64,000 nt of DNA, taken from positions 712,084-776,083 of the forward strand of contig OY782180.1 in assembly GCA_963677675.1 (NCBI GenBank), read 5' to 3'. A program made the position numbers and the translations under genes. This document shows positions 1-64,000 of the stretch, in pieces. Position 1 is the stretch's first letter. Every line of letters begins with the position of its first letter. Origin of the DNA: Bacteroidales bacterium. GTDB lineage: Bacteria > Bacteroidota > Bacteroidia > Bacteroidales > UBA932. Under the pieces are notes generated by a model, which saw only the letters and a program-made list of their open reading frames with translations, had not been told where the DNA came from and made no database searches.

Positions 1-1
1 G

Positions 2-691
2 GACAGCCCGGATGAAATTCCGGAACTCTATGACATGGTGATGAACGGAGGGTATGACCTGGTTTCGGGATGGAAGAAGAAGAGAAAGGATAATAAACTT
101 GCCAAAAACCTGCCGTCAAAAATATACAACGCCACTGCAAGAAGAGTTACAGGCATAAAGCTGCACGATATGAACTGCGGTCTTAAGGCATATAGAAAGG
201 CTGTTATAAAGAACATTGAGGTTTATGGAGAGATGCACAGGTATATTCCATATCTGGCAAAAAATGCAGGTTTCCGGAATATCGGGGAAAAAATAGTAAA
301 ACATCAGGCAAGAAAGTTTGGAAAAAGCAAGTTCGGTATGAACCGCTTTATTAATGGCTTTCTTGATTTAATTTCTCTCTGGTTCTTATCGAGGTTTGGA
401 AAAAAACCGATGCACTTTTTTGGGGCATTTGGCAGTTTTACATTCTTTATCGGTTTGGCCACTTCTGTTTATCTGATTATAGACAAAGTAGTTTCACAGG
501 CTCAGGGGCTTAAATTCCGGGCAGTTACGGACCAGCCGCTTTTTTATGTTTCACTTGTAGCACTCATAATTGGTATGCAGCTTTTCCTCGCAGGTTTCCT
601 GGGCGAACTCATATCAAGAAGCAGCAGTGAGAGAAACACATACAAAATAAAAGAGCGTCTTAATTCAGACGCTCCTTCTTCAATACAATAA
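2..691 (+). CDS. Glycosyltransferase family 2 (ArnC/polyprenol-phosphate glycosyltransferase-like), 5'-truncated by the window edge
   Basis: The frame stays open upstream of the listed ATG to base 2 (DSPDEIPELYDMV). Motifs SGWKKKRKD, LHDMNCGLKAYR, YGEMHRYIP; two C-terminal TM helices. Confidence 0.9.
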   Translation, partial: DSPDEIPELYDMVMNGGYDLVSGWKKKRKDNKLAKNLPSKIYNATARRVTGIKLHDMNCGLKAYRKAVIKNIEVYGEMHRYIPYLAKNAGFRNIGEKIVKHQARKFGKSKFGMNRFINGFLDLISLWFLSRFGKKPMHFFGAFGSFTFFIGLATSVYLIIDKVVSQAQGLKFRAVTDQPLFYVSLVALIIGMQLFLAGFLGELISRSSSERNTYKIKERLNSDAPSSIQ

Positions 692-706
692 CAGCCTTAC
701 CTATCG

Positions 707-1108
707 CTATTTTTGCGATTTAGCCGAACTGTTGTACTTTTCAACCATTTGATTGTAATCATCCTCGGTTATCATCCGGCATGTACCTGTAAACAGTGCA
801 CCGTCTTCTATAAATATTCTCTGACATTGAAGTGCCCCGTTAAAGTGTGCTTTGCTTTTAAAACCGGCCATGTTGCCTGTTACGAGATTGCCCTCCATTT
901 TCCCCCAGATATCGGCACTACCGCAAAAAAGGTCGCCAATAAACTGAGCATTCTCACCAATTACCACTTTGCCCTTGGATTGAATCTTACCTTCAAAGAA
1001 TCCGTCAATTCTAATATCGCTGACAGTAATAAGAGTTCCTCTCAGTTCGGTTCCGCCGGTTATTCTGTTAACCTCATTTATCTGCGGAACTACTTCGTTT
1101 TTAGCCAT
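707..1108 (-). CDS. Bactofilin / polymer-forming cytoskeletal protein (CcmA family)
   Basis: Beta-helix repeats (ITGGTELRGTL, IRIDGFFEGKI, GKVVIGENA, IFIEDGALFTG). Confidence 0.85.
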   Translation of the reverse strand: MAKNEVVPQINEVNRITGGTELRGTLITVSDIRIDGFFEGKIQSKGKVVIGENAQFIGDLFCGSADIWGKMEGNLVTGNMAGFKSKAHFNGALQCQRIFIEDGALFTGTCRMITEDDYNQMVEKYNSSAKSQK

Positions 1109-1118
1109 ATATTATAGA

Positions 1119-2507
1119 TTAAATATGAATTACCTCACCATGTGATGCCGCTGCAGCTTCCATTATTGCCTCGCTCATGGTTGGGTGAGGGTGAATTGAA
1201 TGCATCAGGTCGCTGGCTTTAACGCCCAAATTACGTGCCACAACAATACCGGAAACCATTTCTGTTACATTGGCTCCAATCATGTGCACACCAAGAACCT
1301 TATCCGTTTTGGCGTCAATTACCAGTTTTACAAAGCCATCCTTGTCGCCTGCCGCTGCTGCCTTGCCGGAAGCAGTAAAAGGGAATTTTCCGATTTTGTA
1401 TTCGATACCCTTCTCTTTGGCTGCCTTTTCTGTTATTCCTACAGATCCAATTTCCGGTGATGCATAAGTGCAACCGGGAATATTATCGTAGTTTATCGCC
1501 TCAGGATTCAATCCTGCTATTTTTTCCACACAGCATATACCTTCGGCCGATGCAACATGTGCAAGTGCAGGAGTTGCAATAACATCACCTATTGCATATA
1601 TCCCCTGGACATTTGTTGCATAGAAACTGTCGACCTTTATTTTCCCTCTCTGAACTTCAACCCCGGCCTCTTCAAGTCCGATATTCTCAATATTGGATAC
1701 AATTCCAACTGCGGAAAGAACCCTTTCTGCCTCAATTACCTCCTCGCCTTTCTTTGTCTGAACTGTAAGCTTGCAAATATCTCCCGAAGTATCCACGCTT
1801 TTTACCTGAGCAGAAACCAAAACCTTCATGCCCATTTTACGGAAAGAGCGGCTAAGCTGAGCTGAAACCTCTTCGTCTTCAAGCGGCACTATGTTGTCGA
1901 GATATTCAATAAGATATACCTCAACTCCAAGAGAACGGTAAAAATATGCAAACTCACTTCCAATTGCGCCGGACCCTATTACGGCAAGGCTCTTTGGAAG
2001 AGTTTCAGGAACAAGAGCCTGACGGTACGATATAATCTTCTTCCCGTCAACAGGTGCGAACGGCAATGAATTTGCTCTCGCTCCGGTTGCGATAATTATA
2101 TTTTTTGCTTCAACAATACTTTTGGTATTATCGGCAGCGGTTACCTCAACTTTACCCTTTTCCAGGATTTTCCCGGTTCCGCTTATAACTGTTATCTTAT
2201 TTTTTTTGAACAGATACTCTATACCGCGGCTCATATTTGCCGATACGCCCCTGCTTCTTTCAACAATTTTTGCAAGGTCTGGTTTTATCTCTCCATTTAT
2301 TTCAAATCCGTAATCGGCCGAATGTTGTGCATAGTGAAGTGCCTGTACACTTTTCAGCAGAGCCTTGGTAGGGATGCAACCCCAGTTAAGACAAATGCCT
2401 CCAAGTTCCGATCTTTCAATAACCGCAGTGTTCATCCCCAGCTGAGAAGCACGGATTGCCGCAACATAACCTCCGGGGCCGGATCCTACAACTACTAAAT
2501 CAAACAT
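1119..2507 (-). CDS. lpdA: Dihydrolipoyl dehydrogenase (E3)
   Basis: GSGPGGYVAA FAD motif, GGICLNWGCIPTK redox disulfide, HPHPTMSE C-terminal motif. Confidence 0.97.
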   Translation of the reverse strand: MFDLVVVGSGPGGYVAAIRASQLGMNTAVIERSELGGICLNWGCIPTKALLKSVQALHYAQHSADYGFEINGEIKPDLAKIVERSRGVSANMSRGIEYLFKKNKITVISGTGKILEKGKVEVTAADNTKSIVEAKNIIIATGARANSLPFAPVDGKKIISYRQALVPETLPKSLAVIGSGAIGSEFAYFYRSLGVEVYLIEYLDNIVPLEDEEVSAQLSRSFRKMGMKVLVSAQVKSVDTSGDICKLTVQTKKGEEVIEAERVLSAVGIVSNIENIGLEEAGVEVQRGKIKVDSFYATNVQGIYAIGDVIATPALAHVASAEGICCVEKIAGLNPEAINYDNIPGCTYASPEIGSVGITEKAAKEKGIEYKIGKFPFTASGKAAAAGDKDGFVKLVIDAKTDKVLGVHMIGANVTEMVSGIVVARNLGVKASDLMHSIHPHPTMSEAIMEAAAASHGEVIHI

Positions 2508-2530
2508 ATCTGAAAAAATTTTAATTTATA

Positions 2531-5500
2531 CTAACTATTAGCTCCGTGGCAGTTCTTGAATTTTTTACCGCTTCCGCACGGGCACGGATCATTTCTTCCT
2601 ACTCTCTTCTCTACATGAACAGGCGCCTGAGTCTTTGGTTCACCGGCCGACGTTGCAAGGTCCTGACGAGATGTGCGCATATTGCTCAAATCGGTCTTCT
2701 TCCTTTGCTCCTGACGGACGCTGATAGGCTCCTTCTGCGCTTCACGGAGCGGGATATGTGCCTTTAAAAGGAATGCAAGAACATCCCTGTTTACTCTTTC
2801 AAGCATTGTCTTGAACAACTGGAAACTTTCGAATTTATAAATAAGAAGCGGGTCCTTCTGTTCGTAAGTGGCATTCTGCACAGACTGCTTAAGGTCGTCC
2901 ATCTCTCTGAGATGTTCCTTCCAGTGTTCGTCTATGAGCATGAGTGTTATGTTCTTATTAAGAGCCCTTCCTAACTCCTTACCCTCTGTTTCGTATGCTC
3001 TTTTGAGGTTTACCACAACCTGCATAATTTTTGTTCCGTCGCTCACAGGAATGGCAATATTCTCATATGTCGCACTCTGAGTTTCATATATCTGCTTCAT
3101 GATGGGCCATGCCTGCTGAGTAAGGAAATCAATTCTCCTCCTGTAAACAGAATGCACATTACTCAGGAATTTTTCAAAGACCTCGTCCTGAGTAGCTTTA
3201 TTATATGTTTCCTCGTCCATACCGGGCTCAATCGAGAGCAGGCGGATGGTTTCGTATGAGAAGGTGTCATAATCGGCCGAACCGTGGTTTGCCGCAACAA
3301 GTGATTCACTATAGTCGTTAATCAGATTTTGCACATCCACATCAACCCTCTCGCCGTAAAGCGCATTTCTTCTTCTTGTATATATAACCTCGCGCTGAGA
3401 GTTCATTACGTCGTCGTACTCGAGCAGTCTCTTACGAATTCCAAAGTTGTTTTCTTCTACTTTGCGCTGAGCTCTTTCAATTGACTTCGACAGCATTGAG
3501 TGCTGAAGAACCTCTCCCTCTTTTAAACCCATTTTATCTACAAGACCGGCAATTCTCTCGGAACCGAAAAGCCTCATAAGATCGTCTTCGAGAGAAACAA
3601 AGAAACTTGAAGATCCGGGGTCTCCCTGACGACCGGCACGACCTCTGAGCTGACGGTCAACCCGTCTTGAATCGTGTCTTTCTGTACCAACAATTGCAAG
3701 ACCACCAGCTTCCTTTACACCGGGGCCGAGCTTGATGTCGGTACCACGACCGGCCATATTGGTTGCGATTGTTACAGCAGAAGGCTGACCTGCCTCCGCA
3801 ACAATTTCTGCCTCTCTTGCGTGTTGTTTTGCATTGAGGACGTTGTGCTTGATGTTTCTTATCTTTAACATCCTGCTCAGGAGTTCCGAAACCTCAACAG
3901 AAGTTGTACCCACTAGTACAGGACGGCCTTCCTTGGTAAGGCGGACAATTTCATCAATGACAGCATTATATTTCTCCCTCTTCGTTTTGAAGATGAAGTC
4001 CTCCATATCTTTCCTGTCTATAGGCCGGTTTGTGGGAATTACCACCACATCCAGTTTATAGATTGACCAGAACTCACCTGCTTCTGTTTCTGCAGTACCG
4101 GTCATACCGGCAAGCTTGTGATACATACGGAAATAGTTCTGGAGTGTAATTGTCGCAAACGTTTGTGTTGCGGCCTCAACCTTAACCATCTCCTTTGCCT
4201 CGATTGCCTGATGCAGGCCATCGGAATATCTTCTTCCTTCAAGTATACGGCCTGTCTGCTCGTCAACAATTTTAATCTTGTTGTCCATCACAACGTACTC
4301 AATGTCTTTTTCAAACATTGTGTATGCCTTTAGAAGCTGATTCACTGTATGAACCCTCTCGCTCTTTACTGCATAGTCGCTCAGCAGAGCATCCTTAGCA
4401 GCAATTTTCTCTTCCGGTTTGAGCTCTTTTTTCTCAAGTTCCGCTATTTCCATTCCAATATCCGGTAAAACGAAGAAGTTATTTTCGCTTACGCTTTTTG
4501 AAATGAGTTCATGTCCTTTATCTGTGAGCTCTACCGATTTCTGTTTTTCGTCGATAATGAAATAGAGGTCGTCGGTAACAATATGCATATGCTTATTGTT
4601 GTCCTGCATATAGTAATTCTCGGTTTTAACGAGAATCTGTTTCATTCCTGCCTCGCTCAGATATTTAATGAGCGGTGTGTATTTTGGCAAACCTTTGAAT
4701 GCGCGTAAAAGGATTTTACCTCCCTCATCTTCGTTGCCCTCGGATATCTTTTTCTTGGCATCGTTAAGGAGCTGGGTAACCAAATTCCTCTGAGCGTTAT
4801 ATATTCTCTCTACAAAAGGCTTGTACTCGTTAAACTCCTGGTCGTCCCCCCTTGGAACCGGACCGGAAATGATAAGCGGAGTTCTTGCATCGTCAATCAG
4901 TACCGAGTCAACCTCATCCACGATTGCATAGTGGTGCTTCCTTTGAACCAGGTCTTCCTGGTTAACGGCCATGTTGTCCCTGAGGTAGTCGAAACCAAAC
5001 TCATTATTTGTTCCGAATGTAACATCTGCCCTGTATGCTGTTTTTCTGGCTTCGGAATTGGGTTCGTGCTTGTCAATACAGTCTACTTTCAGTCCGTGGA
5101 ACTGATAAAGAGGTCCCATCCACTCCGAGTCACGTTTTGAGAGGTAATCGTTGACAGTAACAACATGTACTCCCTTTCCGGCAAGAGCATTCAAGAACAC
5201 AGGAAGAGTTGCAACCAGGGTTTTACCTTCACCGGTTGCCATCTCTGAAATTTTTCCCTGATGCAAAACAACACCTCCAAAAAGCTGTACATCGTAATGT
5301 ACCATATCCCATACAATTCTGTTTCCGCCGGCCATCCAGTTGTTTTGCCAGATTGCCTTGTCTCCTTCAATTGAAACAAAATCGTGTTTAGCGGCAAGGT
5401 CCCTGTCAAGTTCAGAAGCCGTAACCTCTATAACCTTATTCTCCTTGAAGCGGCGGGCTGTAGACTTCATAATTGCAAAAGCAGCAGGAAGCACTTCGAG

Positions 5501-5818
5501 AAGCACCTCTTCTATCTTTTCGTCAATTTTTTTGGAAAGTTTGTCTACTTCAGTTGCAAGTGCTTCTTTTTCCGAAACATCTATTTTTACATCTTCAAGT
5601 TTTGCGCGTATCTCTTTTTTCCTTGTCTCATCTTCCGAAATTCTTTCGGCGATAAGTCTTTTTAATTTATTGCTTTCCTCACGAAGCTCATCATTTGATA
5701 ATTTGTCGATTCCGGGGAAAACTTCCCTTATTTTATCTACAAAAGGCTGGATTTCTTTGAGGTCTCTATCTGCCTTGGTACCAAAAAACTTCTTAAGCAG
5801 GCTTGTAATTATTGCCAT
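2531..5818 (-). CDS. secA: Preprotein translocase subunit SecA
   Basis: [52 protein letters not shown]-terminal [13 protein letters not shown]. Confidence 0.99.
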
Positions 5819-5915
5819 CTATCGTTTATTTATTAATTTCAACTGACTAATCTGCAAAGATAAAAAAATTGATATAAAGATTTACATTTGCATAGTAATT
5901 AAGCGTGATTGATTA

Positions 5916-6626
5916 ATGATTAAGAGAAATATTGTTACAAGTGAAGATGGATCAAAAACACTCAGACTTGAGGATTTTGACGAATCTTACCACTCTATGT
6001 TCGGAGCATTGTCGGAAAGCCGTCATATATACATCGGGTGTGGCTTTAATTATCTAATGGAACAGTTACCCCCGCAAAACAAAATCAGTATCATGGAAGT
6101 GGGCCTGGGCACAGGACTTAACTGCCTGCTCACGGTGCTTGATGTCAAAGGTCGCAAGGGAATTGAGGTCGATTATACTACTGTTGAAAAGTACCCTGTA
6201 ACAAAAGAGGAAGCTCTGGCGCTTGACCACCCATCTCTGTTTGAAAATAACAGGGAGGAGGCAGCCGGCCTCTCTATGGAAATTCATTCTTCACCGTGGG
6301 GGATAAAGACGAACATTATGCCTCATTTTTCTCTGCTCAAAGTTGAAGATGATTTAATTCGTTTTATCGACAAAGAGATTAATCCAAATGTGCAAAAATA
6401 TCAGTTCGATCTTATTTATTTTGATGCTTTTGCTCCTGATATTCAGCCGGAACTGTGGAGTGCAGATGTTTTCAGAAAGATTTTTGAAGTTACAAAACCG
6501 GGGGGAATTCTCGTTACCTACTCTTCTAAGGGAATAGTAAAAAGAGCATTAAGAGAGGCAGGTTATATTGTATCAAGACTTAAGGGGCCAAAAGGCAAAA
6601 GGCATGTCCTGCGGGCATTAAAAGAG

Positions 6627-6635
<9 letters not shown>
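5916..6635 (+). CDS. mnmD: tRNA (5-methylaminomethyl-2-thiouridine)(34)-methyltransferase, stand-alone MnmD (MnmC N-terminal domain)
   Basis: TSEDGSKTL...ESYHS, EVGLGTGLN SAM motif, YFDAFAP...QPELWS, GPKGKRH. Confidence 0.88.
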
Positions 6636-9882
<3,247 letters not shown>

Positions 9883-9885
9883 CAA

Positions 9886-10683
9886 ATGGGAAATTTTGCC
9901 GAAATCTACAACTGGCTGCTGATTATAATGTCGGTTGCCGGCCTTGCAGTGTTTATTGCACTCTTTTACATTGATGCCGGTTATGGAATTTTATACAACC
10001 GAAAATGGGGTGCTGCAATATCAAACAAACCGGGCTGGTTTATCATGGAGGTACCTGTTTTTATAGCAATGACAATCCTGTGGGCAGTATCCGGCCGGTC
10101 ATTTGAAGCTATTCCCCTCATTTTTTTAATTATTTTTCAGACACACTACATTCAGAGAGCCTTCATCTTTCCTTTTTTACTTGTTGGCAGCAGTAAAATG
10201 CCGGTGAGTATTGTTGCAATGGGGTTCACTTTTAATCTCATAAATTCCGTAATGCAGGGCGGATGGATTTTCTATTTCTCACCGGAAGGCTACTACGGAG
10301 AGGGATTGAGCTGGTTAAGTACGCCACAGTTCATTGCAGGTACTGCACTTTTTTTGTGCGGATTAACAATAAACCTTCACTCCGACTTCCTGATAAGGGA
10401 GGTGCGCAGGAATAATCAAAAACCCGGTAGTGCAGAGAAAAAACATTTCCTGCCGGGAAAGGGACTGTTCCGGTATGTAACTTCTGCCAATTATTTTGGA
10501 GAAATTGTAGAGTGGACCGGATTTGCAATTCTCACCTGGTCGTTACCCGGAGCAATTTTCGCATGGTGGACATTTGCAAACCTGGTACCCAGAGCGGCAT
10601 CTACATATAAAAAATACCGGGCAGAATATGGCCCGGTAATTCAGGATAAAAAACTCAAAAGAGTGTTCCCTTTTATTTATTAA
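9886..10683 (+). CDS. Steroid 5-alpha-reductase / DUF1295 family membrane oxidoreductase
   Basis: AGYG, GWFIMEVP, HYIQRAFIFP, NLHSD, GLFRYVTSANYFGEIVEWTG, NLVPRA motifs. Confidence 0.88.
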   Translation: MGNFAEIYNWLLIIMSVAGLAVFIALFYIDAGYGILYNRKWGAAISNKPGWFIMEVPVFIAMTILWAVSGRSFEAIPLIFLIIFQTHYIQRAFIFPFLLVGSSKMPVSIVAMGFTFNLINSVMQGGWIFYFSPEGYYGEGLSWLSTPQFIAGTALFLCGLTINLHSDFLIREVRRNNQKPGSAEKKHFLPGKGLFRYVTSANYFGEIVEWTGFAILTWSLPGAIFAWWTFANLVPRAASTYKKYRAEYGPVIQDKKLKRVFPFIY

Positions 10684-11144
10684 AAGTCAATAGGCCTTCC
10701 GATATATTCCGAGAAGCTTTTGGTTTTTGGCTCATAGTCACTTGCAAAAAGCGGCGACGAGATAATAAAATCGGCAGTAGAACGGTTTGTGGCTGTAGGA
10801 ATATTATAAAGGCTTGAAATTCTGAGCAAAGCCTTAACATCCACGTCATGAGGCTGTGGTTGCATAGGGTCCCACAAAAAGAACAAAACATCAACTTCTC
10901 CCTCGCAAATGAGTGCCCCAAGCTGCTGGTCCCCGCCAAGAGGTCCGGATTTAAGAAGTCTGATATCAAGTTTGGGTTCGCCCTTTGAACGGTTTTGCAT
11001 CAATGCTGCTTCCACCATCCTGCCGGTTGTTCCGGTACATATAAGTTTGTGTCTTTTTAGTGTTTCCTTGTTGAATTCAACCCACTCAATCAAATCTTTT
11101 TTTCTGTTGTCGTGCGCTACGAGTGCAATTGTTTTTGGTTTCAT
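10680..11144 (-). CDS. mgsA: Methylglyoxal synthase
   Basis: IALVAHDNRK, CTGTTG, SGPLGGDQQLGA, WDPMQPQPHDVDVKALLR; start at MKPKT. Confidence 0.96.
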   Translation of the reverse strand: MKPKTIALVAHDNRKKDLIEWVEFNKETLKRHKLICTGTTGRMVEAALMQNRSKGEPKLDIRLLKSGPLGGDQQLGALICEGEVDVLFFLWDPMQPQPHDVDVKALLRISSLYNIPTATNRSTADFIISSPLFASDYEPKTKSFSEYIGRPIDF

Positions 11145-11166
11145 ATGTGTTTTATTGTTTTTCTGA

Positions 11167-11649
11167 TTATTGTATACTGTCGGCCACTTTTTTAAGGGCA
11201 AATCCACTCAGGCGGTATACCGTCCATTCGCTCATTGGTACAGCACCCAGGCTCTTGTAGAATTTTATTGAAGGTTCGTTCCAGTCAAGTACCGACCAGT
11301 CAAAACGGTCACACTTTCTTTCAACAGCAATCTTTGCCAGCCTTGCAAAAATTTGTTTTCCGAATCCTTTACCCCTGTACTCCGGGTTAATGAATATATC
11401 TTCAAGATAAAGACATGCCCTGCCCTTAAAGGTGGAGAAGTTGTGGAAGTAAAGAGCAAACCCAACCGGCACAGAATCAAGCTCAGCAATGAGAACCTCT
11501 GCCTGTTTCTTTACAAAAAGAGAATCATGAAGAGTTTCAGGAGTGGCTGTTACATCACTCCTCAGTTTTTCATAATCGGCCAGTTCGCATATAAATTCAA
11601 AAATCTGCAGAACATCTTTCTCGTTCGCCTCTCTAATGATGAAAGCCAT
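11167..11649 (-). CDS. GNAT family N-acetyltransferase (diamine/SSAT-like)
   Basis: ELADYEK, FHNFSTF, LYLEDIFINPEYRGKGFG, VLDWNEPSIKFYKSLGA. Confidence 0.9.
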   Translation of the reverse strand: MAFIIREANEKDVLQIFEFICELADYEKLRSDVTATPETLHDSLFVKKQAEVLIAELDSVPVGFALYFHNFSTFKGRACLYLEDIFINPEYRGKGFGKQIFARLAKIAVERKCDRFDWSVLDWNEPSIKFYKSLGAVPMSEWTVYRLSGFALKKVADSIQ

Positions 11650-11782
11650 ATTTATCTTTTTTTAATATGTACAAAGTTATTAAAAAGAAGAAACCCTCAA
11701 ATGTATTTTTATATACAATCAAGGGTTCTATGATATCCGGCAAAATGTGCCGTGAAACTATGCGTGAGTTAAATCAATTATT

Positions 11783-11923
11783 TTAATAACCCTTCTCTTT
11801 TGAGGAAAGCACTTTTTGAGTTTCCAACTTATGCGAACCGTTTGAATCTGTCCAGCTAAGTACTGCCCAATAATAAAAAGTTGACTCCGGATATGCATTA
11901 ACCATATCACATTTGCTACCCAT
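11783..11923 (-). pseudogene. Short ORF or gene fragment (46 aa; frame open about 20 codons further upstream)
   Basis: Hand translation MGSKCDMVNAYPESTFYYWAVLSWTDSNGSHKLETQKVLSSKEKGY*; protein-like composition, no family recognised. Confidence 0.2.
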
Positions 11924-12214
11924 AATTGTAGAATTTTTATCCCAAAATATGCACGTCCCTAATTGCCCCCCCCTAAATAATTTTAATTAAATTAAGAGAG
12001 TACAGTGAGAAATAATATTTGCTTAAAAAAATAATAAATTTTAACTTTCGCGTATGTAACTTAAACTCTGTCAAGTGAAAAACAGGTTGGGATTCTTAAT
12101 AGAACAATATCCTACTCGATAAATTATAAATCCTTCCCGTTTTAATTGTGAATTTAAAATAGATATAATAATAAATACTTATTATACATCACATCAAATT
12201 TAAAAGAGATTAAA

Positions 12215-14089
12215 ATGTTAAACAGGTACTATCCAGCAGTTGATGATCCAATTTCAGCATGGAAAAATCACGTCAACAATCAAGCTAGTCTTGATGATAT
12301 TAAATTGACTTTAATAAAGCACCATTCTGAAAGCACAAAACAATCTCAAGAATTAAGGGAAACAATTAATGAAGCCAAAAGAGACTACCTTGATTCAATA
12401 AGCGAAATGTCTATAGACATTTCTAACTCAATCGATTATTGTTCTTCAAATATCTGTGGCTCTCTAGATCAGGGATTTGGTTTAATAGGTGATGATATTC
12501 AAGAATTAGGCCGAAGTTTAGATATAAGATTGTCTTTAATTATGGAGCAAGAGATAATTAATAATTTGCTTTCTGAGAATATAGCTCTTTTATTAAGAAT
12601 TCCTGAAATACAGAAAGAAAGACAATATTATCTCGAACAAGGTATTAAGCATCTTAAAAATGCATTTATTGAAAAAGATTTTTATGAAAACGCCTTAGAA
12701 AATCTTCTCGAAGCGGAAAAACGTGAAAAGACAGATTATATTTCTTTGCATCATATTGGAATGATATATTTGTATAGTAGCAAATATCTTGATTTGTCTA
12801 AAGCTGAAGACTACTTCAGAAGGGCAGGGAAATTTGCTAAAATCGAATCTGACCCAAATGCATTTAAGTTAGCTAACATCATGACTGGGAGCGTTCTAAC
12901 CAAGCTTGCAGATAATGTTTCAGATATTCATAAAATGCGTTATTTAGCTGCAGAATCATACTTGCAAGGAGCAATAGCTTGTTACATTCAAAAAAAATAC
13001 AATGAGGCTGCAGAATTGGGTCAAATAGCATTTGATCTTGCTCCTGAAATGCTTGAGGCCGGATTTTATGCCTGTCTTTCAAATGCTTTGGCTGGTAAAA
13101 ACGAGTCAACAATCAAATTATTAGGGACATTGGTAGACAGAAATTCTACCTATGCATTCATTGCGGGAACAGATCCAATATTAGCTACCAAAGATTACAT
13201 AAAGGACTGGCTAGCTGAATTGAAACAGAATACAATTAAAAGAGGACTAAGTATTGTAGAAAATATTAAGACTAATATAATAGAAAATAGCAAGTTTTAT
13301 TCTGATTTGAATGCTGCACAATCAAAGTTAAATGATGCTAATTATTTAGATGCTTTATCGATAATTTCTTATTTAAATTGTGAATTACCTATTAGTGAAG
13401 AAAAAGAGGTCTTTAACCACAATTTAGACAATATTGAATCTTTAAGAAAAGGGATTGTAATGCATAATAGAAATGTTTCGGTACTGAATAATAGTCCATT
13501 TTCTATTCACGATTTAGAAGTTATAGATGAAACAGAAATTACTAAATATGATTTTTTAAATTCTACAAATAAAATATGTGATCAATGGCTCCTTTCTGAA
13601 GAAATCTTTTTTTTATCTACAAATAAAATTATTAAAACAGTTCATAATAATTTGACAAAGTTATATCTTATCCAGTCAAATTTCAAAAAGGCAATGTCAG
13701 ATATTACGAAAAACAAAAATACATCTGCAGACGAAATGGAAAATAACAATACAGGTGTAATAGTAAGTAGTGTTGTTATTTATTGTATTGTATTTTTAAT
13801 TATTTCAAATAGTGATTTTGAAGATAAGTTTATTTTCCCCACTATTTGTCTTAGTGGGATTATTGGTGGTTTAATAATATATGCAATAATTAGGTTTAAA
13901 AAATTTAAAGCAAAAGAATACAGAAAAGAATCTATAGAAGAAATTGAACTAAATAATAGTGTAATATACTTAAATAAAAATATTAGTGATCTCGATCGGC
14001 TATTGACTATTCTTTCGAGGATAGAAATATTTCAATCTCCACCTCGTTACATACCATTCAATGTATACTTTGAACGTAATAATAAATAA
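12215..14089 (+). CDS. Hypothetical protein: helical N-terminus, TPR-like repeats, two C-terminal TM helices
   Basis: Long AT-rich ORF; TPR-like patterns (LHHIGMIYL...AEDYFRRA, YNEAAELGQIAFDLAPE); hydrophobic segments VIVSSVVIYCIVFLII and FIFPTICLSGIIGGLIIYAII. Confidence 0.7.
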   Translation: MLNRYYPAVDDPISAWKNHVNNQASLDDIKLTLIKHHSESTKQSQELRETINEAKRDYLDSISEMSIDISNSIDYCSSNICGSLDQGFGLIGDDIQELGRSLDIRLSLIMEQEIINNLLSENIALLLRIPEIQKERQYYLEQGIKHLKNAFIEKDFYENALENLLEAEKREKTDYISLHHIGMIYLYSSKYLDLSKAEDYFRRAGKFAKIESDPNAFKLANIMTGSVLTKLADNVSDIHKMRYLAAESYLQGAIACYIQKKYNEAAELGQIAFDLAPEMLEAGFYACLSNALAGKNESTIKLLGTLVDRNSTYAFIAGTDPILATKDYIKDWLAELKQNTIKRGLSIVENIKTNIIENSKFYSDLNAAQSKLNDANYLDALSIISYLNCELPISEEKEVFNHNLDNIESLRKGIVMHNRNVSVLNNSPFSIHDLEVIDETEITKYDFLNSTNKICDQWLLSEEIFFLSTNKIIKTVHNNLTKLYLIQSNFKKAMSDITKNKNTSADEMENNNTGVIVSSVVIYCIVFLIISNSDFEDKFIFPTICLSGIIGGLIIYAIIRFKKFKAKEYRKESIEEIELNNSVIYLNKNISDLDRLLTILSRIEIFQSPPRYIPFNVYFERNNK

Positions 14090-14411
14090 CGGCTACTAAC
14101 AAAATTTGAAAACATATTTTCGTTTAAGTAAAATTAGTGAGGACAACATACAATATCTATAGAGAATGTTTTGATTAGGGCAGATAATATACCAGATTCA
14201 ATAGCAAAGGAAAATATTTCTGGATAAGTAGAGTATCCTTAAATTTTAATACAACTATGAAAGCAACTATGGCACTTAAAAAACTGCTTTTCTTAGAGTT
14301 GATGCATTTCAAGAATATTTGTTAATTAATGCAAATTTGCAGCTAACAGAACAAGACAAAGCTGACATATAGCACATTACACATATTACAAGCGTAAAAT
14401 ATAATAAATCA

Positions 14412-15302
14412 ATGAATCAAGTTGATAATAAGTATTTTTTTAAGTTAAAATATTGTTCAAGAAATAATTGGTTCGATTATGAACCGGATGAAATTTTTCA
14501 CTTTACAAAACTATCTTCAGTTGAAAGCATAATGAATTCTAATTCATTACGATTTAGAAAAAATAATTATTCAAATGACGACAGAGATGGTAAAATCTAT
14601 TATTACGTTATATCTGCAATTGATAGTATTGATTCGAATCAATTAAACGACACTTCACACTGGTTAGAATTTTCTGGTATGATTAAAAGTTTTATCGAGC
14701 TATATGAACACTTAAACTTGACAATGCGTTCAAATGATACTTTTCTTAGCTTGCCAACTATGTATAACCTTTGTTTTTCAACTAAAAATAATAACCATAT
14801 GTGGTCAAAATATGGAAATTATGGCAAAGGCGTTGCGATTGGATTTTCAAAATCTTATTTAAAAAGATTTCTTGATTATCCCTTTGAATATAATGTTGGA
14901 AAATACTTTGATTGTACATGTGGAAAAGTAATTTACGATGAAATATCTAAGCATGAGATTATTGAAGACATTATTCTTAACGCTTATAATGATTATTGTT
15001 CACTTGTGCTACCTGATTTAAAAAAAGATTGCTTAGAAGAAATTAAAACTGAGCTTTTACTTTGCTCTTACTTTTTTAAAGCACCTAGTTGGCATGAAGA
15101 CAATGAATTTAGATTTATTTTATTACATATACGTAGTTTAATTCCACCTGAAATTGATGATTTTGGCAATCGTTTTATTCAGTTTAATTTTAATGACACT
15201 GATAATCTAAAGAAATATGCAATTACAAAACTAAGTGTCAAGTGTGAATCATATATAGACTCATTTACTAAATATAATGTGAATTGCGTACTATCAAAAT
15301 AA
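14412..15302 (+). CDS. DUF2971 domain protein
   Basis: FHFTK...SND, LCFS...MWSKYG...GVAIGF, GKVIY, FKAPSWHEDNEFRF pattern. Confidence 0.75.
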   Translation: MNQVDNKYFFKLKYCSRNNWFDYEPDEIFHFTKLSSVESIMNSNSLRFRKNNYSNDDRDGKIYYYVISAIDSIDSNQLNDTSHWLEFSGMIKSFIELYEHLNLTMRSNDTFLSLPTMYNLCFSTKNNNHMWSKYGNYGKGVAIGFSKSYLKRFLDYPFEYNVGKYFDCTCGKVIYDEISKHEIIEDIILNAYNDYCSLVLPDLKKDCLEEIKTELLLCSYFFKAPSWHEDNEFRFILLHIRSLIPPEIDDFGNRFIQFNFNDTDNLKKYAITKLSVKCESYIDSFTKYNVNCVLSK

Positions 15303-15314
15303 TTATTTATTCCT

Positions 15315-15450
15315 TGTTTCAAGTGGATTAAACAACATCTTCGCATCAACGCTTTTTACGGGCAGGTGAGAACGCTTTTAACGGTCAGATATGGATAGCA
15401 ATCTGTACGTACTTAGTTGCTGCTATAGCAAAGAAAAAGCTAGAAATACC
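15315..15450 (+). mobile_element. IS4-family transposase C-terminal relic with a 1-nt deletion (frameshift)
   Basis: FKWIKQHLRINAFYG, then a frameshift, then ENAFNGQIWIAICTYLVAAIAKKKLE. This matches the IS4 motif FKWIKQHLRIKxFxGTSENAVKxQIWIA. Confidence 0.8.
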
Positions 15451-15493
15451 TGATTTGGTGCTGTCCCGTTTGTGTCCCGGCTGTCTTTACGAC

Positions 15494-15534
15494 AAAGACC
15501 GTAAATGCCTGTATTAATTGCATTTACGGTCTTT
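15494..15534 (-). terminator. 15-bp perfect inverted repeat just 3' of the tRNA (terminator or att-associated hairpin)
   Basis: AAAGACCGTAAATGC-11 nt-GCATTTACGGTCTTT. Confidence 0.65.
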
Positions 15535-15538
15535 TTAG

Positions 15539-15611
<73 letters not shown>

Positions 15612-15689
15612 ATATATTTCTAATTTGGTATTATGTCTTTTTTAAGGGACTGCAAAGATATAGTAAATGCATTACAATACCAAAATTAT

Positions 15690-17051
15690 TTAGGCTTTTA
15701 ACAAAAAACCAACAAGAGCATCTTTGGAAATCCGCTGTTGTTCACCGCTTTTAAGGTTTTTAATGCTCACTTCTCCTTTTGCCAGTTCGTCTTCTCCAAC
15801 TATCGCAAGAAAAGGGATTTTCTTCTTGTCGGCATAGTCAAACTGTTTTTTAAGCTTCGTGAAATCGGTGTAAATTTCCGTAACCACTCCCGCTTTGCGT
15901 AACTCTTTAACAATGGGGATTGTAAATAATACCTCCTTGTCGCCAAGATTGGCAAAGAGAACTTTTGTTCCTTCAACGGCATCGGAAGGAAATTTATCAA
16001 GCGACTGAAGCACATCGTAAATCCTGTCTGCCCCAAATGATATGCCTACTCCGGAAACGTTGGGCAAGCCAAAGATTCCTGTGAGGTCGTCATATCTTCC
16101 TCCTCCGCAAATACTTCCCATTGCAGTATCCTTTGCCTTTACTTCAAAAATTGCCCCGGTATAGTAATTTAGCCCCCTTGCAAGAGAGAGGTCAAGCTCT
16201 GTCTCCTGGTCCACTCCTGCTGTTTCGATTAGGTTAAATAAAGTTGAAAGTTCGTCAAGACCCAGAGTGCCAATTTGCGAATTCGCAAGTATAGGCCTCA
16301 TTATCTCTATCTTTTCACGCGTAGTTCCTTTAAGCAGCAGTACCGGTTCAATTATCTCTATTGCCTTACCGTCAATTCCTTTTGAAACAAGTTCCTCTTT
16401 AACAGCCTCAATGCCTATTTTGTCAATTTTGTCAATGGCAACAGTAATATCAACAAGTTTATCCGGATGGCCGGCAATCTCTGCAATGCCGGACAGCACT
16501 TTTCTGTTATTGATTTTAATGCAAACGTTCAACTCGAATTTTCTAAAGACATCGTCTACAATCTGGACAAGCTCAAGCTCATTGATGAGAGAATCGCTTC
16601 CTACAACATCAACATCACACTGGTAGAATTCACGGTATCTTCCTTTCTGGGGCCTGTCTGCGCGCCAAACCGGCTGAATTTGATATCTTTTGAACGGGAA
16701 CACCAGTTCATTCTGATGCTGAACGACAAATCTTGCGAAAGGCACAGTCAGGTCATAGCGAAGACCCTTTTCGCACACTTTAAGCGAAAGTGAATTGCTG
16801 TTTCCAAGCATTGCCGGCTCTATTCCCGCAAATGCATCGCCCGAATTCAGAACTTTAAACAAAAGTTTATCTCCCTCCTCTCCGTATTTTCCAAGTAAGG
16901 TTGAGAGATTTTCCATCGAAGGCGTCTCAATCGGAGCATAGCCGTAATGTCGGAAAACAGAGCGTATTGTATTGAAAATATAGTCTCTGCCTGCCATCTC
17001 TGCAGGTCCGAAATCTCTTGTCCCCTTTGGAATAGACGGTTTTTGTGCCAT
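15690..17051 (-). CDS. hisS: Histidine--tRNA ligase
   Basis: [49 protein letters not shown]. Confidence 0.98.
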
Positions 17052-17082
17052 TTTAATTCTGATTATCTAACGAGCCGCAAAG

Positions 17083-18471
17083 TTAAGAAAAATCCTTAAT
17101 GTAACGGTCAATTGCTGCCGCTGCCTTCCTGCCGGCGCCCATTGCAAGTATAACCGTTGCTGCTCCGGTTACGGCATCTCCTCCGGCAAATATTCCCGGG
17201 CGGGAAGTCTGTCCATCGTCATTTGCCACAATGCAGTTCCATTTATTGGTATCCAGCCCCGGTGTTGTTGATGCAATCAAAGGATTTGGCGATGTTCCAA
17301 GCGACATAATCACAACATCTGTTTCGATTTCGAAATCGGAATCAGGGATTGGAACAGGAGAACGGCGGCCGCTTGAATCTGGCTCGCCAAGTTCCATTGA
17401 TATACAACGGATTCCCCTTACCCATCCGCGCTCATCTCCAAGAATTGCAACAGGATTTGTAAGCATTCTGAATATTATGCCCTCCTGTTTGGCATGTTGT
17501 ACCTCCTCTACCCTTGCCGGAAGTTCTTTTTCTGTTCTTCTGTAGGCAACAGTTACGTCTGCACCCAGCCTGAGTGCTGTCCTTGCTGCATCCATGGCAA
17601 CATTTCCGCCGCCAACTACAACAACTCTCTTCCCAACATAAATGGGAGTATCGTGTTCAGGATCATAAGCCCTCATAAGATTGTTCCGCGTCAGAAACTC
17701 GTTGGCAGAAACAACACCATTCAGGTTCTCTCCGGGGATTGACATGAATTTGGGCAAGCCTGCACCGGAACCAATAAATATTGCAGAAAAGCCCTCTTCG
17801 TCCATCAATGAATCAATTGTCACGGTTCTTCCCACAACAACATTTGTCTCTATTTTGACTCCAAGCGCACGCACATTGTCTATCTCGGATTTTACAACAC
17901 TCTCTTTTGGCAGACGAAATTCCGGAATACCATACTGAAGCACCCCGCCCGGTTCATGAAGAACCTCAAAAATAGTGACATCGTAGCCAAACCTGGCAAG
18001 GTCGGTTGCACAGGCAAGCCCGGCTGGTCCGCTGCCCACTATTGCCACTTTTTTCCCGTTGGCAGGAGCTTTATCTGTAAATCTCACATTGTTTTCCCTG
18101 CTCCAGTCTCCTATAAACCTCTCCAGCTTACCAATCGCGACTGCCTCTCCCTTAATTCCAAGAATGCAAGTTCCTTCACACTGGCTCTCCTGTGGGCAAA
18201 CCCTTCCGCAAACAGAGGGCAGTGAACTGTCTTTTGCAATTATGGAAGATGCCTCCCTGAAATTACCCAGCTCAATCTCGCGGATAAACTGCGGGATTTG
18301 TATACTCACCGGACAAGATGGTACACAAAGCGGATTTTTGCATGAAAGACATCTTGAGGCCTCAAGAACTGCCTCAGCTTCATTATAGCCATAGCTCACC
18401 TCTTCAAAGTTTTTTGCCCTGATTGCAGGATTCTGTTCCCTTACAGGAACTCTTGGAATCTTATTTCTCAT
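17083..18471 (-). CDS. nfnB: NADH-dependent ferredoxin:NADP+ oxidoreductase large subunit NfnB (GltD/SudA-like)
   Basis: RCLSC...CVPSCP and CGRVCPQESQCE Fe-S motifs, GSGPAG FAD and GGGNVAMD NADPH motifs; no gltB nearby; paired with an NfnA-like gene. Confidence 0.85.
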   Translation of the reverse strand: MRNKIPRVPVREQNPAIRAKNFEEVSYGYNEAEAVLEASRCLSCKNPLCVPSCPVSIQIPQFIREIELGNFREASSIIAKDSSLPSVCGRVCPQESQCEGTCILGIKGEAVAIGKLERFIGDWSRENNVRFTDKAPANGKKVAIVGSGPAGLACATDLARFGYDVTIFEVLHEPGGVLQYGIPEFRLPKESVVKSEIDNVRALGVKIETNVVVGRTVTIDSLMDEEGFSAIFIGSGAGLPKFMSIPGENLNGVVSANEFLTRNNLMRAYDPEHDTPIYVGKRVVVVGGGNVAMDAARTALRLGADVTVAYRRTEKELPARVEEVQHAKQEGIIFRMLTNPVAILGDERGWVRGIRCISMELGEPDSSGRRSPVPIPDSDFEIETDVVIMSLGTSPNPLIASTTPGLDTNKWNCIVANDDGQTSRPGIFAGGDAVTGAATVILAMGAGRKAAAAIDRYIKDFS

Positions 18472-18488
18472 ATTTTTAAAGCTAATAT

Positions 18489-19373
18489 TTACTTTTTATC
18501 AAGACCGATATTGCATTTATGGTCCGCCTCTATTTCAATTGACTTGTACATTGTCTGACGGCGCATTGCCTCTTCGAAATCGACAGAATAGGCGTCAAAC
18601 TCGGGACCTTCCACACAGGCAAACTTTACTTTTCCTCCAACGGTAACCCGGCAAGCACCGCACATTCCCGTACCATCTACCATGAGGGTATTCAAACTCA
18701 CAATTAAAGGTATTTCAAATGGTCTGGCAGCAATTGTCACGAATTTCATCATTATCATGGGACCAATGGCAACTGCATGGTCATATTTTTTATGACCGGG
18801 TACAGAACTTTTTACCTTGTCTTCTTCAAGCAGTTCTTTCATAATTTCCGTTACCAGGCCTTTTCTGCCGGCTGTACCATCGTCGGTACAAATGAAAAGA
18901 TTGTTGCAAACTGCCCTCATCTCATTTTCAAAAATAATGAGATCCTTTGTTTTTGCACCGATAATTACATCAACTGATGCACCTTTTGAATGCAGATACT
19001 TTACCTGAGGATAAACGGGAGCCGTTCCAAGACCTCCGGCAATGAAAAGGAATCTCATTTTAGAAACCGCTTCATCGGAAAGATGGATAAATTCGGAAGG
19101 GAGCCCAAGCGGGCCAACAAAATCCGTAAAAGAGTCTCCTTCGTTCAGGTGGCATATCTGGCGGCTCGATGCCCCCACAACCTGTGTAACAATTGTTACC
19201 GTTCCCTTTTTTGCATCATAATCGCAAATAGTGAGAGGAATCCTCTCCCCTTTGTCGTGTGCCCTTACAATTAGAAATTGTCCCGGTTTTGCCGCTTTGG
19301 CCATCCTTGGAGCTTCAACCTCCATAAGAGTAATAATTGGGGTAAGATCCCTCTTTACTAATATTTTATACAT
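18489..19373 (-). CDS. nfnA: Ferredoxin:NADP+ reductase small subunit NfnA (SudB/PyrK-like)
   Basis: AKPGQF, ERIPLTI, GPLG, GGLGTAP, MVDGTGMCGACRV...ACVEGPEF [2Fe-2S] motif. Confidence 0.85.
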   Translation of the reverse strand: MYKILVKRDLTPIITLMEVEAPRMAKAAKPGQFLIVRAHDKGERIPLTICDYDAKKGTVTIVTQVVGASSRQICHLNEGDSFTDFVGPLGLPSEFIHLSDEAVSKMRFLFIAGGLGTAPVYPQVKYLHSKGASVDVIIGAKTKDLIIFENEMRAVCNNLFICTDDGTAGRKGLVTEIMKELLEEDKVKSSVPGHKKYDHAVAIGPMIMMKFVTIAARPFEIPLIVSLNTLMVDGTGMCGACRVTVGGKVKFACVEGPEFDAYSVDFEEAMRRQTMYKSIEIEADHKCNIGLDKK

Positions 19374-19385
19374 TAAACAATAACT

Positions 19386-21890
19386 TTAATATAACTTTTC
19401 AAATGTGTATCCCAGTTTTTTGAGTCTTTTGATTATTGAATCCAGAGAGTCATAAAGTTTGTCCGGCCTTTCCGCAACAACCCCCGGATGAATGAGAATC
19501 AGAGCACCGTTCAGATTCTTCTCCTTTTCAAATGCAAAAAGTTTATCCATAAGTTCCCGGCTGGTTTTGTAGCTTTTCATGGATGGTTCTGTGTAATCGG
19601 CAGGTGTCGCTGTTCCCGGTGTGTAGTTGATAGTTTTAAAACCAAGCACGGATGCGGTATAGACCGACTCCTTATTGTACCATTCATAAGGTGGCAGGAA
19701 CCATAAAGCGTCCGCTGGTTTTATCCCAAATTTTTCAAGTTCCTGAATATTCCTCTTTATATCATTTACGAGGCTGTCTCCGGCCACTAAAGAGATGTCC
19801 CTCTTGTCCCATGGTGCATAAAGCAGATGCCTGTCCGAGTGTGCCCCCACATAGTGCCCGGCATCAATCATTTTTGCAATTACAGGTTTCATTTGCGGTA
19901 GTCTTGCAAAGTTTCCTGTTAGAAAAAAAGAGCCTTTAATCTTGTTTTTCGCAAGTGTACTTATGATTTTTTCTCCTCCCTGAAACATTGAGTCAGCAGA
20001 AAAAATGAGATAGATAACCTTCTTATCCGGATTAATCCTGACTATTGCTCCCTGAGAATCTTTTACAACGGATGTTACTTTATCTCCTTTTGAACTACGG
20101 ATTTCTTTCCCTTCGTTTTCCATTGAAGCAAAATAGTAGCTCAACCCTGCAGTGCCATCCATTGTTGGCTCATTTGAAGAGTAGTCTCCCATGTCGTCGT
20201 GATAAACTGCACGTCCGTTATTGAATACAGCATAACTGTCCGCTTTTCTGAGGGCGTTTCCGGCTCTTGTTATAAATAAATTTCTCTCAATAGGGCCGTC
20301 AACCAGGCCGCCATAAGTTAAGTCGCCGTTATTTGCAGTGTATGAAGAGTGTGGCGAATCAGGAAAATCGCCCCCTTTAGGAAATCCAACAATCATTGAT
20401 GTTCCCCAGGGGTTACAGCCGAACAGCCAGTCCCTGAGAGCCATCTCCATTTCAAGAAATGTATTGTCTCCTGTGGCCTTTCTGTAAAGATGGGCCTGTG
20501 TGATTGCAGCAGAGACAAGGTTGTTTGAGCACCAGAGGAATGGAATGCCATAAACAAAAGGGTCGTCCCCGGCTCTTGAACGAAGATCTTCAAGCCCCTG
20601 TTTCATATATCCAACGTACTTCTCCCTTACTTTAGGGTCGGAAGATGTGGCAAGAAAGTAATGTCCCAGGTTAATAAAAGGGTAATACTGATAGTGACGC
20701 CCTCTGCCAAGCTCCATCCACGGAGAAACCGGTTCCAGTTCTCCCCAGTAGTCGGCTTTTGTTTTCCACTTGTCGTCTTTGGTATAGTTGTAGAATGTTG
20801 CTGCTGCCAGTTCAATATCATCTACATAAGTGTCTTCTTCATAAAAGTAGGGAGAAGCAATACATGCTGTCTGGGTATTTCCCGGTTTTTCAACGGCAAA
20901 ATTAAATGCCTGCTGAGCCTTTGTTTTCATTTGAGCGGCAAATTGCGGGTCCCTGTCTTTAAAGATCTCGGCTCCCATTGCAAAACTTGAGGCAAATTTC
21001 CCCGCGGTTGAAGCAACTCCGGTTGTTCTGTTAATGTGTTTGCCAAGCCCCTGCGGCTTTCCGGTAACAAAATATACAGGGCGCCCTGTTCCGGGGCCCC
21101 ATCCGTAATCTACCTTGTCATTTTGCGGCAGACGGAATCCTGCATGGTCCCTGTCATCGGCAATCTGATTGAACATTACCTTGTCTTCCGGATTCATTCT
21201 CATTAACCAGTCCAGACCCCAGCGTATTTCGTCAAGAATATCCGGAATTCCGTTTGAACCGGCTCTTCCTGAGGCATTGTAAAGGTCTTTGAAAACACTC
21301 TTGTCTTTCTGCTGCTCCCAGGCAAACATTAGGTGATATACTGTAGTGGCAGATGTTGTCTGATACTGAAGATAGTCTGTCGCATCATGCCATCCGCCTC
21401 TCACATCTATCTTTTCACCGCTTCTGGTTGGATGATCTACAATATAACCGTCGTCCTGATGGCACAGCTGGCCTGTATATGGGTTGTCGCCACATCTTTG
21501 CTGGCGCATATATACAAGAAGATAGTCTGCAAGACCGTCATAGGCTTCGGTTGTAATCCTGAAATCAGGCGATTTTTCTCCGTTTGATACAATGTAATAT
21601 CCTCCCTGCTTTTCAATTTTGGAGAAATCGAGCCTGTATGCGCTTTTCATACCCCATGAAGAGGCATTTACCATTTTACCTGCACCTTTGAAAACAGGTT
21701 TGCCGGTAATAGCGTCAAAAACTTCAAAAAGCGGAGAGGCTTTTTCTTCAAGCGACAGTACTACTGCCACTTTAATGTCACCAGGCAGATAGCCTGCCTG
21801 ATTCACTCTTATCCAAGAGTTTGCACGACCGGCCGACCAGCCGGGGGTAATCATAACAGCTGTTAAAAGAACGAGAATAAGTTTCTTCAT
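19386..21890 (-). CDS. Secreted GH9 glycoside hydrolase fused to a C-terminal polysaccharide deacetylase (CE4/NodB-like)
   Basis: RVNQAGY Ig-like N-terminus, GGWHDATDY, NEPTMDG (GH9); AHSDRH, FLPPY, LIHPG (NodB-like). Confidence 0.85.
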   Translation of the reverse strand: MKKLILVLLTAVMITPGWSAGRANSWIRVNQAGYLPGDIKVAVVLSLEEKASPLFEVFDAITGKPVFKGAGKMVNASSWGMKSAYRLDFSKIEKQGGYYIVSNGEKSPDFRITTEAYDGLADYLLVYMRQQRCGDNPYTGQLCHQDDGYIVDHPTRSGEKIDVRGGWHDATDYLQYQTTSATTVYHLMFAWEQQKDKSVFKDLYNASGRAGSNGIPDILDEIRWGLDWLMRMNPEDKVMFNQIADDRDHAGFRLPQNDKVDYGWGPGTGRPVYFVTGKPQGLGKHINRTTGVASTAGKFASSFAMGAEIFKDRDPQFAAQMKTKAQQAFNFAVEKPGNTQTACIASPYFYEEDTYVDDIELAAATFYNYTKDDKWKTKADYWGELEPVSPWMELGRGRHYQYYPFINLGHYFLATSSDPKVREKYVGYMKQGLEDLRSRAGDDPFVYGIPFLWCSNNLVSAAITQAHLYRKATGDNTFLEMEMALRDWLFGCNPWGTSMIVGFPKGGDFPDSPHSSYTANNGDLTYGGLVDGPIERNLFITRAGNALRKADSYAVFNNGRAVYHDDMGDYSSNEPTMDGTAGLSYYFASMENEGKEIRSSKGDKVTSVVKDSQGAIVRINPDKKVIYLIFSADSMFQGGEKIISTLAKNKIKGSFFLTGNFARLPQMKPVIAKMIDAGHYVGAHSDRHLLYAPWDKRDISLVAGDSLVNDIKRNIQELEKFGIKPADALWFLPPYEWYNKESVYTASVLGFKTINYTPGTATPADYTEPSMKSYKTSRELMDKLFAFEKEKNLNGALILIHPGVVAERPDKLYDSLDSIIKRLKKLGYTFEKLY

Positions 21891-21941
21891 GACATAAGTG
21901 GGGGGTTGATTTGTACTTATGCCAACAAAAGTAACATATTT

Positions 21942-22769
21942 TTATCTCTTTTCCGAAGGATTTTCTACTAAATAGGAAGTTCTCAAAAGGGGTTCTTTTT
22001 CACCACTGAGCAGAGTATGAAGGATGGGATCGCTAAGGAGTTTGCGGTAATCATACTCCTTCCCGTCTACGATAACCCTGTTTGAAATAAGTCTTACGCC
22101 ATGGCTGTAATCTACATATATGTCAATATGAACATTTGTCGTTGGCTGGATTGCCACTCCGTTGAGACGGTGCCATCCGTAAATTGTAACATGGTGCGTC
22201 CTTTTCGGGTCAGTTAGTTTTGAAGATATTACAATATCTTTTTTAGTTCCTGCAACAAAAATCCCCGGTGCATTTCCCGACGCCTTTATCTGAGCCTGAA
22301 TCACTCTTGAGTGGTCATTAAGAATATCGGGGGTTTCATTTCTGTTCCCTCTTGGAATATAATTGAACGGCTCCAGTTTCAGCTTTGACTTCTCGTAAAT
22401 AATATCTACAACTTTAGGCGTTGGCAACGATGTTCCCATTGAATCTGCTATCTTTTGCGCCGATATGGGGCTCATGGGAATTGTAAAATAATCCAGGTCG
22501 TTTCCAACAGCAAGATAATCTGCAGTTACAAAGAATGTGACTTTGTGTTTCCTGCCGGTGCTGTCTCTCTGAACTGTTTTAACAGGGACAAATTTCCTGA
22601 TAAATTCAGGAATATTGCCGGAAGTTATCTCCTTTACAATTAAATCTTCTCTCTCGCCAATTGGGAGATTGCGCATTTCTTCATAAAATTGAGAACCACT
22701 TTTGGGACTCTGAGAATAGAGCGATCCAAAAGTGGTTACAAATACAAGAAATGAGATAAAAAATCTCAT
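21942..22769 (-). CDS. Secreted hypothetical protein
   Basis: Signal peptide then Q; conserved-looking motifs ADYLAVG, AGTKKD, VTIYGWH, HIDIYVDYSHGVR. Confidence 0.7.
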   Translation of the reverse strand: MRFFISFLVFVTTFGSLYSQSPKSGSQFYEEMRNLPIGEREDLIVKEITSGNIPEFIRKFVPVKTVQRDSTGRKHKVTFFVTADYLAVGNDLDYFTIPMSPISAQKIADSMGTSLPTPKVVDIIYEKSKLKLEPFNYIPRGNRNETPDILNDHSRVIQAQIKASGNAPGIFVAGTKKDIVISSKLTDPKRTHHVTIYGWHRLNGVAIQPTTNVHIDIYVDYSHGVRLISNRVIVDGKEYDYRKLLSDPILHTLLSGEKEPLLRTSYLVENPSEKR

Positions 22770-22783
22770 AATATAAAATTTAG

Positions 22784-23101
22784 TTATTTCTTCTCAATCT
22801 CTTTGGCAGGATATCCAAGTTTGTCAAGTGCTTTTGCAAGGTTATCCTTCGTAGTCTTATCGGCCTCAAAACTAAACCATATTGTTTTGTTTGCAAGATC
22901 AACTTTCATGTCTTTCACGCCTTTTTCATATGGAAGTTTTGCCTCTAATTTCTTCTGACAATTCATACAGTCAATGTCCGGAATTGAAAATGTTACTTCA
23001 ACCTTTTTATTTTCTGTTTTTTTATCCTGAGCCGATGCACCTGCCGATACAAATATAAGGGCAGATAGTGTAAAAATCATAATAGTTTTAAATGCTTTCA
23101 T
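22784..23101 (-). CDS. Heavy-metal-associated (HMA) domain periplasmic protein
   Basis: Signal peptide, IDCMNC (CxxC) metal-binding loop; start at MKAFK. Confidence 0.88.
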   Translation of the reverse strand: MKAFKTIMIFTLSALIFVSAGASAQDKKTENKKVEVTFSIPDIDCMNCQKKLEAKLPYEKGVKDMKVDLANKTIWFSFEADKTTKDNLAKALDKLGYPAKEIEKK

Positions 23102-23127
23102 AATTGTTTGTTTTATTGTTAGTTTAT

Positions 23128-25377
23128 TTATTTCCAAATTGTAAATCTAAGACCTGCATATACCTTAACTCCCATAAGAGGACCCCAGATAAGTGTAGAA
23201 TTGAATCCCTGACTGTACGGGTCGCTGGCATTCATTATCGGATGCTTCTGCCTGTAATTGCTGAGATTTTCTCCTCCTATGTAAACATCAAGGTCTCTGA
23301 ATTTTTTTGTAACCTGAGCATAAAACATAGGATACACAGGAGAGTTGCCTCCTCCAGTAAAGCTGGGCAATTTTGAAGGGCCGTTAAGCTGCGCGGTAAA
23401 ATCAAAAGTCCATTTATTCATTCTTGTAGCATACTGAAAATTGAGCACACCTTTGTAGCGGCTCACAAGCGGCCTCTCTACGAGTCCCTGGCCTTCCAGC
23501 GTTGCCTTGGCATCGTTATAACGGAAAGTTGCAAGTATTGTAAATCTTTCAACCGGTGCGACAGAAAAATCGGCCTGATAGGTATTTGTATAAGATCTTC
23601 CATCCAGATTATAAAACCTGATTTCAGAAGTATTGAATTCCTGATCTACAATGAGCTGAGAATTAAAATCAGTCCGGAAATAGTCAAAACTAAGTGAAGC
23701 TTTTTTATCAAATCCAAATGGCATGTAACCAGTTAGATTAACTCCGTATGTCCATGCATCTTCGATATCCGGGTTGTTTTCAAGAACAATGTTTCGCCCT
23801 GTTGAAAGTATGCCAAGGTTGTCCGAAATCTGATTCGGGGAGCGGAATCCTCTGCCGGCTGACCCACGAAATATGAGCTCGTCAAAGAATGCATATTTCA
23901 CATTTACCCTGGGAGCGAAAAGCCATCCGTAAATATTGTTTCTGTCCAGCCTGATGCCTGTAACAACGGATACTTTTTCACCTTTAGTATATGTATACTC
24001 TCCATATGCTCCAACGGACCTCTCCTCTCTTCCCGGATAAAGAACAGAAACATCGCTGAGTTTATCTTCAGAGAATGTAAAATCCCTTCTTGTGAGAGTC
24101 TCGTCCAGATTATCCACCTGGCCGCTTAAACCCAGAATTAATTTGTGGTTTTCATTAATCTCATTCTGAAATATCACATTAACAAAAGCAGAATTTTGAA
24201 TTGCATCAAATTTATTCAACCCGAAGAATGAATTTAATCTGTGCCACGAGTAGTCAATTACTGTTGCAATGTTTTTACTGTTATCGGCATTAAGAGGGAT
24301 GCCTACTTTTAGAAATGCATTAAGTCCAGTGTTTTTTATCTCCGAGCCCCACAGATCTGAAGTGATATCCATCCCCTTTTCGAATTCATTCATCCCTGCA
24401 ACTCTGTCGTCGCTAAGTGCCTTAAACCCGAATCTTATCTGCATTCCGTTCTCTGCAAGATATAACCATCTGTTTGCCACGTTAAACTGCATAGAAACCG
24501 GTTCATCCTTGAATCCGTCATGATTTCCGTCATGACCTTTCGGGTCGGTTGAGAAGTGCCCCAGCATAACTGTGCTCCATTTATTGTTCAACTGAAGCGA
24601 TGATGCGACATTTGCCTCGGTACGCAAAGTATTGCTGAGGAAAAGATTCAGAAATAGCGGCTGTTCTGCCGTTGGTTTCCTGTGTTCAAGATTTATTTGT
24701 CCTGTTATCGCTTCCAGACCATTTACAACAGATGAGGGTCCTTTGGCTATCTGTATGCTTTCGAGCCACTGACCGGGTATATATGAAAGGCCGAATGGTG
24801 CAGCAATACCTCTCATTACAGGTCTGTTTTCGTCAAGCATCTGTGTATAAATTCCGGAGAGACCCAGTAATCGTATCTGCCGGGCTCCGGTTATTGCATC
24901 GGCATATCCTACCGTTACGCTTGCAGAGTTTTCAAAACTCTCTGCCAGGTTGCAACAAGCCATTTTGCAAAGTCCCGCAGCAGTAATGACTTCTGTCTTT
25001 ACCGGAGTTATTTTTGACAGGAAATTTCCTTCCTGTTTTCCTACAACTCTTGCGGCGTTCAGTTCATTTTGTTCCTTCAGAAGAAGTTCTGCCTTTACTT
25101 CCCCGTTTTTAAGCAATAGAGTATCTTTTGTATAGCCAACATAAGTGGCAATCAGGGATACTGTTCCTGAGCCTTTTTTGTTGAAAGAGAATTCTCCTTT
25201 ATCGTTTGACTCGAGAGAAATTTTCCCTTCAAGCCAGTATATTGAGGCGAAAGCCAATGGCTCAACCCCTCCGTCACTCTTCTGAGCTTTAACTATGCCG
25301 TTAATAGTCTGGGCATTAATAGTCAGAGCAGAAGATATAAAAAGTAAAAATGTTAAAATTTTCCTGTTCATATTCAT
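23128..25377 (-). CDS. TonB-dependent receptor (probably metal uptake)
   Basis: CarboxypepD-like N-domain, plug with ACCNLAESFE, IQIAKGPSSV, C-terminal YAGLRFTIWK. Confidence 0.9.
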   Translation of the reverse strand: MNMNRKILTFLLFISSALTINAQTINGIVKAQKSDGGVEPLAFASIYWLEGKISLESNDKGEFSFNKKGSGTVSLIATYVGYTKDTLLLKNGEVKAELLLKEQNELNAARVVGKQEGNFLSKITPVKTEVITAAGLCKMACCNLAESFENSASVTVGYADAITGARQIRLLGLSGIYTQMLDENRPVMRGIAAPFGLSYIPGQWLESIQIAKGPSSVVNGLEAITGQINLEHRKPTAEQPLFLNLFLSNTLRTEANVASSLQLNNKWSTVMLGHFSTDPKGHDGNHDGFKDEPVSMQFNVANRWLYLAENGMQIRFGFKALSDDRVAGMNEFEKGMDITSDLWGSEIKNTGLNAFLKVGIPLNADNSKNIATVIDYSWHRLNSFFGLNKFDAIQNSAFVNVIFQNEINENHKLILGLSGQVDNLDETLTRRDFTFSEDKLSDVSVLYPGREERSVGAYGEYTYTKGEKVSVVTGIRLDRNNIYGWLFAPRVNVKYAFFDELIFRGSAGRGFRSPNQISDNLGILSTGRNIVLENNPDIEDAWTYGVNLTGYMPFGFDKKASLSFDYFRTDFNSQLIVDQEFNTSEIRFYNLDGRSYTNTYQADFSVAPVERFTILATFRYNDAKATLEGQGLVERPLVSRYKGVLNFQYATRMNKWTFDFTAQLNGPSKLPSFTGGGNSPVYPMFYAQVTKKFRDLDVYIGGENLSNYRQKHPIMNASDPYSQGFNSTLIWGPLMGVKVYAGLRFTIWK

Positions 25378-25422
25378 ATTTAAAATTGTAAATAACTGAT
25401 ATTCAAAAAAATGAATATCAAT

Positions 25423-25869
25423 TTACAATCGCCATTGGGCTAAATATGAATGAGGATTTTTTTGATTTAAAAGTGGCGGACCGCCATATAATGATTCTGA
25501 TGAGTCAAAATGTTTGATTCCCGAATTGAATGCCGATTGACAGAATTCAAGATCCGATATGAGGTTAAAATAAGGAATCTGGGAAACCAGTGTGGAATGA
25601 GTTAAATCATATCCTTGTTCGAGGTGATGGATTTCTGTATGACAGCAGTTATGGTCGTGATGTTCCTGAGAACAGGCTGTTACCCCGTCACAAGAACTAT
25701 TATGACTATGATTGCCTTGATGAACATCTTCACACGATGCGTCCTTAATAAGCAGAACAACAGTAGATGTGCCGTCTTTATCACACTTGTGCACCCCAAT
25801 ACCAATGCTTGCAGTAATGTACAAAAGCACAAGCAGGGAAGGTATGATATATTTGAGAGCACTCTTCAT
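25423..25869 (-). CDS. His/Cys-rich metal-binding protein (HYC_CC_PP-like family)
   Basis: GIGVHKC...HHDHNCCHTE...GGPP pattern; typical position upstream of TBDR and HMA genes; TACTTTTG promoter just upstream. Confidence 0.65.
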   Translation of the reverse strand: MKSALKYIIPSLLVLLYITASIGIGVHKCDKDGTSTVVLLIKDASCEDVHQGNHSHNSSCDGVTACSQEHHDHNCCHTEIHHLEQGYDLTHSTLVSQIPYFNLISDLEFCQSAFNSGIKHFDSSESLYGGPPLLNQKNPHSYLAQWRL

Positions 25870-25893
25870 CGGGGGCAAAAGTACGATGTTTTT

Positions 25894-27393
25894 TTAATTA
25901 TCAATCATTTTATCGAATTCGGCAGAAATGTCTTTATCTCCTATAAAGTCGTACAGGCTTAGTTTCCGGATGTTAAAATAATAGAGCCAGAAGTTACCAA
26001 GGTCGCTAATAAGCCTTGTTGAAGCCTGATCCTTTTCGGATTGTGCATTATTAAGTTCTGTAACGCCAATGGTTCCGTCAAGGAAGCGTTCACGGGTATT
26101 ATCATATCTTTCCTTAGCAATCGAGTCGGCTCTTGCAGAGAGGTTACACTGCAGCACCTGATTGTTAAACTGAATAACTTTAATGAAAATGTTCTGTTTG
26201 TATTCTGTCATCTCCTGATCTACCTGAGCTCTCACAACCTCCTCGCGCGACTTTGCCATTTTAACCCTTCCCTTTCCAAGACCCCAGTCCATAATCGGGA
26301 GCCTCAATCCAAGACTCACAATCTGCTGGTCCATTGTATTGGAATAGGCTGTTCCCAAGTCGCTCCCCTGCTGGGTGAGACCAAACTGAGCATTAAGATT
26401 TGCCTGTAATCCCTTACTGGCTTTCATCCTCTCAACCTCCTGCTGTGCCGAAAGAATCTCAAGTTCATTATCCAGCAGGAATGCCGAGTTGGCATAAGAC
26501 TTTGTAAGAACCTCATCGAAATTAAGCGTCACGCCGGGTCCCGATTTTGGAAGGATAAGTTCCAGTTCAACATTTTCGTTAAAACCGAGAAATGTTTTAA
26601 GACGTAGCATTTTCATTTCAAGGGAAAGCTGATGGTCGTTTATCGCAAGATTGTCATTAATCATTCTAAGCTCCAGCTGCAAAAGTTCGTTTTTTGAAAC
26701 GGTATTCTTTTCATATCTCTGCTTAGCCAGTTTGTAAAGAGAAACCGTATTTTCATAGTTTTTGCTGGACATGGTGAGCCTCTGCTGAGCCTGAAGAACA
26801 TCAAAGAACATAGGCGTGACACTCACTACAATATTTTCAAGCTGATCAAGATATCTGCGTTTGGCTCTCTCATATTTCTTTGGCTCGGTTACCATCTCCC
26901 ACTTAAGAGTGTTATAGGTCCTTAATGGCTGGATATATGTAATGTTTATGGGTTGCGAATTATATGTTGCCGGATTGCTGCTGTTGTTAAACTGATCCAG
27001 CCGGTACAGACTTGTAAACACAGAAACCTTTCCACCGGTAAATGCAATATTTTGGTCTATCGACAGCGAAAGGCTGTTTTTGAGGTTGTTGTTGGCAATA
27101 TAATTAATCTCTCCTGTTTCGGAGTTTTGCAAAGGAACAAGTGACCGGTTGTACTGGCCCACAGTTGCAGAAAGATTGAGAGAAGGAAGAAGCTGTGCTT
27201 TAAAAGCGCGAAACTGCCAGTAACTTGCCAGAAAATTGTGTTTTGCAACAAGTGCGGATGGTGATTGATCTCTTGCCGTCTCAATAACTTCGTCGAGAGA
27301 CATTAAAAGTCTTATTTTTTGCGCAAATGAATGTGTTGATAATAAATTAAATACAACAATAAGTGAGACTAATAATTTACTTATTTTCTTCAT
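25894..27393 (-). CDS. TolC family outer membrane efflux protein
   Basis: Signal peptide, duplicated OEP repeats (LLPSLNLSA...QPL; GLQANLNAQFG...LRLPIMDWG). Confidence 0.88.
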   Translation of the reverse strand: MKKISKLLVSLIVVFNLLSTHSFAQKIRLLMSLDEVIETARDQSPSALVAKHNFLASYWQFRAFKAQLLPSLNLSATVGQYNRSLVPLQNSETGEINYIANNNLKNSLSLSIDQNIAFTGGKVSVFTSLYRLDQFNNSSNPATYNSQPINITYIQPLRTYNTLKWEMVTEPKKYERAKRRYLDQLENIVVSVTPMFFDVLQAQQRLTMSSKNYENTVSLYKLAKQRYEKNTVSKNELLQLELRMINDNLAINDHQLSLEMKMLRLKTFLGFNENVELELILPKSGPGVTLNFDEVLTKSYANSAFLLDNELEILSAQQEVERMKASKGLQANLNAQFGLTQQGSDLGTAYSNTMDQQIVSLGLRLPIMDWGLGKGRVKMAKSREEVVRAQVDQEMTEYKQNIFIKVIQFNNQVLQCNLSARADSIAKERYDNTRERFLDGTIGVTELNNAQSEKDQASTRLISDLGNFWLYYFNIRKLSLYDFIGDKDISAEFDKMIDN

Positions 27394-27445
27394 GGGCAGG
27401 CACTTGGGTGGTTAAATGCAAAAGTCCACTAAAGATATGAATAAT

Positions 27446-27817
27446 TTAAATCTCATTCAGAATTTTCTCGTCATAAAATTTAGAATAAAAAAACATAAAA
27501 ACGAGAGCCCTTATAATTGAAATGATTATCGCCCCTCCCAAAATGAGACTATAATTTGAGTAGTCATATTCGCAAATAAAAAAGAGAAACAGGAAATTTG
27601 CACATGCAAGGTTAAACCCAATTTCCCTGAGCAGCGAGATTATATTAAACGGGAGATAATTAAACTGGTACAAATTTGTAATAAAAACCCGCAGCCATTC
27701 ACAGTTGCATTTTTTTACGCGTTTATGCCAGTTCATCTTATGAACTAAAGAGGCAAGAATGCTTGTTGTCACACCGGTAACAACAGCAATAAATATTATT
27801 TTAAATAAAGCATCCAT
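27446..27817 (-). CDS. Small AT-rich membrane protein (about 3 TM), candidate immunity or accessory protein
   Basis: 123 aa, hydrophobic segments, starts 4 nt after the HlyD stop. Confidence 0.55.
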   Translation of the reverse strand: MDALFKIIFIAVVTGVTTSILASLVHKMNWHKRVKKCNCEWLRVFITNLYQFNYLPFNIISLLREIGFNLACANFLFLFFICEYDYSNYSLILGGAIIISIIRALVFMFFYSKFYDEKILNEI

Positions 27818-27821
27818 AATA

Positions 27822-28334
27822 TCATTTAAAAATATGTTTTAATGGATTGTATATTTTTTCAAGTACACTTGTTTCTGCAGTAATTATTTCGGCATCTCCC
27901 TCAAGAACTGCTGCCGCATTTATGGAGAGCCCCTTATTTGTTGTGAATCCGTGGGGGAAAACCAATTCAACAGTGTAAAATTTACTTTCTCCCTGTTTTG
28001 AAGGCAAAAGTTTAATACCAGATACTTCTGCTTCAATTGAGCCATATTCAATGTATGGATAGGCTCTCAGCATAATGGTTACATCCTGGCCCAGTCTAAC
28101 CCTTTCAACTTTGGACCCGGTGAGTACAAGAGTACCTTTAAAACTTGCTACCCCGCTAATTGAAACAGAAGCCCTGATATTATCGGAAAATTTAAAGTTT
28201 GCGCCAAATACAAAAAGTGAAATTACTATTGCTATCATTAAAAAATTACCCCACCGGATTATCCATTTTGGTGGTCTGGAGAGAATATCGTTAATATCTT
28301 CCGACTTTAATTCTATTTTTCTCTCATTAGACAT
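27822..28334 (-). CDS. Short HlyD-family periplasmic adaptor (about 170 aa; lipoyl and alpha-hairpin region absent)
   Basis: ELKSEDINDILSRPPKWIIRWG plus a TM, joined directly to the beta-barrel motif GQDVTIMLRAYPYIEYG...GDAEIIT...LEKI. Confidence 0.8.
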   Translation of the reverse strand: MSNERKIELKSEDINDILSRPPKWIIRWGNFLMIAIVISLFVFGANFKFSDNIRASVSISGVASFKGTLVLTGSKVERVRLGQDVTIMLRAYPYIEYGSIEAEVSGIKLLPSKQGESKFYTVELVFPHGFTTNKGLSINAAAVLEGDAEIITAETSVLEKIYNPLKHIFK

Positions 28335-30519
28335 ATAGCTGATTTTTAACAAGTTCATAATAAGGTCCCTGTTTGGCAACTAATTCCTCATGGCTCCCCT
28401 CCTCCATCACGACACCTTTATCCAGTACTACTATTTTATCTGCATTTTTTACAGTACTCAGGCGGTGCGCTACAACAATAACTGTCCGCCCTACAAAAAA
28501 GCTGTTGAGATTCTTCATTATCTCTCTTTCATTGTTTGCATCAAGTGCATTTGTTGCTTCGTCAAATATGATAAACTCCGGATTTTTATACACTGCTCTT
28601 GCAATTAACAGTCTCTGTTTTTGTCCCATGCTGAGCCCGTTTCCCTCCTGCCCTATTTTTGTGTTGTATTTGAGAGGAAGTGATTCGATAAATTCTCTGA
28701 TATTTGCAATTTCTACAGCCTTAAGCAACCTGTCTTCGTCAATCTTTTCCACTCCGGGAGCAATGTTGTTTGCAATTGTATCAGAGAAAATAAATCCATC
28801 CTGCATAACAACACCGCATTTGGACCGCCATGCGCTCATACTAAGGTTGAGTAGCCTGTTTGGCCCGTAAAAGATTTCACCGAAAGTTGCGGAGTAAAAA
28901 CCAAGCAAAAGTTTAATGAGAGTAGTTTTTCCGCTGCCGCTCGTGCCAACTATTGCCGTTATTTTTCCCGAAGGAATAATGAGGTTAATGTTTTTTAGGA
29001 CATACCCTGCTCCGGCACCTTCGTATTTAAAAAACATATTGTCGATTACAATATTCTCTCCTGAAGGAATTTCGGAAACTAATGTTTCGCTTGTATTCTC
29101 TTCCTCCTTTTTGTCGTGAATTTCTGCCAGCCTCTCAAGGCTTATTTTTGCATCCTGAGAAGATTGCATAAAGGCAATAATCTGAGCAACCGGGGAATTA
29201 AGCTGGCCATTAATAAACTGCACAGACAACATCATACCTAAAGTGAGGTCGCCGTCTATTACCGATTTTGCAGCAATAACAGTTATGAAAATGTTTTTAA
29301 GCTGATTGATGAGGGTAGCCCCGGCCTCCTGATACTGCCCGAGCGCAAGTCCTTTTATATTCAGCTTAAAGAGTTTTGCCTGAATTTTCTCCCATTCCCA
29401 GCGTTTTTGTCTTTCGCAGGAGTTTAGCTTGATTTCCTGCATGCCTGTAATAAGTTCAATTACCGAACTCTGGTTTGCAGCATTCTGGGTGAATGATTTA
29501 TTATCCAAATCCCTCCTGCGCCTCATGAACTGAGATACCCACAACAAATATATGATTGAACCAACAAGGAAAATTAAAAATATTTTCGGACTGTAATAAA
29601 GAAGTACAGCACCAAAAATTAATATGTTGAACAAAGAAAATAAAATGCTTAAAGATGATCCTGTAAGGAAATTTTGTATTCGTTTATGGTCGCCTATTCT
29701 CTGAAGCAGGTCGCCGGTCATTCTGGTATCGAAAAAACCAATCGGAAGCTTCATGAGCTTTGTGAGAAAATCGGAAAGAAGCGAAATGTTTATTCTCGTT
29801 CCAAGGTGGAGGAGAATCCAGCCCCTTATGAAATCGACGGATGCCATACTGAGAGTGAGCATGAGCTGAGCAAGAAGAACGAGCCAGATAAAGCTTATGT
29901 TTCTTTCACCGATACCAACATCAACAATGCTCTGCGTGAGAAAAGGAAGACAAAGCTGCAACAGGCTTCCGAGCAGCAAACCGCATATTACCTGAATAAT
30001 AAGTTGCCTGTGGGGTTTAAGATAAGAAAAGAGGAACGAAAAGCCTTTAGGGTTTATAGTTTCTCCCTCAACTTTATAAAACTGTGGCGTGGGTTCCAGA
30101 AAAAGAGCAATTCCTCTTCCCTGGCCATCGCTGACTGTTGTGAGCCATGATTTTTTGAATTCGTCTGCAGTAAGTTTTACAAGACCTGTTGCGGGATCGG
30201 CAATTAACATTCTGATATTTTCCCCGCTTCCCTTCACTCCGTACAAAACTACAAAGTGTTTCTGGTTCCAGTGCAGTATGCAGGGCAATGTTCCTTTGCA
30301 TAATTCTTCGAACGAAAGCCGTGCACCGAGACTTCTGAGGCCAATGCTTTCCGCAGCCTTGCTTATTCCGAATAAATTTACGCCTTGCTTTGAAAATTCA
30401 CATTTCTCTCGCAGTGTCTCCAGTGTATAGTGGCGGCCATAGAAGTTTGCGATCATCCTGAGCGATGATGGTCCGCAGTCTGTTGAATCCAGCTGAGAGA
30501 AGTGTTTGAATCCCTTCAC
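28327..30519 (-). CDS. Peptidase C39-containing ABC transporter (PCAT; bacteriocin/pheromone processing exporter)
   Basis: QLDSTDCG (catalytic Cys), HFVV (His), IADPA (Asp); TMD; Walker A GTSGSGKTT, LSMGQKQR, DEATNALD, AHRL; GTG start. Confidence 0.96.
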   Translation of the reverse strand: MKGFKHFSQLDSTDCGPSSLRMIANFYGRHYTLETLREKCEFSKQGVNLFGISKAAESIGLRSLGARLSFEELCKGTLPCILHWNQKHFVVLYGVKGSGENIRMLIADPATGLVKLTADEFKKSWLTTVSDGQGRGIALFLEPTPQFYKVEGETINPKGFSFLFSYLKPHRQLIIQVICGLLLGSLLQLCLPFLTQSIVDVGIGERNISFIWLVLLAQLMLTLSMASVDFIRGWILLHLGTRINISLLSDFLTKLMKLPIGFFDTRMTGDLLQRIGDHKRIQNFLTGSSLSILFSLFNILIFGAVLLYYSPKIFLIFLVGSIIYLLWVSQFMRRRRDLDNKSFTQNAANQSSVIELITGMQEIKLNSCERQKRWEWEKIQAKLFKLNIKGLALGQYQEAGATLINQLKNIFITVIAAKSVIDGDLTLGMMLSVQFINGQLNSPVAQIIAFMQSSQDAKISLERLAEIHDKKEEENTSETLVSEIPSGENIVIDNMFFKYEGAGAGYVLKNINLIIPSGKITAIVGTSGSGKTTLIKLLLGFYSATFGEIFYGPNRLLNLSMSAWRSKCGVVMQDGFIFSDTIANNIAPGVEKIDEDRLLKAVEIANIREFIESLPLKYNTKIGQEGNGLSMGQKQRLLIARAVYKNPEFIIFDEATNALDANNEREIMKNLNSFFVGRTVIVVAHRLSTVKNADKIVVLDKGVVMEEGSHEELVAKQGPYYELVKNQLYV

Positions 30520-30599
30520 TTTTATAACAAATTCATTTTAAATAATTTGGACAATTGTAACAATTATCCCAATGCATAATATAATTATGCCGTTCAATT

Positions 30600-30641
30600 G
30601 TAGTTTAAATGCTGAAAATCAGCATATTGTCATTAAACTAC
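30600..30641. other. Nested stem-loop between the precursor and PCAT genes
   Basis: GTAGTTTAA-ATGCTGA-AAA-TCAGCAT-(bulge)-TTAAACTAC; second hairpin GCATAAT-ATA-ATTATGC at 30574-30590. Confidence 0.5.
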
Positions 30642-30661
30642 CTAAAATTCTTAAGAAATAC

Positions 30662-30799
30662 TTAATTTCTTCCGTCGCGGATAATGATGTAAACTACGTT
30701 ACCTTCGCTGTCGATTATTTGTAAAACTTTGTCACCGCCGATTACATTAATCATCTCTTGTTCATTCAAATTTTCAAATGTTGTGTTTGTTGTTTTCAT
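30662..30799 (-). CDS. Double-glycine-leader peptide precursor (45 aa), absent from the ORF track
   Basis: MKTTNTTFENLNEQEMINVIGG|DKVLQIIDSEGNVVYIIIRDGRN*. The leader fits the LSxxELxxIxGG consensus, and the gene lies immediately upstream of a PCAT. Confidence 0.88.
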   Translation of the reverse strand: MKTTNTTFENLNEQEMINVIGGDKVLQIIDSEGNVVYIIIRDGRN

Positions 30800-30844
30800 T
30801 GCATTTATTGTTTTTGTTCATACAAATAAATTAATAAAAATTGT

Positions 30845-30852
30845 TAGATTTG
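30845..30852 (+). promoter_or_regulatory. Bacteroidetes primary-sigma -7 element (TAnnTTTG) for the HK/RR operon
   Basis: TAGATTTG about 40 nt upstream of ATG 30892. Confidence 0.65.
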
Positions 30853-30859
30853 CATACAA

Positions 30860-30892
30860 ATTACTGACTGTTTACTGATAGTTTGCTGAAAA
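30860..30892. promoter_or_regulatory. Three direct repeats in 11-bp phase, candidate OmpR/PhoB-type regulator site
   Basis: ATTACTGACTG / TTTACTGATAG / TTTGCTGAAAA (core TTRCTGA). Confidence 0.6.
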
Positions 30893-32265
30893 TGCTAAAT
30901 CGCGCACTCTCCATTTCAATTATCGCCATTCTTTTTCTTCTCTCCCTTCAGGGGGCATGGCTCGTGAGAATCATTGAAAATGAGAAAACTAAATTTAAAA
31001 CTGATGCCGAAAAAATTTTAAAAGACGCTACAAATAAGGAATTAAACACAAGGCTAAAAACACTTAACCAAAGTAATTTTAGCGTAGTTCTTTCAAATAA
31101 TTTTTCTCCAGATAAAGTTTCTTCAAATACAAAGGTTCAAACTTTAGATATTTCCAAGTCAAGACCATACACAAAAGTTACTCTGGAAGAGGCTCTTCAA
31201 GAGGCATATAAAGATGATTTTCCTTTGAATCTGGATACTTTATCCGCAATTTTTTCAAGATTGCTGGCAAAAGAACAAAAATCTACAAATTACAAACTCG
31301 CATATATTTCCTCCGATACAACAAAAATCATTGAGTCTGAAAAGACAAATACAAATATATTTTTCCTGAACTCTTCATTTGAGACAACATTACCACTAAC
31401 TGTATCGAAAGATCTCTCAATTAAGGCAACTATTTTCTATCCCCGCACTGTATTTAAAGGAGACCTGCTTACAATATTGATTTTGTCCCTTGTTTTAACG
31501 ATATTTATTCTGTTCAGCATAGTCATGCAGACACGAATGTTATATAAACAGGTATCGCTTGCAAAGCTCAAGGAGAACATCACACACTTCCTCACGCACG
31601 AGCTCCGTTCACCTCTTCAGTCTTCAATAACCAATCTTGAGGTTGGGCAAATGGCCGACAGCAAAACAGCACCTTATTTTCTTGAGAAAACGAAGGAGCA
31701 GCTTTACTTTCTAAATGGACTCATCGAAAATATCCTGGATATAAATAAGTTTGAGAAACGTCAGTCTTCCCTTAAAAAAGAGCTGTTTGATATAAATGCA
31801 GCAATTGAACCGCATATCGCAAGGCATAATGTGGATGCGAAGAAAACCGTTACAATTTCCACAGACATCACACCCGGAAACGAGATGTTTTATGGCGACA
31901 AGCTTCATATTTCCAATGCTATTGGAAATCTTATAGACAATGCAATCAAGTATTCAAACGATCCTGTGAACATTATAGTTTCGGCAAAAGAAGACAAGCG
32001 TTTTTACAACATCTCTGTTGAAGACAACGGTATTGGAATACCAAAGGATGAACAATCAAAAGTATTTGAGAAATTCTACAGGGTAAATAAGAGAGAACAC
32101 TCTCAAAAAGGCAAGGGTTTCGGCCTCGGTCTAACTTATGTTATGTGGGTGGTTAAGGCCCATAAAGGAAAAATATCTCTCACCAGCGAGGTGGGAACGG
32201 GAAGTAAGTTTACATTATCACTAATTAAAAACGAACATGGCAAAGAAAATACTGCTCGCGGATGA
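30892..32265 (+). CDS. Sensor histidine kinase (2 TM, about 165-aa periplasmic domain, HisKA, HATPase)
   Basis: THELRSPL H-box, NLIDNAIKY N-box, DNGIGI, FEKFYRV, GFGLGL. Confidence 0.95.
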   Translation: MLNRALSISIIAILFLLSLQGAWLVRIIENEKTKFKTDAEKILKDATNKELNTRLKTLNQSNFSVVLSNNFSPDKVSSNTKVQTLDISKSRPYTKVTLEEALQEAYKDDFPLNLDTLSAIFSRLLAKEQKSTNYKLAYISSDTTKIIESEKTNTNIFFLNSSFETTLPLTVSKDLSIKATIFYPRTVFKGDLLTILILSLVLTIFILFSIVMQTRMLYKQVSLAKLKENITHFLTHELRSPLQSSITNLEVGQMADSKTAPYFLEKTKEQLYFLNGLIENILDINKFEKRQSSLKKELFDINAAIEPHIARHNVDAKKTVTISTDITPGNEMFYGDKLHISNAIGNLIDNAIKYSNDPVNIIVSAKEDKRFYNISVEDNGIGIPKDEQSKVFEKFYRVNKREHSQKGKGFGLGLTYVMWVVKAHKGKISLTSEVGTGSKFTLSLIKNEHGKENTARG

Positions 32266-32911
32266 CGAGTTAAACTTCGGCTATGCGATGAACGAGTTCC
32301 TGAAAATGAATGGTTATGACCTCAAATTCGTGAATGACGGGAGGAGTGCGCTTGAGCAATACCACATTTTTCACCCGGATCTTTTGCTTTTTGATGTAAA
32401 TATGCCTGAAATTGACGGATTCGAACTCGCTAAGCTAATACGGGCAACAGACAAAAACATTCCGATTATCTTTATCACCTCTATAAGCGACGACAGCAGC
32501 GTTGCAAACGGTTTTGAAATAGGCTGCAGCGACTACCTTAAAAAACCTTTCGGCCTTAGAGAGCTGATTATACGAGTTGAAAAATGTCTTAAAATTTCAA
32601 CAAAAGACAACGACATTTTTACAATCGGAAGCATGAATTATTCTCCGGAAGACAGAAGCCTCATTCAGCAGGATGGTTCATCAATTACCCTCTCATTCTA
32701 CGAAAACAGCCTTTTACAAATACTTTGCAACAACTACAATCAGATTTGCAAGATTAACGACCTTGTAAATACAATTTGGGGAGACAAAGATATCGATACA
32801 AAAAAATCTCTTGAGGCTCTGGCGTCTCACCTGAGAAAAAAGCTTTCAGAAACCGGCATTAATGTGGAGAACATACGCGGTGTGGGTTACAGACTCAGAA
32901 AAACGGAGTAA
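32237..32911 (+). CDS. OmpR/PhoB family response regulator
   Basis: ADDE, FDVNMP phospho-Asp, KKPF, winged helix ending NIRGVGYRL. Confidence 0.95.
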   Translation: MAKKILLADDELNFGYAMNEFLKMNGYDLKFVNDGRSALEQYHIFHPDLLLFDVNMPEIDGFELAKLIRATDKNIPIIFITSISDDSSVANGFEIGCSDYLKKPFGLRELIIRVEKCLKISTKDNDIFTIGSMNYSPEDRSLIQQDGSSITLSFYENSLLQILCNNYNQICKINDLVNTIWGDKDIDTKKSLEALASHLRKKLSETGINVENIRGVGYRLRKTE

Positions 32912-32950
32912 AGCTTTTTTTTATTAGATTTGTTCCGTAAATACAACAAC

Positions 32951-34714
32951 ATGAAAAATTTCTTAAAAATCGTGGCAGGAACCTTTGTGGGTTCGCTGCT
33001 GGCTATGGTACTTGGAACACTTATTCTTATAGGTGTAATAGGATCAATAGCATCTTTTACCGAAAGTAAAACGCCAACAGTACCCGATTCTGCAATTCTT
33101 GGAATCAGCTTCGCTTCGGCAATAACCGAACAGTCAATAGAGGACCCTTTTGCAGCATTTAATCCTTTCGCAAACGCTTCTTCTAAATCTACCGGAATAC
33201 TGGATTTTATTCAGACAATTGACAGGGCCGCGACCGATCCTGCAATTAAGATGGTATATCTGAATCTCAATGAACTGAATGCCGGAATCAGCCATATTGA
33301 AGAGATTCGCGCAGCCCTTGTAAGGTTCAGGGAAAGCGGCAAGCCAATTATAGCGTATGCAGACAATTACTCACAGGCGGGATATTATCTTGCATCTGCA
33401 TCAGATAAGGTATATTTAAATCCTGCAGGAACTGCAACATTAACCGGGCTTAGCCTTAGCACTTTATTTTTTAAAGATTTGCTGGACAAGGCAGGAGTAG
33501 AAGTTCAGCTCATTCGCCACGGAAAGTTTAAAGCTGCTGCCGAACAGTTCATCAGCAATAAAATGAGCGACGAAAACCGCGAACAACTTCAGGCATACCT
33601 TGATGCCGTATGGAATACATGGATGACAGATATTTCTGCTTCAAGAAGAATGCCTGTCGAAAAGATTAACGAACTTACAAATAACCTTCAGCTTGGTACA
33701 GCAAAACAGGCACTTGAAGCAGGCCTTGTCGACGGCCTTTTATATAAGGATGAGCTTACAGACACACTTGTTCATCTTTTTGGAGTTAAAGACGAGAAAG
33801 CTCTTAAGGTAATCTCTTCTTCCGATTATTCTAAAGCTACCAAAAAGCTTAACCTGAAAGAGAAAAACAAAATCGCTGTTGTTTATGCCAATGGTGACAT
33901 TATTATGGGCAAATCGGACGAAAACATTGCATCCGACAACTTTGTTGCGCTTCTTGCCAAAGTAAGGAAAGACAGCTCAATTAAGGCAGTTGTGCTAAGG
34001 GTAAACTCTCCGGGTGGATCTGCTCAGAGTTCCGAGATTATTGAACGCGAGCTTGCACTTTTGCGTAAGGACAAACCGGTTGTAGTGAGCATGGGAGACT
34101 ATGCCGCTTCTGGGGGATACTGGATTGCTTCTAATGCAGACAAAATTGTTACAAACAATACTACGCTCACAGGTTCTATTGGTGTGTTCAGCATGGTTTT
34201 AAATGCTCAAAAGACACTCAACAAACACTTGTCGATAAATACAGCAACCGTTAATACAAATAAACACAGCGATATAATGTCCGGCTACAGATCTCTTGAC
34301 AATGAAGAAATTGCATTTATCCAGTCTTCTGTTGAGGTAATTTATACCGACTTTGTGAATCTGGTTTCTAAAGGCAGGAACTTATCTGCAGAAAAAGTAG
34401 ATTCTATTGGACAGGGCAGAATATGGTCAGGTGCAGATGCATTGAAAATCGGCCTGGCAGATGAGAAGGGCGGCATATCGGAAGCTCTTAAGGTTGCAGC
34501 TGCAATGGGCGAGGTTGAAACATACAGAATTGTTGAGTACCCTGTCATTAAATCGCAGATAGACAAAATCATTGAGACCCTTTCCGAAACAGGCGAGAGT
34601 GCAAAAGTGATAGCAAACCCTGAGATAATTCTTGAGAAAGCATACGCCAGACTTCGCAACGAATCCGGCATTAAAACATATGCCCGTCTTCCATTTAACG
34701 TAAATATCCGGTAA
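32951..34714 (+). CDS. sppA: Signal peptide peptidase SppA (67-kDa type, S49)
   Basis: YYLASASD, RHGKFKAA, LRVNSPGGS, SMGDYAASGGYWIA, TGSIGV, GQGRIWSG. Confidence 0.96.
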   Translation: MKNFLKIVAGTFVGSLLAMVLGTLILIGVIGSIASFTESKTPTVPDSAILGISFASAITEQSIEDPFAAFNPFANASSKSTGILDFIQTIDRAATDPAIKMVYLNLNELNAGISHIEEIRAALVRFRESGKPIIAYADNYSQAGYYLASASDKVYLNPAGTATLTGLSLSTLFFKDLLDKAGVEVQLIRHGKFKAAAEQFISNKMSDENREQLQAYLDAVWNTWMTDISASRRMPVEKINELTNNLQLGTAKQALEAGLVDGLLYKDELTDTLVHLFGVKDEKALKVISSSDYSKATKKLNLKEKNKIAVVYANGDIIMGKSDENIASDNFVALLAKVRKDSSIKAVVLRVNSPGGSAQSSEIIERELALLRKDKPVVVSMGDYAASGGYWIASNADKIVTNNTTLTGSIGVFSMVLNAQKTLNKHLSINTATVNTNKHSDIMSGYRSLDNEEIAFIQSSVEVIYTDFVNLVSKGRNLSAEKVDSIGQGRIWSGADALKIGLADEKGGISEALKVAAAMGEVETYRIVEYPVIKSQIDKIIETLSETGESAKVIANPEIILEKAYARLRNESGIKTYARLPFNVNIR

Positions 34715-34770
34715 CTTCTTTGAGGGTGGCCCTGCAGCCGGGCACCTGCACAGGCAGTTATTTGTTTTTT

Positions 34771-34825
34771 AAATAGTTACTAAACATTTTGAGATATGAT
34801 GTCTCATAATATTTAGTAACTATTT
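34771..34825. terminator. Long inverted repeat between the convergent sppA and membrane-protein genes
   Basis: AAATAGTTACTAAA...TTTAGTAACTATTT (14 bp) with an inner TGAGA/TCTCA pair. Confidence 0.5.
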
Positions 34826-34872
34826 GTATGTTATGCGATTCATTAAATAGACCTGCGACGAAGGAGCACCTA

Positions 34873-35718
34873 TTATTTCCAATAAATTGCGCTGGCAGTA
34901 TAAGTAATAATGACAGCCAATAATCCGGAAATAATCACAGAAAGAACGCGGGTTCTCTTTTTATCGCTTTTCAAAAAAAGGTAGATTCCCGAAGACAATA
35001 TCAATGTAGAGATTAAAGCAATAAAAATCATCCATGTGGTATACATTTCATCACTTAATATCCATACAAAGATTGGAACAAATCCGTAGAGAGCGAAGAG
35101 TATCAAAGCAGGTTCTTCCTTAATCCTTTCTATAATTTTCTTAATTGGCTCACTGCTTGGCCTGATAATAAGACTAATTATGAGAGTGATTATTAATGGA
35201 GTCCATGCCCACAACCCCAGAACTCCATCTGAAAGGCCCGAAATTACCACCATCATTAAAAACACGCTTAATAACAGGCAAAAACCTATAGCAGGAAAAG
35301 ACCAGCGTGGGAAATTTTTTATCCATCCAATACCTAATAGTACAAACATCGAAATTACAGCTGTTATGAACAAAAACATTTGTATAAGAGCAGGAACATT
35401 AAATCCTGAGTTGGAAAACGCCCATGACAGACCGAATAGTCCGAAAGGAATTGTGGCCAACAAAGATGTGCGGGAAGAAAATGAAGTTTCCATATTCAAT
35501 ATTTTTAATGTGTACGTTTCAATCGTTTTCATCTCATATCCGGGAAGCTGACTGAACGATGCTTGCAGGGAATCTTCAAAAGATGCCCCTTCCGACATAT
35601 TTTGCTCAATGATGCAGCATAGATGATCAAGAAAATCTCCGAAAATCAACCGGCTCTCAATATTATTCTTTATAAGATACTGTTTAACCTCCTTGACCTG
35701 TAATTTATTTAACATCAT
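34873..35718 (-). CDS. Multi-pass membrane protein with an N-terminal helical (HAAS-like) domain, PadR partner
   Basis: DFLDHLCCIIEQNMSEGASFEDS N-terminal motif, about 7 TM; overlaps the padR stop. Confidence 0.7.
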   Translation of the reverse strand: MMLNKLQVKEVKQYLIKNNIESRLIFGDFLDHLCCIIEQNMSEGASFEDSLQASFSQLPGYEMKTIETYTLKILNMETSFSSRTSLLATIPFGLFGLSWAFSNSGFNVPALIQMFLFITAVISMFVLLGIGWIKNFPRWSFPAIGFCLLLSVFLMMVVISGLSDGVLGLWAWTPLIITLIISLIIRPSSEPIKKIIERIKEEPALILFALYGFVPIFVWILSDEMYTTWMIFIALISTLILSSGIYLFLKSDKKRTRVLSVIISGLLAVIITYTASAIYWK

Positions 35719-36052
35719 AAACTAAAGGTTTTAAATCAAACAATTGTACCAACATAGAAATTGATTCTTTGATTTCTTCCAGTTTTACGACAGCCGTTTG
35801 TTTGCCTGATTCTGAAAGAAGATAATATTTCCTCTCCCTGTTCCCTATCCATTCGCTTTCTGTCACCAAAATACCCTCATCCACCAGCTTATGTAGTGCC
35901 GGATACAAAGCACCTTCGGTTATGAGAATTTTTTGAGAGGATAGCTCTTTTACCTTTTGCGTAATCTGATATCCATACATTTTTCCCTCATCATTAATTA
36001 ACTTTATAATCAGAGGTTTAATTGTTCCTTTTAGAATTTCTTGTGAAAACAT
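35705..36052 (-). CDS. PadR family transcriptional regulator
   Basis: EILKGTI, MYGYQITQKV, ITEGALYPALHKL, RERKYY. Confidence 0.95.
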   Translation of the reverse strand: MFSQEILKGTIKPLIIKLINDEGKMYGYQITQKVKELSSQKILITEGALYPALHKLVDEGILVTESEWIGNRERKYYLLSESGKQTAVVKLEEIKESISMLVQLFDLKPLVYDVK

Positions 36053-36108
36053 AATTGCTGGTCTTTTAAGTTGTTATTCCAATTCTGAAACAAATATAAT
36101 TATTTTTC

Positions 36109-36135
36109 ATTATACATAATAATGTTATGTATAAT
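36109..36135. promoter_or_regulatory. Perfect 11-bp inverted repeat upstream of padR (probable operator)
   Basis: ATTATACATAA-TAATG-TTATGTATAAT, just upstream of a minus-strand TATATTTG -7 box at 36091-36098. Confidence 0.6.
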
Positions 36136-36249
36136 TTTATTATGCATTATGATAAAAAATAAAAGGGAGGCCTGGCCCTAATTGAAAGGAGACGAAGTGT
36201 CAACCGATTTCAGGACTGGGCACGGTCGTCTCCGGCGGGGAAACAACAA

Positions 36250-36278
36250 AAGAGGCGGGCCTTGCGGGCCCGCCTCTT
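36250..36278 (-). terminator. Intrinsic terminator of the DUF4402 gene
   Basis: 12-bp GC stem AAGAGGCGGGCC/GGCCCGCCTCTT followed by a T-rich tract on the minus strand. Confidence 0.85.
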
Positions 36279-36298
36279 CGTATTTTTAGAGTTATCTC

Positions 36299-36808
36299 TT
36301 AGTTATAGTTAACAGTTACTGTGAAAGGAGTTGAAGAAGTATAAGTTCCGGCAGCCTGGCTTGCACCTACATTTAGAGTAGCTCCTACTTTAAGAGTCTG
36401 TGTTCCACTTGTAAGAACACCTGTTCCGCCCGGGTTGCTTGTAAATGCATTTACAGTCATGTTATTACTACCGGAAGTAACTGTAGTTGCAGTACTTGGT
36501 AATGTAATTGCATATGTGTAACCTGCCTGTCCTGTAACAGTAAATTCAGCTGCAGCGATTGTTCCTGAAGTAGCAGGAAGAGTAACACCGCCTGTAGCAG
36601 AACGTGTGCCTGCAGTTGCTAGAACAACTGTTCCGGCAGAAGAACTAACGGCAACATTACCAAAATTCATATCAACGGTTTTTGAAATAGCGATTGGAGT
36701 TACAATAGTACTGGTTGCAGTAGCTGTTGCAGAAACCTGAGCGAATGAAGTTGCAGAGAAACCGATGATGGCGATTGCGAGGGAGAAAATTTTGATTGTT
36801 GTTTTCAT
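36299..36808 (-). CDS. DUF4402 family secreted protein (Ig-like, pilin/fimbrial-subunit-like)
   Basis: Signal peptide, IVTPIAISKTVDMNFG, VGATLNV, YT...FTVTVNYN terminal strand; very Thr/Ala/Gly-rich. Confidence 0.8.
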   Translation of the reverse strand: MKTTIKIFSLAIAIIGFSATSFAQVSATATATSTIVTPIAISKTVDMNFGNVAVSSSAGTVVLATAGTRSATGGVTLPATSGTIAAAEFTVTGQAGYTYAITLPSTATTVTSGSNNMTVNAFTSNPGGTGVLTSGTQTLKVGATLNVGASQAAGTYTSSTPFTVTVNYN

Positions 36809-37108
36809 AAAATTTTTTTATTTTTTTCTTTATTATTTATTCAATTTTTTTGAATTGTTCGTTCTTGCCTTACTATAAGTCACAATGTGTGCCATGATTT
36901 TTAAAATAATTTGAAAAAAAACACGAAAAACTCCCTATCATTTTTATAAAACGCAGATATACAAAGCAATAAATTTTAAAAATTTCTCTCCGGGATATGA
37001 ATATTGAGCCAATTTAATGGTAAACAGAGAGCAGTGTAAAAGAAATTATTTTACAACGTGTAAAGGAATTTTATACACAAAATGAGTCGCAACTCGCGGC
37101 CGGAGAAT

Positions 37109-38500
37109 CTACTTTAGAAGATGAGCCTCGAGTATTCTGGCTGTAGATGCAGATATCTTGAACCGGTCGTCTATGCGTTCGCCAAGCAGACAAAGTATCT
37201 GTCCTTTTGCCGAAATGAGTACATACCGGTTTTCTTTTGTGAACATATCCCTCTTTACATCGGTGAGATAGTCACTCACTTTTTTGTTGCCAAACATTCC
37301 AAGAGGGCGGAACTTATCTCCGTCTTTCCATTTTCTTACCGAAAGCGGAAACTCAATTTTATCGGCGTCCATAAAGAAAATCTTATTTGAAGGAGCAGGC
37401 GTGAACTGAGCGGTTTTCTCGTAAACAGAAATTTCCACAATATCGCTAATGGTCAAATGGTCACCGGCATTTTCCGGAAGAGGAATAGAAGTAGTGATGA
37501 GCCCGGCGTTTTCCGGAAGAGTAATGGGAGTGATAATGAGTTTGTCCCTGTCCTTCAATACGCGATGGGTAGAAGAGTAAAATAGTTTGCCGGGATTCCC
37601 GTTTAGCGATGCAGATACCTGCCGCACCTGATCGGAATTAAAACCATACTCCTCAAGAAGCATGAACAGCCAGTACTCGGGATATTTTTCAGACAAAAGC
37701 GGTTCAAGAAGAAATTCAGTTTTTTCCGGAGAGCTTTCGGGCACCACTATTTTCTCTTTCTTTTGCAGATATAAATCCCTGAGGATGTTTCCTGCTATAG
37801 TAAAATGTTTGATGCTTTTTTCCGCCGTATGTAAAAAAGAGCTGTTTATCTCTTCAACGAGAGGGAATATCAGATTTCTTATTTTATTTCTTGAGTAGTG
37901 ATTTTCGAAATTAGTATGATCGTGATAATACTTAACTTCCTCTTTGACTGCGTATTCTTCAATCTCTTTACGGGTAAATCCAAGTAAAGGGCGGATAATT
38001 TTTTTGCCTTTTAAAGGTATTTCGACAACTTCTCTTATTGCAGCAAGTCCGTCAACACCTGTACCTCTGAGAATATTTATAAACAGAGTCTCAACTGTAT
38101 CATTCAGATTATGGGCTATTGCAAGACATTCAAATCCTTCTTTGTCCATAAGCTCATAAAACCACTCGTAGCGGAGCTCTCTCGCTGCCATCTGGATAGA
38201 TATTCCTTTTGAAAGAGCATATCCCTCTGTATCGAAAGATTTCGAATAGAACTTTATGTTGTTTTCCCCTGCCCAGTTGCGCACAAGAACTTCGTCCCTG
38301 TCGCTCTCTTCCCCCCTGAGGTTAAAATTTACAGTTGCAACAGCAAAATTGGGATATTGACATTTAAGAATAAGGTTGGCCATAGACATCGAGTCTATAC
38401 CCCCGCTCACAGCAACAAGTACCCCCGGATACTTTTGAGTGTTTTGAGCAGAGATTGCCCCTGTTAAAAAGAGGAACTTCTCTTTAAATCGTTCCTGCAT
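37109..38500 (-). CDS. tilS: tRNA(Ile)-lysidine synthetase
   Basis: AVSGGIDS PP-loop, AARELRY, AHNLND, IIRPLL, YSRNKIR. Confidence 0.96.
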   Translation of the reverse strand: MQERFKEKFLFLTGAISAQNTQKYPGVLVAVSGGIDSMSMANLILKCQYPNFAVATVNFNLRGEESDRDEVLVRNWAGENNIKFYSKSFDTEGYALSKGISIQMAARELRYEWFYELMDKEGFECLAIAHNLNDTVETLFINILRGTGVDGLAAIREVVEIPLKGKKIIRPLLGFTRKEIEEYAVKEEVKYYHDHTNFENHYSRNKIRNLIFPLVEEINSSFLHTAEKSIKHFTIAGNILRDLYLQKKEKIVVPESSPEKTEFLLEPLLSEKYPEYWLFMLLEEYGFNSDQVRQVSASLNGNPGKLFYSSTHRVLKDRDKLIITPITLPENAGLITTSIPLPENAGDHLTISDIVEISVYEKTAQFTPAPSNKIFFMDADKIEFPLSVRKWKDGDKFRPLGMFGNKKVSDYLTDVKRDMFTKENRYVLISAKGQILCLLGERIDDRFKISASTARILEAHLLK

Positions 38501-39498
38501 TATTTTTTATATTGGCCAAATGTATGTGAGAATCCTATGGATAAAATTTCTTTAAACTGAACCCTCTTGTCAAGTACACTATTCTTGTCCGGGATGAGGA
38601 TGTTGTCGTCGTAAATAAGGTTTGTTCTGATGTTTGCGGAAAAATACTTATTTATTTTTGTATCAACAAACAAATCCCAGTAGACCTTAATATTTTGCGG
38701 TTTGCCAAGGAAATCGGAGAAAAGGATTAATGTAGAAGCAACTGCAACATCTTTAGAAAGCTGCTGTTTATAATCTACTTTCAGCTGAGCACCAAGTTCC
38801 AGTTTCGCCGGCTGATCAATTCTGTTTCCGTATTTTGTCCTCAGAGATTCTTTTGTAACAACAACCAGGTTGCTTGTAAGCGGAGAAAAGTTGACAGAGA
38901 CAGCTCTTACCGGTTTATAGTCGAGACCAACACCAAGAGAGAAATAGGCCGGTGAGAACGGGCCGGACACCAGAGTTTTCCCTATGTTTGCCGGATAGTT
39001 AAAACTATTGGAAAACTGAGAGCGGAAGTTGAATGCAGTAGAAAAGAAGATCTTTTTCCAAGCCCGGTAACCGTATTTGCTATCGAAAATTATTTTGTCA
39101 TCGCTCTTTTTAAAATTCTCCCCAAACGAGTTGATAAACCCCCATGCAAGCTGCAGCCTGTTTTCCCAGAACATATCCCCTGCCTCGTATGTCTTGAAAG
39201 TATTTAAGTAGGCATTTAGCGCCACAGATGAATACCCTCCTGCTGCCCAGTTTGTGAGAGACATTTGTGAAAAGCCCATTTGAAGAAGGGCCCCGCTTTT
39301 CCAGCTGCTCTTTTTCGCCTCCACGGGTTTTTTCATGTCCGGAATAGAGAACTGTGAAGTTAAGTTTAATATTATCTGATGGGATTTAGACAAACCAGGT
39401 ACTGAATGTCTGTCCTGTATCTGCATTTTTGCATCCTGAGCGGAAAGAGAAATTGATAAAAATAAAAAAGCTGTGAAAAATAGTGATAATCTTTTCAT
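38500..39498 (-). CDS. DUF3078 domain outer-membrane beta-barrel protein
   Basis: FSQMSLTNWAAGG, KKSDDK, FRSQFS, SPAY...GLDYK, LIYDDN, QFKEILSIG. Confidence 0.82.
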   Translation of the reverse strand: MKRLSLFFTAFLFLSISLSAQDAKMQIQDRHSVPGLSKSHQIILNLTSQFSIPDMKKPVEAKKSSWKSGALLQMGFSQMSLTNWAAGGYSSVALNAYLNTFKTYEAGDMFWENRLQLAWGFINSFGENFKKSDDKIIFDSKYGYRAWKKIFFSTAFNFRSQFSNSFNYPANIGKTLVSGPFSPAYFSLGVGLDYKPVRAVSVNFSPLTSNLVVVTKESLRTKYGNRIDQPAKLELGAQLKVDYKQQLSKDVAVASTLILFSDFLGKPQNIKVYWDLFVDTKINKYFSANIRTNLIYDDNILIPDKNSVLDKRVQFKEILSIGFSHTFGQYKK

Positions 39499-39522
39499 GG
39501 AACCTCTCCTATATATTAAAAA

Positions 39523-40221
39523 TTAAGCATCAAGTACGTCATCGGAATTGTACTTGTATCCCATCCTTTTGCCTGTCTGCAGTTTTGCGCTTTCAATCTT
39601 GTCATTAATCTGCTCTACGCTAGCAACTTTAACCAAATCAAACGGAGGTACCAGAAGGTCAAAAGAGAGTGTATACAGTATTGCTGTTTCAATAACCGAT
39701 ACCAGTTCCTCTTTTGTCAACTGGCTTTTGCCAAAACTTCTGACCGATCTTTTCTGCCTTTTCCCCTCAACAAGGAAGTATTTGTCCTTATTCACAAAAA
39801 TACGGGCAACAAGATAGCCAAGGTCTTCAATCCTGTTGTATTTCAGGGAATCCGACAGAAAGTTATATACATTTATTACTCCGCAATAGGCATTATCGGC
39901 ATCATTCTTAACAAAATCGGTTTTCCAGATGGAGTGATCCCTGTCAAACTGAAAAATATCGGAATGCATGCTAAAAATTAGGACATCATCTGCAAATTTC
40001 AGTTCGGCTTCGAATTTTCCCCTGTCTCTGTATTCAAGCCTCACTCTCCTGTCGTTAACGTTATCCAGAAGGTCATTAAGGTCGTTGCTCATTTCGTTGA
40101 GCACATCCTTAAGCTGATTGAAAACCTCCATTGTATGGTTGAAAACCTGAACTTTTGTGCGGGATTTGGAATTTAACCCCTTTAAAATATCCTGCTGCCT
40201 GGACGGTAAATCTGATGACAT
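39523..40221 (-). CDS. Conserved hypothetical protein
   Basis: Full-length ORF with host-like codon usage in the proS-tilS run. Confidence 0.75.
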   Translation of the reverse strand: MSSDLPSRQQDILKGLNSKSRTKVQVFNHTMEVFNQLKDVLNEMSNDLNDLLDNVNDRRVRLEYRDRGKFEAELKFADDVLIFSMHSDIFQFDRDHSIWKTDFVKNDADNAYCGVINVYNFLSDSLKYNRIEDLGYLVARIFVNKDKYFLVEGKRQKRSVRSFGKSQLTKEELVSVIETAILYTLSFDLLVPPFDLVKVASVEQINDKIESAKLQTGKRMGYKYNSDDVLDA

Positions 40222-40283
40222 TTTCTCTATTTTAAAATATAAGTGAATTAAAAATTTTTATAAAAATACAAATAAAATCCAAT

Positions 40284-41759
40284 CTAGTATGACCGGGCAA
40301 AAATCACTCTTCTTTTTGACGGTTTTCCCGAGTAAACACAGGTGCCTTCCTCTTCAATTACATCCTCCAGGGGAATACAGCGGATTGTAGCCTTTGTCTC
40401 GTTCTTGATTTTCTCCTCTGTTTCGGATGTTCCATCCCAGTGACACATAAGAAAACCGCCCTCTTCAATTTTAGTTTTGAAGGTTTCCCAGTCATTTACT
40501 ATATGTGTACTGTTCTTGCGGAATTCAAACGCTTTAGTGTAAATGTTCTCCTGAATTTCGTCAAGCAGGTTTTTAATATACTCCTCAATACCCTCTCTAG
40601 GCATTGAGCTTTTCGAAAGAGTATCCCTTCTCGCCAGTTCCACTGTTCCATTTTCAAGATCCCTTGGTCCTATAGCAATCCGTACCGGAACGCCTTTTAG
40701 TTCCCATTCTGCAAATTTAAATCCGGAGCGAAGGTTGTCGCGGTTGTCAATTTTGGATGTAATATTCATTTTTGCCAGACCTGCCTGAATGTCCTTCATT
40801 CTCTCAATTATCTTCTCATTCTCTTCATCGGTCTTAAAAATAGGTACCATTACTACATGTATTGGTGCAAGTTTCGGAGGAAGAACAAGCCCGTTGTTAT
40901 CGCTGTGTGCCATTACAAGGGCTCCCATCAGTCTTGTGGAAACTCCCCATGAAGTTGCCCATACATATTCAAGGCTTCCGTCTTTACTCTGATACTGAAC
41001 GTCAAAAGCCTTTGCAAAATTCTGTCCCAGAAAGTGTGACGTACCTGCCTGCAGAGCTTTTCCATCCTGCATAAGAGCCTCAATACAAAGTGTATCAAGG
41101 GCGCCCGCAAATCTTTCGCTCTCGCTTTTGCTTCCTACGATTACAGGCATTGCCATGAACTCTCTGGCAAATTGCGCATAAATCTGAATCATTTTTTCTG
41201 CCTCTTCAATTGCCTCCTGCCTTGTAGCATGAGCCGTGTGGCCCTCCTGCCAAAGGAATTCCGCAGTACGCAAAAACAAACGCGTGCGCATCTCCCATCT
41301 AACTACATTTGCCCATTGATTAATAAGAATAGGCAAATCCCTGTATGATTTTATCCAGTTCTTGTATGTACTCCATATAATAGTTTCCGAAGTAGGCCTT
41401 ACGATAAGTTCCTCTTCCAGTTTTGCATCCGGATCCACAACAACTCCTGGGCCGTTTGGGTTGGCCATGAGTCTGTGGTGAGTAACAACTGCGCACTCCT
41501 TGGCAAACCCCTCTACATGTTCCGCCTCCTTGCTAAGAAATGATTTTGGAATAAAAAGAGGAAAGTAGGCATTCACATGTCCTGTCTCTTTGAACATTTT
41601 ATCCAGCTGAGCCTGCATCTTTTCCCAGATAGCATAACCATAGGGTTTGATAACCATACACCCTCTAACAGCCGAATTTTCAGCCAAATCTGCCTTGGTT
41701 ACCAGATTATTATACCAAAGTGAATAGTTTTCCTCCCTGTTAATTATATCTTTTGCCAT
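40284..41759 (-). CDS. proS: Proline--tRNA ligase (eukaryote/archaea-like type)
   Basis: [49 protein letters not shown]. Confidence 0.98.
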
Positions 41760-41803
41760 TTACGTTGTATTTATGTGCTGTTTATGTTGATTTTATTTGT
41801 TTT

Positions 41804-41818
41804 CGGTACGATTTTTGC
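41804..41818 (+). promoter_or_regulatory. Candidate sigma-54 -24/-12 promoter abutting a TATATTTG primary-sigma box (41820-41827)
   Basis: CGGTACGATTTTTGC fits GG-N10-GC with the TTGC end. Confidence 0.45.
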
Positions 41819-41876
41819 CTATATTTGTAACAAGGCACAAAAGTACAAAATAATATTAAAACACAGGAGGTGTGAA

Positions 41877-43196
41877 ATGAAAAACAGTTTTTATATCCTG
41901 CTAATCTTCGGGTTCGTTATTAGTTCTTGTGGCACATCTAAACAATACACATCTTCGGAATACGGAGACGCTATCTACAACAATTCTCCGGAAAAAATAA
42001 TTGCTCTCAGCACTGCTACTGACGAGGGCATGGCCAACCTCAAACAAAAGACAAAAGAGCTTGGAAGAACAACCGTTAACGGTTACGACGCCAAAGTCAT
42101 CTATGTCAACGATGAGGGAGCGGCTGATATTGTGGTTGACGGAGAGAGCTCCTATCTCATTCTCGACTCAACTATGTCATTTGAAGAGAGGCTCACTAAA
42201 TTCAGATCTCCCAACTATAATATAAACATTTACATTTCCGACCGTTGGGGCTGGAACGACAGTGACTATTACAGCCCATGGTGGTATATGAGCAGCAACC
42301 CATGGTTTTACAGAAACAGAATGGCCCGTTACTACGGATCAAGTTTCTATTATGACTGGTGGGGCAGTCCTTTCAGCAGATGGGGCAACCAATATTACGA
42401 CCCATGGGGTTACGGCTACAACGGATACTATGGCTACAACAGCTGGTATGGCAATTACGGTTATGGATATTATGGGTATCCTTTTAACAGATACTATAAC
42501 ACTTACGGCTATTATGGCTGGTATGGCAATCACAATGGTGACTGGTATAGCGGAGGCGGACATTCGGGCGGACACTCAGGCGATCGTTCCCGCTACGTTG
42601 GCAAAAGAGTGGACAATTACAGATCCCCTGGAAGTACCGACAATGGCCCATCAAGAGGTGTTGTGAAAAATAACCCACGTATCGAACAAATCGGAGGGAC
42701 AAGAATTGACAACACTCCTAACAGGGAAGGAAGCGTATACAGGAGAGAAAACAAGACAGGAACTTCCGGCGTCATTCACAATACAGATGTTGTTAATCCA
42801 AACCGTTCATCGGGACAAACAGAAAGAACCGGAACAACTTACCGCCGTCCTTCTTCAGAGGCAAGGGTAAATTCAGCCGGAAATCAGGAGAACAGGAGTA
42901 ATAATAATGTATCAAGAACAGAAAGCTCGTACAGGAGAAGTTCAACTTCGGTAGAATCATATCGCGCAGGCAGTTCACAATCCGGATCTGCTGTAAGAAG
43001 TACAAACTCCCCTTCGAGAAGTTCATCTTCTTACGAAAGGAATTCCTCTTCCTACGATAGAAACAGCAACTCTGCAGGCAGCTCAAGTGTAAGAAGCAGC
43101 AATACCGGCAGTTCAGGCAGTTCAGGCAGTACAAGCAGCACAAGCAGCTCTGGCAGCAGCTCATCATCCGGTTCAGGCTCAACATACCGCAGGTAA
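41877..43196 (+). CDS. Lipoprotein with Tyr/Gly/Trp-rich and Ser/Arg-rich low-complexity regions
   Basis: MKNSFYILLIFGFVISSC lipobox; YGY repeats; SSS/GSS tail; start moved to ATG 41877. Confidence 0.8.
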   Translation: MKNSFYILLIFGFVISSCGTSKQYTSSEYGDAIYNNSPEKIIALSTATDEGMANLKQKTKELGRTTVNGYDAKVIYVNDEGAADIVVDGESSYLILDSTMSFEERLTKFRSPNYNINIYISDRWGWNDSDYYSPWWYMSSNPWFYRNRMARYYGSSFYYDWWGSPFSRWGNQYYDPWGYGYNGYYGYNSWYGNYGYGYYGYPFNRYYNTYGYYGWYGNHNGDWYSGGGHSGGHSGDRSRYVGKRVDNYRSPGSTDNGPSRGVVKNNPRIEQIGGTRIDNTPNREGSVYRRENKTGTSGVIHNTDVVNPNRSSGQTERTGTTYRRPSSEARVNSAGNQENRSNNNVSRTESSYRRSSTSVESYRAGSSQSGSAVRSTNSPSRSSSSYERNSSSYDRNSNSAGSSSVRSSNTGSSGSSGSTSSTSSSGSSSSSGSGSTYRR

Positions 43197-43212
43197 CTTA
43201 TAAATATCAATT

Positions 43213-44790
43213 ATGAAAAAAAGTTTATTGATTTTATCATCGATACTCCTTGTTACAGCAGTATCGGGGCAGAGTGTAAATGATGCTCTAAGAATTTCCC
43301 AAAAACCTTATGTTGCAAGTGCATCTTTATTTTCACAGAACTTCTATGAGGGAACTGCCCGAACAGCAGCAATGGGCAACGCATTCATCTCTCTCGGCGG
43401 TGATGTGGGAGCCATAAGCATTAACCCTGCGGCTTCAGGTATTTATAAGTATTCGGAATTTTCAATTACTCCGTCGCTAAACGCCTACAGGGCTTCTTCG
43501 GATTATCTTGGAACAACTGTAAATGACAACATGGCAAGCCTTGGCGTCTCTTCGCTTGGATATGTAGGGTCCTTTAGCAAGTATAACAAATCGAGAAGAG
43601 GTTCGAATTTTAACCTCTCCTTTTCTATAAACAAGCTGAACAATTATAACAGCAGGTTCTCTGTAAGCGGAAGAACAAACCAGTCAAGCTGGTTGTCTTC
43701 TGTTGCCTACGGAGCCGATGGCACTCTTGGAACAGAACTTGATATGACCAACAACAATGAATATCCTTTCAACATTGGCGTTCCATGGAGGTCAGTTCTT
43801 GCATACAATGCTTTTTTAATTGACCCTCTTCCTGACTCTGATGATACATATTTCGGTGCAACAGAAAATCTCGTTGGAACATCAATTGTAATTGGAGGAG
43901 ATTTGGACCAGAATTTTACCAGGGAAACAAACGGAGGACTTTCGGAATTCGTAGTCAATATTGGTGGCGGAGTTGCAAACAAACTTTTTTATGGAGTGAA
44001 TATTGGAATCCAGTCCCTCAATTATACAGACAGGCAAATTTACAGCGAAAGTGCAGTTAACCCGGCTCTCTTTAATTCCGGATTTGACAGTTTTGAACAC
44101 ACATACAGCCAAACAACCACAGGAGTAGGCTTAAATGCAAAACTTGGTATTATATACCTGCCGGTTAAAGGTTTGAGAATTGGAGCCACAATTGCGACCC
44201 CTACCCTTATGACAATTTCCGATGAGTGGGAGGAAAAAATAGTTTCAAACTTCATAAACCCTTCGGAAACTTATACAAAAAGATCTTCCTTCGGAGACTA
44301 TAACTACAATCTTATTACCCCAATGCGCATAGGTTTTGGCGCATCATGCGTAATTGGCACAGTTGGAATCCTGAGTGCCGATGTTGAAGGTGTAGGATAC
44401 AACTGGATGAAATTAAGCGACAACTACAATAATAATACAAATCCATTTGACGGTACAGGAGGAGAGAACGAAACAATCAGAAATGACTTCCGTTTTGCAA
44501 AGAACTTTCGTTTTGGCTTTGAAGTGAAACCCGTTCCTCAGCTTGCTTTAAGAGGCGGATACTCGTTCTACCAAAGCCCCGAAACCGGCAGCCCGGATAA
44601 CCACTTCGTTTCAGTTGGTGCAGGTGTAATTTCCAAAAAAGGATTTTTTGGAGACATTGCAGTTATTCACAAAGTAAAACAAACCGAAAATCTGAGACTT
44701 TATGCAGATATTCCCGGATCAACCGCTCCGGTTGGATCTTTGGAAAACAGCGCATTAAGAGTAATGCTTACTTTTGGATTCCGTTTCTGA
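43213..44790 (+). CDS. OmpP1/FadL-family outer membrane beta-barrel
   Basis: EGTARTAAMGNAFISLGGD...INPAA hatch motif; C-terminal TFGFRF. Confidence 0.85.
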   Translation: MKKSLLILSSILLVTAVSGQSVNDALRISQKPYVASASLFSQNFYEGTARTAAMGNAFISLGGDVGAISINPAASGIYKYSEFSITPSLNAYRASSDYLGTTVNDNMASLGVSSLGYVGSFSKYNKSRRGSNFNLSFSINKLNNYNSRFSVSGRTNQSSWLSSVAYGADGTLGTELDMTNNNEYPFNIGVPWRSVLAYNAFLIDPLPDSDDTYFGATENLVGTSIVIGGDLDQNFTRETNGGLSEFVVNIGGGVANKLFYGVNIGIQSLNYTDRQIYSESAVNPALFNSGFDSFEHTYSQTTTGVGLNAKLGIIYLPVKGLRIGATIATPTLMTISDEWEEKIVSNFINPSETYTKRSSFGDYNYNLITPMRIGFGASCVIGTVGILSADVEGVGYNWMKLSDNYNNNTNPFDGTGGENETIRNDFRFAKNFRFGFEVKPVPQLALRGGYSFYQSPETGSPDNHFVSVGAGVISKKGFFGDIAVIHKVKQTENLRLYADIPGSTAPVGSLENSALRVMLTFGFRF

Positions 44791-44806
44791 TAATTCTTCT
44801 CTTCAA

Positions 44807-45427
44807 TCAGAGATATGAAACGGTATCGGGGCCTTCATTAAACAGAAGGTCAATTATAGAAAGATTGGCAATAAAACCATATTTATGGGCAAATACCTGA
44901 TGGTATTGCCCATTTTTATTTTGCAGGGGCGACGGTCGCTTTGGATGAATCGCCTCTCTTAAATCAACCTCATGATTCTCATAAGAGCCGGTAAGCGATA
45001 TCTCTCTGTTTATACCGGCAAGATTCAAAAGCATCGTTGTGAGCTTAAGATTAAAATCAAAGAGATGTTCTATCTCCTGCGACTTGTAAAATGGTTCAAA
45101 ATCGTCCTGATAATACTCGAAAAAAGGGGACATCCTGTAGGCAGATACTATTGCCATCCAGTGTTGTTGCTGCCACTTCCTTGAGTAGTCTATTTTAACT
45201 TCTCTCACAGGTACAGAGTGGCCATTGTCACGCAGGACCGGAATCACTAAAGACAAAAGGCCGTTGGCACTGTATATGTGACAACGGCTTCTGTAACTTT
45301 GTTTCTGATAATTTTCAAATTGTTCTATACAGCACTTTGACGAACTGAGAATGGAGCTGAAGTAGTCAATAGGAGGCAAATAGGCTGTTGACAGAACTAT
45401 TTCGCCTGTATTACTCTTCGAGTTCAT
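44807..45427 (-). CDS. WbqC family protein
   Basis: STAYLPP, YQKQSYRSRC, YRMSPFFEYY, LSIIDLLFNEGP. Confidence 0.9.
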   Translation of the reverse strand: MNSKSNTGEIVLSTAYLPPIDYFSSILSSSKCCIEQFENYQKQSYRSRCHIYSANGLLSLVIPVLRDNGHSVPVREVKIDYSRKWQQQHWMAIVSAYRMSPFFEYYQDDFEPFYKSQEIEHLFDFNLKLTTMLLNLAGINREISLTGSYENHEVDLREAIHPKRPSPLQNKNGQYHQVFAHKYGFIANLSIIDLLFNEGPDTVSYL

Positions 45428-46202
45428 CTACAGACCTTTTGATGATCCCTCTCTTAGAAGAACGGATAAAATCTACAATTGCTCTCTTTTCCTTAGTCTC
45501 TTCAAATTCTGCATCCACTTTATCGCATGCGTCGGATACATTAAGGCCGCTCTTGTAAATTACTCTGTAAATGTCGGAAATCTGCTGAATCTGCTCATTT
45601 GTAAAGCCTCTCCTGCGAAGCCCCACTATATTGAGGTTATAGAAAGCAAGAGGACGGTGACCCGCAAGAACGTATGGCGGAACATCTTTAAAAATACTTG
45701 AAACTCCGGAAACCATTGCGTGTGCACCAATGTTTGAAAACTGATGCGCAGCTGAGTGGCCGCCAATAATTGCATAATCATCTACGTTGGTCTCGCCTGC
45801 GAGCCCTACATAGCTTACTAAAATAACATTGTCGCCTATCCTGCAGTCGTGTGCCACATGAACATAGGACATAATCATGCAATTGTTTCCGATTTTTGTG
45901 AGTGCCTTTCCGCTGAATGCAGTGCCTCTGTTTACTGTCGCACACTCACGGATAGTGGTGTTGTCTCCGATTTCCACACGGGAAATTTCTCCGGCAAACT
46001 TAAGGTCCTGAGGAATTGCGCCAATTACTGCTCCCGGAAAAACTTTACAGTTTTTTCCAATTTTAACATAGTCAAGAATAGTAACATGAGGACCTATCCA
46101 GGTACCCTCTCCAATCTCAACATTTTCTGCTATGTAGCAAAATGGTTCAATCGTTGCGGTTGTGCCAATTTTGGCATTTGGGTGTATATATGAATGATTC
46201 AT
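45411..46202 (-). CDS. lpxA: UDP-N-acetylglucosamine acyltransferase
   Basis: Hexapeptide repeats, PQDLKF, HVAHDC, HQF, DVPPY. Confidence 0.97.
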   Translation of the reverse strand: MNHSYIHPNAKIGTTATIEPFCYIAENVEIGEGTWIGPHVTILDYVKIGKNCKVFPGAVIGAIPQDLKFAGEISRVEIGDNTTIRECATVNRGTAFSGKALTKIGNNCMIMSYVHVAHDCRIGDNVILVSYVGLAGETNVDDYAIIGGHSAAHQFSNIGAHAMVSGVSSIFKDVPPYVLAGHRPLAFYNLNIVGLRRRGFTNEQIQQISDIYRVIYKSGLNVSDACDKVDAEFEETKEKRAIVDFIRSSKRGIIKRSVDELEE

Positions 46203-46215
46203 CTTTGATTAACTA

Positions 46216-47613
46216 TCACTGTTTATTTTTAATTACCTGAGCTACCATATCTCCTTCACAAACCAGAGTATCTCCAACATATGCCTCTCCTCTCATGCAG
46301 ACAATACTTCTTCTGATAGGAGCCGTGAAGACAACTTTAAACACAAGTACATCTCCGGGAACAACTTTTTTCTTGAATTTTACTCCGTCAATCTTTAAAA
46401 AATAGGTAGAATATTTTGCAGGCTCGTCAAGTCCGGAAAGTACAAGAATCCCGCCAACCTGTGCCATTGCCTCAATTATTAGCACACCCGGCATTACAGG
46501 TTCGTCCGGGAAATGTCCTATAAAGAAACCTTCATTAACGCCAATTGTTTTAATCCCCACAACAGAATCGGCTGTCATTTCAGTTATTCTGTCTACCATA
46601 AGGAACGGAGACCGGTGAGGGAGCAATGCCTTTATTCCATTTATGTCAATAACAGGCTCTGCATTGGGGTCATATACCGGTATATTCTGTTTGTTGAAAT
46701 AATCTTTTGCCGCTTTCCTGAGTATTTTTGCAACATGGGTATTAATCTGGTGCCCGGATTTGTTTGCAATAATTTTTGCCTTAAGCGGAAATCCGATAAG
46801 AGAAAAATCGCCAATTACATCAAGCAGTTTATGTCTTGCACACTCATTTGAAAAACGAAGTTCGAGATGATTGAGGTAACCTGCAGGGCCTCTTTCAAGT
46901 TTTGTTGAATGAAAAAGATTTGCAAGCCTGTCAAGCTCCTCCTGAGGTACAGGATTCTCTAAAATCACAATCGCATTGTTCAAATCGCCTCCCTTTATGA
47001 GGTTGTTCTTAAACAATGGTTCAATTTCGTGAAAAAATACAAATGTACGGCAAGGCGCAATCTCTTTTGCGTAATCCATCTTACTGGAAAACCTGGCATA
47101 CTGATTACCCAGTACCTGAGAATTAAAATCTATCATCAAATCGATAGAAAAATCATCGTCCGGTATAATAATGAGTTCTGCTCCGCTCTTTGCGTCTTTG
47201 TAATAGATTTTTTCTTTGATCTCGAAATATTTTCTATCAGCAGCCTGTTCTACAAGGCCTTCTTTTACAAATGAATCGGTATATGGTTTTGCGCTTCCAT
47301 CAAGAATGGGTGCCTCGGAACCGTCGAGTAAAATTAAAGCATTGTCAACTCCAAGACCGGCTAAAGCAGAGAGTATATGTTCTATTGTGGAGATTCTCAT
47401 CTCTCCGTGTTCAAGAGTGGTACCTCTTTCGGTGGAAGTCACATAATCGACAATGGCATCCATAACCGGCTGCCCTTCTAAGTCTGTCCTCTGAAATTTT
47501 ATTCCATGATTTTCAGGTGCCGGTGTAACTATCATTGTTACCTGCCGGCCAGTATGTAAACCTTTCCCGGTAAAAGTATAACTCTGTTTTAGCGTGCGTT
47601 GTTTAATCTGCAT
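46216..47613 (-). CDS. lpxC/fabZ: Bifunctional LpxC/FabZ
   Basis: GKGLHTG, STIEH, HKLLDVIGD; LPHRSPFLMVD, HFPDEPVMPGVLIIEAMAQ. Confidence 0.97.
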   Translation of the reverse strand: MQIKQRTLKQSYTFTGKGLHTGRQVTMIVTPAPENHGIKFQRTDLEGQPVMDAIVDYVTSTERGTTLEHGEMRISTIEHILSALAGLGVDNALILLDGSEAPILDGSAKPYTDSFVKEGLVEQAADRKYFEIKEKIYYKDAKSGAELIIIPDDDFSIDLMIDFNSQVLGNQYARFSSKMDYAKEIAPCRTFVFFHEIEPLFKNNLIKGGDLNNAIVILENPVPQEELDRLANLFHSTKLERGPAGYLNHLELRFSNECARHKLLDVIGDFSLIGFPLKAKIIANKSGHQINTHVAKILRKAAKDYFNKQNIPVYDPNAEPVIDINGIKALLPHRSPFLMVDRITEMTADSVVGIKTIGVNEGFFIGHFPDEPVMPGVLIIEAMAQVGGILVLSGLDEPAKYSTYFLKIDGVKFKKKVVPGDVLVFKVVFTAPIRRSIVCMRGEAYVGDTLVCEGDMVAQVIKNKQ

Positions 47614-47655
47614 AAAGTTATGGGATGTATAAAACTTGGCAAAGATAAAAAAATA

Positions 47656-48645
47656 TTACTGTTTGTGTAATTTTTTAAATACACTGTATGCTCGAAGATA
47701 CTCTTTTGCATCAAATGTAGGCGAACCTAAAAGGGTTTCTCCCTCTTTTTTTACTGAACTCATAATGCCCGCCTGAGCCCCTACTCTTGTGTTGTCGGCG
47801 ACGGTTATGTGCCCGGCAATTCCAACCTGACCCCCTATCTGGCAGTTCTTTCCAACTTTTGCAGATCCTGCCACTCCTGTCAAAGCTGCAATAACTGTAT
47901 TCTCTCCTATTTCCACATTATGCGCAATCTGAATAAGGTTGTCGAGTTTGACCCCTTTTCTTATTACAGTTGACCCCATCGTTGCCCGGTCAATTGTAGT
48001 ATTTGCTCCAATTTCCACATCGTCTTCGAGAACAACATTTCCGGTTTGAGGAATCTTTTTATATGATCCGTCCGGAGTAGGCGCAAAGCCAAAACCATCT
48101 GAACCGATTACTACATTGGAGTGAATAATGCAATTAGAACCAATTACACATCCGTTATATATTTTTACACCGGGAAAAAGAATTGAATTTTCTCCCACTG
48201 AAACATTATCTCCTATAAAAACCTGCGGATGAATCTGTGCCCCCGCTCCTATTGTCGATTTTTTACCAACATATGCCCCGGCTCCAACAAATGAACCTTT
48301 TCCGAGTTTTGCACTAAATGCTACAGATGCCCGCCATGAGCGGCCGCTTTTCTTTGCAGACTTCATAGAGTTGAAGAGGCCAAGAATTGAGGCAATTGAC
48401 TGATATGCATCATCTACCTTTACAAGTGTTGCCGAAACTGGCTCCTTTGGCTCAAAAGATTTATTTATCAATACAACCGAAGCTTTTGTAGAATAAAGGA
48501 AGTTTTCATACTTGGGGTTAGCTAAAAAGCAGAGATCCCCGGGTTTCCCCTGTTCTATCCTTGCAACAGACTTCACTTTTGTATCCGAATCTCCAACTAC
48601 CTCTCCTTTAAGATAGTCGGCTATGGTTTGGGCTGACAATTCCAT
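47656..48645 (-). CDS. lpxD: UDP-3-O-(3-hydroxymyristoyl)glucosamine N-acyltransferase
   Basis: [30 protein letters not shown]. Confidence 0.97.
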
Positions 48646-49873
48646 TATTTGGCAATGTTTTAGGGGTGCAAAGAAAGTACTTTTTTGTGATTTGTGAAAA
48701 GGCCTTTGCAGATATCATATCCGAGATGTTAAATATATCGTTGATTTCTCCGCTTTTAGAAAGAATCTTTATATCCTCTTCGTTAATATCATAGCCTCTG
48801 TTCTGAACTTCTCCGGTCTTTACGAAATATTTAATTGCCGAAGTATCAATTCCGGTATCCGAAACTGTTTTGGATAAAGCCTCTTCAAAGGCCTTGTTGT
48901 CAAACGGAACAGGAGAGAGGACTATTTTTGGCAATTTTCTTTCGGTAAGCATTTTACAAAGTAAAGAAAGCGTTTTGTCACTGGCAAACTGCCACTGTTT
49001 TATTGCAGACATCACGTCTGTGTCGTCGAGCTGAGTGAAATTTGATAAGACGTCACTTTTTTTGAAGCTCTCCAGACAAAATGTGTTTGCAAGAAAAAAC
49101 AGAAGAGGCGGAGAACCCGGCAGGGAAACTCCTTCGGAAACAAGTTCCCGTGCCCGCCGCAGGATTTCTATGAGAAGCTGTTCTGCTGCTATGACAGTCT
49201 TATGCAAATAGACCTGCCAGTACATGAGCCTCCGTGAAATTAAAAATTTTTCAATCGAATAAATCCCCTTCTCCTCAATTACGAGGTTGTTATTGTAGAC
49301 GGTCATCATTTTGATTATTCTCTCATGACCTATCATTCCTTCGGCAACTCCGGAAAAGAAACTGTCCCTGCGCAAATAATCAAGCCTGTCTACATCAAGC
49401 TGGCTGGAAACAAGCTGATGCAGGAATTTCAACGGGTGCTTCCCTGTGAAAATATCAATTGCCCCATTGAGCCTCCCTCCCATTTCCCTGTTCATCTCCT
49501 CCATTAGAGCAAGGGATATCTCTTCATGCGATATTCCTTTGACGATATTGTTTTCAAGGGCATGACTGAATGGCCCGTGACCCACATCATGAAGCAGAAT
49601 CGCTGCCATAGCCTGTTCTTCGTCGATATCGGAAAGAGCAATACCTTTTGACCTTAGTACCGCAACCGCCTCCTTCATCAGGTGCATTGCCCCCAGCGCA
49701 TGATTGAGCCTGGAGTGGCATGCTCCGGGATAAACTAAATTTGTAAGGCCAAGCTGCTTTATCTCTTTTAGCCGTTGAAAGTATGGATGTTGAATTATCT
49801 CTAAGATGAGCCCTTCTGGTATATTAATAAAACCGTGAACTGGGTCATTTATAATTTTAAAAGTTATTCTCAT
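48608..49873 (-). CDS. HD-domain phosphohydrolase (dNTP triphosphohydrolase-like)
   Basis: [44 protein letters not shown]. Confidence 0.92.
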
Positions 49874-49954
49874 ATTGTAAAGTTACCAAATAAAAAAATA
49901 TTTTGGAATAAAAAATAAATTAGCTATATTTGCGGCGGTTTAGCGCAAAGGATT

Positions 49955-49976
49955 TAAGGGGACGGCAGTCCCCTTA
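49955..49976 (+). promoter_or_regulatory. rimP leader hairpin with a GNRA tetraloop; TATATTTG promoter at 49925-49932
   Basis: TAAGGGGAC-GGCA-GTCCCCTTA immediately upstream of rimP. Confidence 0.6.
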
Positions 49977-49994
49977 TTTATTACATTTACAGAT

Positions 49995-50462
49995 ATGATA
50001 CAAAAAGAAACAATAGTAAAACTCATTGAAAAATATCTGTCCGACAACTCACTGTTCCTCGTTGATGCTGTTGTAAGCCCGGATAACGATATTGAGGTTA
50101 CATTCGATTCTATGGATAAAGTAGATTTGAAAAACTGTATTGAGCTGAGCAAAACAATTGAGGCAGGGCTCGACAGAGAGCTCGAAGACTTCTCTCTTAC
50201 AGTTACATCTGCCGGATTGGACCAGCCATTTAAGGTCTTCCGTCAGTATCAAAAATTTATTGGAAAAGAGGTTGAAGTAGTTTTTAAAAGCGGAAACAAA
50301 CAGAAGGCAGTCTTAACCGACGCCCGCGAAGATAGCATTGAACTCTCTTTCTTTAAAAACGAGAAAGTAGAGGGGAAGAAGAAAAAAGAGAAAATTGAGG
50401 TCAGGCAATTCTACAGCCTCAATGAAATAAAAAGCACTAAGCCAGTAATAAATTTCAAGTAA
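49995..50462 (+). CDS. rimP: Ribosome maturation factor RimP
   Basis: First gene of the nusA-infB operon; LTVTSAGLDQP motif. Confidence 0.93.
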   Translation: MIQKETIVKLIEKYLSDNSLFLVDAVVSPDNDIEVTFDSMDKVDLKNCIELSKTIEAGLDRELEDFSLTVTSAGLDQPFKVFRQYQKFIGKEVEVVFKSGNKQKAVLTDAREDSIELSFFKNEKVEGKKKKEKIEVRQFYSLNEIKSTKPVINFK

Positions 50463-50484
50463 TATTTAAAGGAACTTACCTAAT

Positions 50485-51723
50485 ATGGAAGGGTTAAATT
50501 TAATTAGCACATTTGCTGAATTTAAAGAACTTAAAAACATTGACCGCCCAACAATGATGAGTGTTCTGGAAGACATCTTTCGCAACCAGCTCATCAAAAT
50601 GTACGGAACTGCCGAAAACTTTGATATAATCATCAATATAGACAAAGGAGACTTTGAAATATGGAGAAACCGCGAGGTTGTTGAGGTTGTTGAAGATCCC
50701 AATACTCAGATTTCTCTTGAAGAGGTTTCAAAAACAGACGATTCTTATACTGTTGGCGAGTTCTATCCGGAAGAGGTAAAACTTGCAACATTTGGCCGCA
50801 GGGGTATTCTAAATCTGCGTCAGAATCTGTCCGGAAGAATAATGGACATTGAAAAAGCCAATCTCTTTAACAAATACAAAGAAAAAGTAGGCGAAATTGT
50901 TGTCGGCGAGGTTTATCAGGTATGGAAAAAAGAGGTTCTCATCATGGACGAGGACGGAAACGAGCTTTTGCTCCCTAAAACCGAGCAGATTCCTTCGGAC
51001 TTTTTCCGTAAGGCAGACACTGTGAGAGCGGTTGTTGCAAGGGTAGACATGAAAAACAACAACCCTGTAATTATTCTTTCAAGAACAGCTAATGAATTTC
51101 TTGAAAGACTTTTTGAACAAGAGGTTCCTGAAATTTTTGACGGACTCATAACAATCAAGAAGATTGTCCGTATACCCGGCGAGAGAGCGAAAGTTGCTGT
51201 TGAGTCTTATGACGAGCGTATTGACCCTGTTGGAGCATGCGTTGGTGTGAAAGGTTCAAGAATACACGGGATTGTAAAAGAACTTAGAAACGAAAACATT
51301 GATATCATAAACTGGACATCCAATTTGCAGTTACTTATCCAGAGAGCCCTCAGTCCTGCCAAAATATCTTCAATAAAGATAAACGAGGAAACAAAGAGGG
51401 TATTTGTATCGCTTAATCCGGGCGATGTATCTCTCGCGATTGGTAAAGGAGGCAGCAACATTAAACTTGCAGGCCAGCTGGTTGGGATGGAGATTGAGGT
51501 ATTCCGCGAAATCGAAGAGGACGAAGACGACGTTCTGTTGTCTGAATTCTCAGACGAGATCGACAGCTGGGTTATTGAAGCCCTTCGTTCGATTGGATGC
51601 GATACAGCAAAGAATGTTCTGGCAATTTCTGATACTGAAATAGCAAGAAGAGCTGACCTCGAACTGGAAACAGTGCAGGAGGTTAAGAAAATTTTAAGTT
51701 CAGAATTTGAAGAGACTAATTAA
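50485..51723 (+). CDS. nusA: Transcription termination factor NusA
   Basis: S1/KH domains, [35 protein letters not shown]. Confidence 0.98.
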
Positions 51724-51737
51724 GGCGGAGGCAAAAT

Positions 51738-54700
51738 ATGACAGAGAGCGAAAATAAAAGAGTAAATATTGTTCTAAAGGAATTCAACATAGGTATGGGG
51801 ACCCTTGCAGATTTTCTTAGAATTAAAAAGATTGACATCGCATTAACACCCACTGCAAAATTAGCACCTGAAGTGTATGCCCTCATTCAGAAAGAGTTTG
51901 GCAAAGAACAGCTTATCAAGGAACAATCCAAGAAGGTAGCGATTACCGTTAAGGATATTACAGATAAAGCAGAACAGCACAAACATGACGAGAGGGACGA
52001 AGATGTTCAGGTGAGAGAGGTATTTATTAAAACCTCTGTAAGCGAGCCGCCTCAACCTAAAATTGTGGGAAAAATGGATCTCGACAAGCCTGTGGCGAAA
52101 GCGGTTCCCCAGCCAATTTCACACCCGGCTCCTCAGCCAGCACCACAGCCAGTTGTAATTCCGCCAGCACCTCAACCTGTGCCTCAACCGCAGCCGGTTG
52201 CAACGCCGGTACAGCAAACCGAGCAAAAACCTGTTTCTAAACCTATAGAACAGCCTGCAATCGCACAACCCGAAGAACAAAAGGTACAACCCGAGGAACC
52301 AAAGGCAAAACCTGAGATTAAACCGGAACCTGAAGTTAAAGCAGAAGCGAAAGTTGAAGCGAAAGAAGCAACTGAAACCAAGCCGGAAGTTGAAACAATA
52401 AAAGTGCCTGAAGTTAAAGCAGAGGCCGAAGTAATAAAAGAACCAGTTCAGGAGATTTTAAATATCGAAGCTCCACGGATTGAAGAGCCTAAAATAATTG
52501 GCAAAATTGATCTTACTCCGCGTAAAAAATCTATTTCACGCAAAGAGGAGAATACATCAGCGCCAAAACACGCACACGGCCCAAAACCGGAATCCGACGT
52601 AAAAGCAAAAGAGACTCCTAAAATCAAACCGGCAGAAGAAGTTCAGGCTCAGGCAGAGCAGGATATTCCGGCGCCTATTGAACACATTGAGACAAAATTT
52701 GAAAAGCTTGCCGGATTGAAGATTAGCGGAAGCATGGATATTACTCAGTTTGAGAAGAAGAAACCGGAGCTTACGTTAAACATAAACAAGGGCAAAAGAG
52801 AAAGAATACATAAAGGCGCCAAGGAGAGAGTCGATCTTAACAAAGAGATTGGCGTAGACCGTAAAGCCGTTGTTAAAAGCGATAACCAGGCAAAGGGGCC
52901 TAAACCTCCTCAGCCAAAAGAGGGACAGGGACCTGCGAAGCATCTGCATGTTCAGAAAGCAAGCAAAGACCGTTTTAAACCGGTAAGAGCAGAAGTTGAC
53001 GAAGATCAGGTACAAAAGCAGATTAAGGAGACCTATGCAAGGATGACCGAGGGGAAAGGAAAAACAAAAGGCTCTAAATACCGCAGAGACAAGAGAGATG
53101 TTGCAAGCCAGAAAATGATGGAGGAGCAGGAGCTTCAGGAGCAGAGTTCTACTATCTTAAAGGTAACGGAATTTGTAACTGTAAACGACCTGTCTGTTAT
53201 GATGGACGTTCCTGTTACAAGGGTTATCGAAGCTTGTATGAATCTTGGTCTTATGGTTTCTATAAACCAGAGACTTGATGCCGAAGCAATGGTTCTTGTG
53301 GCCGAAGAATTCGGATTCACCGTTGAATTTGTTACTGCAGACCTGCAGGGAACGGTTAAGGTAGAAGAAGATTCCGAAGACAAACTCACTGCACGCCCTC
53401 CTATTGTTGCCGTAATGGGACACGTAGACCACGGAAAAACATCCCTGCTCGACTATATCCGTAAAGCAAATGTTATTGCAGGAGAAGCCGGGGGTATTAC
53501 CCAGCATATCGGGGCATACAATGTTATGCTTCCAAGCGGTCAGAGAATTACATTCCTGGATACTCCGGGTCACGAGGCGTTTACAGCAATGCGTGCCCGT
53601 GGAGCGAAAGTGACAGACATTGCAATTATCATTATTGCTGCAGACGATGCCGTGATGCCACAGACACGTGAGGCAATCAACCACGCACAGGCTGCAGGCG
53701 TTCCGATGATTTTTGCAATAAACAAGATAGACAAGCCCGGAGCAAATACAGAAAGGATTCGCGAACAACTCGCAAATATGAACCTTCTTGTTGAGGACTG
53801 GGGCGGAAAATACCAATGTCAGGAAATCTCTGCAAAACAGGGACTGAATGTCGATAAATTGCTTGAAAAAATCCTTCTCGAATCTGAGATGCTCGACCTT
53901 AAGGCAAATCCGGACAAGAGGGCACACGGAACAGTAATTGAATCTTCTCTTGACAAAGGCAGGGGTTACCTTGCAACAGTACTGGTTCATGCAGGAACGA
54001 TGAGAGTTGGGGATATCATCCTCAGCGGAAGTCATACCGGCAAGCTAAAGGCTATGTATAACGAGCGTGGTCAAAAGGTTACCGAAGTGGGACCTTCCAC
54101 TCCTGTATCCATACTTGGTCTTAACGGAGCACCTGCTGCCGGGGAGTTGTTTAATGTAATGGAAGACGAGAAAGAGGCAAGGGACATTGCAAACAAACGC
54201 GAACAGCTCATCCGCATACAGGGAATCAAAACCCAGAAACACATCACTCTTGAGGAAATTGGCCGTCGTATTGCAATCGGAAACTTCCAGGAACTTAATG
54301 TTATCGTGAAAGGCGACGTGGACGGTTCAATTGAAGCTTTATCGGACTCACTTATAAAACTCTCAAACGAAGAGGTTCATGTAAATGTAATTCACAAAGC
54401 TGTTGGAGCCATCTCGGAAAGCGATGTTCTTTTGGCAGCTGCTTCAAATGCAATCATTATCGGATTCCAGGTTCGTCCTTCGTCAAATGCGCGTAAGATT
54501 GCAGAGAAAGAACAAATTGAAATTCGTCTCTACTCTGTAATATATGATGCGATAAACGAAGTGAAAAGCGGTATCGAAGGTATGCTTGCCCCTGAAGAGA
54601 AAGAGGAAATTACAGCAACAACCGAAGTTCGCGAAACATTCAAGATTTCGAAGGTTGGAACAATTGCAGGTTGTATGGTTAAGGAAGGTAAACTCAGCCG

Positions 54701-54902
54701 TAATGCAAAAATCCGCCTTATACGCGATGGTATTGTAATATTCAGCGGATCGCTCGGTTCACTCAAAAGGTTTAAAGACGATGTGAAGGAGGTTGCATCC
54801 GGTTACGACTGCGGTCTTAACATAGACGGGTTCAACGATATTAAGGTTGGCGACATTATCGAAGCCTACACAATAGTTGAAGTGAAGAGAAAACTTTCGT
54901 AA
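51738..54902 (+). CDS. infB: Translation initiation factor IF-2
   Basis: [32 protein letters not shown]; Pro/Glu/Lys-rich N-terminal linker. Confidence 0.99.
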
Positions 54903-54926
54903 AGTTTTTGAATCAGAAAACGGAAC

Positions 54927-54962
54927 AGAGCCGGGGGTTAAACAATATTAACTTCCGGCTCT
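54927..54962. terminator. Inverted repeat between the convergent infB and murB-fusion genes
   Basis: AGAGCCGG..GTTAA...TTAAC..CCGGCTCT. Confidence 0.5.
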
Positions 54963-57280
54963 ATTTCTATATTGAAACGCTCTTTTACTGCCTGCTGAAT
55001 TTCATGGGCAAGGGCAAGAAGTTCCTCCCCCTTTGCTCCTTCGTATGCAAGAAGAACCAATGGCTGGTTTTCATGAACCCCAACATTCCCAAATCTTTTT
55101 CCCTTAAACCCACAGTTGTCTATGAGCCATGCTGCAGGAACTTTGCAAAAGCCTTTGGCAGCCGGGAATATTTTAAGTGACGGATTGTCTTTCTGAATAG
55201 AGAGGGCAAGCTCTTCATGTATCACCGGATTTTTAAAGAAACTCCCCACGTTCCCAACAACTGCAGGGTCGGGCAGTTTTGTGCGGCGGATGTCAATAAC
55301 AATGTTCCTCACATCATTTATTGTTGGTTGCGCAATGCTTTCCAAAGCGCGGGTGAGATCGGCATAGCTGCTGTTGACAACTGGCACTTTGGACAAAGAG
55401 AACGTTACAAAAGTAATGGCAACTTGTCCTTTAAGTTCATTTTTGAAAATTGAGTCCCTGTATCCGAATTTACATTCTTCTCCTTTGAGACTCTTTACTG
55501 CACCGCCTGCAAGCTCTACAAATTCTACCTTTACAATTGTATCTTTTGCTTCTGATCCGTATGCACCTATATTTTGAACCGGAGCCGCGCCAACACAGCC
55601 CGGAATGAGAGACAAATTCTCAAGCCCGCCCCATCCTCTGTCCACGGCATAAGCAACAAGGTCATCCCACTCCACGCCTGCTCCCACTCTAAGCAAAACA
55701 GTATTTTCATCGTCTCCTGTTATTTTTATCTCCATCATGTCCGGATGAATGAGCAGACCGTTGTAGTCGCCTTTAAACAAAATATTTGAGCCTGACCCTG
55801 TAACCATTTTGTCAATGGATTTAAAGTCCTCAGTTGAAATAAGTTCCTGAAGTTCTTCAACCGATGAAGGAGCGGCATACCAGTCGGCGAGAACCCTGAA
55901 TCCTAAAGTATTAAGCTTCTTTAAATCTTTTTTCCATTCAACTTTGCACGTCATATCTTTTATTCTGTTTTTTATAAGTTCGGCGCCAATTACATTCTGA
56001 GACTCCTTGGCAACGTCCTCTTTTATGTATTTGTGGGTGTATGCAAACCGGCAGATATAGCGCATTATAACAATGAGAAGAAGTATCGCTATGGCTGCAA
56101 TTTCCGAAAAAAGCTGTTCACTTATGAGCCCTTGTGCTGCAAACAGCTCCGGGTCCTCGGTAATGATTCTGTCCAGTTCCTTATTTGGCACCCCGGACAT
56201 CTTCTTTGCAAAGTCTGTCCGCGACCATTTCCCCGTAACAACGCCATCATTGATGTAAACCATTCCGCCGTTGGAACGGTTCATGGAAACGAGGGTTTTT
56301 ATATCTGCATGAAATATCTCAAACGGAATATTGTATCTGGCGGCAATGCTGTCAATATCAGCTGCCGAAGACCCAAAAAGCGCATAATTATGCACGCCTT
56401 TTGCGGCGAGCGAATTATAAAGCCAGGACATGGCCGAAAAGTCTTCTTTCGATAATTTTTCAGGATAAGGAATAGAATATATGAAAACAATTTTTTGAGA
56501 AAGTATCGAGTCGGTAATGTAGTTTCCGTTTCTGTCGGAAATCGCGAAATCGATTATACTGCTTTTTAAAGAGGAGTTTACGGGTGTGCTCTTTGAATCA
56601 ACAAAGGTCCATGTAGAATCGGGGAGGTTGTCCAGCTTGAAGCTCTCTGTTTTCCCGTTTTTGGAGTAATATAAGGTTGTTTCAAATGCAGGTGCCTCCG
56701 GATTTTTGAGACTCAGGATTTCCTCCCTGATATCTGTGCCGACCCTGTACGGAAGGAAGTCTATTACAGGCAAGTGCCTGTATGAATAGACAGAGATAAA
56801 AACAATCATAACCGCATAGACACCAACGAATCCAAGTTCCCAGTTCTTGGGCGCAATAGGGATAAAGTTCCCCCTCTCGAAATAGAGGAAAATTGCAATT
56901 ATGAGTAGTACTATATTTTTATTGAACGTTTGCCAGTTGGTGAGTTTGATTACCTCTCCAAAACATCCGCAATCGGCTATCGGGTCAAAAAGAGCAAGGA
57001 AGAGAGTAAGAATTGTGAAGAAAGATATAAATACAAGAGCAGATTTGCATGCAAACTTCATCCTTAATCCAAGAAGCAGCGAGATACCAATAAGCATCTC
57101 AGCACCGGCAAGGAATGCGCCAAACATCATAGGGATAACAGTTAAGTTTTCAATCCCGACGATTTTGAAATACTCGCTCACAATGAGCCCGCCTCCAACA
57201 GGGTCAATGAGCTTTACAAATCCCGCAAACAGGAAGGTAAAACCCAAAATAAGCCTGGCTAATGCCCTGAATAATTTCAT
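54938..57280 (-). CDS. murB: Fusion of a BT_3928/DoxX(MauE)-family membrane protein (about aa 1-415) and UDP-N-acetylenolpyruvoylglucosamine reductase MurB (about aa 443-780)
   Basis: N-part FAGFVKLIDP, CGCFG, IDFLPYRVG; C-part GSGSNIL, GLENLSLIPGCVGAAPVQNIGAYG, FGYRDSIFK, GSFFKNP, EPEV; no stop codon between them. Confidence 0.9.
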   Translation of the reverse strand: MKLFRALARLILGFTFLFAGFVKLIDPVGGGLIVSEYFKIVGIENLTVIPMMFGAFLAGAEMLIGISLLLGLRMKFACKSALVFISFFTILTLFLALFDPIADCGCFGEVIKLTNWQTFNKNIVLLIIAIFLYFERGNFIPIAPKNWELGFVGVYAVMIVFISVYSYRHLPVIDFLPYRVGTDIREEILSLKNPEAPAFETTLYYSKNGKTESFKLDNLPDSTWTFVDSKSTPVNSSLKSSIIDFAISDRNGNYITDSILSQKIVFIYSIPYPEKLSKEDFSAMSWLYNSLAAKGVHNYALFGSSAADIDSIAARYNIPFEIFHADIKTLVSMNRSNGGMVYINDGVVTGKWSRTDFAKKMSGVPNKELDRIITEDPELFAAQGLISEQLFSEIAAIAILLLIVIMRYICRFAYTHKYIKEDVAKESQNVIGAELIKNRIKDMTCKVEWKKDLKKLNTLGFRVLADWYAAPSSVEELQELISTEDFKSIDKMVTGSGSNILFKGDYNGLLIHPDMMEIKITGDDENTVLLRVGAGVEWDDLVAYAVDRGWGGLENLSLIPGCVGAAPVQNIGAYGSEAKDTIVKVEFVELAGGAVKSLKGEECKFGYRDSIFKNELKGQVAITFVTFSLSKVPVVNSSYADLTRALESIAQPTINDVRNIVIDIRRTKLPDPAVVGNVGSFFKNPVIHEELALSIQKDNPSLKIFPAAKGFCKVPAAWLIDNCGFKGKRFGNVGVHENQPLVLLAYEGAKGEELLALAHEIQQAVKERFNIEIEPEVNIV

Positions 57281-57948
57281 ATCTCAATATGAGTTTTGAT
57301 AAGGTTGAATATATCGGAAGCCGGCAGCATATCTCCATTGCTGTCCGAACACTCTATGCGTACAAACCCGGGGTCGCGTTTACATTCCTTAAGATAACGC
57401 TCACGAACCTCAGACTGGAAATCTATACTTGCCTCGTGAATGTCTTTTTTCCCTTTCAGATATTCTCTGTCGTCACCTGCCCTGCTTTCGCTCAGCTTTT
57501 TATCGACAAAGTTGAGCGGAACGTCCAGAAACAAGTTCAAATCCGGCTTTGGAATAGCAAATTTTGTGTATTCGGTGTCGAATATCCAGTCTCTTAAATT
57601 TTCTGCTTCTTCCTTGTCTTTCACTTTGGCGCACTGGAAAGCAATGTTTGAATAAAGGTACCTGTCAAGAATTACACAATATCCCTCTTTAAGCCATTCC
57701 CTTATCATATCAGCAGCGTCCTTCCTGTCGCCGGCAAAGAGAAGAGCAATTAAATACGGGTGAACCTGCTCTATGCTTCCAAGGTCTCCTCTTAAAAAAC
57801 GGGCTATCAAATCGCCATAAACCGGCGAGTCAAAACGCGGGAAATGAAGATATTTAACTACCACTCCCCTGTCTTCAAAGTATTTTTGCAATAGATTGAT
57901 TTGCGTAGATTTACCAGCTCCGTCCAAACCTTCTAACACTATCAACAT
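57277..57948 (-). CDS. tmk: Thymidylate kinase
   Basis: EGLDGAGKST, FPR, LDRYLYSNIAFQ, PDLNLFLDV. Confidence 0.96.
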   Translation of the reverse strand: MLIVLEGLDGAGKSTQINLLQKYFEDRGVVVKYLHFPRFDSPVYGDLIARFLRGDLGSIEQVHPYLIALLFAGDRKDAADMIREWLKEGYCVILDRYLYSNIAFQCAKVKDKEEAENLRDWIFDTEYTKFAIPKPDLNLFLDVPLNFVDKKLSESRAGDDREYLKGKKDIHEASIDFQSEVRERYLKECKRDPGFVRIECSDSNGDMLPASDIFNLIKTHIEI

Positions 57949-58000
57949 AATAAAAAGCTATATTTGTGTAATGAACAAAGTTAGGTAATTAATAGAATAT

Positions 58001-58840
58001 ATGATAACTATTGAGCAAATTGAGAGCCCGAAAATAATGGGAATAATAAATCTCACTCCTGATTCTTTTTATGAAAAAAGCAGATGTACAACCGATGAGC
58101 AATTTTGCCGCAGGTATGAACAAATGCTTGCCGAAGGGGTAGACATTATTGACATTGGCGCATGCTCAACCCGCCCGGGCTCCAAACCGGTTTCTCAGGA
58201 GGAGGAGTGGGAACTGCTTAAGCCGGCACTCAAACGGGTTTTGCGTGACTACCCGGCATCGGAAATATCAATAGATACCTTTCGTTCTTCCATTGTAGAA
58301 CTTGCATTTGATTTTGTAGGAGACTTCATTGTGAACGACATCTCTGCAGGAGAAGACGACCCCGGTATGCTGCCAATGGTTGCCAAGCTTGAACTTCCAT
58401 ACATAGCAATGCATAAGAGGGGAACACCGGAGACAATGCAGACTCTTTGCCAGTATGATAATGTTACCGAAGATGTGAGAAGTTATTTTCTTGATTTTGT
58501 AAAAAGGGCAAACGACCTTGGAATTAACCAGCTTATTCTGGACCCCGGATTTGGTTTTGCCAAGACGGTAGAACAAAATTATGAGCTTTTCTGCGGCCTC
58601 GACAGAATGAAAATTGAAACAGGAAAAACCCGTAAATACTATCCTGTTCTGGTTGGCATTTCACGGAAAAGTATGATATACCGCTATCTCGGATCAACTC
58701 CCGACGAAGTGCTGCACGCCAATTCGGCCCTTCACCTGCAGGCCCTGCTTAAAGGTGCGGACATACTAAGGGTTCACGATGTGAAAGAGGCTGTTGAAGT
58801 TTTAAAACTATATGAAATAATTACTAAATTTGACGTTTAA
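58001..58840 (+). CDS. folP: Dihydropteroate synthase
   Basis: MGIINLTPDSF, DIGACSTRPG, SIDTF, DPGFGF, SRKS, LRVHDV. Confidence 0.97.
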   Translation: MITIEQIESPKIMGIINLTPDSFYEKSRCTTDEQFCRRYEQMLAEGVDIIDIGACSTRPGSKPVSQEEEWELLKPALKRVLRDYPASEISIDTFRSSIVELAFDFVGDFIVNDISAGEDDPGMLPMVAKLELPYIAMHKRGTPETMQTLCQYDNVTEDVRSYFLDFVKRANDLGINQLILDPGFGFAKTVEQNYELFCGLDRMKIETGKTRKYYPVLVGISRKSMIYRYLGSTPDEVLHANSALHLQALLKGADILRVHDVKEAVEVLKLYEIITKFDV

Positions 58841-58854
58841 ACCACAGCACAAAT

Positions 58855-60198
58855 ATGCAAAATCAAGCTCTCAAAGCCATATCTCCAATTGATGGAAGGT
58901 ATGCAGGCCAAGTTGTTGAATTATCGGATTATTTTTCGGAATACGCTCTTATAAAATACAGAATATATGTTGAGGTAGAGTACTTCGCAGAACTTTGCTC
59001 AATTCCCCTGCCACAGCTAAAAGGCGTTACCGCTAATCAGATTGAACAATTAAGAGACATCTACAGGAACTTCACTGTTGAAAATGCTGTTGAGATAAAG
59101 AATATCGAGAAGACAACAAACCACGATGTTAAGGCGGTGGAGTATTTTATAAAGGGAAAACTCGAGAAGACCGGTCTCTTGAATTACGGAGAATTTATAC
59201 ATTTCGGACTCACATCCCAGGATATAAATAACACTTCTGTCCCGCTTTCACTGATGGAGGGAATAAGGGAAGTCTATCTGCCCAAACTTGAGAGTGTATT
59301 AGACATTCTCATTCACCTTGCAAAAGAGTGGGAAGAGATTCCGATGCTTGCAAAAACTCACGGACAGCCTGCATCTCCCACAAGAGTAGGGAAAGAGATT
59401 AATGTATTTGTTGTGCGCATAAAAGAACAACTTTCCATGCTGGAAAGAGTTCCATTTGCTGCCAAGTTTGGTGGAGCTACCGGCAACTTCAATGCCCATG
59501 CAGCAGCATTTCCGGCAATAGACTGGAACATGTTTGCAATCTCATTTGTTGAGGGAACACTTGGGCTCAAACGCTCATACCCTACTACCCAGATTGAACA
59601 TTACGACTATCTTGCCGCACTGTTCGACAATCTTAAGCGGATTAACACAATCCTTATTGACCTGAGCCGCGATGTATGGAGTTACATATCCATGGAATAT
59701 TTCCGCCAGCGGATAAAAGAGGGTGAAGTTGGTTCTTCGGCAATGCCGCATAAAGTGAATCCAATTGATTTTGAAAATGCAGAAGGCAACCTTGGAGTAG
59801 CGAATGCAATATTTGAGCACCTGGCTGCAAAACTGCCAATCTCCCGCCTGCAGAGGGACCTCACGGACTCAACAGTACTTCGCAATGTAGGCGTTCCAAT
59901 TGCACACACAATAATTTCCCTCAAATCCCTTGAAAAAGGGCTTGGAAAACTGATACTCAACAAGGCAGCAATTGATGCCGACCTTGATTCAAACTGGGCT
60001 GTTGTTTCAGAAGGAATTCAGACAATTCTCCGTCGCGAAAACTACCCGAAACCCTATGAGGCACTTAAGGCACTTACCCGCACAAACAAGCCTATAGACA
60101 AAGAGGCAATTCAGAATTTCATTGACAATCTTGATATTTCCGAATCTGTCCGTAAAGAACTTAAAGCTCTCACACCATTCACATATACCGGAATTTAG
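58855..60198 (+). CDS. purB: Adenylosuccinate lyase
   Basis: SPIDGRY, HFGLTSQD, THGQPASPT, GSSAMPHKVNPIDFEN. Confidence 0.98.
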   Translation: MQNQALKAISPIDGRYAGQVVELSDYFSEYALIKYRIYVEVEYFAELCSIPLPQLKGVTANQIEQLRDIYRNFTVENAVEIKNIEKTTNHDVKAVEYFIKGKLEKTGLLNYGEFIHFGLTSQDINNTSVPLSLMEGIREVYLPKLESVLDILIHLAKEWEEIPMLAKTHGQPASPTRVGKEINVFVVRIKEQLSMLERVPFAAKFGGATGNFNAHAAAFPAIDWNMFAISFVEGTLGLKRSYPTTQIEHYDYLAALFDNLKRINTILIDLSRDVWSYISMEYFRQRIKEGEVGSSAMPHKVNPIDFENAEGNLGVANAIFEHLAAKLPISRLQRDLTDSTVLRNVGVPIAHTIISLKSLEKGLGKLILNKAAIDADLDSNWAVVSEGIQTILRRENYPKPYEALKALTRTNKPIDKEAIQNFIDNLDISESVRKELKALTPFTYTGI

Positions 60199-60212
60199 CT
60201 TAATCTTAAATT

Positions 60213-61505
60213 ATGAAAAAGATATTTTTTGCACTGGTTGCGCTATTGGTAATTGCTCCGTTTTCAACAAAAGCAGAAGGACAAAATTTAAACTACGACA
60301 CCTATTTTACAAAAGACAGGCTCAGGATTGATTTGGTTTTTGCCGGAGATGCACGCGAGCAGAGCATATTTCTTGATGCTTTGCAAAAAGAGGGAGAGTG
60401 GAGCGGTTCAAAAACAAACCTGAACGACAACTTCAACTACGGAGAGTATCGTTACGAGGTTTACACAAAAACCGGCGAGAAAATCTTTTCACAGGGTTTC
60501 AGCACTCTTTTTCAGGAGTGGAGAACCACTGCAGAATCCAAAACAACTCCAAGAGCGTTCACAGGATCATACAGAATTCCGTTTCCCAAAGAACCGGTTA
60601 CAGTAAAGTTCTTTGAAAGGGAAAAATCCAACGGAAAATTTGAATTGCTTTACAGCCTCAACATAGACCCGGCCGACAAAATGATTAGCCGCGAAAAGGA
60701 AAACAACTTTAAGGTTACATCTATACTTAACAGCGGCGACCCGGCTAAAAAGGTTGATATTTTATTTATTGCCGAAGGCTATACAGCCGCAGAAATGGCT
60801 AAGTTCCGCACCGATGCAGCAAAGTTTGCGGGTTACCTTTTTAACATTGAACCATATAAATCCAGAAAATCCGACTTTAATATTTGGGCGGTGGAATCTG
60901 TTTCTCAGGAGTCCGGCCCGGACATTCCTCATCAGGATATATGGAAAAACAGTGTTGCCTCTTCAAATTTCTTTACATTCCGCATAGACAGGTATCTTAC
61001 TGCTCCCGACCATAAAAAAGTATCCCAGATTGCAGCAAATTCGCCATGCGACGCAATGTATGTGATTGTAAACACAAATAAATACGGCGGAGGAGGAGTA
61101 TACAACTTCTACGGTTTGAGCATGTCCGACCACCCTACCGAAGCTGCAGTGTTTGTACACGAGTTTGGCCATAGCTTTGCCGGCCTTGGCGACGAATACT
61201 ATACATCGGATGTTGCATACGAAGATTTTTACAACCTCAAGGTTGAGCCATGGGAACCAAACCTCACAACCCTTGTGAATTTCGAAAAGAAATGGGGCAA
61301 TATGATAGACAGCAATACTCCGCGCCCAACTCCAAACACTCCGGAGTACAAAAACAAAACAGGCGTTTTTGAAGGTGGCGGATATATGGCAAAAGGAATT
61401 TTCCGTCCATGCCTAGATTGCAGGATGAAGACAAATAATGCAGAAGGTTTTTGCCCCGTTTGCACGAAGGCAATAAACGACATGATTGATTTCTACACAA
61501 AATAA
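60213..61505 (+). CDS. Peptidase M64 family (IgA peptidase-like) secreted metalloprotease
   Basis: HEFGHSFAGLGDEY zinc motif, FEGGGY, RPCLDCRM, FCPVC. Confidence 0.93.
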   Translation: MKKIFFALVALLVIAPFSTKAEGQNLNYDTYFTKDRLRIDLVFAGDAREQSIFLDALQKEGEWSGSKTNLNDNFNYGEYRYEVYTKTGEKIFSQGFSTLFQEWRTTAESKTTPRAFTGSYRIPFPKEPVTVKFFEREKSNGKFELLYSLNIDPADKMISREKENNFKVTSILNSGDPAKKVDILFIAEGYTAAEMAKFRTDAAKFAGYLFNIEPYKSRKSDFNIWAVESVSQESGPDIPHQDIWKNSVASSNFFTFRIDRYLTAPDHKKVSQIAANSPCDAMYVIVNTNKYGGGGVYNFYGLSMSDHPTEAAVFVHEFGHSFAGLGDEYYTSDVAYEDFYNLKVEPWEPNLTTLVNFEKKWGNMIDSNTPRPTPNTPEYKNKTGVFEGGGYMAKGIFRPCLDCRMKTNNAEGFCPVCTKAINDMIDFYTK

Positions 61506-62194
61506 TGCTGAAAAAGAATTACCGTTACATACTGTTCGACCTTGACAGGACCCTGTGGGACTTTGACGCAAATGCGGAGAACAACATCAATTCTCTTTTG
61601 GACGAATACATTATTCCAGTAAAGGACAAACATGAATTTTACCGGAAATACAACGAAATAAACCATCTTTTATGGGCCGCGTACGAAAAGGGCGATTTGA
61701 GTAAGGAGATGCTCCGATGGGAGCGGTTTTACCGGACTTTCCTTGAGTATGGAATTGACGACAAGGGGCTTGCAGAGAGATTTGGCGAAGACTATCTTGG
61801 CAATATGCCAAACCAGACAATATTAATGCCCCACGCAGCAGAAGTTCTCATTAAACTACATGAGAGAGGATGCAGGATGGCTGTAATAACAAACGGGTTC
61901 CGCGAGGTTCAGCACAGAAAGCTGGAAAATTCCGGAATAGACAAATACTTCGATGCGGTAATGATTTCAGAAGAACAGGGAGTGCACAAGCCAAGTCCAA
62001 TTATATTCAAGAGGGCACTAAAGGCAATCGGAGGAATAAAAAGCGAAGCTCTTATGGTTGGCGACGATTTTGCAAATGATATTGAAGGTGCAATGATTTT
62101 TGGAATAGACCAGTTTTTCTACAACTATAATTCCGTTCCCTGTGACGGGGGCCCCACGTATGACTCTTCCGACCTTCGGGACCTGGTGCGGTAA
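61505..62194 (+). CDS. YjjG-family HAD nucleotidase
   Basis: FDLDRTLWDF motif I, ITNGF, KPSP, VGDDFANDI. Confidence 0.9.
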   Translation: MLKKNYRYILFDLDRTLWDFDANAENNINSLLDEYIIPVKDKHEFYRKYNEINHLLWAAYEKGDLSKEMLRWERFYRTFLEYGIDDKGLAERFGEDYLGNMPNQTILMPHAAEVLIKLHERGCRMAVITNGFREVQHRKLENSGIDKYFDAVMISEEQGVHKPSPIIFKRALKAIGGIKSEALMVGDDFANDIEGAMIFGIDQFFYNYNSVPCDGGPTYDSSDLRDLVR

Positions 62195-62197
62195 AGA

Positions 62198-62512
62198 CTA
62201 TTTTTTCTCCTTTTTCTTTACAATGTAGAGATCTTCGTCCTCTTCGTGGAAATAGAATTGCTCTCTGGCAAACTTTTCAAGACTGTCTTTGTTTGAACTA
62301 AGCTCCTGAAGCTTTTCCTCTGCCGATTTTATCTCCTGCTTATAATAAGTTTTCTCCTTTTCCTGACGGTTTATGTTTGATCTGATGCTTGACCATTCAA
62401 TAATACTGTTGCTGTCGAAGAAAATAACCCATGCAAAAAAAGCAACGGTAACAAGAAGATACTTGTTCTTTATAATCCTGAATAACCCGGACTCTTTAAA
62501 TCGCTGCCACAT
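62198..62512 (-). CDS. Septum formation initiator (FtsB/DivIC family)
   Basis: Single TM, coiled coil, LEKFAREQF motif. Confidence 0.88.
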   Translation of the reverse strand: MWQRFKESGLFRIIKNKYLLVTVAFFAWVIFFDSNSIIEWSSIRSNINRQEKEKTYYKQEIKSAEEKLQELSSNKDSLEKFAREQFYFHEEDEDLYIVKKKEKK

Positions 62513-62601
62513 TACTTTTTGAAGGGGTTAATTATTAATTTCTACAAAAATAGAAATAATAATTTACTATTTTTGTGAAAACTCGAATCAAATAAAAATT
62601 T

Positions 62602-63522
62602 ATGATAAAACCAACACTTTTAATTCTTGCAGCCGGGATGGGCAGCAGATATGGAGGGCTTAAACAGCTGGACGGAGTAGGGCCCAATGGCGAAACAATA
62701 ATGGATTATTCGGTCTATGATGCCATTCGTGCAGGATTTGGAGAGGTTGTCTTTGTAGTCAGGAAACATTTCCGACAAGATTTTGAAGCACGTATACGCA
62801 GCCGTTATGGAAATGCCATAGCTTTCAACTTTGTAGAACAGGAACTTGAATCTATTCCTGTTGGTTTTAACCTGAATCCAGAGCGGACAAAGCCATGGGG
62901 AACCGGTCACGCAGTAATGATGGCTGCTCATGCAATAAACACTCCTTTTGCCGTTATTAATGCCGATGACTACTATGGCCAGAAATCATTTGAAGTTCTT
63001 GGCGATTTTCTGAAAGAGGTTGCCGGGTCAAACGGGAAATACTGCATGGTAGGGTTTGAGACATACAACACTTTGTCCGAATCCGGAGTTGTTTCAAGAG
63101 GTATCTGCACAGTAGACAACAACAACCTGCTGACTACCGTGGAAGAGCACCACAATATCCTGATGTCCAAGGAAAATGGAGAAGAGGCAATCTATGGCGA
63201 CAATTCATCCGGCAACAGGGTGAAAATCGAGAAGTTTGCTCCGGTTTCGATGAATATGTGGGGTTTCACACCGGACTTCTTTTCTGAAAGCGATAAGCTG
63301 TTTATAGAATTTTTAAACAGAAACATTTCCGATTTGAAATCGGAGTTTTATATCCCTTATGTTGTAAATAAACTCATTACCCAGGGTATGGCTAGCGTAA
63401 AAGTACTGCCAACTCCCGATAAGTGGTTTGGGGTTACATTTAAGGAAGACAGAGAGACAGTCGTAGAGAGCATCGCAAAACTTGTTGATGCAGGCACATA
63501 CCCTACTCCATTGTTCGGGTAA
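62602..63522 (+). CDS. Sugar-phosphate nucleotidyltransferase family protein
   Basis: LAAGMGSRYGGLKQ, PWGTGHA, VINADDYYG, SMNMWGF, WFGVTF. Confidence 0.9.
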   Translation: MIKPTLLILAAGMGSRYGGLKQLDGVGPNGETIMDYSVYDAIRAGFGEVVFVVRKHFRQDFEARIRSRYGNAIAFNFVEQELESIPVGFNLNPERTKPWGTGHAVMMAAHAINTPFAVINADDYYGQKSFEVLGDFLKEVAGSNGKYCMVGFETYNTLSESGVVSRGICTVDNNNLLTTVEEHHNILMSKENGEEAIYGDNSSGNRVKIEKFAPVSMNMWGFTPDFFSESDKLFIEFLNRNISDLKSEFYIPYVVNKLITQGMASVKVLPTPDKWFGVTFKEDRETVVESIAKLVDAGTYPTPLFG

Positions 63523-63532
63523 AATTTCTTTT

Positions 63533-64000
63533 ATGATTAAAAAATTAGATTCCTACCTGCCCGACCTGAGCCAGAGTTTAATAATAATGGGGCTGATGAT
63601 TGTTGTGGGCTCTCTGGTTTCTGTATTAGCTACAGTTGCCATAAGCTTTATCTTCCCGTCATTTGAACCATACTCCCAGCTTTTGATATATCCGCTGCTG
63701 TTCTTGCCGCCGGCCATATACATATACAGTAAAATTGTGAATCAAAAGGACATGGCCTATGTTTTAGGGTCAACCGAAAAACCGGTTGTTCCACTTAACG
63801 ATCCGCGTTTCGGCCGGCTGGGCGGTGTACTGAGTTTTATCATTATTTTCTTTCTCATTTTTGCCTTTAATATCGTTACGGAACCGCTCTCTTCATGGAT
63901 GGGTGTTCCCGGCTTCATTAAGGATCTCATGCAAAATATGAAGGAAAATCCTTTGACCGCTTTTATTTCGGTAGCAGTATTTGCTCCTCTGTTCGAAGAG
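63533..64000 (+). CDS. CPBP (Abi/CAAX) intramembrane metalloprotease, truncated by the window end
   Basis: Hand-translated open frame from ATG 63533; hydrophobic; ends VAVFAPLFEE (CPBP motif 1). Confidence 0.8.
   Translation, partial: MIKKLDSYLPDLSQSLIIMGLMIVVGSLVSVLATVAISFIFPSFEPYSQLLIYPLLFLPPAIYIYSKIVNQKDMAYVLGSTEKPVVPLNDPRFGRLGGVLSFIIIFFLIFAFNIVTEPLSSWMGVPGFIKDLMQNMKENPLTAFISVAVFAPLFEE

Follow-up and report, generated by a model that had tools for sequence, protein, structure and literature searches.

Introduction

That two-component systems read peptide pheromones is textbook knowledge for Gram-positive bacteria, and Gram-negative quorum sensing is generally attributed to small diffusible molecules. 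A precursor gene arranged with a PCAT exporter and a histidine kinase/response regulator (HK/RR) pair is of the peptide self-signalling kind known from Gram-positive bacteria. Among Gram-negative GG-leader systems, a two-component system (RaxH/RaxR) also accompanies the rax locus of Xanthomonas. Bacteroidota dominate guts, digesters and sediments, and we know of no peptide/two-component circuit characterised in this phylum. In the Bacteroidales RiPP cluster BGC5, which encodes rSAM and LanC-like enzymes and long cores, an HK and an RR beside GG-motif precursors were mentioned only as putative regulators, and their kinase, DNA boxes and conservation were not analysed (PMC10352776).

Results

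Comparison of the locus with described systems

We analysed a stretch of 64,000 nucleotides (hereafter the window) from an uncultured Bacteroidales bacterium of wastewater and groundwater. A hairpin peptide, an exporter that would cut it and an HK/RR pair are placed around one shared promoter, an arrangement that looks like a peptide self-signalling circuit, and we give a probability of roughly 55% to the reading that these genes form an autoinducing peptide/two-component loop, that is, a self-regulating signalling cassette. With the Firmicute systems ComC/ComAB/ComDE, BlpC/BlpAB/BlpRH and PlnA/PlnBCD the locus shares a GG-leader peptide of about 20 aa that stays unmodified and relies on a PCAT for processing and export (here one matching ComA over its full length), a peptide gene adjoining the HK/RR genes, which is the logic of autoinduction, and a receptor domain that is hypervariable between strains. 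Unlike in these systems, the kinase is not of the polytopic HPK10/AgrC type, the RR is OmpR-type rather than LytTR, the peptide gene points the same way as the exporter gene and away from HK/RR, its product is an acidic hairpin instead of a cationic helix, and outer-membrane components are present.

With NisRK/SpaRK (Lactococcus and Bacillus lantibiotics) it shares a two-TM kinase with an extracytoplasmic loop domain and an OmpR-family RR for the promoter of the structural operon, with boxes in the shared promoter that co-vary with the RR helix, and the exported peptide would likewise be its own inducer. It differs in that the peptide, which is not known to be antimicrobial, goes unmodified (the cluster encodes neither LanB and LanC nor LanM), the GG leader is cut by a PCAT and not by a LanP-type protease, the host is diderm with the sensor facing the periplasm, and the sensor domain is unrelated by sequence. 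The absence of RiPP-modifying enzymes, claimed in the preliminary description, was borne out between 19.4 and 36 kb of the window, where a search for rSAM, LanM and YcaO-type genes found none.

In microcin V (CvaA/CvaB/TolC) and RaxX-RaxABC, too, the GG-leader peptide of a Gram-negative host is served by a PCAT together with an HlyD-type adaptor and TolC. Compared with these systems, the adaptor here has no coiled-coil hairpin, the locus has neither a sulfotransferase nor an immunity gene (a 123-aa protein being a candidate only), a tight pairing of kinase and peptide recurs across families, and the peptide is much shorter than microcins. Like BGC5, the cassette has HK/RR next to a GG precursor, and unlike BGC5 it has a short core and no rSAM or LanC-like enzyme (PMC10352776).

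Precursor peptide

Every ORF previously claimed for the locus was found intact and in its place. The precursor gene (30662-30799, minus strand) encodes 45 aa, divided into leader and predicted mature peptide as MKTTNTTFENLNEQEMINVIGG|DKVLQIIDSEGNVVYIIIRDGRN. The leader has the length (15-25 aa), the GG end, the Glu at -8 and the hydrophobic positions -4, -7, -12 and -15 of double-glycine leaders, the canonical F-15, L-12, E-8, M-7 and V-4 being carried by FENLNEQEMINVIGG; no NCBIfam model matched it at E <= 0.01. The predicted mature peptide (23 aa, 2630 Da, pI 4.7) lacks a pattern of Cys, Ser or Thr from which rings could form and is predicted to form a beta-hairpin: AF2 models the precursor as a leader helix followed by a hairpin (23-29/35-41) with pLDDT 84-92. 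The precursor is kept in every locus of the genus and belongs to a family of 135 database proteins, with a leader motif conserved across the 120 members listed. The 109 distinct cores of the family are strongly conserved, with an invariant D..GNV.YII, and acidic (mean net charge -3.1), and Cys occurs in only 2. Contigs labelled as metatranscriptomic cover the whole region evenly and run across the divergent promoter as well, a pattern that suggests DNA carry-over.

Exporter and outer-membrane components

Downstream on the same strand lies the PCAT gene (28327-30519, minus strand), whose product exceeds the Pfam cut-offs for Peptidase_C39 (106.6 bits against 22), ABC_membrane and ABC_tran. With Cys15 (DCGP) and His88 (HFVV) in the C39 domain and Walker A at 528, signature at 629, Walker B at 652 and H-loop at 684 in the ATPase, it is, as judged from its sequence, catalytically intact. 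Its N-terminal C39 domain and type I exporter TMD/NBD place it in the PCAT/AMS class, and residues 3-725 match solved PCATs over their full length (PCAT1 4ry2, E 3.5e-106; ComA 8hf4, E 6e-101); the NCBIfam TIGR01193 score is 414, under the cut-off of 524. The spacer between the precursor and PCAT genes (30519-30661, minus strand) folds as RNA into three hairpins (-30.4 kcal/mol, z = -2.6) with a terminator-like match, a structure that might serve as an attenuator or stabilise the mRNA.

The adaptor gene (27822-28379, minus strand, probable ATG at 28334) encodes a short HlyD of 170-185 aa that matches TIGR01843 with its C-terminal ~100 aa only (positions 316-413 of 422). Alignment with orthologues of 436-460 aa reveals a clean in-frame internal loss of ~255 aa, comprising the lipoyl halves and the coiled-coil hairpin, so that what is retained is a TM anchor at the N-terminus and the beta-barrel part at the C-terminus. 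A dN/dS of 0.25 and the lack of stops indicate that the gene is maintained. It is followed by a gene for a 123-aa membrane protein with about 3 TM helices (27446-27817, minus strand; dN/dS 0.15), which had no match in Pfam and NCBIfam searches and could be accessory or immunity-like, and by a gene for a 499-aa TolC-family outer-membrane factor (25894-27393, minus strand; Pfam OEP E 3e-27, partial match to TIGR01844, dN/dS 0.03-0.05). The hairpin-less HlyD and the TolC described beforehand are thus present, but they do not characterise the system: most other species of the genus have a HlyD of 436-460 aa with the TolC-docking hairpin, and TolC adjoins the exporter only in the window, L014 and L032, the orthologue of other species lying ~9 kb off. 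Both are derived traits of the window's sub-lineage.

These components bear on the alternative of an autoregulated bacteriocin or microcin, which we regard as unlikely. The hairpin peptide would then be an antimicrobial exported by PCAT, HlyD and TolC, the 123-aa protein its immunity factor, and the two-component system would only tune production by sensing the toxin, as nisin is sensed via NisRK, or some other cue. A GG leader with PCAT, MFP and TolC is indeed the export layout of class II microcins, in most loci the gene after HlyD encodes a small multi-TM protein, a single species (L020) carries additional diverged precursor copies, of which one contains a Cys, and in Pfam the precursor is weakly similar to enterocin leaders (E 0.01). 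NCBI also calls some family members 'bacteriocin', a name based on the leader only. The alternative is weakened by the core, which is short (20-30 aa), acidic and strongly conserved where toxins are usually diversified; charge alone does not rule out a toxin, since Gram-negative class II microcins can also be anionic. Moreover, no immunity gene is consistently present among the genus loci compared: the 123-aa protein, found in most of them, is missing from L014, the closest relative with the peptide, and from L016, L024, L027-L030 and L051. In other families it is the kinase that the peptide accompanies, and not an exporter or immunity gene.

Sensor kinase

The HK gene (30892-32265, plus strand) encodes Pfam HisKA (His236) and HATPase_c domains preceded by TM1, a periplasmic domain of ~165 aa and TM2; two helices flanking a soluble domain set it apart from the polytopic (5-7 TM) HPK10-type sensors. 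A comparison of the sensor domain with PDB folds gave no match with E < 0.05, and the AF2 model of the kinase has a pLDDT of 71.6. Between near-identical strains with flanks 95-99% identical, the sensor segment is only 74-87% identical (dS 0.76 against 0.16-0.33; dN 0.13 against 0.002-0.008), which makes it a local divergence hot spot with a mosaic pattern resembling that of pherotype loci. Between the window and L013, ~25% of sensor residues differ and the mature peptide differs by one residue, a pattern that fits poorly with strict ligand-receptor co-evolution. Distances between peptide cores and between sensors are correlated (r 0.76; partial 0.48 when controlling for PCAT), a relation that is not specific, since the unrelated fast-evolving HYC neighbour behaves alike.

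Regulator and shared promoter

The RR gene (32237-32911, plus strand) encodes Pfam Response_reg and Trans_reg_C domains, the latter an OmpR/PhoB winged helix (E 5e-13) and not of the LytTR family, with the recognition helix KSLEALASHLRKKL; its likeness to RprY (154 bits) stays under the cut-off of 370. Between the divergent genes, TTTATTTG (30823-30830, minus strand), which nearly matches the Bacteroidetes TAnnTTTG, is the putative -7 element of the precursor promoter, where the block TACAAATAAATTAATAA is kept in 15 of the 18 genus loci aligned. The HK-RR promoter has a perfect TAnnTTTG as its -7 element (TAGATTTG; 30845-30852, plus strand), at a position conserved in the genus loci.

Between this element and the ATG of the HK gene are three direct repeats with 11-bp phasing (30861-30889, plus strand): TTACTGA (30861-67), TTACTGA (30872-78) and TTGCTGA (30883-89), whose positions are conserved in the genus loci aligned. 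The 2.43-Mb genome has just two copies of the trimer [AG]CTGA-N6-[AG]CTGA-N6-[AG]CTGA, the second of them upstream of a HisKA_7TM-PAS kinase gene, and shuffled sequences have none. The three copies change together and in step with the recognition helix of the RR: loci with an ASH helix have CTGA (15 loci in which all three boxes match), those with ASN/TSN have CTCA (4 loci), and VLN is paired with ACCTA and V[YH]K with CCTTA/ACTTA. The phased intergenic repeats noted at the outset are thus real and, because their sequence co-varies with the recognition helix, they behave as sites of the adjacent regulator; we infer that they are its binding boxes.

Conservation of the peptide-kinase pairing

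The preliminary description had taken precursor, PCAT and HK/RR as one layout, to be given up should HK/RR orthologues mostly occur without PCAT and precursor. The opposite was found: this uncultured genus has peptide, PCAT, HK and RR together and divergent in 26/26 loci, even where HK identity is as low as 41%. In at least 8 loci outside the genus (G399, two; G025, three tandem copies; G173; G037; G165; L141/L142; L143), the gene of an HK sharing this unannotated periplasmic domain again stands back-to-back with that of a GG-leader peptide, whose core is in each case a short strand-[DN]G-strand hairpin. For several of these pairs the surrounding 6-10 kb contain no PCAT, which leaves peptide and kinase as the conserved link. 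Among 17 remoter HK relatives examined, none had a paired peptide. The pairing within the genus and in other families, together with the co-variation of boxes and helix, makes it well supported that the layout of unmodified peptide and two-component autoinduction is a conserved functional unit.

In most of the genus the cluster is followed by a metal-type unit, consisting of genes for a His/Cys-rich HYC_CC_PP protein, a TonB-dependent receptor and an HMA protein; it is missing from L028-L030, which retain the peptide/PCAT/HK/RR core.

Recognition of the peptide by the kinase does not follow from shared regulation. The kinase might sense an envelope, metal or nutrient cue and the RR merely switch on export of a peptide with a structural, nutritional or other role, which we consider improbable. 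The boxes wire the RR to the promoter and not the peptide to the kinase, strains whose peptides are nearly identical have strongly differing sensors, many members of the broader HK family lack a peptide, and the metal-type unit lies next to the cluster; this last point is countered by L028-L030, which do without the unit. A tight, divergent peptide-kinase pairing in at least 6 other genera, often with no other shared neighbour, is hard to explain if the peptide is one of many outputs. Finally, that an unrelated exporter operon and two-component system are merely adjacent is very improbable and strongly disfavoured by the comparative data: descent alone can preserve synteny inside one genus, but the pairing recurs across families whose neighbours otherwise differ, and the boxes in the shared promoter are of the RR type and co-vary with the RR.

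Proposed signalling loop

In the autoinducing loop, the C39 domain of the PCAT would cut the 45-aa precursor after Gly-Gly and the PCAT would pump the peptide from the cytoplasm; the short HlyD and the TolC next to it might, or might not, take it across the outer membrane. The periplasmic domain of the divergent HK would sense the 23-aa acidic beta-hairpin peptide, and the HK would phosphorylate the OmpR-type RR. Bound to the three boxes 11 bp apart, ~45-70 bp upstream of the precursor promoter and at the same time inside the 5' leader of the kinase operon, the RR would raise transcription of precursor and exporter in a positive feedback and probably damp that of HK-RR. The second trimer, at the HisKA_7TM-PAS kinase, suggests a small downstream regulon. 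We infer that peptide and kinase are a ligand-receptor pair, with indirect support from the conserved pairing and the RR boxes, and likewise infer the sign of regulation; the signal may be shared between cells or kept in the producer's periplasm. Against the loop stand the difficulty that an acidic peptide of 2.6 kDa, once outside, would have in returning to the periplasm of a diderm, and an adaptor that has no TolC-docking hairpin.

More tentatively, and in our view doubtful when all its parts are taken jointly, the locus could represent a cell-to-cell peptide pheromone system of a diderm phylum, arisen as a family-level Bacteroidales innovation. Here, beta-hairpin GG-leader peptides would be read by a previously unrecognised periplasmic sensor domain, the receptor would undergo pherotype-like allelic diversification via recombination, the boxes of the OmpR-type RR would co-evolve with its recognition helix, and exporter-adjacent outer-membrane barrel or TonB-dependent proteins would serve peptide exit or re-entry.

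If the autoinducing loop is real, it would provide a ligand class for an unannotated sensor domain and an instance of a peptide signal being handled across a diderm outer membrane. The cassette consists of compact, testable parts (a synthesisable 23-aa unmodified peptide, a two-TM kinase, a regulator and a 30-bp operator), with CTGA/His and CTCA/Asn as natural specificity variants, and could potentially be used as an orthogonal inducible switch for Bacteroides engineering.

Genes next to the exporter

In several families, genes for outer-membrane barrel or TonB-dependent proteins adjoin the exporter.

Composition of the peptide cassette

On the minus strand (25.9-30.8 kb), the genes run from the promoter outward in the order precursor (30662-30799, a 45-codon ORF nearest the promoter), C39 ABC exporter (PCAT; 28327-30519, 730 aa, Pfam Peptidase_C39, ABC_membrane and ABC_tran), HlyD-like protein (from 27822 to 28334 or 28379, 170-185 aa), a 123-aa membrane protein (27446-27817) and TolC (25894-27393, 499 aa, Pfam OEP). 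On the plus strand, the gene of a histidine kinase (HK, 457 aa) starts at 30892, 92 nt from the precursor ATG, and is overlapped by that of an OmpR-type regulator (RR; 32237-32911, 224 aa). The PCAT could be aligned end to end with PCAT1 (4ry2, E-value 3.5e-106) and ComA (8hf4, E-value 6e-101), and retained Cys15, His88 and every ATPase motif. The ORFs, Pfam domains and these alignments confirmed, as written, the GG precursor, intact C39 exporter, short HlyD, membrane protein and TolC of the preliminary description, and its further claims of an HK and OmpR-type RR about 90 nt away on the opposite strand, of phased repeats between precursor and HK, and of a locus free of RiPP-modifying enzymes also held, with no maturase gene (radical-SAM, LanM, YcaO or other) within 10 kb of the cassette.

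We favor reading the cassette as a self-regulating loop of peptide and two-component system, with a probability of roughly 0.55, because its parts, the conserved pairing of peptide and kinase, and the operator point this way when taken together. Its working mode would resemble NisRK-type autoinduction and the GG-pheromone systems of Firmicutes; however, it belongs to neither, since its peptide is unmodified and its cell has an outer membrane, and, as compared with the latter, its HK is not polytopic and its RR is not of the LytTR type. Because the adaptor here is devoid of the TolC-docking hairpin, the peptide of such a loop may end up in the periplasm of the very cell that makes it, the compartment that holds the sensor. 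We found no description of a peptide/PCAT/HK/RR cassette in the searchable full-text literature; for a Bacteroidales RiPP cluster, an HK/RR pair is mentioned in passing, without analysis (PMC10352776).

Expression data consisted of four wastewater runs labelled "RNA-Seq" (none exist for L067, a relative with three copies). Contigs from these runs were even over the whole 10 kb, one of them running across the divergent promoter, and may reflect DNA; precursor transcription is not readable from them because of this even coverage and the spanned promoter. A signal peptide peptidase gene (SppA, 32930-34714, plus strand) starts 18 nt past the RR in the same direction, a placement also seen in several but not all relatives, and its co-transcription with the two-component system is possible. 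Elsewhere in the window, an AT-rich islet lies at 12001-16000, where G+C content falls to 0.29-0.32, versus about 0.41 in the remainder.

Conservation of the peptide-kinase pairing

The window comes from a genome of 2.43 Mb assembled as one contig. The relatives found are all Bacteroidales known as metagenome-assembled genomes (MAGs), which come from groundwater, wastewater and digester samples and bear various labels ("Rikenellaceae bacterium UBA9571/UBA12406", "HGW-Bacteroidetes-7", "GWF2_40_14"); no cultured host was found among them. To compare loci, we took 20-kb regions around the HK orthologue from genomes of the same genus, together with related loci. Precursor, PCAT, HK and RR were present in the same divergent layout in 26 of the 26 genus loci where the contig allows this to be seen, including three species with an HK identity of just 41-44%; HK/RR orthologues lacking PCAT and precursor, which the preliminary description had set against its proposal, are therefore not the rule in the genus.

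To look beyond the genus, the order was sampled with 236 genera; a profile of the N-terminal 230 residues of the HK, built from genus sequences alone, had matches in just 4 of them. Together with full-length HK matches and a broader profile, these led to the outside loci given here, each of which carries a GG-leader peptide directly upstream of the HK and divergent from it. The cores after the GG cut are VKHYVCINGEYFYYEE and RWVVVDGELVFVNN (first and second locus of genome G399), QYIEIIIDGTIYRIRI (three tandem copies in genome G025), VWVTVVINGTPTKLWIE (G173), YSNEGEGEYITIYINGKKYRIRKS (G037), ...VVYKGKLYILIDGELVPVED (G165), QWIEIKNPDGTTTTVEV (loci L141/L142) and KLLMVIINGKKRWIMLP (L143), all of them strand-[DN]G-strand hairpins of 14-30 residues. 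PCAT genes are absent from the surrounding 6-10 kb at several of these peptide/HK loci, and others pair their PCAT with either a radical-SAM protein or a barrel of the outer membrane, so that the conserved unit is the peptide next to the HK/RR; likewise, in comCDE and agr, the conserved pairing is that of a peptide with the adjacent kinase and regulator.

The pairing has variants. In genome G136 (L065:9767-10087, minus strand), a small secreted Cys-containing protein with an NVEALA motif replaces the GG peptide, divergent from an HK of the same family, and is followed by beta-propeller-type lipoproteins; one outside locus retains a peptide remnant only, and in genome G001 a paralogous HK has as its neighbor a GG precursor rich in Cys, accompanied by radical-SAM genes and a PCAT. 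No GG hairpin peptide was found at seventeen more remote HKs (profile E-values of 1e-13 to 1e-26), and association with the peptide therefore defines a sub-family of HKs.

Putative operator and regulator boxes

We aligned the spacer of 95-113 nt that separates the start codons of HK and precursor in 18 genus loci. The alignment conserves a -7 box of Bacteroidetes type for the HK operon (TAGATTTG, 30845-30852, plus strand) and a block holding a putative near -7 box for the precursor (TTTATTTG, 30823-30830, minus strand). Three direct repeats (boxes) start at 30861, 30872 and 30883 on the plus strand, exactly one helical turn apart, the third ending 2 nt before the HK ATG. Box positions are fixed in the aligned loci, and all three copies change sequence at once, in step with the recognition helix of the RR: helix ...LASH(L/V)RKK goes with box [AG]CTGA (15 loci with three matching boxes), ...(A/T)SN(L/V)R(K/R)K with GCTCA (L016, L036, L051 and L052), ...LVLNLRRK with ACCTA (L027), and ...VL(V/L)(Y/H)KTR(K/R)K with CCTTA or ACTTA (L028-L030). 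Three loci with the helix His (L015, L038 and L024) have one degenerate box each (GCTTA or GCATA), and two more (L041 and L042), which we read as intermediates, have this His together with a mixed set of boxes, two CTCA and one CTGA. With at least three independent occurrences, these concerted changes are the strongest evidence from which we infer that the adjacent RR binds the boxes.

Counted from the inferred promoter of the precursor, the boxes have their centres at about -45 to -67, a position suggesting activation of the precursor, while their location within the transcribed leader of the HK would fit repression of the latter. Elsewhere in the window's own genome (G000), the box trimer occurs at one site only (GCTGA-N6-GCTGA-N6-GCTGA, G000:C1:1919238-1919264). 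It precedes a HisKA_7TM-PAS kinase gene (584 aa, G000:C1:1917424-1919178, minus strand) by 58 nt and shows the same back-to-back arrangement of -7 boxes as the window. The nearest species (L127) retains this site, and the kinase gene may be a second member of the regulon. In relatives, one or two additional sites, of 3-4 boxes, are found at other genes; none were found in other genera, and triple phased boxes were not found in distant systems, where pairs of 10-11-bp repeats occur but nothing rigorous.

Precursor peptide and its family

The precursor consists of the leader MKTTNTTFENLNEQEMINVIGG, of textbook double-glycine type (F-15, L-12, E-8, M-7, V-4), and, after the cut behind GG, of the core DKVLQIIDSEGNVVYIIIRDGRN (23 aa, 2630 Da, pI 4.7). 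A profile search matched 135 proteins among 5.8 billion, and the listed matches named by organism are all from Bacteroidales or Rikenellaceae MAGs. The 120 family members listed have 109 distinct cores, in which D-x-x-G-N-V-x-Y-I-I-I is nearly invariant and the tail is DGR(P/N) or an acidic run; among these members, the mean net charge of the core is -3.1 (range -10 to +2) and Cys occurs in only two cores. In an AlphaFold2 model of the precursor built with 62 family members, the leader is predicted to form a short helix, followed by a beta-hairpin with strands at 23-29 and 35-41 (core pLDDT 84-92). Where the family matches are named at all, their NCBI name is "bacteriocin". That the cassette encodes an autoregulated bacteriocin, a reading not exclusive with autoinduction, nevertheless seems to us rather unlikely. 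A single species has two to three precursor copies in a partly N-masked region (L020:10411-11229), one with a diverged, Cys-containing core (RFVITFIDMNSIKCCEVIENCTDRYQSAEIVIC).

Sensor domain and co-variation

The AlphaFold2 model of the sensor (22 sequences, pLDDT 71.6) comprises a long TM1 helix extending into the periplasm, a poorly ordered stretch (59-97), two helices, a four-stranded sheet and TM2. There is no Pfam model for this domain, and Foldseek returned no match below an E-value of 0.05 against the PDB. DNA identity to L013 and L032 drops to 74-87% in segment 30950-31550, versus 95-99% in the flanking genes, with a dS of 0.76 (0.16-0.33 in the flanks) and a dN of 0.13 (0.002-0.008 in the flanks). 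The raised dS points to an older separate history of the segment, i.e. recombination between diverged alleles, and its dN/dS of 0.17 argues against simple positive selection. This divergence is, by analogy, the pattern known from pherotype loci; it is no proof of a matching ligand change, since the peptide differs from that of the window by only one residue (L013) or four (L032).

In a mirror-tree comparison, the co-variation of peptide core and sensor domain that the preliminary description had asked about was present (r 0.76, partial 0.48, Mantel p 5e-4); its specificity did not stand, and we rejected it as ligand-receptor evidence because the neighboring HYC protein, fast-evolving and unrelated, reproduces this partial correlation when compared with the sensor domain (0.55). 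That the kinase senses some cue other than the peptide is an explanation to which we also assign a low probability.

Export genes and the neighboring unit

Most species of the genus have an HlyD of 436-460 aa and no adjoining TolC, the TolC orthologue lying about 9 kb off on the other side. A clean in-frame deletion common to the window, L013/L033, L014 and L032 has removed about 255 residues of HlyD, spanning the lipoyl halves and the coiled-coil hairpin, which is the TolC-docking part in other adaptors, and the same genomes have gained a TolC directly downstream; L025 and L026 form a second lineage with an independent short HlyD. Judged from its sequence, the short HlyD gene is not a wreck, since it has no stops and its dN/dS is 0.25 whether a close or a distant relative is used for comparison (TolC 0.03-0.05; PCAT 0.02).

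Downstream of TolC, at 22784-25878 on the minus strand, the genes for a His/Cys-rich HYC_CC_PP protein, a TonB-dependent receptor (TBDR) and a protein with an HMA domain are closely packed in one direction as a unit, found near the exporter in most genus species. We rejected the TBDR as part of the system, as it is grouped with HYC_CC_PP and the HMA protein in a unit missing from L028-L030, and treated the unit as separate because these loci keep the peptide/PCAT/HK/RR core; it is probably a neighboring metal-related uptake unit.

The region G000:C1:2272950-2278172 (minus strand) encodes a further C39-type ABC transporter, of 686 aa, followed by TolC-like (440 aa) and full-length HlyD-like (420 aa) proteins, with no GG peptide found next to it. 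In two other families, an outer-membrane barrel (CarboxypepD_reg + OMP_b-brl_3) adjoins the cassette PCAT (L068:5531-7870 and L064:16898-19213), and L068 also has a short HlyD (226 aa); export by way of a small adaptor and a dedicated barrel may be an arrangement that recurs.

Follow-up and report, generated by a model that had tools for sequence, protein, structure and literature searches.

A conserved double-glycine peptide gene between a two-component system and a C39 exporter, and its possible role as a signal, in a genus of Bacteroidales

A 45-residue gene in a 64,000-nucleotide stretch of DNA from Bacteroidales bacterium (GCA_963677675.1 OY782180.1:712084-776083; hereafter the window) is genuine, conserved in the host genus and under purifying selection. 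Its product is well supported, on sequence grounds, as a double-glycine (GG) PCAT substrate with a Cys-free hairpin core. In the reading that we prefer, and to which we give a probability of about 0.4, the exported hairpin would be the ligand of the sensor kinase encoded next to it. More broadly, the locus may represent a case of peptide autoinduction in the Bacteroidota, in which the regulator would switch on its own operon as well as the peptide operon and a HisKA_7TM kinase; we advance this circuit tentatively.

Results

A small gene confined to one genus

The gene occupies positions 30662..30799 and was assigned to the minus strand (30799 -> 30662), because the same interval contains a stop in frame when read on the plus strand. 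It starts with ATG, and its translation, MKTTNTTFENLNEQEMINVIGGDKVLQIIDSEGNVVYIIIRDGRN, is exactly that given in the initial annotation. It comprises a leader (residues 1-22, MKTTNTTFENLNEQEMINVIGG; 30734-30799, minus), a core of 23 aa following a predicted cleavage site after G22 (DKVLQIIDSEGNVVYIIIRDGRN; 30665-30733, minus) and a stop codon (30662-30664, minus). A size of 45 codons is uninformative by itself, since 137 ORFs of at least 30 aa overlap the surrounding 18 kb. A regular expression for GG leaders matched twice in the 2.43-Mb genome, all six frames being scanned: one match was this ORF, and the other was judged to be a false positive by its sequence alone. When the pattern scan was considered near the PCAT gene (28327..30519), the precursor was the sole convincing GG-leader ORF.

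The gene had been presented as unannotated. This is true of the annotation track that accompanied the window and not of public data, because NCBI already gives close relatives a name: 23 near-identical precursor clusters are found in public protein data (78-98% identity), some of them called 'bacteriocin [Bacteroidales bacterium]'. An exhaustive HMMER profile search of 1.84 billion representative proteins returned only about seven peptide clusters. Matches to SprB, LapA, BNR and C2 proteins, considered as distant homologues, were rejected as relatives because their scores accumulate over many beta-hairpin repeats.

Conservation in homologous loci, on which the initial annotation had made its proposal depend, was assessed by a family profile search: orthologues were present in about 29 of the 36 species of the host genus, with none in the 24 other sampled families of the order. 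The congeners that do not have the peptide include G008, G017 and G018. This genus contains Bacteroidales bacterium CF (CP006772) and many MAGs from wastewater, digesters, groundwater and sediments, and the host lineage abounds in communities of wastewater, digesters and the subsurface. One species, G023, carries the precursor gene in tandem copies; otherwise, it is a single-copy gene at a stable core-genome locus across the genus.

Orthologous precursor genes (n = 28) were extracted for alignment and for dN/dS analysis by the Nei-Gojobori method. The dN/dS ratio was approximately 0.16-0.23, and about 0.2 in leader and core alike, with pN/pS values of 0.12/0.46 for the leader and 0.35/0.74 for the core. 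Four RNA-Seq-labelled wastewater runs contained contigs over the peptide gene and the intergenic region, and in three of these the peptide gene was covered at least as deeply as the kinase and PCAT genes on either side. These depths, which come from assembler contigs that carry no strand information and may include DNA carry-over, weakly support transcription of the peptide gene.

Leader and core of the precursor

Against TIGR01847 (bacteriocin_sig), the bacteriocin-leader model proposed as a check in the initial annotation, the precursor scored 16.4 bits over residues 8-22, the curated cut-off being 15.7. The residues that had been read as PCAT recognition positions (V-4, M-7, E-8, L-12, F-15 and GG at -2/-1) were all recovered in the translation. 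Among the 28 orthologues, the leader consensus is nearly invariant (M-x-T-T-F-E-K-L-N-(D/E)-Q-E-M-I-N-V-x-G-G): M -7, L -12 and F -15 are invariant or nearly so, position -4 is occupied by V/I/T/N, and GG stands at -2/-1 in 27 of the 28 sequences, with GS in the last. AlphaFold2 predicted a leader helix at residues 13-19 (19-sequence alignment). Taken with the C39 exporter encoded alongside, the TIGR01847 score and the conserved leader positions bear out the description of the precursor as a double-glycine PCAT substrate, which would be cleaved after Gly22 and exported.

The precursor also matched TIGR04149 (GG_sam_targ_CFB) over residues 3-23, with 13.8 bits for a cut-off of 25. The radical SAM-modified Bacteroidetes RiPPs described by this model resemble the precursor in their Bacteroidetes-type GG leader, to which the match is weak; unlike them, it scores below the cut-off, its locus has no radical SAM gene and its core has no Cys. 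Family searches with the operon products matched no peptide-modifying enzyme.

The core, DKVLQIIDSEGNVVYIIIRDGRN, has a monoisotopic mass of 2628.42 Da, a pI of 4.7, a net charge of -1 and no Cys, in line with the near-neutral, Cys-free 23-mer first described. The same description had given it a beta-hairpin-like shape, which is supported by the AlphaFold2 prediction of strands at residues 24-29 and 35-40 (pLDDT 77-87; 19-sequence alignment), and the conservation pattern agrees. Among the 28 orthologues, the pattern h-h-(K/R/Q)-h-(T/I)-D-x-x-G-N-V-h-Y-I-I-I-(R/E)-(D/E) is kept, and variation is found in the first residues past GG, in the turn and in the C-terminal tail, which is frequently strongly acidic. 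Orthologue cores range from 23 to 36 aa and from -7 to +1 in charge (median -2.5); none of the 28 contains Cys, and His is rare.

NCBIfam, Pfam, profile and PDB sequence searches revealed no homology to known or verified bacteriocin cores, and the NCBIfam/Pfam matches other than TIGR01847 lay in the leader, or began there, and were below cut-off. The PDB sequence search returned chance hairpin matches only (E >= 0.23). The best of these (E = 0.23) was a protein named '170_h_ob', whose matched segment is hairpin-like.

The export operon and the genes behind it

The PCAT gene (28327..30519, minus) starts 142 nt downstream of the peptide gene and encodes a TIGR01193/TIGR03796-like protein of 730 aa with C39, TMD and NBD regions (Peptidase_C39, 1e-30; ABC_membrane; ABC_tran). 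A reading of its sequence places residues Q9/C15/H88/D108 in the C39 domain, and the protein is, by its sequence, full-length and catalytically intact. Outside the genus, the nearest PCATs (Williamwhitmania and others; 63-64% identity) adjoin short non-cationic GG peptides, TPR proteins and LytTR-only proteins. A second PCAT in the same genome is followed by a more conventional GG candidate, cationic and helical.

The PCAT gene is followed by that of a HlyD-type adaptor (27822..28379, minus), which is shortened to 185 aa in the window species and matches TIGR01843 at profile positions 316-413 only. It keeps the N-terminal anchor and the C-terminal beta-barrel part and is without approximately 210-255 central residues, the congener orthologues being mostly 432-460 aa long. 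The adaptor of G020 is truncated differently, its C-terminal part being lost. The shortened adaptor could mean that the export system is decaying in the window species.

Behind the adaptor lies the gene of p123 (27446..27817, minus), a hydrophobic protein of 123 aa with no family match. It follows the adaptor in most species, at 27-40% identity between species, but tblastn (E <= 1e-5) gave no match in five species that keep the peptide and the PCAT (L019, L020, L023, L024 and L026). By its position, p123 is a candidate immunity-like protein, inconstant within the genus. A TolC-family outer-membrane factor (OEP; TIGR01844) is encoded at 25894..27393 (minus), a position that it occupies only in the window species and its closest relative.

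This layout raises the question of an antagonistic peptide, a reading that we regard as a serious contender, only slightly less probable than that of a signal. The product would then be an atypical unmodified class II bacteriocin or a very small microcin, made without feedback and exported by the PCAT, adaptor and TolC. Competitors would be harmed through, for example, membrane insertion or beta-augmentation on a target in the outer membrane or the periplasm. Another cue would act on the two-component system, whose only part would be to tune production, and p123 would confer immunity where present. A PCAT with a HlyD-type adaptor and TolC is the secretion layout of class II microcins (PMC12219008), and most species encode a small membrane protein behind the adaptor. 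The leader reaches the cut-off of the bacteriocin GG model, NCBI applies the name 'bacteriocin' to relatives, the core diversifies fast (pN of 0.35, versus 0.12 in the leader) and G023 has tandem gene copies. These points are offset by a core of only 23-36 aa that lacks Cys, is acidic (median charge -2.5) and not amphipathic-cationic, and has no sequence relation to any known bacteriocin, and by a gene that is near-universal, single-copy and syntenic rather than a patchy accessory locus. Moreover, the GG candidate behind the second PCAT of this genome, cationic and helical, is of a more conventional kind. The lack of a detectable p123 in five peptide-keeping species also argues against this reading; bacteroidetocins show, however, that immunity genes are not obligatory in Bacteroidales (PMC6671954; PMC10352776).

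Beyond the export genes, all the species examined have p151, which weakly matches HYC_CC_PP, then a TonB-dependent receptor and an HMA-domain protein, in this order. A -7 box, TACTTTTG, directly precedes p151, which suggests that the genes from p151 onward form a separate, metal-related transcription unit. Synteny within the genus also extends to housekeeping neighbours such as SppA.

These neighbours, and the shape of the core, bring up another extracellular role, which we think improbable: the peptide would be a self-assembling, amyloid-like matrix or adhesion peptide, or a nutrient- or metal-capture carrier acting with the HYC_CC_PP protein, the TonB-dependent receptor and the HMA protein. 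The strands are rich in beta-branched hydrophobic residues, as if idealised for beta-structure; '170_h_ob' was matched at E = 0.23, repeat-rich beta proteins yield spurious profile matches, and many cores have strongly acidic tails. The constant p151, receptor and HMA order after the export genes is also consistent with a shared role. This reading is weakened by the near absence of typical soft-metal ligands from the cores (no Cys, rare His), by the TACTTTTG box, by the TolC gene inserted between the export and p151 modules in the window species, by the occurrence of the p151 family independently of GG peptides and by the extension of within-genus synteny to unrelated genes such as SppA.

A phased repeat array between two promoters

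The 28 upstream regions were aligned after anchoring on a box, TTATTAATTTATTTGTA (30821..30837, minus), that is invariant in 27 of the 28 loci. Between the kinase ATG and this box, the genus alignment contains zero indels; beyond it, the 5'UTR of the peptide gene varies from 20 to 45 nt among loci. The box includes TTTATTTG (30821-30828, minus), which lies 21 nt before the peptide ATG and agrees at 7/8 positions with the Bacteroidetes motif TAnnTTTG. Upstream of it, the alignment delimits four direct repeats in 11-bp phase, TTTCAGCAAAC TATCAGTAAAC AGTCAGTAATT TGTATGCAAAT (30848..30891, minus), whose 44 bp abut the kinase ATG (30892) and end exactly 17 nt before TTTATTTG. The 11-bp phase is constant, although the hexamer of the array varies: besides TCAGCA, some species have TGAGCA, and TAGGTx is found in the most divergent species. 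The last unit overlaps, on the opposite strand, a perfect Bacteroidetes -7 box for the kinase-regulator operon, TAGATTTG (30845..30852, plus), which reads TA(G/C)ATTTG across the genus.

The triple-phased motif occurs here and at one further site only in the whole genome. This second array (C1, about 1919222-1919270) has the units TTTCAGCAAAT GGTCAGCATTT TGTCAGCGTTT TGTGGGCAAAT. A perfect TAGATTTG lies exactly 17 nt behind it and, some 20 nt later, comes the ATG of a HisKA_7TM-PAS-HisKA-HATPase kinase, an arrangement kept in two close metagenomic relatives. The array and its duplicate, with identical promoter geometry, are a new observation.

TTTATTTG was assigned as a weak, activator-dependent -7 box because it lies 17 nt past the array and matches TAnnTTTG at 7/8 positions, and it is likely to be the -7 element of the peptide promoter. 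Binding to direct repeats at helical-turn spacing is a known mode of the OmpR family; for this reason, the array was read as a putative operator of an OmpR-type regulator, for which the adjacent one is an obvious candidate. A scan for sigma-70 promoters and terminators gave no signal above the shuffled expectation, with a model unsuited to Bacteroidetes.

The 142-nt spacer between the peptide stop and the exporter start folds into three hairpins (30549..30625, minus; MFE -30.4 kcal/mol, z -2.6), the last of which covers 30549-30569 (minus). The first contains a palindrome, TGCTGAnnnTCAGCA (30610-30624, minus), which is conserved in most species, is an inverted repeat of the operator hexamer and is unique in the genome (0.12 expected). 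In four species with TGAGCA-type arrays, GCTCA-n6-GCTCA takes its place. The spacer element may be an attenuator or mRNA stabiliser, or a further site for the regulator; an attenuator may raise the peptide-to-transporter transcript ratio.

A structured spacer behind a short ORF is also what one might see if the ORF had no exported product and, lying upstream, regulated the transporter operon, or were a decaying remnant in this species. The internal deletion of the adaptor in the window species and a PCAT that is split in two in the closest metagenomic relative are compatible with such a history. We consider it very improbable: the amino-acid sequence is conserved and not just the frame (dN/dS of about 0.2 in leader and core), every PCAT recognition position of the leader is kept across the genus, and the PCAT of the window species is full-length with its catalytic residues present.

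The adjacent two-component system

The sensor histidine kinase (30892..32265, plus; HisKA, HATPase_c) starts at the ATG that borders the array. Its periplasmic domain, about 165 aa long (residues 28-195, approximately), lies between TM1 and TM2, and HisKA and HATPase come after TM2. In the AlphaFold2 model, the periplasmic domain consists of helices and a four-stranded sheet and is PDC-like. The gene that follows encodes an OmpR/PhoB-family response regulator (32237..32911, plus; Response_reg and Trans_reg_C), with a best match that is RprY-like (154 bits, under the 370-bit cut-off). The divergent kinase-regulator arrangement was found in all of the 14 eighteen-kb loci examined, and the order regulator, kinase, peptide, PCAT, adaptor was constant in every locus examined, the peptide gene always lying between the divergent OmpR-type two-component system and the C39 ABC exporter.

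Homologues of the sensor domain were found only at identities of at least 44%; we infer that they all come from the host genus, their source names being unspecific. The sensor domain has no invariant His, Cys or Met, and CusS-like metal sensing by the kinase is unlikely on this account. A Foldseek search with the full kinase model returned kinase cores only and nothing for the sensor. The kinase next to the peptide gene is a candidate receptor, although its binding of the peptide is the most weakly inferred part of the proposal.

The divergence of the core was compared with that of the neighbouring genes by Mantel tests. Sensor divergence was its best correlate (r = 0.73-0.85), but simple Mantel correlations were discarded as a sign of co-evolution, all neighbouring genes being correlated through shared phylogeny. 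In partial tests, core and sensor remained correlated after controlling for p151 (r = 0.44, p = 0.001), whereas core and p151 did not after controlling for the sensor (r = 0.16, n.s.). This modest partial signal is inflated by non-linear phylogenetic effects, because the unrelated, fast-evolving control p151 also gave r = 0.52 after controlling for the kinase core. The net charges of core and sensor showed no complementarity (rho = -0.31, p = 0.17).

Discussion

We propose, as the preferred reading, that the adjacent kinase perceives the peptide as a signal. The precursor would be cleaved after Gly22 by the C39 domain, and the transporter would export the unmodified 23-aa core, which would fold as a two-stranded beta-hairpin around the D-x-x-G-N turn. 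Peptide transcription would start at the weak activator-type promoter TTTATTTG, which the OmpR-type regulator, once phosphorylated, would turn on by binding the four repeats in 11-bp phase; export through the PCAT would in this way be under the control of the adjacent regulator. The exported hairpin would be the cue for the PDC-like periplasmic domain of the kinase, and its sensing would close a positive feedback loop, as in the autoinduction of nisin by NisKR. The same array is also part of the 5' leader of the kinase-regulator operon and precedes the second sensor kinase, and it would extend the loop to both.

The initial annotation had likened the peptide to a signal ligand rather than to a bacteriocin. 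Synteny, the array and confinement to one genus speak for that preference; an antagonistic peptide, on the other hand, fits almost as well. The locus is genus-wide, single-copy and syntenic with the two-component system, which is not the behaviour of a patchy accessory island, and the peptide family is limited to one genus, to which the sensor homologues are taken to belong as well. An operator-like array precedes the peptide promoter in a circuit that has the shape of a loop and reaches another sensor kinase. The divergence of the core follows that of the sensor better than that of the fast-evolving p151. Cationic bacteriocins differ from these cores, which are short, lack Cys and range from acidic to neutral, and the candidate immunity gene p123 is not detected in five species. 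Moreover, the nearest PCATs outside the genus stand beside short non-cationic GG peptides and regulators, and NisK-NisR provides a precedent for peptide sensing by a two-TM kinase that is paired with an OmpR-type regulator (PMC8895600).

Several observations temper this preference. Synteny within one genus is weak evidence of functional coupling, and two-component systems regulate bacteriocin operons on other cues too. Tandem copies, as in G023, are met more typically among bacteriocins or RiPP precursors, the window species and G020 have adaptors truncated in different ways, and the charges of core and sensor are not complementary. The signalling and antagonistic roles are nonetheless compatible and not mutually exclusive, because nisin is an antibiotic that also serves as the ligand of NisK (PMC8895600).

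As far as its sequence can tell, the locus has the features of GG-leader/PCAT systems that can be tested in silico, and it may be compared with several of them. Class II microcins exported by CvaAB-TolC (e.g. MccV) are likewise from Gram-negative bacteria, with a GG leader of 15-22 aa, a C39 ABC transporter, an HlyD-type adaptor and TolC, no modification genes and a small membrane protein nearby. Known microcins are of about 5-10 kDa (PMC12219008), and the core described here, at 2.63 kDa and with no sequence similarity to them, falls below this size range. Unlike theirs, the present locus is chromosomal and genus-wide, has a dedicated two-component system and shows inconsistent linkage to an immunity gene.

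Bacteroidetocins are cationic peptides of about 42 aa with disulfide-forming Cys, related to class IIa bacteriocins. They share with the peptide their occurrence in Bacteroidales, a GG leader (about 15 aa), a PCAT nearby and an unmodified backbone (PMC6671954), and they lack immunity genes (PMC10352776); their target is BamA, as cited in PMC12219008. The present core differs from them in being an acidic hairpin without Cys, and no homology was detected.

Gram-positive GG pheromones exported by ComAB-type transporters (ComC/CSP, BlpC, plantaricin A) are similarly short, unmodified and exported by a PCAT, with a kinase-regulator pair alongside, direct repeats in the promoter and lineage-specific divergence of peptide and receptor. 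Their kinases are polytopic (HPK10) and their regulators of the LytTR type, and the pheromone gene usually shares a transcript with the kinase gene. Here, in a diderm host, the kinase has two TM helices, not 5-7, and a periplasmic domain, and the regulator is of the OmpR type with Trans_reg_C, not LytTR, so that neither protein is of the HPK10/LytTR kind (ComDE, AgrCA); the peptide gene is, in addition, co-located with the exporter.

In its regulation, the locus finds its closest analogue in NisK-NisR and SpaK-SpaR, through which secreted nisin and subtilin control their own operons, with a kinase that has an extracytoplasmic sensor loop and an OmpR-family regulator (PMC8895600). Nisin is a heavily modified Firmicutes lantibiotic, whereas no modification enzymes are encoded here and the contact between ligand and kinase is putative. 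[quoted passage not shown] RaxX is tyrosine-sulfated by RaxST and acts on a plant receptor; here there is no sulfotransferase, and the two peptides have no sequence similarity. We found no papers on this peptide family or on a peptide-sensing OmpR-type system in Bacteroidota, within an incomplete coverage of the literature.

Gram-negative bacteria are described as communicating through AHLs, AI-2 and similar small molecules, and peptide signalling via membrane kinases, a textbook trait of Firmicutes, is essentially undocumented in them (PMC8895600). If the peptide is a signal, it would be an unusual cell-to-cell signal for Gram-negative bacteria. The locus is a compact candidate, with one 23-mer, one kinase that has a soluble periplasmic domain and one regulator, and its candidate operator is precisely delimited (44 bp, at just two places in the genome). 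If the peptide is antagonistic, it would count as a hairpin bacteriocin of unusually small size, acidic and free of Cys. Either way, it would bring a new type of core to the repertoire of PCAT substrates.

Sequence elements related to the putative operator

Across the whole 2.43-Mb genome, the 11-bp-phased repeat array that separates the peptide and kinase genes, a putative operator, was present only once more. This second array, again of four units, lies outside the window, at approximately C1:1919178-1919270; after 17 nt comes a perfect -7 box, TAGATTTG, which precedes a gene for a sensor kinase of 584 aa (HisKA_7TM-PAS-HisKA-HATPase). The same arrangement was kept in metagenomic loci from two close relatives (L063:13917-14005 and L064:453-541). 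The repeats suggest a very small regulon, comprising the peptide operon, the two-component system's own operon and the second kinase.

The operator hexamer also occurred as an inverted repeat, forming the palindrome TGCTGAAAATCAGCA (30610-30624), 37 nt 3' of the peptide stop codon. This palindrome was unique in the genome (0.12 occurrences expected) and was kept in most congeners; in four species with TGAGCA-type operators, it was replaced by GCTCA-n6-GCTCA. It could serve either as a hairpin that attenuates transcription or as a further regulator site.

Variation in the peptide and export genes

At the peptide position, one congener (G023, C1:~1158000-1158640; extracted locus L016:8011-8633) carried a tandem array, composed of two intact copies and one degenerate copy with Cys in its core; a run of N lies between copies in this assembly.

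The HlyD-type adaptor (27822-28379, minus strand) was 185 aa in length in the window's species and in its closest metagenomic relative (L004), versus 432-460 aa in most congeners, owing to an internal in-frame loss of about 210-255 residues, a segment expected to carry the lipoyl and alpha-hairpin parts. The adaptor of another congener (G020, locus L027) was cut down in a different way, to 212 aa. Insertion of a TolC gene (25894-27393) in the export operon was likewise limited to the window's species and L004. The L004 PCAT (5963-8172) was split into two ORFs, of 627 aa and 100 aa, owing to a frameshift or else to an error in assembly.

In every congener examined, the export genes were followed by a three-gene unit (22784-25878, minus strand), encoding a His/Cys-rich membrane protein with a weak match to the HYC_CC_PP family, a TonB-dependent receptor of 749 aa and a periplasmic protein that has an HMA domain and a CxxC motif. 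The presence of a -7 box, TACTTTTG, at 25876-25883 suggests that this unit has its own promoter, and its function is probably metal handling, independent of the peptide.

Other PCAT loci

A second PCAT (686 aa) is encoded elsewhere in the genome (C1:2275846-2278172, minus strand), followed by a 63-aa ORF, MQSEVYEGWGIVPLSERDLLTNGG|AGKLKKLVEIIGAAVELLQKAEKYWPNFRDGFKKGWEAA, and then by genes for a TolC-like protein of 440 aa and an adaptor of full length (420 aa). The 63-aa ORF matched no NCBIfam or Pfam family; its core, rich in lysine, resembles a conventional bacteriocin. No two-component system was seen among the ORFs listed nearby.

Outside the genus, the PCATs closest to that of the window (63-64% identity), from Williamwhitmania and others, were accompanied by GG-leader peptides that are arranged in tandem and have short cores, for example DNANDGTILPDPVIWIKM (L059:88-438, L060:2453-2877 and L061:2456-2878). 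Neighbouring genes encoded a TPR protein, a 121-aa LytTR-only protein, an adaptor, a TPR-CHAT protein, and a radical SAM or thioredoxin-domain protein. These loci may constitute another uncharacterised peptide-regulator module in Bacteroidales.

Follow-up and report, generated by a model that had tools for sequence, protein, structure and literature searches.

Phased direct repeats between a double-glycine peptide operon and a kinase–regulator operon as the probable operator of the adjacent OmpR/PhoB-type regulator in a genus of uncultured Bacteroidales

Genes and repeats at the locus

The window (the entire 64-kb stretch of DNA analysed here) is from a genus of uncultured Bacteroidales to which 'Bacteroidales bacterium CF' (CP006772) also belongs, and the segment described here contains two divergently transcribed operons. 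The leftwards-transcribed operon begins with a gene coding for a 45-residue double-glycine precursor peptide (30662–30799, reverse strand; MKTTNTTFENLNEQEMINVIGG / DKVLQIIDSEGNVVYIIIRDGRN, the second part being 23 residues long), which is present in nearly all orthologous loci. It is followed by the first of the export genes (28327–30519, reverse strand), which codes for an ABC exporter with an N-terminal C39 peptidase domain (Peptidase_C39, ABC_membrane and ABC_tran), and then by genes for a short HlyD-like adaptor, a small membrane protein and a TolC-like protein. The core peptide lacks cysteine, and no LanB/C or LanM is encoded in the operon. The rightwards-transcribed operon codes for a sensor histidine kinase (30892–32265, forward strand), in which two membrane segments surround a periplasmic domain of ~165 residues and are followed by HisKA and HATPase_c domains, and for a response regulator of the OmpR/PhoB family (32237–32911, forward strand). 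The regulator matches Response_reg at 89.7 bits (cut-off 30.2) and Trans_reg_C at 49.3 bits (cut-off 26.2); Asp53 was read from its sequence, and its recognition helix is KKSLEALASH198LRKK.

There is a 142-nt spacer between the stop codon of the precursor gene and the start of the exporter gene (30520–30661, reverse strand) that contains stable hairpins (z −3.4), with a terminator-like stem at 30569–30549 and then an A/T-rich tail; this stem might terminate transcription partially and in this way fix how much exporter is made relative to the peptide. Elsewhere in the genus, one locus (L024 in G023) has a tandem pair of precursor genes, one of them with a longer cysteine-rich core (RFVITFIDMNSIKCCEVIENCTDRYQSAEIVIC), in contrast to the cysteine-free hairpin-like cores of the other loci. 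In three genomes the kinase gene has in-frame TAA stops or is split (L116 in G048, L117 in G046, and L119/L122 in G061), and these could reflect either decay of the system or assembly errors.

Between the precursor and kinase genes are three direct repeats with a period of 11 bp, TTACTGA at 30861–30867 and 30872–30878, and TTGCTGA at 30883–30889. We re-read the sequence, and all of the coordinates assigned in a first-pass annotation to these repeats and to the −7 box of the kinase promoter are correct; the repeats are 62–90 nt upstream of the precursor ATG, in agreement with the 60–90 nt given there. The same annotation described the unit as a heptamer, and although the 11-bp phased triple stands, the conserved part is only the 5-bp core RCTGA, with TTTG or AATG ahead of it, and there is a fourth copy. 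The cores, all read on the forward strand, are R1 (ACTGA, 30863–30867), R2 (ACTGA, 30874–30878) and R3 (GCTGA, 30885–30889), and the R3 unit, TTTGCTGA, is the most conserved. The fourth unit, R0 (30852–30856), is degenerate, with GCATA (within TTTGCATA in the window) or GCACA ahead of R1–R3 in the same phase, and either TTTGCNCA or TTTGCATA is present at the R0 phase both in the two-component loci and at other target sites. R3 ends 2 nt ahead of the kinase ATG at 30892, which is a conserved start; the TTG at 30883 taken from the list of open reading frames is not conserved as a start.

Is such an arrangement expected by chance, or from a neutral tandem duplication without function? The region is AT-rich, and the Tandem Repeats Finder score at this single locus is low (37, for 2.6 copies with a period of 11 bp). 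However, TTRCTGA-N4-TTRCTGA with up to one mismatch is matched in the 64-kb window only by two overlapping instances, compared with the 0.14 expected from shuffles. A genome-wide scan, which the first-pass annotation had suggested as a means of defining the regulon, finds RCTGA-N6-RCTGA-N6-RCTGA at just two positions in the 2.43-Mb genome, one at the window locus and the other at genome positions 1919238–1919264, and a scan of the genome allowing one core mismatch gave nothing convincing beyond these two. The triple is present in 23 of the 52 genomes of the genus, whereas a backwards-pattern control matches in only one of the 52. Together with a gap-free alignment over ~40 diverged loci (see below), these observations leave chance or neutral duplication with a probability close to nil, and the conservation data rule it out.

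Promoter geometry and target sites elsewhere

The −7 box of Bacteroidota sigma-A promoters is TAnnTTTG and is located at −12 to −5 (PMC9723704). The kinase–regulator operon has a rightward box of this type (TAGATTTG, 30845–30852, forward strand) with a predicted start at ~30857, and TAnnTTTG is present on the kinase side in all 35 main-group orthologues. The TTTG of R0 is common to this box. Ten sites outside the two-component loci were inspected, and all of them retain TTTGCNCA but lack the TA with which the rightward TAnnTTTG starts; the kinase promoter thus seems to have arisen over the proximal unit of the operator.

The precursor gene was described as lacking a consensus TAnnTTTG promoter; there is, however, a near-consensus −7-like box (TTTATTTG, 30823–30830, reverse strand) that fits at seven of the eight positions, and this leftward box (ACAAATAAATTAATAA) does not vary within the genus. 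From its position, the start of the precursor/export operon is predicted at ~30818, with a 19-nt leader to the ATG at 30799. A sigma-70 promoter scan gave matches no commoner than in shuffles, and that model is not applicable to Bacteroidota promoters. Numbered from the predicted leftward start, R0 is at −34 to −38, R1 at −45 to −49, R2 at −56 to −60 and R3 at −67 to −71. Numbered from the predicted kinase start, the four units are at −5 to −1, +7 to +11, +18 to +22 and +29 to +33, such that R0–R3 together extend from −5 to +33 relative to that start, and only ~39 nt separate the two divergent predicted starts.

The distance from the leftward box to the R1 core is exactly 40 nt, and the same spacing recurs at other target promoters. 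At least 13 sites outside the two-component loci have a leftward TAnnTTTG whose distance to the first full core is exactly 40 nt, and they front at least five kinds of gene, including those for a 7TM kinase, a TonB-dependent receptor, a GLPGLI-like protein and a 147-residue secreted protein. To the right of the outside sites there is in most cases nothing but a converging gene that ends 3–50 nt away. In a few of them the 40-nt geometry is absent, the nearest leftward gene is 240–320 nt away, or a rightward gene is present (L041, L043 and L045). It is the sites away from the two-component genes that decide the direction. Because of the 40-nt spacing to leftward boxes and the converging gene ends, the repeats are best read as upstream sites from which leftward promoters are activated, and in the window this would be the promoter of the peptide/export operon; a spacing so exact in phase is in keeping with an activator in contact with RNA polymerase, such as PhoB.

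One example is the second operator in the source genome (G000:C1:1919198–1919264), where a leftward TAGATTTG box is followed 40 nt on by three GCTGA cores (1919238–1919264). It is 60 nt upstream of a gene for an orphan kinase with a HisKA_7TM-PAS-HisKA-HATPase organization (genome 1917424–1919178). The regulator may control this second sensor, and the regulon predicted for the source genome consists of the peptide/export operon and the orphan 7TM kinase. In two other genomes (G001 and G044) there are four-unit GCTGA operators (L045, L066 and L067) located 250–320 nt upstream of genes for small secreted cysteine-rich proteins of 84–109 residues, and it is possible that these are further secreted-peptide targets of the regulator in other species.

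The same geometry bears on whether the regulator, acting at its own operator, might instead be a repressor of the peptide promoter, or only an autoregulator of the kinase operon that does not activate the peptide genes. R0 and R1 overlap the region of a would-be −33 element, the repeats extend over nt 1–33 of the predicted kinase transcript, and repression is within the reach of the OmpR family. We nonetheless consider this unlikely. A fixed spacing, exact in helical phase, at genes that are unrelated to one another is usual for activators in contact with polymerase and is not needed by repressors, at most of the sites away from the two-component genes a rightward gene is missing altogether, and the leftward box in the window (TTTATTTG) departs from the consensus as would be expected of an activator-dependent promoter. 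We therefore infer activation rather than repression of the leftward promoter.

A role at the level of RNA, through structure, protein binding or stop codons in the 5′ leader of the kinase transcript, is very improbable. The repeats make up nearly the whole of the predicted 35-nt kinase leader, and their TGA triplets, spaced 11 nt apart, cover all three frames; yet the leader fold is not significant (z +0.41), and the repeats are also present at sites with a converging gene end on the right, where there is no such leader. No Rfam match was found in 30300–31100. The TGA triplets are gone in the lineages with CTCA, CCTA and CTTA cores described below, and this rules out the three-frame stop reading.

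Conservation and joint change of operator core and recognition helix

Orthologues of the regulator with at least 62% identity are present in 20 of the 24 genomes of the genus sampled first, the kinase is present in 26 of 27 further genomes, and the orthologous loci retain the divergent layout with the precursor and exporter genes. No indel breaks the 66-nt stretch between the leftward box ACAAATAAATTAATAA and the kinase ATG, either in 35 distinct main-group sequences, with kinase identities as low as 51–60% among them, or across ~40 orthologous loci, and the positions of R1–R3 are invariant in all 35. Conservation is highest in the columns of the leftward box, of the rightward TAnnTTTG and of the three cores, and the sequence is variable to the left of the leftward box. 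The first-pass annotation had named failure of the repeats to be conserved in orthologous intergenic regions as an outcome that would count against it, and their position is kept in all of these ~40 loci. A contig scan for additional orthologues recovered mostly the same genomes and no new distinct operator sequences.

The positions are fixed, and the sequences of the three cores change jointly. Most loci have CTGA, seven have CTCA, one has CCTA and six have CTTA, the last of these forming a deep sister group in which the regulator is only ~44% identical. As judged from a scan of the genus, the core switch is regulon-wide. The CTGA-type genomes have additional loci elsewhere with three or four GCTGA units, and the CTCA-type genomes (such as G003, G010, G014, G047 and G062) have additional loci with three or four GCTCA units and no typical GCTGA triples. 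One example is the gene for the 7TM histidine kinase, which has three GCTGA units upstream in five genomes and three GCTCA units upstream in G003 and G010. This gene is absent from the CTTA and CCTA genomes and does not provide a third instance of the co-switch, and its distant homologues in other genomes (45–52% identity) have no upstream repeats. A search for the regulon of the CTTA group found, beyond the two-component locus, a few extra MCTTA triples that appear to be chance matches, a backwards control being of similar frequency. We note that the source genome also contains an unrelated 11-bp tandem repeat (three copies of ACCTAAAATAA at G000:C1:1614243–1614269) just after a GC-rich hairpin, which is like the CCTA pattern in form only.

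The recognition helix of the regulator differs among the same groups. It is ...KKSLEALASHLRKK... in the CTGA-type genomes, ...KR.LEA..SNLR.K... in the CTCA and CCTA types, and ...LDVL.HKTRKK... in the CTTA type; residue 198 is thus His with CTGA, Asn with CTCA or CCTA, and Lys with CTTA. When 24 CTGA-type regulators are compared with six of the CTCA type, just four of the 224 columns discriminate between them (46, 119, 190 and 198), and two of these, 190 (K190R) and 198 (H198N), are both inside the 12-residue recognition helix. In an alignment to RegX3, the counterpart of His198 is the second Arg of the IRRLRK motif, and we take this to be the position of PhoB Arg201, with column 190 presumably equivalent to PhoB R193. 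In PhoB, Arg201 makes a base-specific hydrogen bond to guanine in each half-site of the pho box (PMC3973317). Two loci with mixed operators (CTCA, CTCA, CTGA) have an intermediate regulator, with R190 and H198. There are exceptions to the correspondence: L113 has His198 with CTAA, CTTA and CTTA cores, and L105 and L107 have His198 with two CTCA cores.

In a tree of the kinase plus regulator, the Asn loci are in one clade of five together with two loci of unresolved placement, and the His-to-Asn and G-to-C switch may represent between one and three independent events. With so few events the covariation is statistically limited, although its coherence is not affected. Since a single His/Asn switch would be compatible with the tree, the covariation could be a coincidence of lineage, in which case a different DNA-binding protein, either the other winged-helix regulator or an unrelated factor, would act at the repeats and their adjacency to the two-component system would be incidental. 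We regard this as quite improbable. Two of only four discriminating columns are within the recognition helix, at the presumed equivalents of PhoB R193 and R201, the intermediate genotype accompanies the intermediate operator, and there is a third state in which Lys198 is paired with CTTA. Moreover, in every genome the operator is located upstream of the regulator's own operon, and the helix of the only other winged-helix regulator in the source genome (RTVDVHIARLRKKL) differs and is PhoB-like.

The proposal that the adjacent regulator acts at the repeats and activates the peptide/export operon is supported by the retention of their position in ~40 loci, by the joint change of the cores and of helix residues 190 and 198, and by the 40-nt spacing. 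Comparison among genomes, which is what these conclusions rest on, shows that the operator is real, that it works leftward, and that it is linked to the adjacent regulator. We put at about 0.8 the probability that the adjacent OmpR/PhoB-type regulator (32237–32911) has its operator in these repeats and from there activates the leftward peptide/export operon.

A proposed mechanism and its relation to known systems

If the adjacent regulator does act at this operator as an activator, its phosphorylated molecules would bind head to tail to the 11-bp-phased half-sites R1–R3, and probably more weakly to R0. R0 is probably a half-site that is weaker than the others; however, it does not undergo the G/C switch seen in R1–R3, and for this reason it may not be a half-site at all. 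Positioned at approximately −34 to −71 of the leftward promoter, the regulator would recruit or stabilise RNA polymerase in the manner of PhoB at pho boxes, and the genes for the double-glycine precursor and for the C39-ABC, adaptor and TolC-like export proteins would be switched on. Because the TTTG of R0 is shared with the kinase −7 box, R1–R3 are at +7 to +33, and the two starts are ~39 nt apart, occupancy of the operator should damp the kinase promoter, and from this geometry we infer negative autoregulation of the kinase–regulator operon. With the regulator on the kinase promoter and leader, initiation would thus shift from the kinase promoter towards the peptide promoter. The CTTA-type loci (L037–L039, L117, L118 and L120) depart from this arrangement. 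Their repeats end 11 nt rather than 2 nt ahead of the kinase ATG, there is no TAnnTTTG ahead of the kinase gene or the repeats, and TAATTTTT is present between the third repeat and the ATG. In this group the kinase promoter may be positioned otherwise, downstream of the operator, and damping of the system's own promoter may therefore not be general.

The operator itself is similar to the pho boxes to which PhoB binds in E. coli (e.g. at pstS and phoA). Both involve an OmpR/PhoB-type regulator, 11-bp direct repeats and head-to-tail binding (predicted here), and in both the sites occupy the −35 region and the DNA upstream of it at an activator-dependent promoter. The pho-box half-site is CTGTCA, and strong promoters have two pho boxes and hence four half-sites; here there are three cores in exact phase plus a degenerate fourth, and three or four units at sites elsewhere in the genus. 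There are also clear differences. The core is RCTGA rather than CTGTCA, and its orientation relative to the activated promoter is reversed, the half-site on the leftward strand being TCAGY. The promoter is of the Bacteroidota sigma-A type, the divergent promoter of the regulator's own operon is also covered, and the signal is unrelated to phosphate. A further likeness is that a single residue of the helix, Arg201 in PhoB and putatively His198 here, would read one base of each half-site (PMC3973317).

The circuit as a whole, by analogy, appears to resemble most closely lantibiotic autoinduction by NisRK (nisA/nisF) and SpaRK (the spa-box). These also are peptide loci with a dedicated kinase that has two membrane segments and an extracytoplasmic sensor, an OmpR-type regulator, and short direct repeats about one helical turn apart. 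The spa-box is reportedly, in work of Stein in 2003 and of Kleerebezem in 2004, a pentanucleotide repeat with a 6-nt spacer, and the nis site is said to be TCT-N8-TCT. The NisRK and SpaRK systems are Gram-positive and act on lanthipeptides with LanB/C/T enzymes, whereas here an unmodified, cysteine-free double-glycine peptide would be exported through C39-ABC and TolC-like proteins in a diderm. The SpaRK regulator activates the peptide and export promoters, and its own operon is not regulated by SpaRK (PMC8991943). In contrast, the operator described here is on the kinase promoter.

Two other types of system share some of these features. In ComCDE, BlpRH and PlnABCD, a peptide with a double-glycine leader is cleaved and exported by an ABC transporter with a C39 domain, there is a neighbouring two-component system with direct-repeat operators at the controlled promoters, and the peptide and the kinase sensor domain evolve fast. 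However, these systems use LytTR regulators acting on 9-bp repeats ~21 bp apart and polytopic HPK10 kinases, and the locus described here has neither a LytTR regulator nor the 21-bp spacing but a winged-helix Trans_reg_C regulator, an 11-bp period and a kinase with a periplasmic sensor. The second is microcin PDI of E. coli, which like the peptide here is a Gram-negative double-glycine-leader peptide whose gene is under an OmpR-type regulator; phosphorylated OmpR, acting with EnvZ, activates mcpM through up to three sites in the promoter (PMC5311971). It differs in that its regulator is a global osmolarity system encoded elsewhere rather than a dedicated divergent neighbour, and no sensing of the peptide has been proposed.

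For the locus described here, the peptide and the sensor domain both diverge rapidly. The mean p-distance is 0.54 for the mature peptide and 0.56 for the periplasmic sensor domain, compared with 0.23 for the kinase core. Across 32 loci, the distances of the peptide and of the sensor are correlated when the core distance is controlled for (partial Mantel r 0.44, permutation p 0.0005), a value that phylogeny and saturation may inflate, and the reverse control is nil (r 0.03, 32 loci); the regions behind the co-divergence are 30892–31460 for the kinase and 30662–30730 for the peptide. This is suggestive of the peptide being the signal of the kinase, as the feedback switch proposed in the first-pass annotation would require. 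A tentative model, which we think less likely than not, is a Gram-negative, quorum-sensing-like circuit of peptide autoinduction, in which the kinase would sense the exported hairpin peptide in the periplasm and the phosphorylated regulator would flip the overlapping promoters, turning the peptide operon on and the receptor operon down, with the regulon being retuned by the His/Asn/Lys198 and G/C/T switch. Peptide-based autoinduction is usually considered a Gram-positive trait. In the literature on Bacteroidota double-glycine peptides with a dedicated two-component circuit, we found only one predicted Bacteroidales RiPP cluster for which a kinase/regulator pair is mentioned (PMC10352776).

An anonymous intergenic repeat thus becomes a defined candidate operator, with a regulator assigned to it, a regulon predicted and the promoter geometry worked out. 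The operator is of a known type, in an unusual Gram-negative peptide circuit, and what commends it for further study is the natural co-switch of operator and recognition helix and its place in a possible peptide-sensing circuit of Bacteroidota. The genus appears to provide a natural recognition switch of one residue and one base, with His, Asn or Lys at position 198 accompanying G, C or T in the core, that retunes a whole regulon. The joint change of operator core and helix would be a natural experiment on the specificity of OmpR-family regulators and on the co-evolution of their regulons, and one that can be tested by swapping a single residue. For the Bacteroidota more broadly, the operator would provide the cis-regulatory link through which to ask whether they run peptide-based autoinduction.

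Follow-up and report, generated by a model that had tools for sequence, protein, structure and literature searches.

Fusion of a BT_3928-family, MauE-type membrane protein to MurB in one genus of Bacteroidales, a probable case of membrane-tethered MurB

Background

Several enzymes of peptidoglycan precursor synthesis occur as natural chimeras, namely MurE-MurF, MurC-Ddl, MurC-MurB, MurG-MurC, MurD-FtsW and MraY-MurG (PMC10214165). In this survey, which is restricted to named species, MurB is listed as fused to MurC only, and an architecture joining a BT_3928-family protein to MurB is unlisted (PMC10214165). A second point of comparison is given by MauE proteins. Their CXC loop is a periplasmic active site according to DsbB complementation data; it is followed by a conserved Phe-Gly, and a Lys on TM1 and a Glu on TM2 lie near the predicted quinone site (bioRxiv 10.64898/2026.03.05.709764, preprint). 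Two other MauE proteins replaced DsbB in vivo (bioRxiv 10.64898/2026.03.05.709764).

The locus considered here lies in a window of 64,000 nt from a Bacteroidales bacterium (contig OY782180.1, positions 712,084 to 776,083), in which one reading frame covers a BT_3928-family membrane protein and MurB. The membrane half recalls the bacterial VKOR-thioredoxin fusions, in which a four-helix quinone-linked thiol oxidase core is followed by a fifth helix and a periplasmic thioredoxin-fold domain. VKOR-thioredoxin fusions are also mentioned in the MauE preprint (bioRxiv 10.64898/2026.03.05.709764). No paper on the BT_3928 family came up in a literature search, nor any on a fusion of MurB to a membrane protein in Bacteroidota.

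Results

Architecture of the fused protein

The coordinates of the features are collected in Table 1. The frame, read from the sequence on the minus strand, encodes 780 aa without internal stop. The sequence-only reading of this window had described an ORF joining a MauE/DoxX-like module to a complete MurB: the parts are where it placed them and its coordinates are exact, the only omission being the strand. The MauE part of the label holds, with a match to Pfam MauE PF07291 at aa 1-133 (53 bits, cut-off 27). The DoxX part does not, as the match to PF07681 falls below cut-off (17.7 vs 23.6 bits) and reflects an overlap with the related MauE model.

Table 1. Features of the fused gene and its surroundings (positions in the window)
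Feature	Position	Strand	Residues	Basis or remark
Whole fused ORF, BT_3928-family membrane protein + MurB	54938..57280	minus	780 aa + stop	
MauE-type four-helix core, TM1-TM4	56876..57280	minus	aa 1-135	Pfam MauE 53 bits; invariant columns; model helices
CGC motif (C104-G105-C106) then F-G, TM3-TM4 loop, predicted periplasmic active site	56963..56971	minus		Read from sequence
TM5, brings chain back to periplasm	56777..56848	minus	aa 145-168	Hydropathy and model
Periplasmic thioredoxin-fold domain, TlpA/ResA/Bcp type, cysteine-free	56126..56776	minus	aa 169-385	Foldseek
TM6, then basic stretch; ancestral to BT_3928 family	56045..56125	minus	aa 386-412	Hydropathy, model, family comparison
TM6 hydrophobic core EIAAIAILLLIVIM	56063-56104	minus	aa 393-406	Followed by RYICRFAYTHKYIK
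Cytoplasmic linker, flexible in model	55943..56044	minus	aa 413-446 (34 aa)	Net insertion of about 71 nt
Example peptide ESQNVIGAELIK from junction span			aa 413-450	
Met443 ATG	55952..55954	minus		Probable relic of ancestral murB start
Complete type-I MurB	54941..55942	minus	aa 447-780	NCBIfam match; equivalents of E. coli R159, S229 and E325 conserved
Hairpin, 15-bp stem, candidate terminator	54927..54962	called on +		Between convergent infB and fusion gene
tmk (dTMP kinase)	57277..57948	minus		Stop overlaps fusion start codon (ATGA)
TAACTTTG, Bacteroidota-type -7 box upstream of tmk, candidate operon promoter	57976..57983	minus		

Hydropathy gives six TM segments. By the positive-inside rule the N-terminus is in, the CGC loop and aa 169-385 are out and MurB is in, and an AlphaFold2 model of aa 1-446 (pLDDT 89.6) agrees with this arrangement. 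In the full-length model, which is of moderate confidence (pLDDT 75, pTM 0.49), contacts between MurB and the membrane domain are not reliably readable. The fused product, with a predicted mass of about 88 kDa, is predicted to be a six-TM protein with its N-terminus in and MurB in the cytoplasm; the coherent topology proposed earlier agrees with both the rule and the model. The fused gene is the sole murB of the closed 2.43 Mb genome to which the window belongs (G000) and again of genome G018. In public annotation the fused proteins of 780 aa are labelled plain MurB, so that the membrane half is hidden.

The membrane half is matched by the NCBIfam model BT_3928_fam NF045576 from end to end (aa 6-357, model positions 3-357/358) with 352 bits, for a cut-off of 250 bits. 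K23 of TM1, E61 of TM2 and the run C104, G105, C106, F107, G108 are invariant in a 56-sequence alignment (A3), and CGC is invariant also in alignments A1 and A4. The CGC that the earlier reading placed in the periplasm corresponds to the periplasmic CXC of MauE, whose role as active site was defined by experiment (bioRxiv 10.64898/2026.03.05.709764). For the periplasmic domain, Foldseek against the PDB retrieved ResA and Bcp1 (E about 2e-4, target-normalised TM-score about 0.6) and Pfam a weak AhpC-TSA match, while a profile of the N-terminal part, compared with the sequences of solved structures, gave only a weak match to GPx5 (E 0.012). No cysteine is found in aa 169-385, hence neither a CxxC nor a single active-site Cys. 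The equivalent domain is cysteine-free too in three stand-alone single-domain relatives; two 630-aa family forms do contain Cys. No conserved Cys column outside CGC is present in the 56 sequences of A3. Family members of 630-658 aa were considered as fusions to other C-terminal enzymes and rejected: they contain the periplasmic domain twice and end in the same helix.

Stand-alone BT_3928 proteins typically measure 405-432 aa and share TM6 and a short basic tail; TM6 is considered ancestral because these proteins cover the 430-aa query. The family is present in nearly all of 301 sampled Bacteroidales genomes. In the genome carrying the fusion DsbB and VKOR are absent (no match to VKOR PF07884), and the MauE-type protein is the only recognisable disulfide-forming membrane protein.

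On the MurB side, the NCBIfam model PRK00046 (NF000755) covers aa 447-780 (404 bits for a cut-off of 277 bits, model positions 4-335/343), TIGR00179 scores 230 bits vs a cut-off of 144.5, and both Pfam domains are found, FAD_binding_4 PF01565 at aa 467-596 and MurB_C PF02873 at aa 657-780. Alignment to E. coli 1MBB shows conservation of FGYRDS, GSFFKNP and EPEV, including the equivalents of Arg159, Ser229 and Glu325 (E. coli numbering), which we take to be the catalytic residues of MurB. With a full-length equivalog match above cut-off, both domains and these residues, the claim of a complete MurB holds, and the part appears catalytically intact. A global search for other membrane-tethered MurBs returned N-terminally extended candidates that were rejected, being either a fusion of a HAD hydrolase with MurB or probably the result of mis-called starts.

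Comparison with described systems

The fusion resembles the known Mur chimeras (PMC10214165) in that a cytoplasmic peptidoglycan-precursor enzyme shares one polypeptide with the product of a neighbour gene, and in being clade-restricted. In MurD-FtsW and MraY-MurG, too, a soluble Mur enzyme is anchored by a polytopic membrane protein (PMC10214165). It differs by its partner, which is a BT_3928-family protein of the MauE thiol-oxidase type and not a cell-wall enzyme. As Mur chimeras are defined in the survey, both parts are peptidoglycan-pathway enzymes (PMC10214165), so the design is alike and the composition is not; the MauE/BT_3928-MurB fusion is a newly seen variant among Mur-enzyme chimeras.

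With MauE, including MauE-thioredoxin fusions (bioRxiv 10.64898/2026.03.05.709764), the membrane half shares the four-helix core, CGC-F-G in the TM3-TM4 loop, the TM1 Lys and the TM2 Glu, together with a thioredoxin-fold domain behind an extra helix and the position of sole such enzyme in a genome without DsbB and VKOR. Unlike those fusions, its thioredoxin-fold domain lacks a CxxC or any cysteine, and the chain crosses back into the cytoplasm by a sixth helix, behind which the whole of MurB is attached. VKOR-thioredoxin fusions follow the same design logic as the membrane half but belong to another membrane family, have CxxC in their thioredoxin domains and are not known to carry a cytoplasmic enzyme. 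Stand-alone BT_3928 members stop 8-25 residues after TM6, whereas the fused protein runs 370 residues further into MurB.

Distribution and phylogeny

Fused proteins were found in 12 diverged protein clusters (778-780 aa, 46-95% identity across the junction), which represent about 170 member sequences from independent sources, and the same uninterrupted frame is present in 11 named MAG species. The search for the junction in independent genomes, suggested by the earlier reading, was therefore positive. Two independent assemblies with 98-99% amino-acid identity to the window differ from it mainly at synonymous sites (pS 0.15-0.26, pN 0-0.013). A tree from which the linker was left out places the 12 fused rows in one clade (SH-aLRT 100), which branches from within the 29 split rows and is confined to a single genus. 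A single origin is deduced from the tree: one change accounts for the pattern of fused and split genes. None of the 12 fused lineages sampled shows a reversion. Among 301 Bacteroidales genomes from 208 genera the fused frame is found in the genome of the window only, in a sample that contains just one other genome of its genus, which is split.

The genes overlap in close relatives, and a single indel error of assembly or sequencing could in principle merge these two neighbours. Such an artefact would hardly recur, yet the same frame is found in 12 protein clusters and 11 other MAG species, which stem from projects and assemblers independent of one another; moreover the fused junction is longer by 71 nt, not by 1-2 nt, and selection on the linker is of the coding type. 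We leave this explanation practically no chance, and judging from the genomes it seems effectively refuted already. The recurrence of the frame and the purifying selection on the linker also bear out the earlier argument against a stop-loss error. All sampled sequences point to a genuine in-frame gene fusion, kept in every descendant lineage sampled.

Origin of the fusion

In all congeners sampled (36/36) a BT_3928-family gene lies directly upstream of murB; its product already has TM6 and, behind it, a short cytoplasmic tail as its C-terminus. The two reading frames overlap in most congeners. The split sisters closest to the fused clade have overlapping genes in different frames, and 82-85 nt, out of frame, separate the end of TM6 from the NTLG motif of MurB; fused genomes have 153-159 nt here, in frame. 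One sub-clade gained about 71 nt net by insertion, which put the two genes in one frame and gave rise to the linker. Since TM6 and the cytoplasmic C-terminus are ancestral to the family, MurB would have ended up on the correct side of the membrane and the fusion would have been viable. Three loci with both genes in one frame and a single stop between them (L038, L040 and L046) were examined as intermediates and rejected, because their tails (...SVIHDI*) show no relation to the linker of the fused genes and these loci belong to a different branch.

The linker and the internal start

The linker residues E421, G432, I436 and K441 are invariant among fused sequences, as is a new VEW strand. Third codon positions of the linker are 2.3 times more variable than the first and second ones, L017 and L018 give a dN/dS of 0.047, and the closest pairs have pN 0 for pS 0.21-0.26. 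According to these values and the invariant residues, translation extends through the linker in the fusion frame, and the linker is under purifying selection. An amphipathic linker helix was rejected, as the hydrophobic moment does not stand out from that of shuffled sequences: 13-46% of shuffles reach it in most cases, 6.8% at best.

An internal Met at 55954 had been proposed as a start for free MurB. The ATG is there and aligns with the ancestral murB start region. Its codon is CAG, CTC, CTG or TTG in 5/11 aligned fused sequences (5/9 non-redundant), and Met443 is kept in one sub-clade of fused genomes only. It is thus not conserved across the fused clade, and seems to be a remnant of the former murB start and not a second start that has been conserved.

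More generally, the working enzyme might be free MurB, released by internal initiation near codon 443 or by proteolysis of the linker, with a transient or irrelevant tether. Besides the alignment of Met443 with the old start region, all fused sequences contain an ATG or TTG at about 8 codons or less from the MurB core, aa 417-435 have low predicted order (pLDDT below 50 in the full-length model), and Bacteroidota are not known to need Shine-Dalgarno sites. Several points go the other way. Apart from the replacement of Met443, the fused gene has no upstream stop for termination-reinitiation, the probable mode of coupling in the overlapping split genes, and purifying selection on the linker protein is unexpected for a stretch merely cut away. 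On the coding strand no Bacteroidota -7 box (TAnnTTTG) is found from 55950 to 57280, the 1.3 kb before MurB; an internal promoter was also rejected on sigma-70-type matches, which are at chance (9 found vs 6.9 expected), both being weak negative evidence. We hold release of free MurB to be quite unlikely.

Gene neighborhood and the question of functional coupling

In the window the fusion gene and tmk are placed in one operon because of their stop/start overlap. Outside the genus, the BT_3928 gene and murB are not linked in either the sister genus or 8 further families (11 genomes with both positions seen), and in 10 other families the 1.5 kb upstream of murB never contained a BT_3928 gene. 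Three closed genomes from other families have tpiA or an Opp-like permease gene next after the BT_3928 gene, a sign of generic housekeeping packing; one of the three has dTMP kinase just upstream, as in the window. Elsewhere, to judge from these gene orders, the BT_3928 gene would sit between tmk and tpiA, with a variable housekeeping gene as downstream neighbour.

These data bear on a Rosetta-stone interpretation, in which the BT_3928 module, a MauE oxidase with a periplasmic binding domain, is a functional partner of MurB: it would act in envelope or peptidoglycan biogenesis or sense the state of the envelope, and would control or depend on MurB through TM6 and the linker. The constant adjacency in the genus with frames overlapping in most members, retention without reversal in 12/12 fused lineages, and the invariant linker residues and VEW strand would fit a selected functional coupling, and the family is both near-universal in the 301 Bacteroidales genomes and uncharacterised. 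Yet the lack of linkage outside the genus, the tpiA or permease neighbours and a periplasmic domain without redox cysteine argue against it; no chemical logic joins an NADPH/FAD enolpyruvyl reductase and a thiol:quinone oxidase, and the stem leading to the fused clade does not stand out (0.23). A functional partnership of this kind is unlikely in our opinion. Its stronger form, in which the BT_3928 oxidase serves envelope or peptidoglycan assembly coupled to precursor synthesis and the activity or placement of MurB follows the periplasmic state via TM6 and linker, we consider decidedly unlikely. The earlier proposal of a link between the synthesis of peptidoglycan precursors and an envelope thiol-redox module was not upheld, as the periplasmic domain is cysteine-free, adjacency is limited to one genus and fusion to one sub-clade, and the genes are unlinked elsewhere. 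The origin of the fusion most likely lies in tight gene packing rather than in shared function.

Discussion

The reading that we favor, and consider probable, is that of a real and retained fusion producing a membrane-tethered MurB, with two halves that work independently. The sole MurB would be made tethered to the inner membrane face because ribosomes that have translated the membrane protein have to continue into MurB. MurB and the MauE-type disulfide oxidase would be produced 1:1, each being the only one of the cell. The MurB half would reduce enolpyruvyl-UDP-GlcNAc with NADPH and FAD in the cytoplasm, and in the MauE core electrons would flow from thiols in the periplasm to quinone. If the fusion brings a benefit, it is probably one of position, with MurB near MraY and MurG, or of stoichiometry, and not a redox link.

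The locus documents a route of gene fusion: overlapping genes, a cytoplasmic C-terminus of the upstream product and an insertion of about 71 nt. As far as genomes can tell, it is also a natural experiment, in which the essential and normally soluble MurB step evidently can run with its enzyme permanently anchored on the inner side of the membrane, and it bears on the long-standing idea of Mur enzymes in membrane-proximal complexes. Finally, it draws attention to the BT_3928 family, an unstudied core protein and a disulfide-forming candidate with a cysteine-free thioredoxin-fold domain.

Structure and conservation of the fusion

The sequence-only reading had proposed an in-frame fusion of a BT_3928-family/MauE membrane half to MurB. 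A single open frame was indeed found, with both domains above their cut-offs, and the CGC motif, the sixth hydrophobic helix (TM6) and the internal Met lie where that reading had placed them. The DoxX score on the fusion protein is below the Pfam threshold. E. coli MurB (1MBB) aligns with the MurB half, and the equivalents of R159, S229 and E325 are conserved. Public annotation describes the fused proteins as plain MurB.

Features of the fusion gene and its 3' flank
Feature	Position	Strand	Basis
Fusion ORF, 780 codons, uninterrupted	54938..57280	-	ORF reading
BT_3928-family domain	aa 6-357	-	NCBIfam, 352 bits (cut-off 250)
Full-length MurB	aa 447-780	-	NCBIfam NF000755, 404 bits (cut-off 277)
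MauE	aa 1-133	-	Pfam
AhpC/TSA, faint match	aa 242-324	-	Pfam
FAD_binding_4	aa 467-596	-	Pfam
MurB_C	aa 657-780	-	Pfam
CGC	aa 104-106; 56963-56971	-	sequence
Sixth hydrophobic helix	aa 393-406; 56063-56104	-	sequence
Met443	55952-55954	-	sequence
Hairpin, 15-bp stem, between convergent infB and fusion gene, covering the last codons of the fusion	54927-54962	.	sequence

The hairpin may be a terminator for both strands. The product of infB (51738-54902; 1054 aa) has an N-terminal part of ~470 aa in which Pro, Glu, Lys and Gln are highly abundant and PQP and KPE repeats occur.

A search with the junction (aa 300-500) recovered 12 clusters (778-780 aa) that share the MauE, FAD_binding_4 and MurB_C domains of Pfam and are 46-95% identical over the junction. 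When species genomes were scanned with the junction alone, 11 named MAGs were fused without interruption and 2 contained a split pair. The MAGs belong to Bacteroidales sampled from soil, groundwater, bioreactors and biofilm. In the fusion frame, the linker (aa 413-446) shows the substitution pattern of coding sequence: third positions are 2.3 times as variable as first and second positions, the closest pairs have a pN of 0 versus a pS of 0.21-0.26, dN/dS is 0.047 between loci L017 and L018, and E421, G432, I436, K441 and the following VEW are invariant. These fused frames in other MAGs and the coding-type evolution of the linker bear out the earlier rejection of a simple stop-loss error and show that the fusion is real and conserved. 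The fused gene is the only murB both in the window's genome (G000, a single 2.43 Mb contig) and in G018, another closed genome of the clade. In the Rikenellaceae bacterium UBA9571 (G013; MAG 72% complete), the fused ORF (L016/L060, 759 aa) stops 21 residues early (...AELIALAS) and a partial second murB fragment is present on a separate contig; both may reflect assembly error or contamination.

Among the best 150 matches listed from 1.84 billion protein representatives clustered at 50% identity, only one contained both halves. The global protein search also returned P0162 (552 aa), in which a HAD-family hydrolase domain precedes a complete MurB; from its domains this would be another undescribed MurB fusion, of a different lineage.

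Origin of the fusion

In all 36 other congeneric species sampled, murB is directly preceded by a co-oriented BT_3928-like gene. The upstream gene encodes ~390-465 aa, with TM6 and a short basic tail already forming its C-terminal end, and in the two congeners examined closely its 3' end extends 20-26 nt past the murB start. In a tree built from both halves, linker left out, the 12 fused sequences make up a single group (SH-aLRT 100) that branches from within the 29 split ones, a distribution explained by a single change. Between the end of TM6 and the MurB NTLG motif, the nearest split sisters have 82-85 nt, with the genes in different frames; the fused clade has 153-159 nt, in frame. The fusion therefore came about by a net insertion of ~71 nt, which brought both genes into a single frame and gave rise to a new ~24-aa linker, and not by point loss of a stop codon. 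In three split congeners (L038, L040 and L046, in G034, G010 and G029) both genes share one frame with a single stop between them, as in ...SVIHDI*PMILERDKDLKRLNTLG; one point mutation or readthrough would there give a second, independent fusion with another linker.

No linkage of the two genes was seen outside the genus: in its sister genus and 8 other families, hundreds of kb separate them or they fall on separate contigs, and no BT_3928 gene was found within 1.5 kb upstream of murB in 10 other families. Of 301 genomes from 208 genera, only the window's own is fused, the sample including just one further genome of its genus, which is split. In the window, the gene order is tmk-BT_3928::murB, and the tmk stop overlaps the fusion start (ATGA). 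In three closed genomes of other families, what comes after the BT_3928 gene is either tpiA, directly or past an Opp-like permease, or else that permease and an unassigned ORF; one of these genomes has an identified dTMP kinase just upstream, so that the tmk linkage also exists outside the genus. It thus appears that murB moved in downstream of the BT_3928 gene within the window's genus. Several BT_3928-family proteins of 420-432 aa (clusters P0014, P0048, P0050 and P0067) are named 'triosephosphate isomerase' by JGI despite having a MauE domain alone, probably because tpiA is found just downstream of the BT_3928 gene in other Bacteroidales (L062, L063).

Topology and the MauE core

Hydropathy gives six membrane segments. 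Basic residues mark the N-terminus, the TM2-TM3 loop (RMKFACK) and the stretch behind TM6 (9 K/R in aa 407-446), and acidic ones the TM1-TM2 and TM3-TM4 loops. Because of this distribution the N-terminus is predicted inside, the CGC loop and aa 169-385 outside, and MurB inside; the coherent topology claimed earlier, with a cytoplasmic MurB, is therefore upheld at the level of prediction. The AlphaFold2 model of aa 1-446 is confident (pLDDT 89.6, pTM 0.82), with helices at aa 2-25, 48-70, 74-98, 115-134 and 145-168, an alpha/beta domain at aa 184-374 and a long helix from aa 377. The alpha/beta domain resembles the thioredoxin folds of ResA, TlpA-like proteins, Bcp and GPx (Foldseek E ~2e-4; TM-score ~0.6 normalised to target).

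The BT_3928 family (NF045576) had its sixth helix and its cytoplasmic tail ancestrally; stand-alone members are typically 405-432 aa. Forms of 630 aa have a duplicated periplasmic domain; P0110, P0116, P0122 and P0123 (632-658 aa) contain two tandem thioredoxin-fold domains before the terminal helix.

According to a 2026 preprint, DsbB of E. coli can be replaced by either of two MauE proteins, the CXC being required; MauE hallmarks are a periplasmic TM3-TM4 CXC followed by F-G, a conserved TM1 Lys and a TM2 Glu (bioRxiv 10.64898/2026.03.05.709764). The fusion's membrane core has these residues, on a CXC loop predicted to be periplasmic, and C104, G105, C106, F107, G108, K23 and E61 are invariant in 56 family members. 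Neither DsbB nor VKOR was found in the whole closed genome G000, whose one MauE copy is that of the fusion; this module is its sole recognisable membrane disulfide-forming enzyme.

Function of the fused protein

The MauE plus thioredoxin-fold design is shared with the known and common MauE-thioredoxin fusions (bioRxiv 10.64898/2026.03.05.709764). Unlike the redox type, however, the domain here contains no cysteine (aa 169-385). This, together with the narrow distribution of the fusion and the generic neighbours of BT_3928 elsewhere, disfavours true functional coupling of the two halves, possible as it is, and with it the proposed link between peptidoglycan synthesis and envelope thiol-redox; the halves probably work independently.

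Less probably, free MurB may also arise, either from internal initiation or through cleavage. Met443 aligns with the old murB start, an ATG or TTG always lies within ~8 codons of the MurB core, and the linker is flexible in the full-length model (pLDDT 75), where aa 417-435 are disordered. However, the Met443 codon is ATG solely in the window's sub-clade (CAG, CTC, CTG or TTG elsewhere), there is no upstream stop for reinitiation, the preceding 1.3 kb has no Bacteroidota -7 box on the coding strand, and the linker is conserved as protein.

The best reading is a membrane-tethered MurB, attached as a putative cytoplasmic C-terminal domain to the only MauE-type oxidase that the cell has. The fusion would have been tolerated because the ancestral BT_3928 C-terminus was already cytoplasmic, and a mild benefit may come from MurB being held near the membrane steps or from fixed stoichiometry. 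No literature on BT_3928 was found. Recorded Mur chimeras comprise MurE-MurF, MurC-Ddl, MurC-MurB, MurG-MurC, MurD-FtsW and MraY-MurG (PMC10214165), and a MauE/BT_3928-MurB fusion is absent from that catalogue. Mur chimeras and MauE-thioredoxin fusions being already known, what is new is the MauE/BT_3928-MurB combination in one clade of uncultured bacteria.
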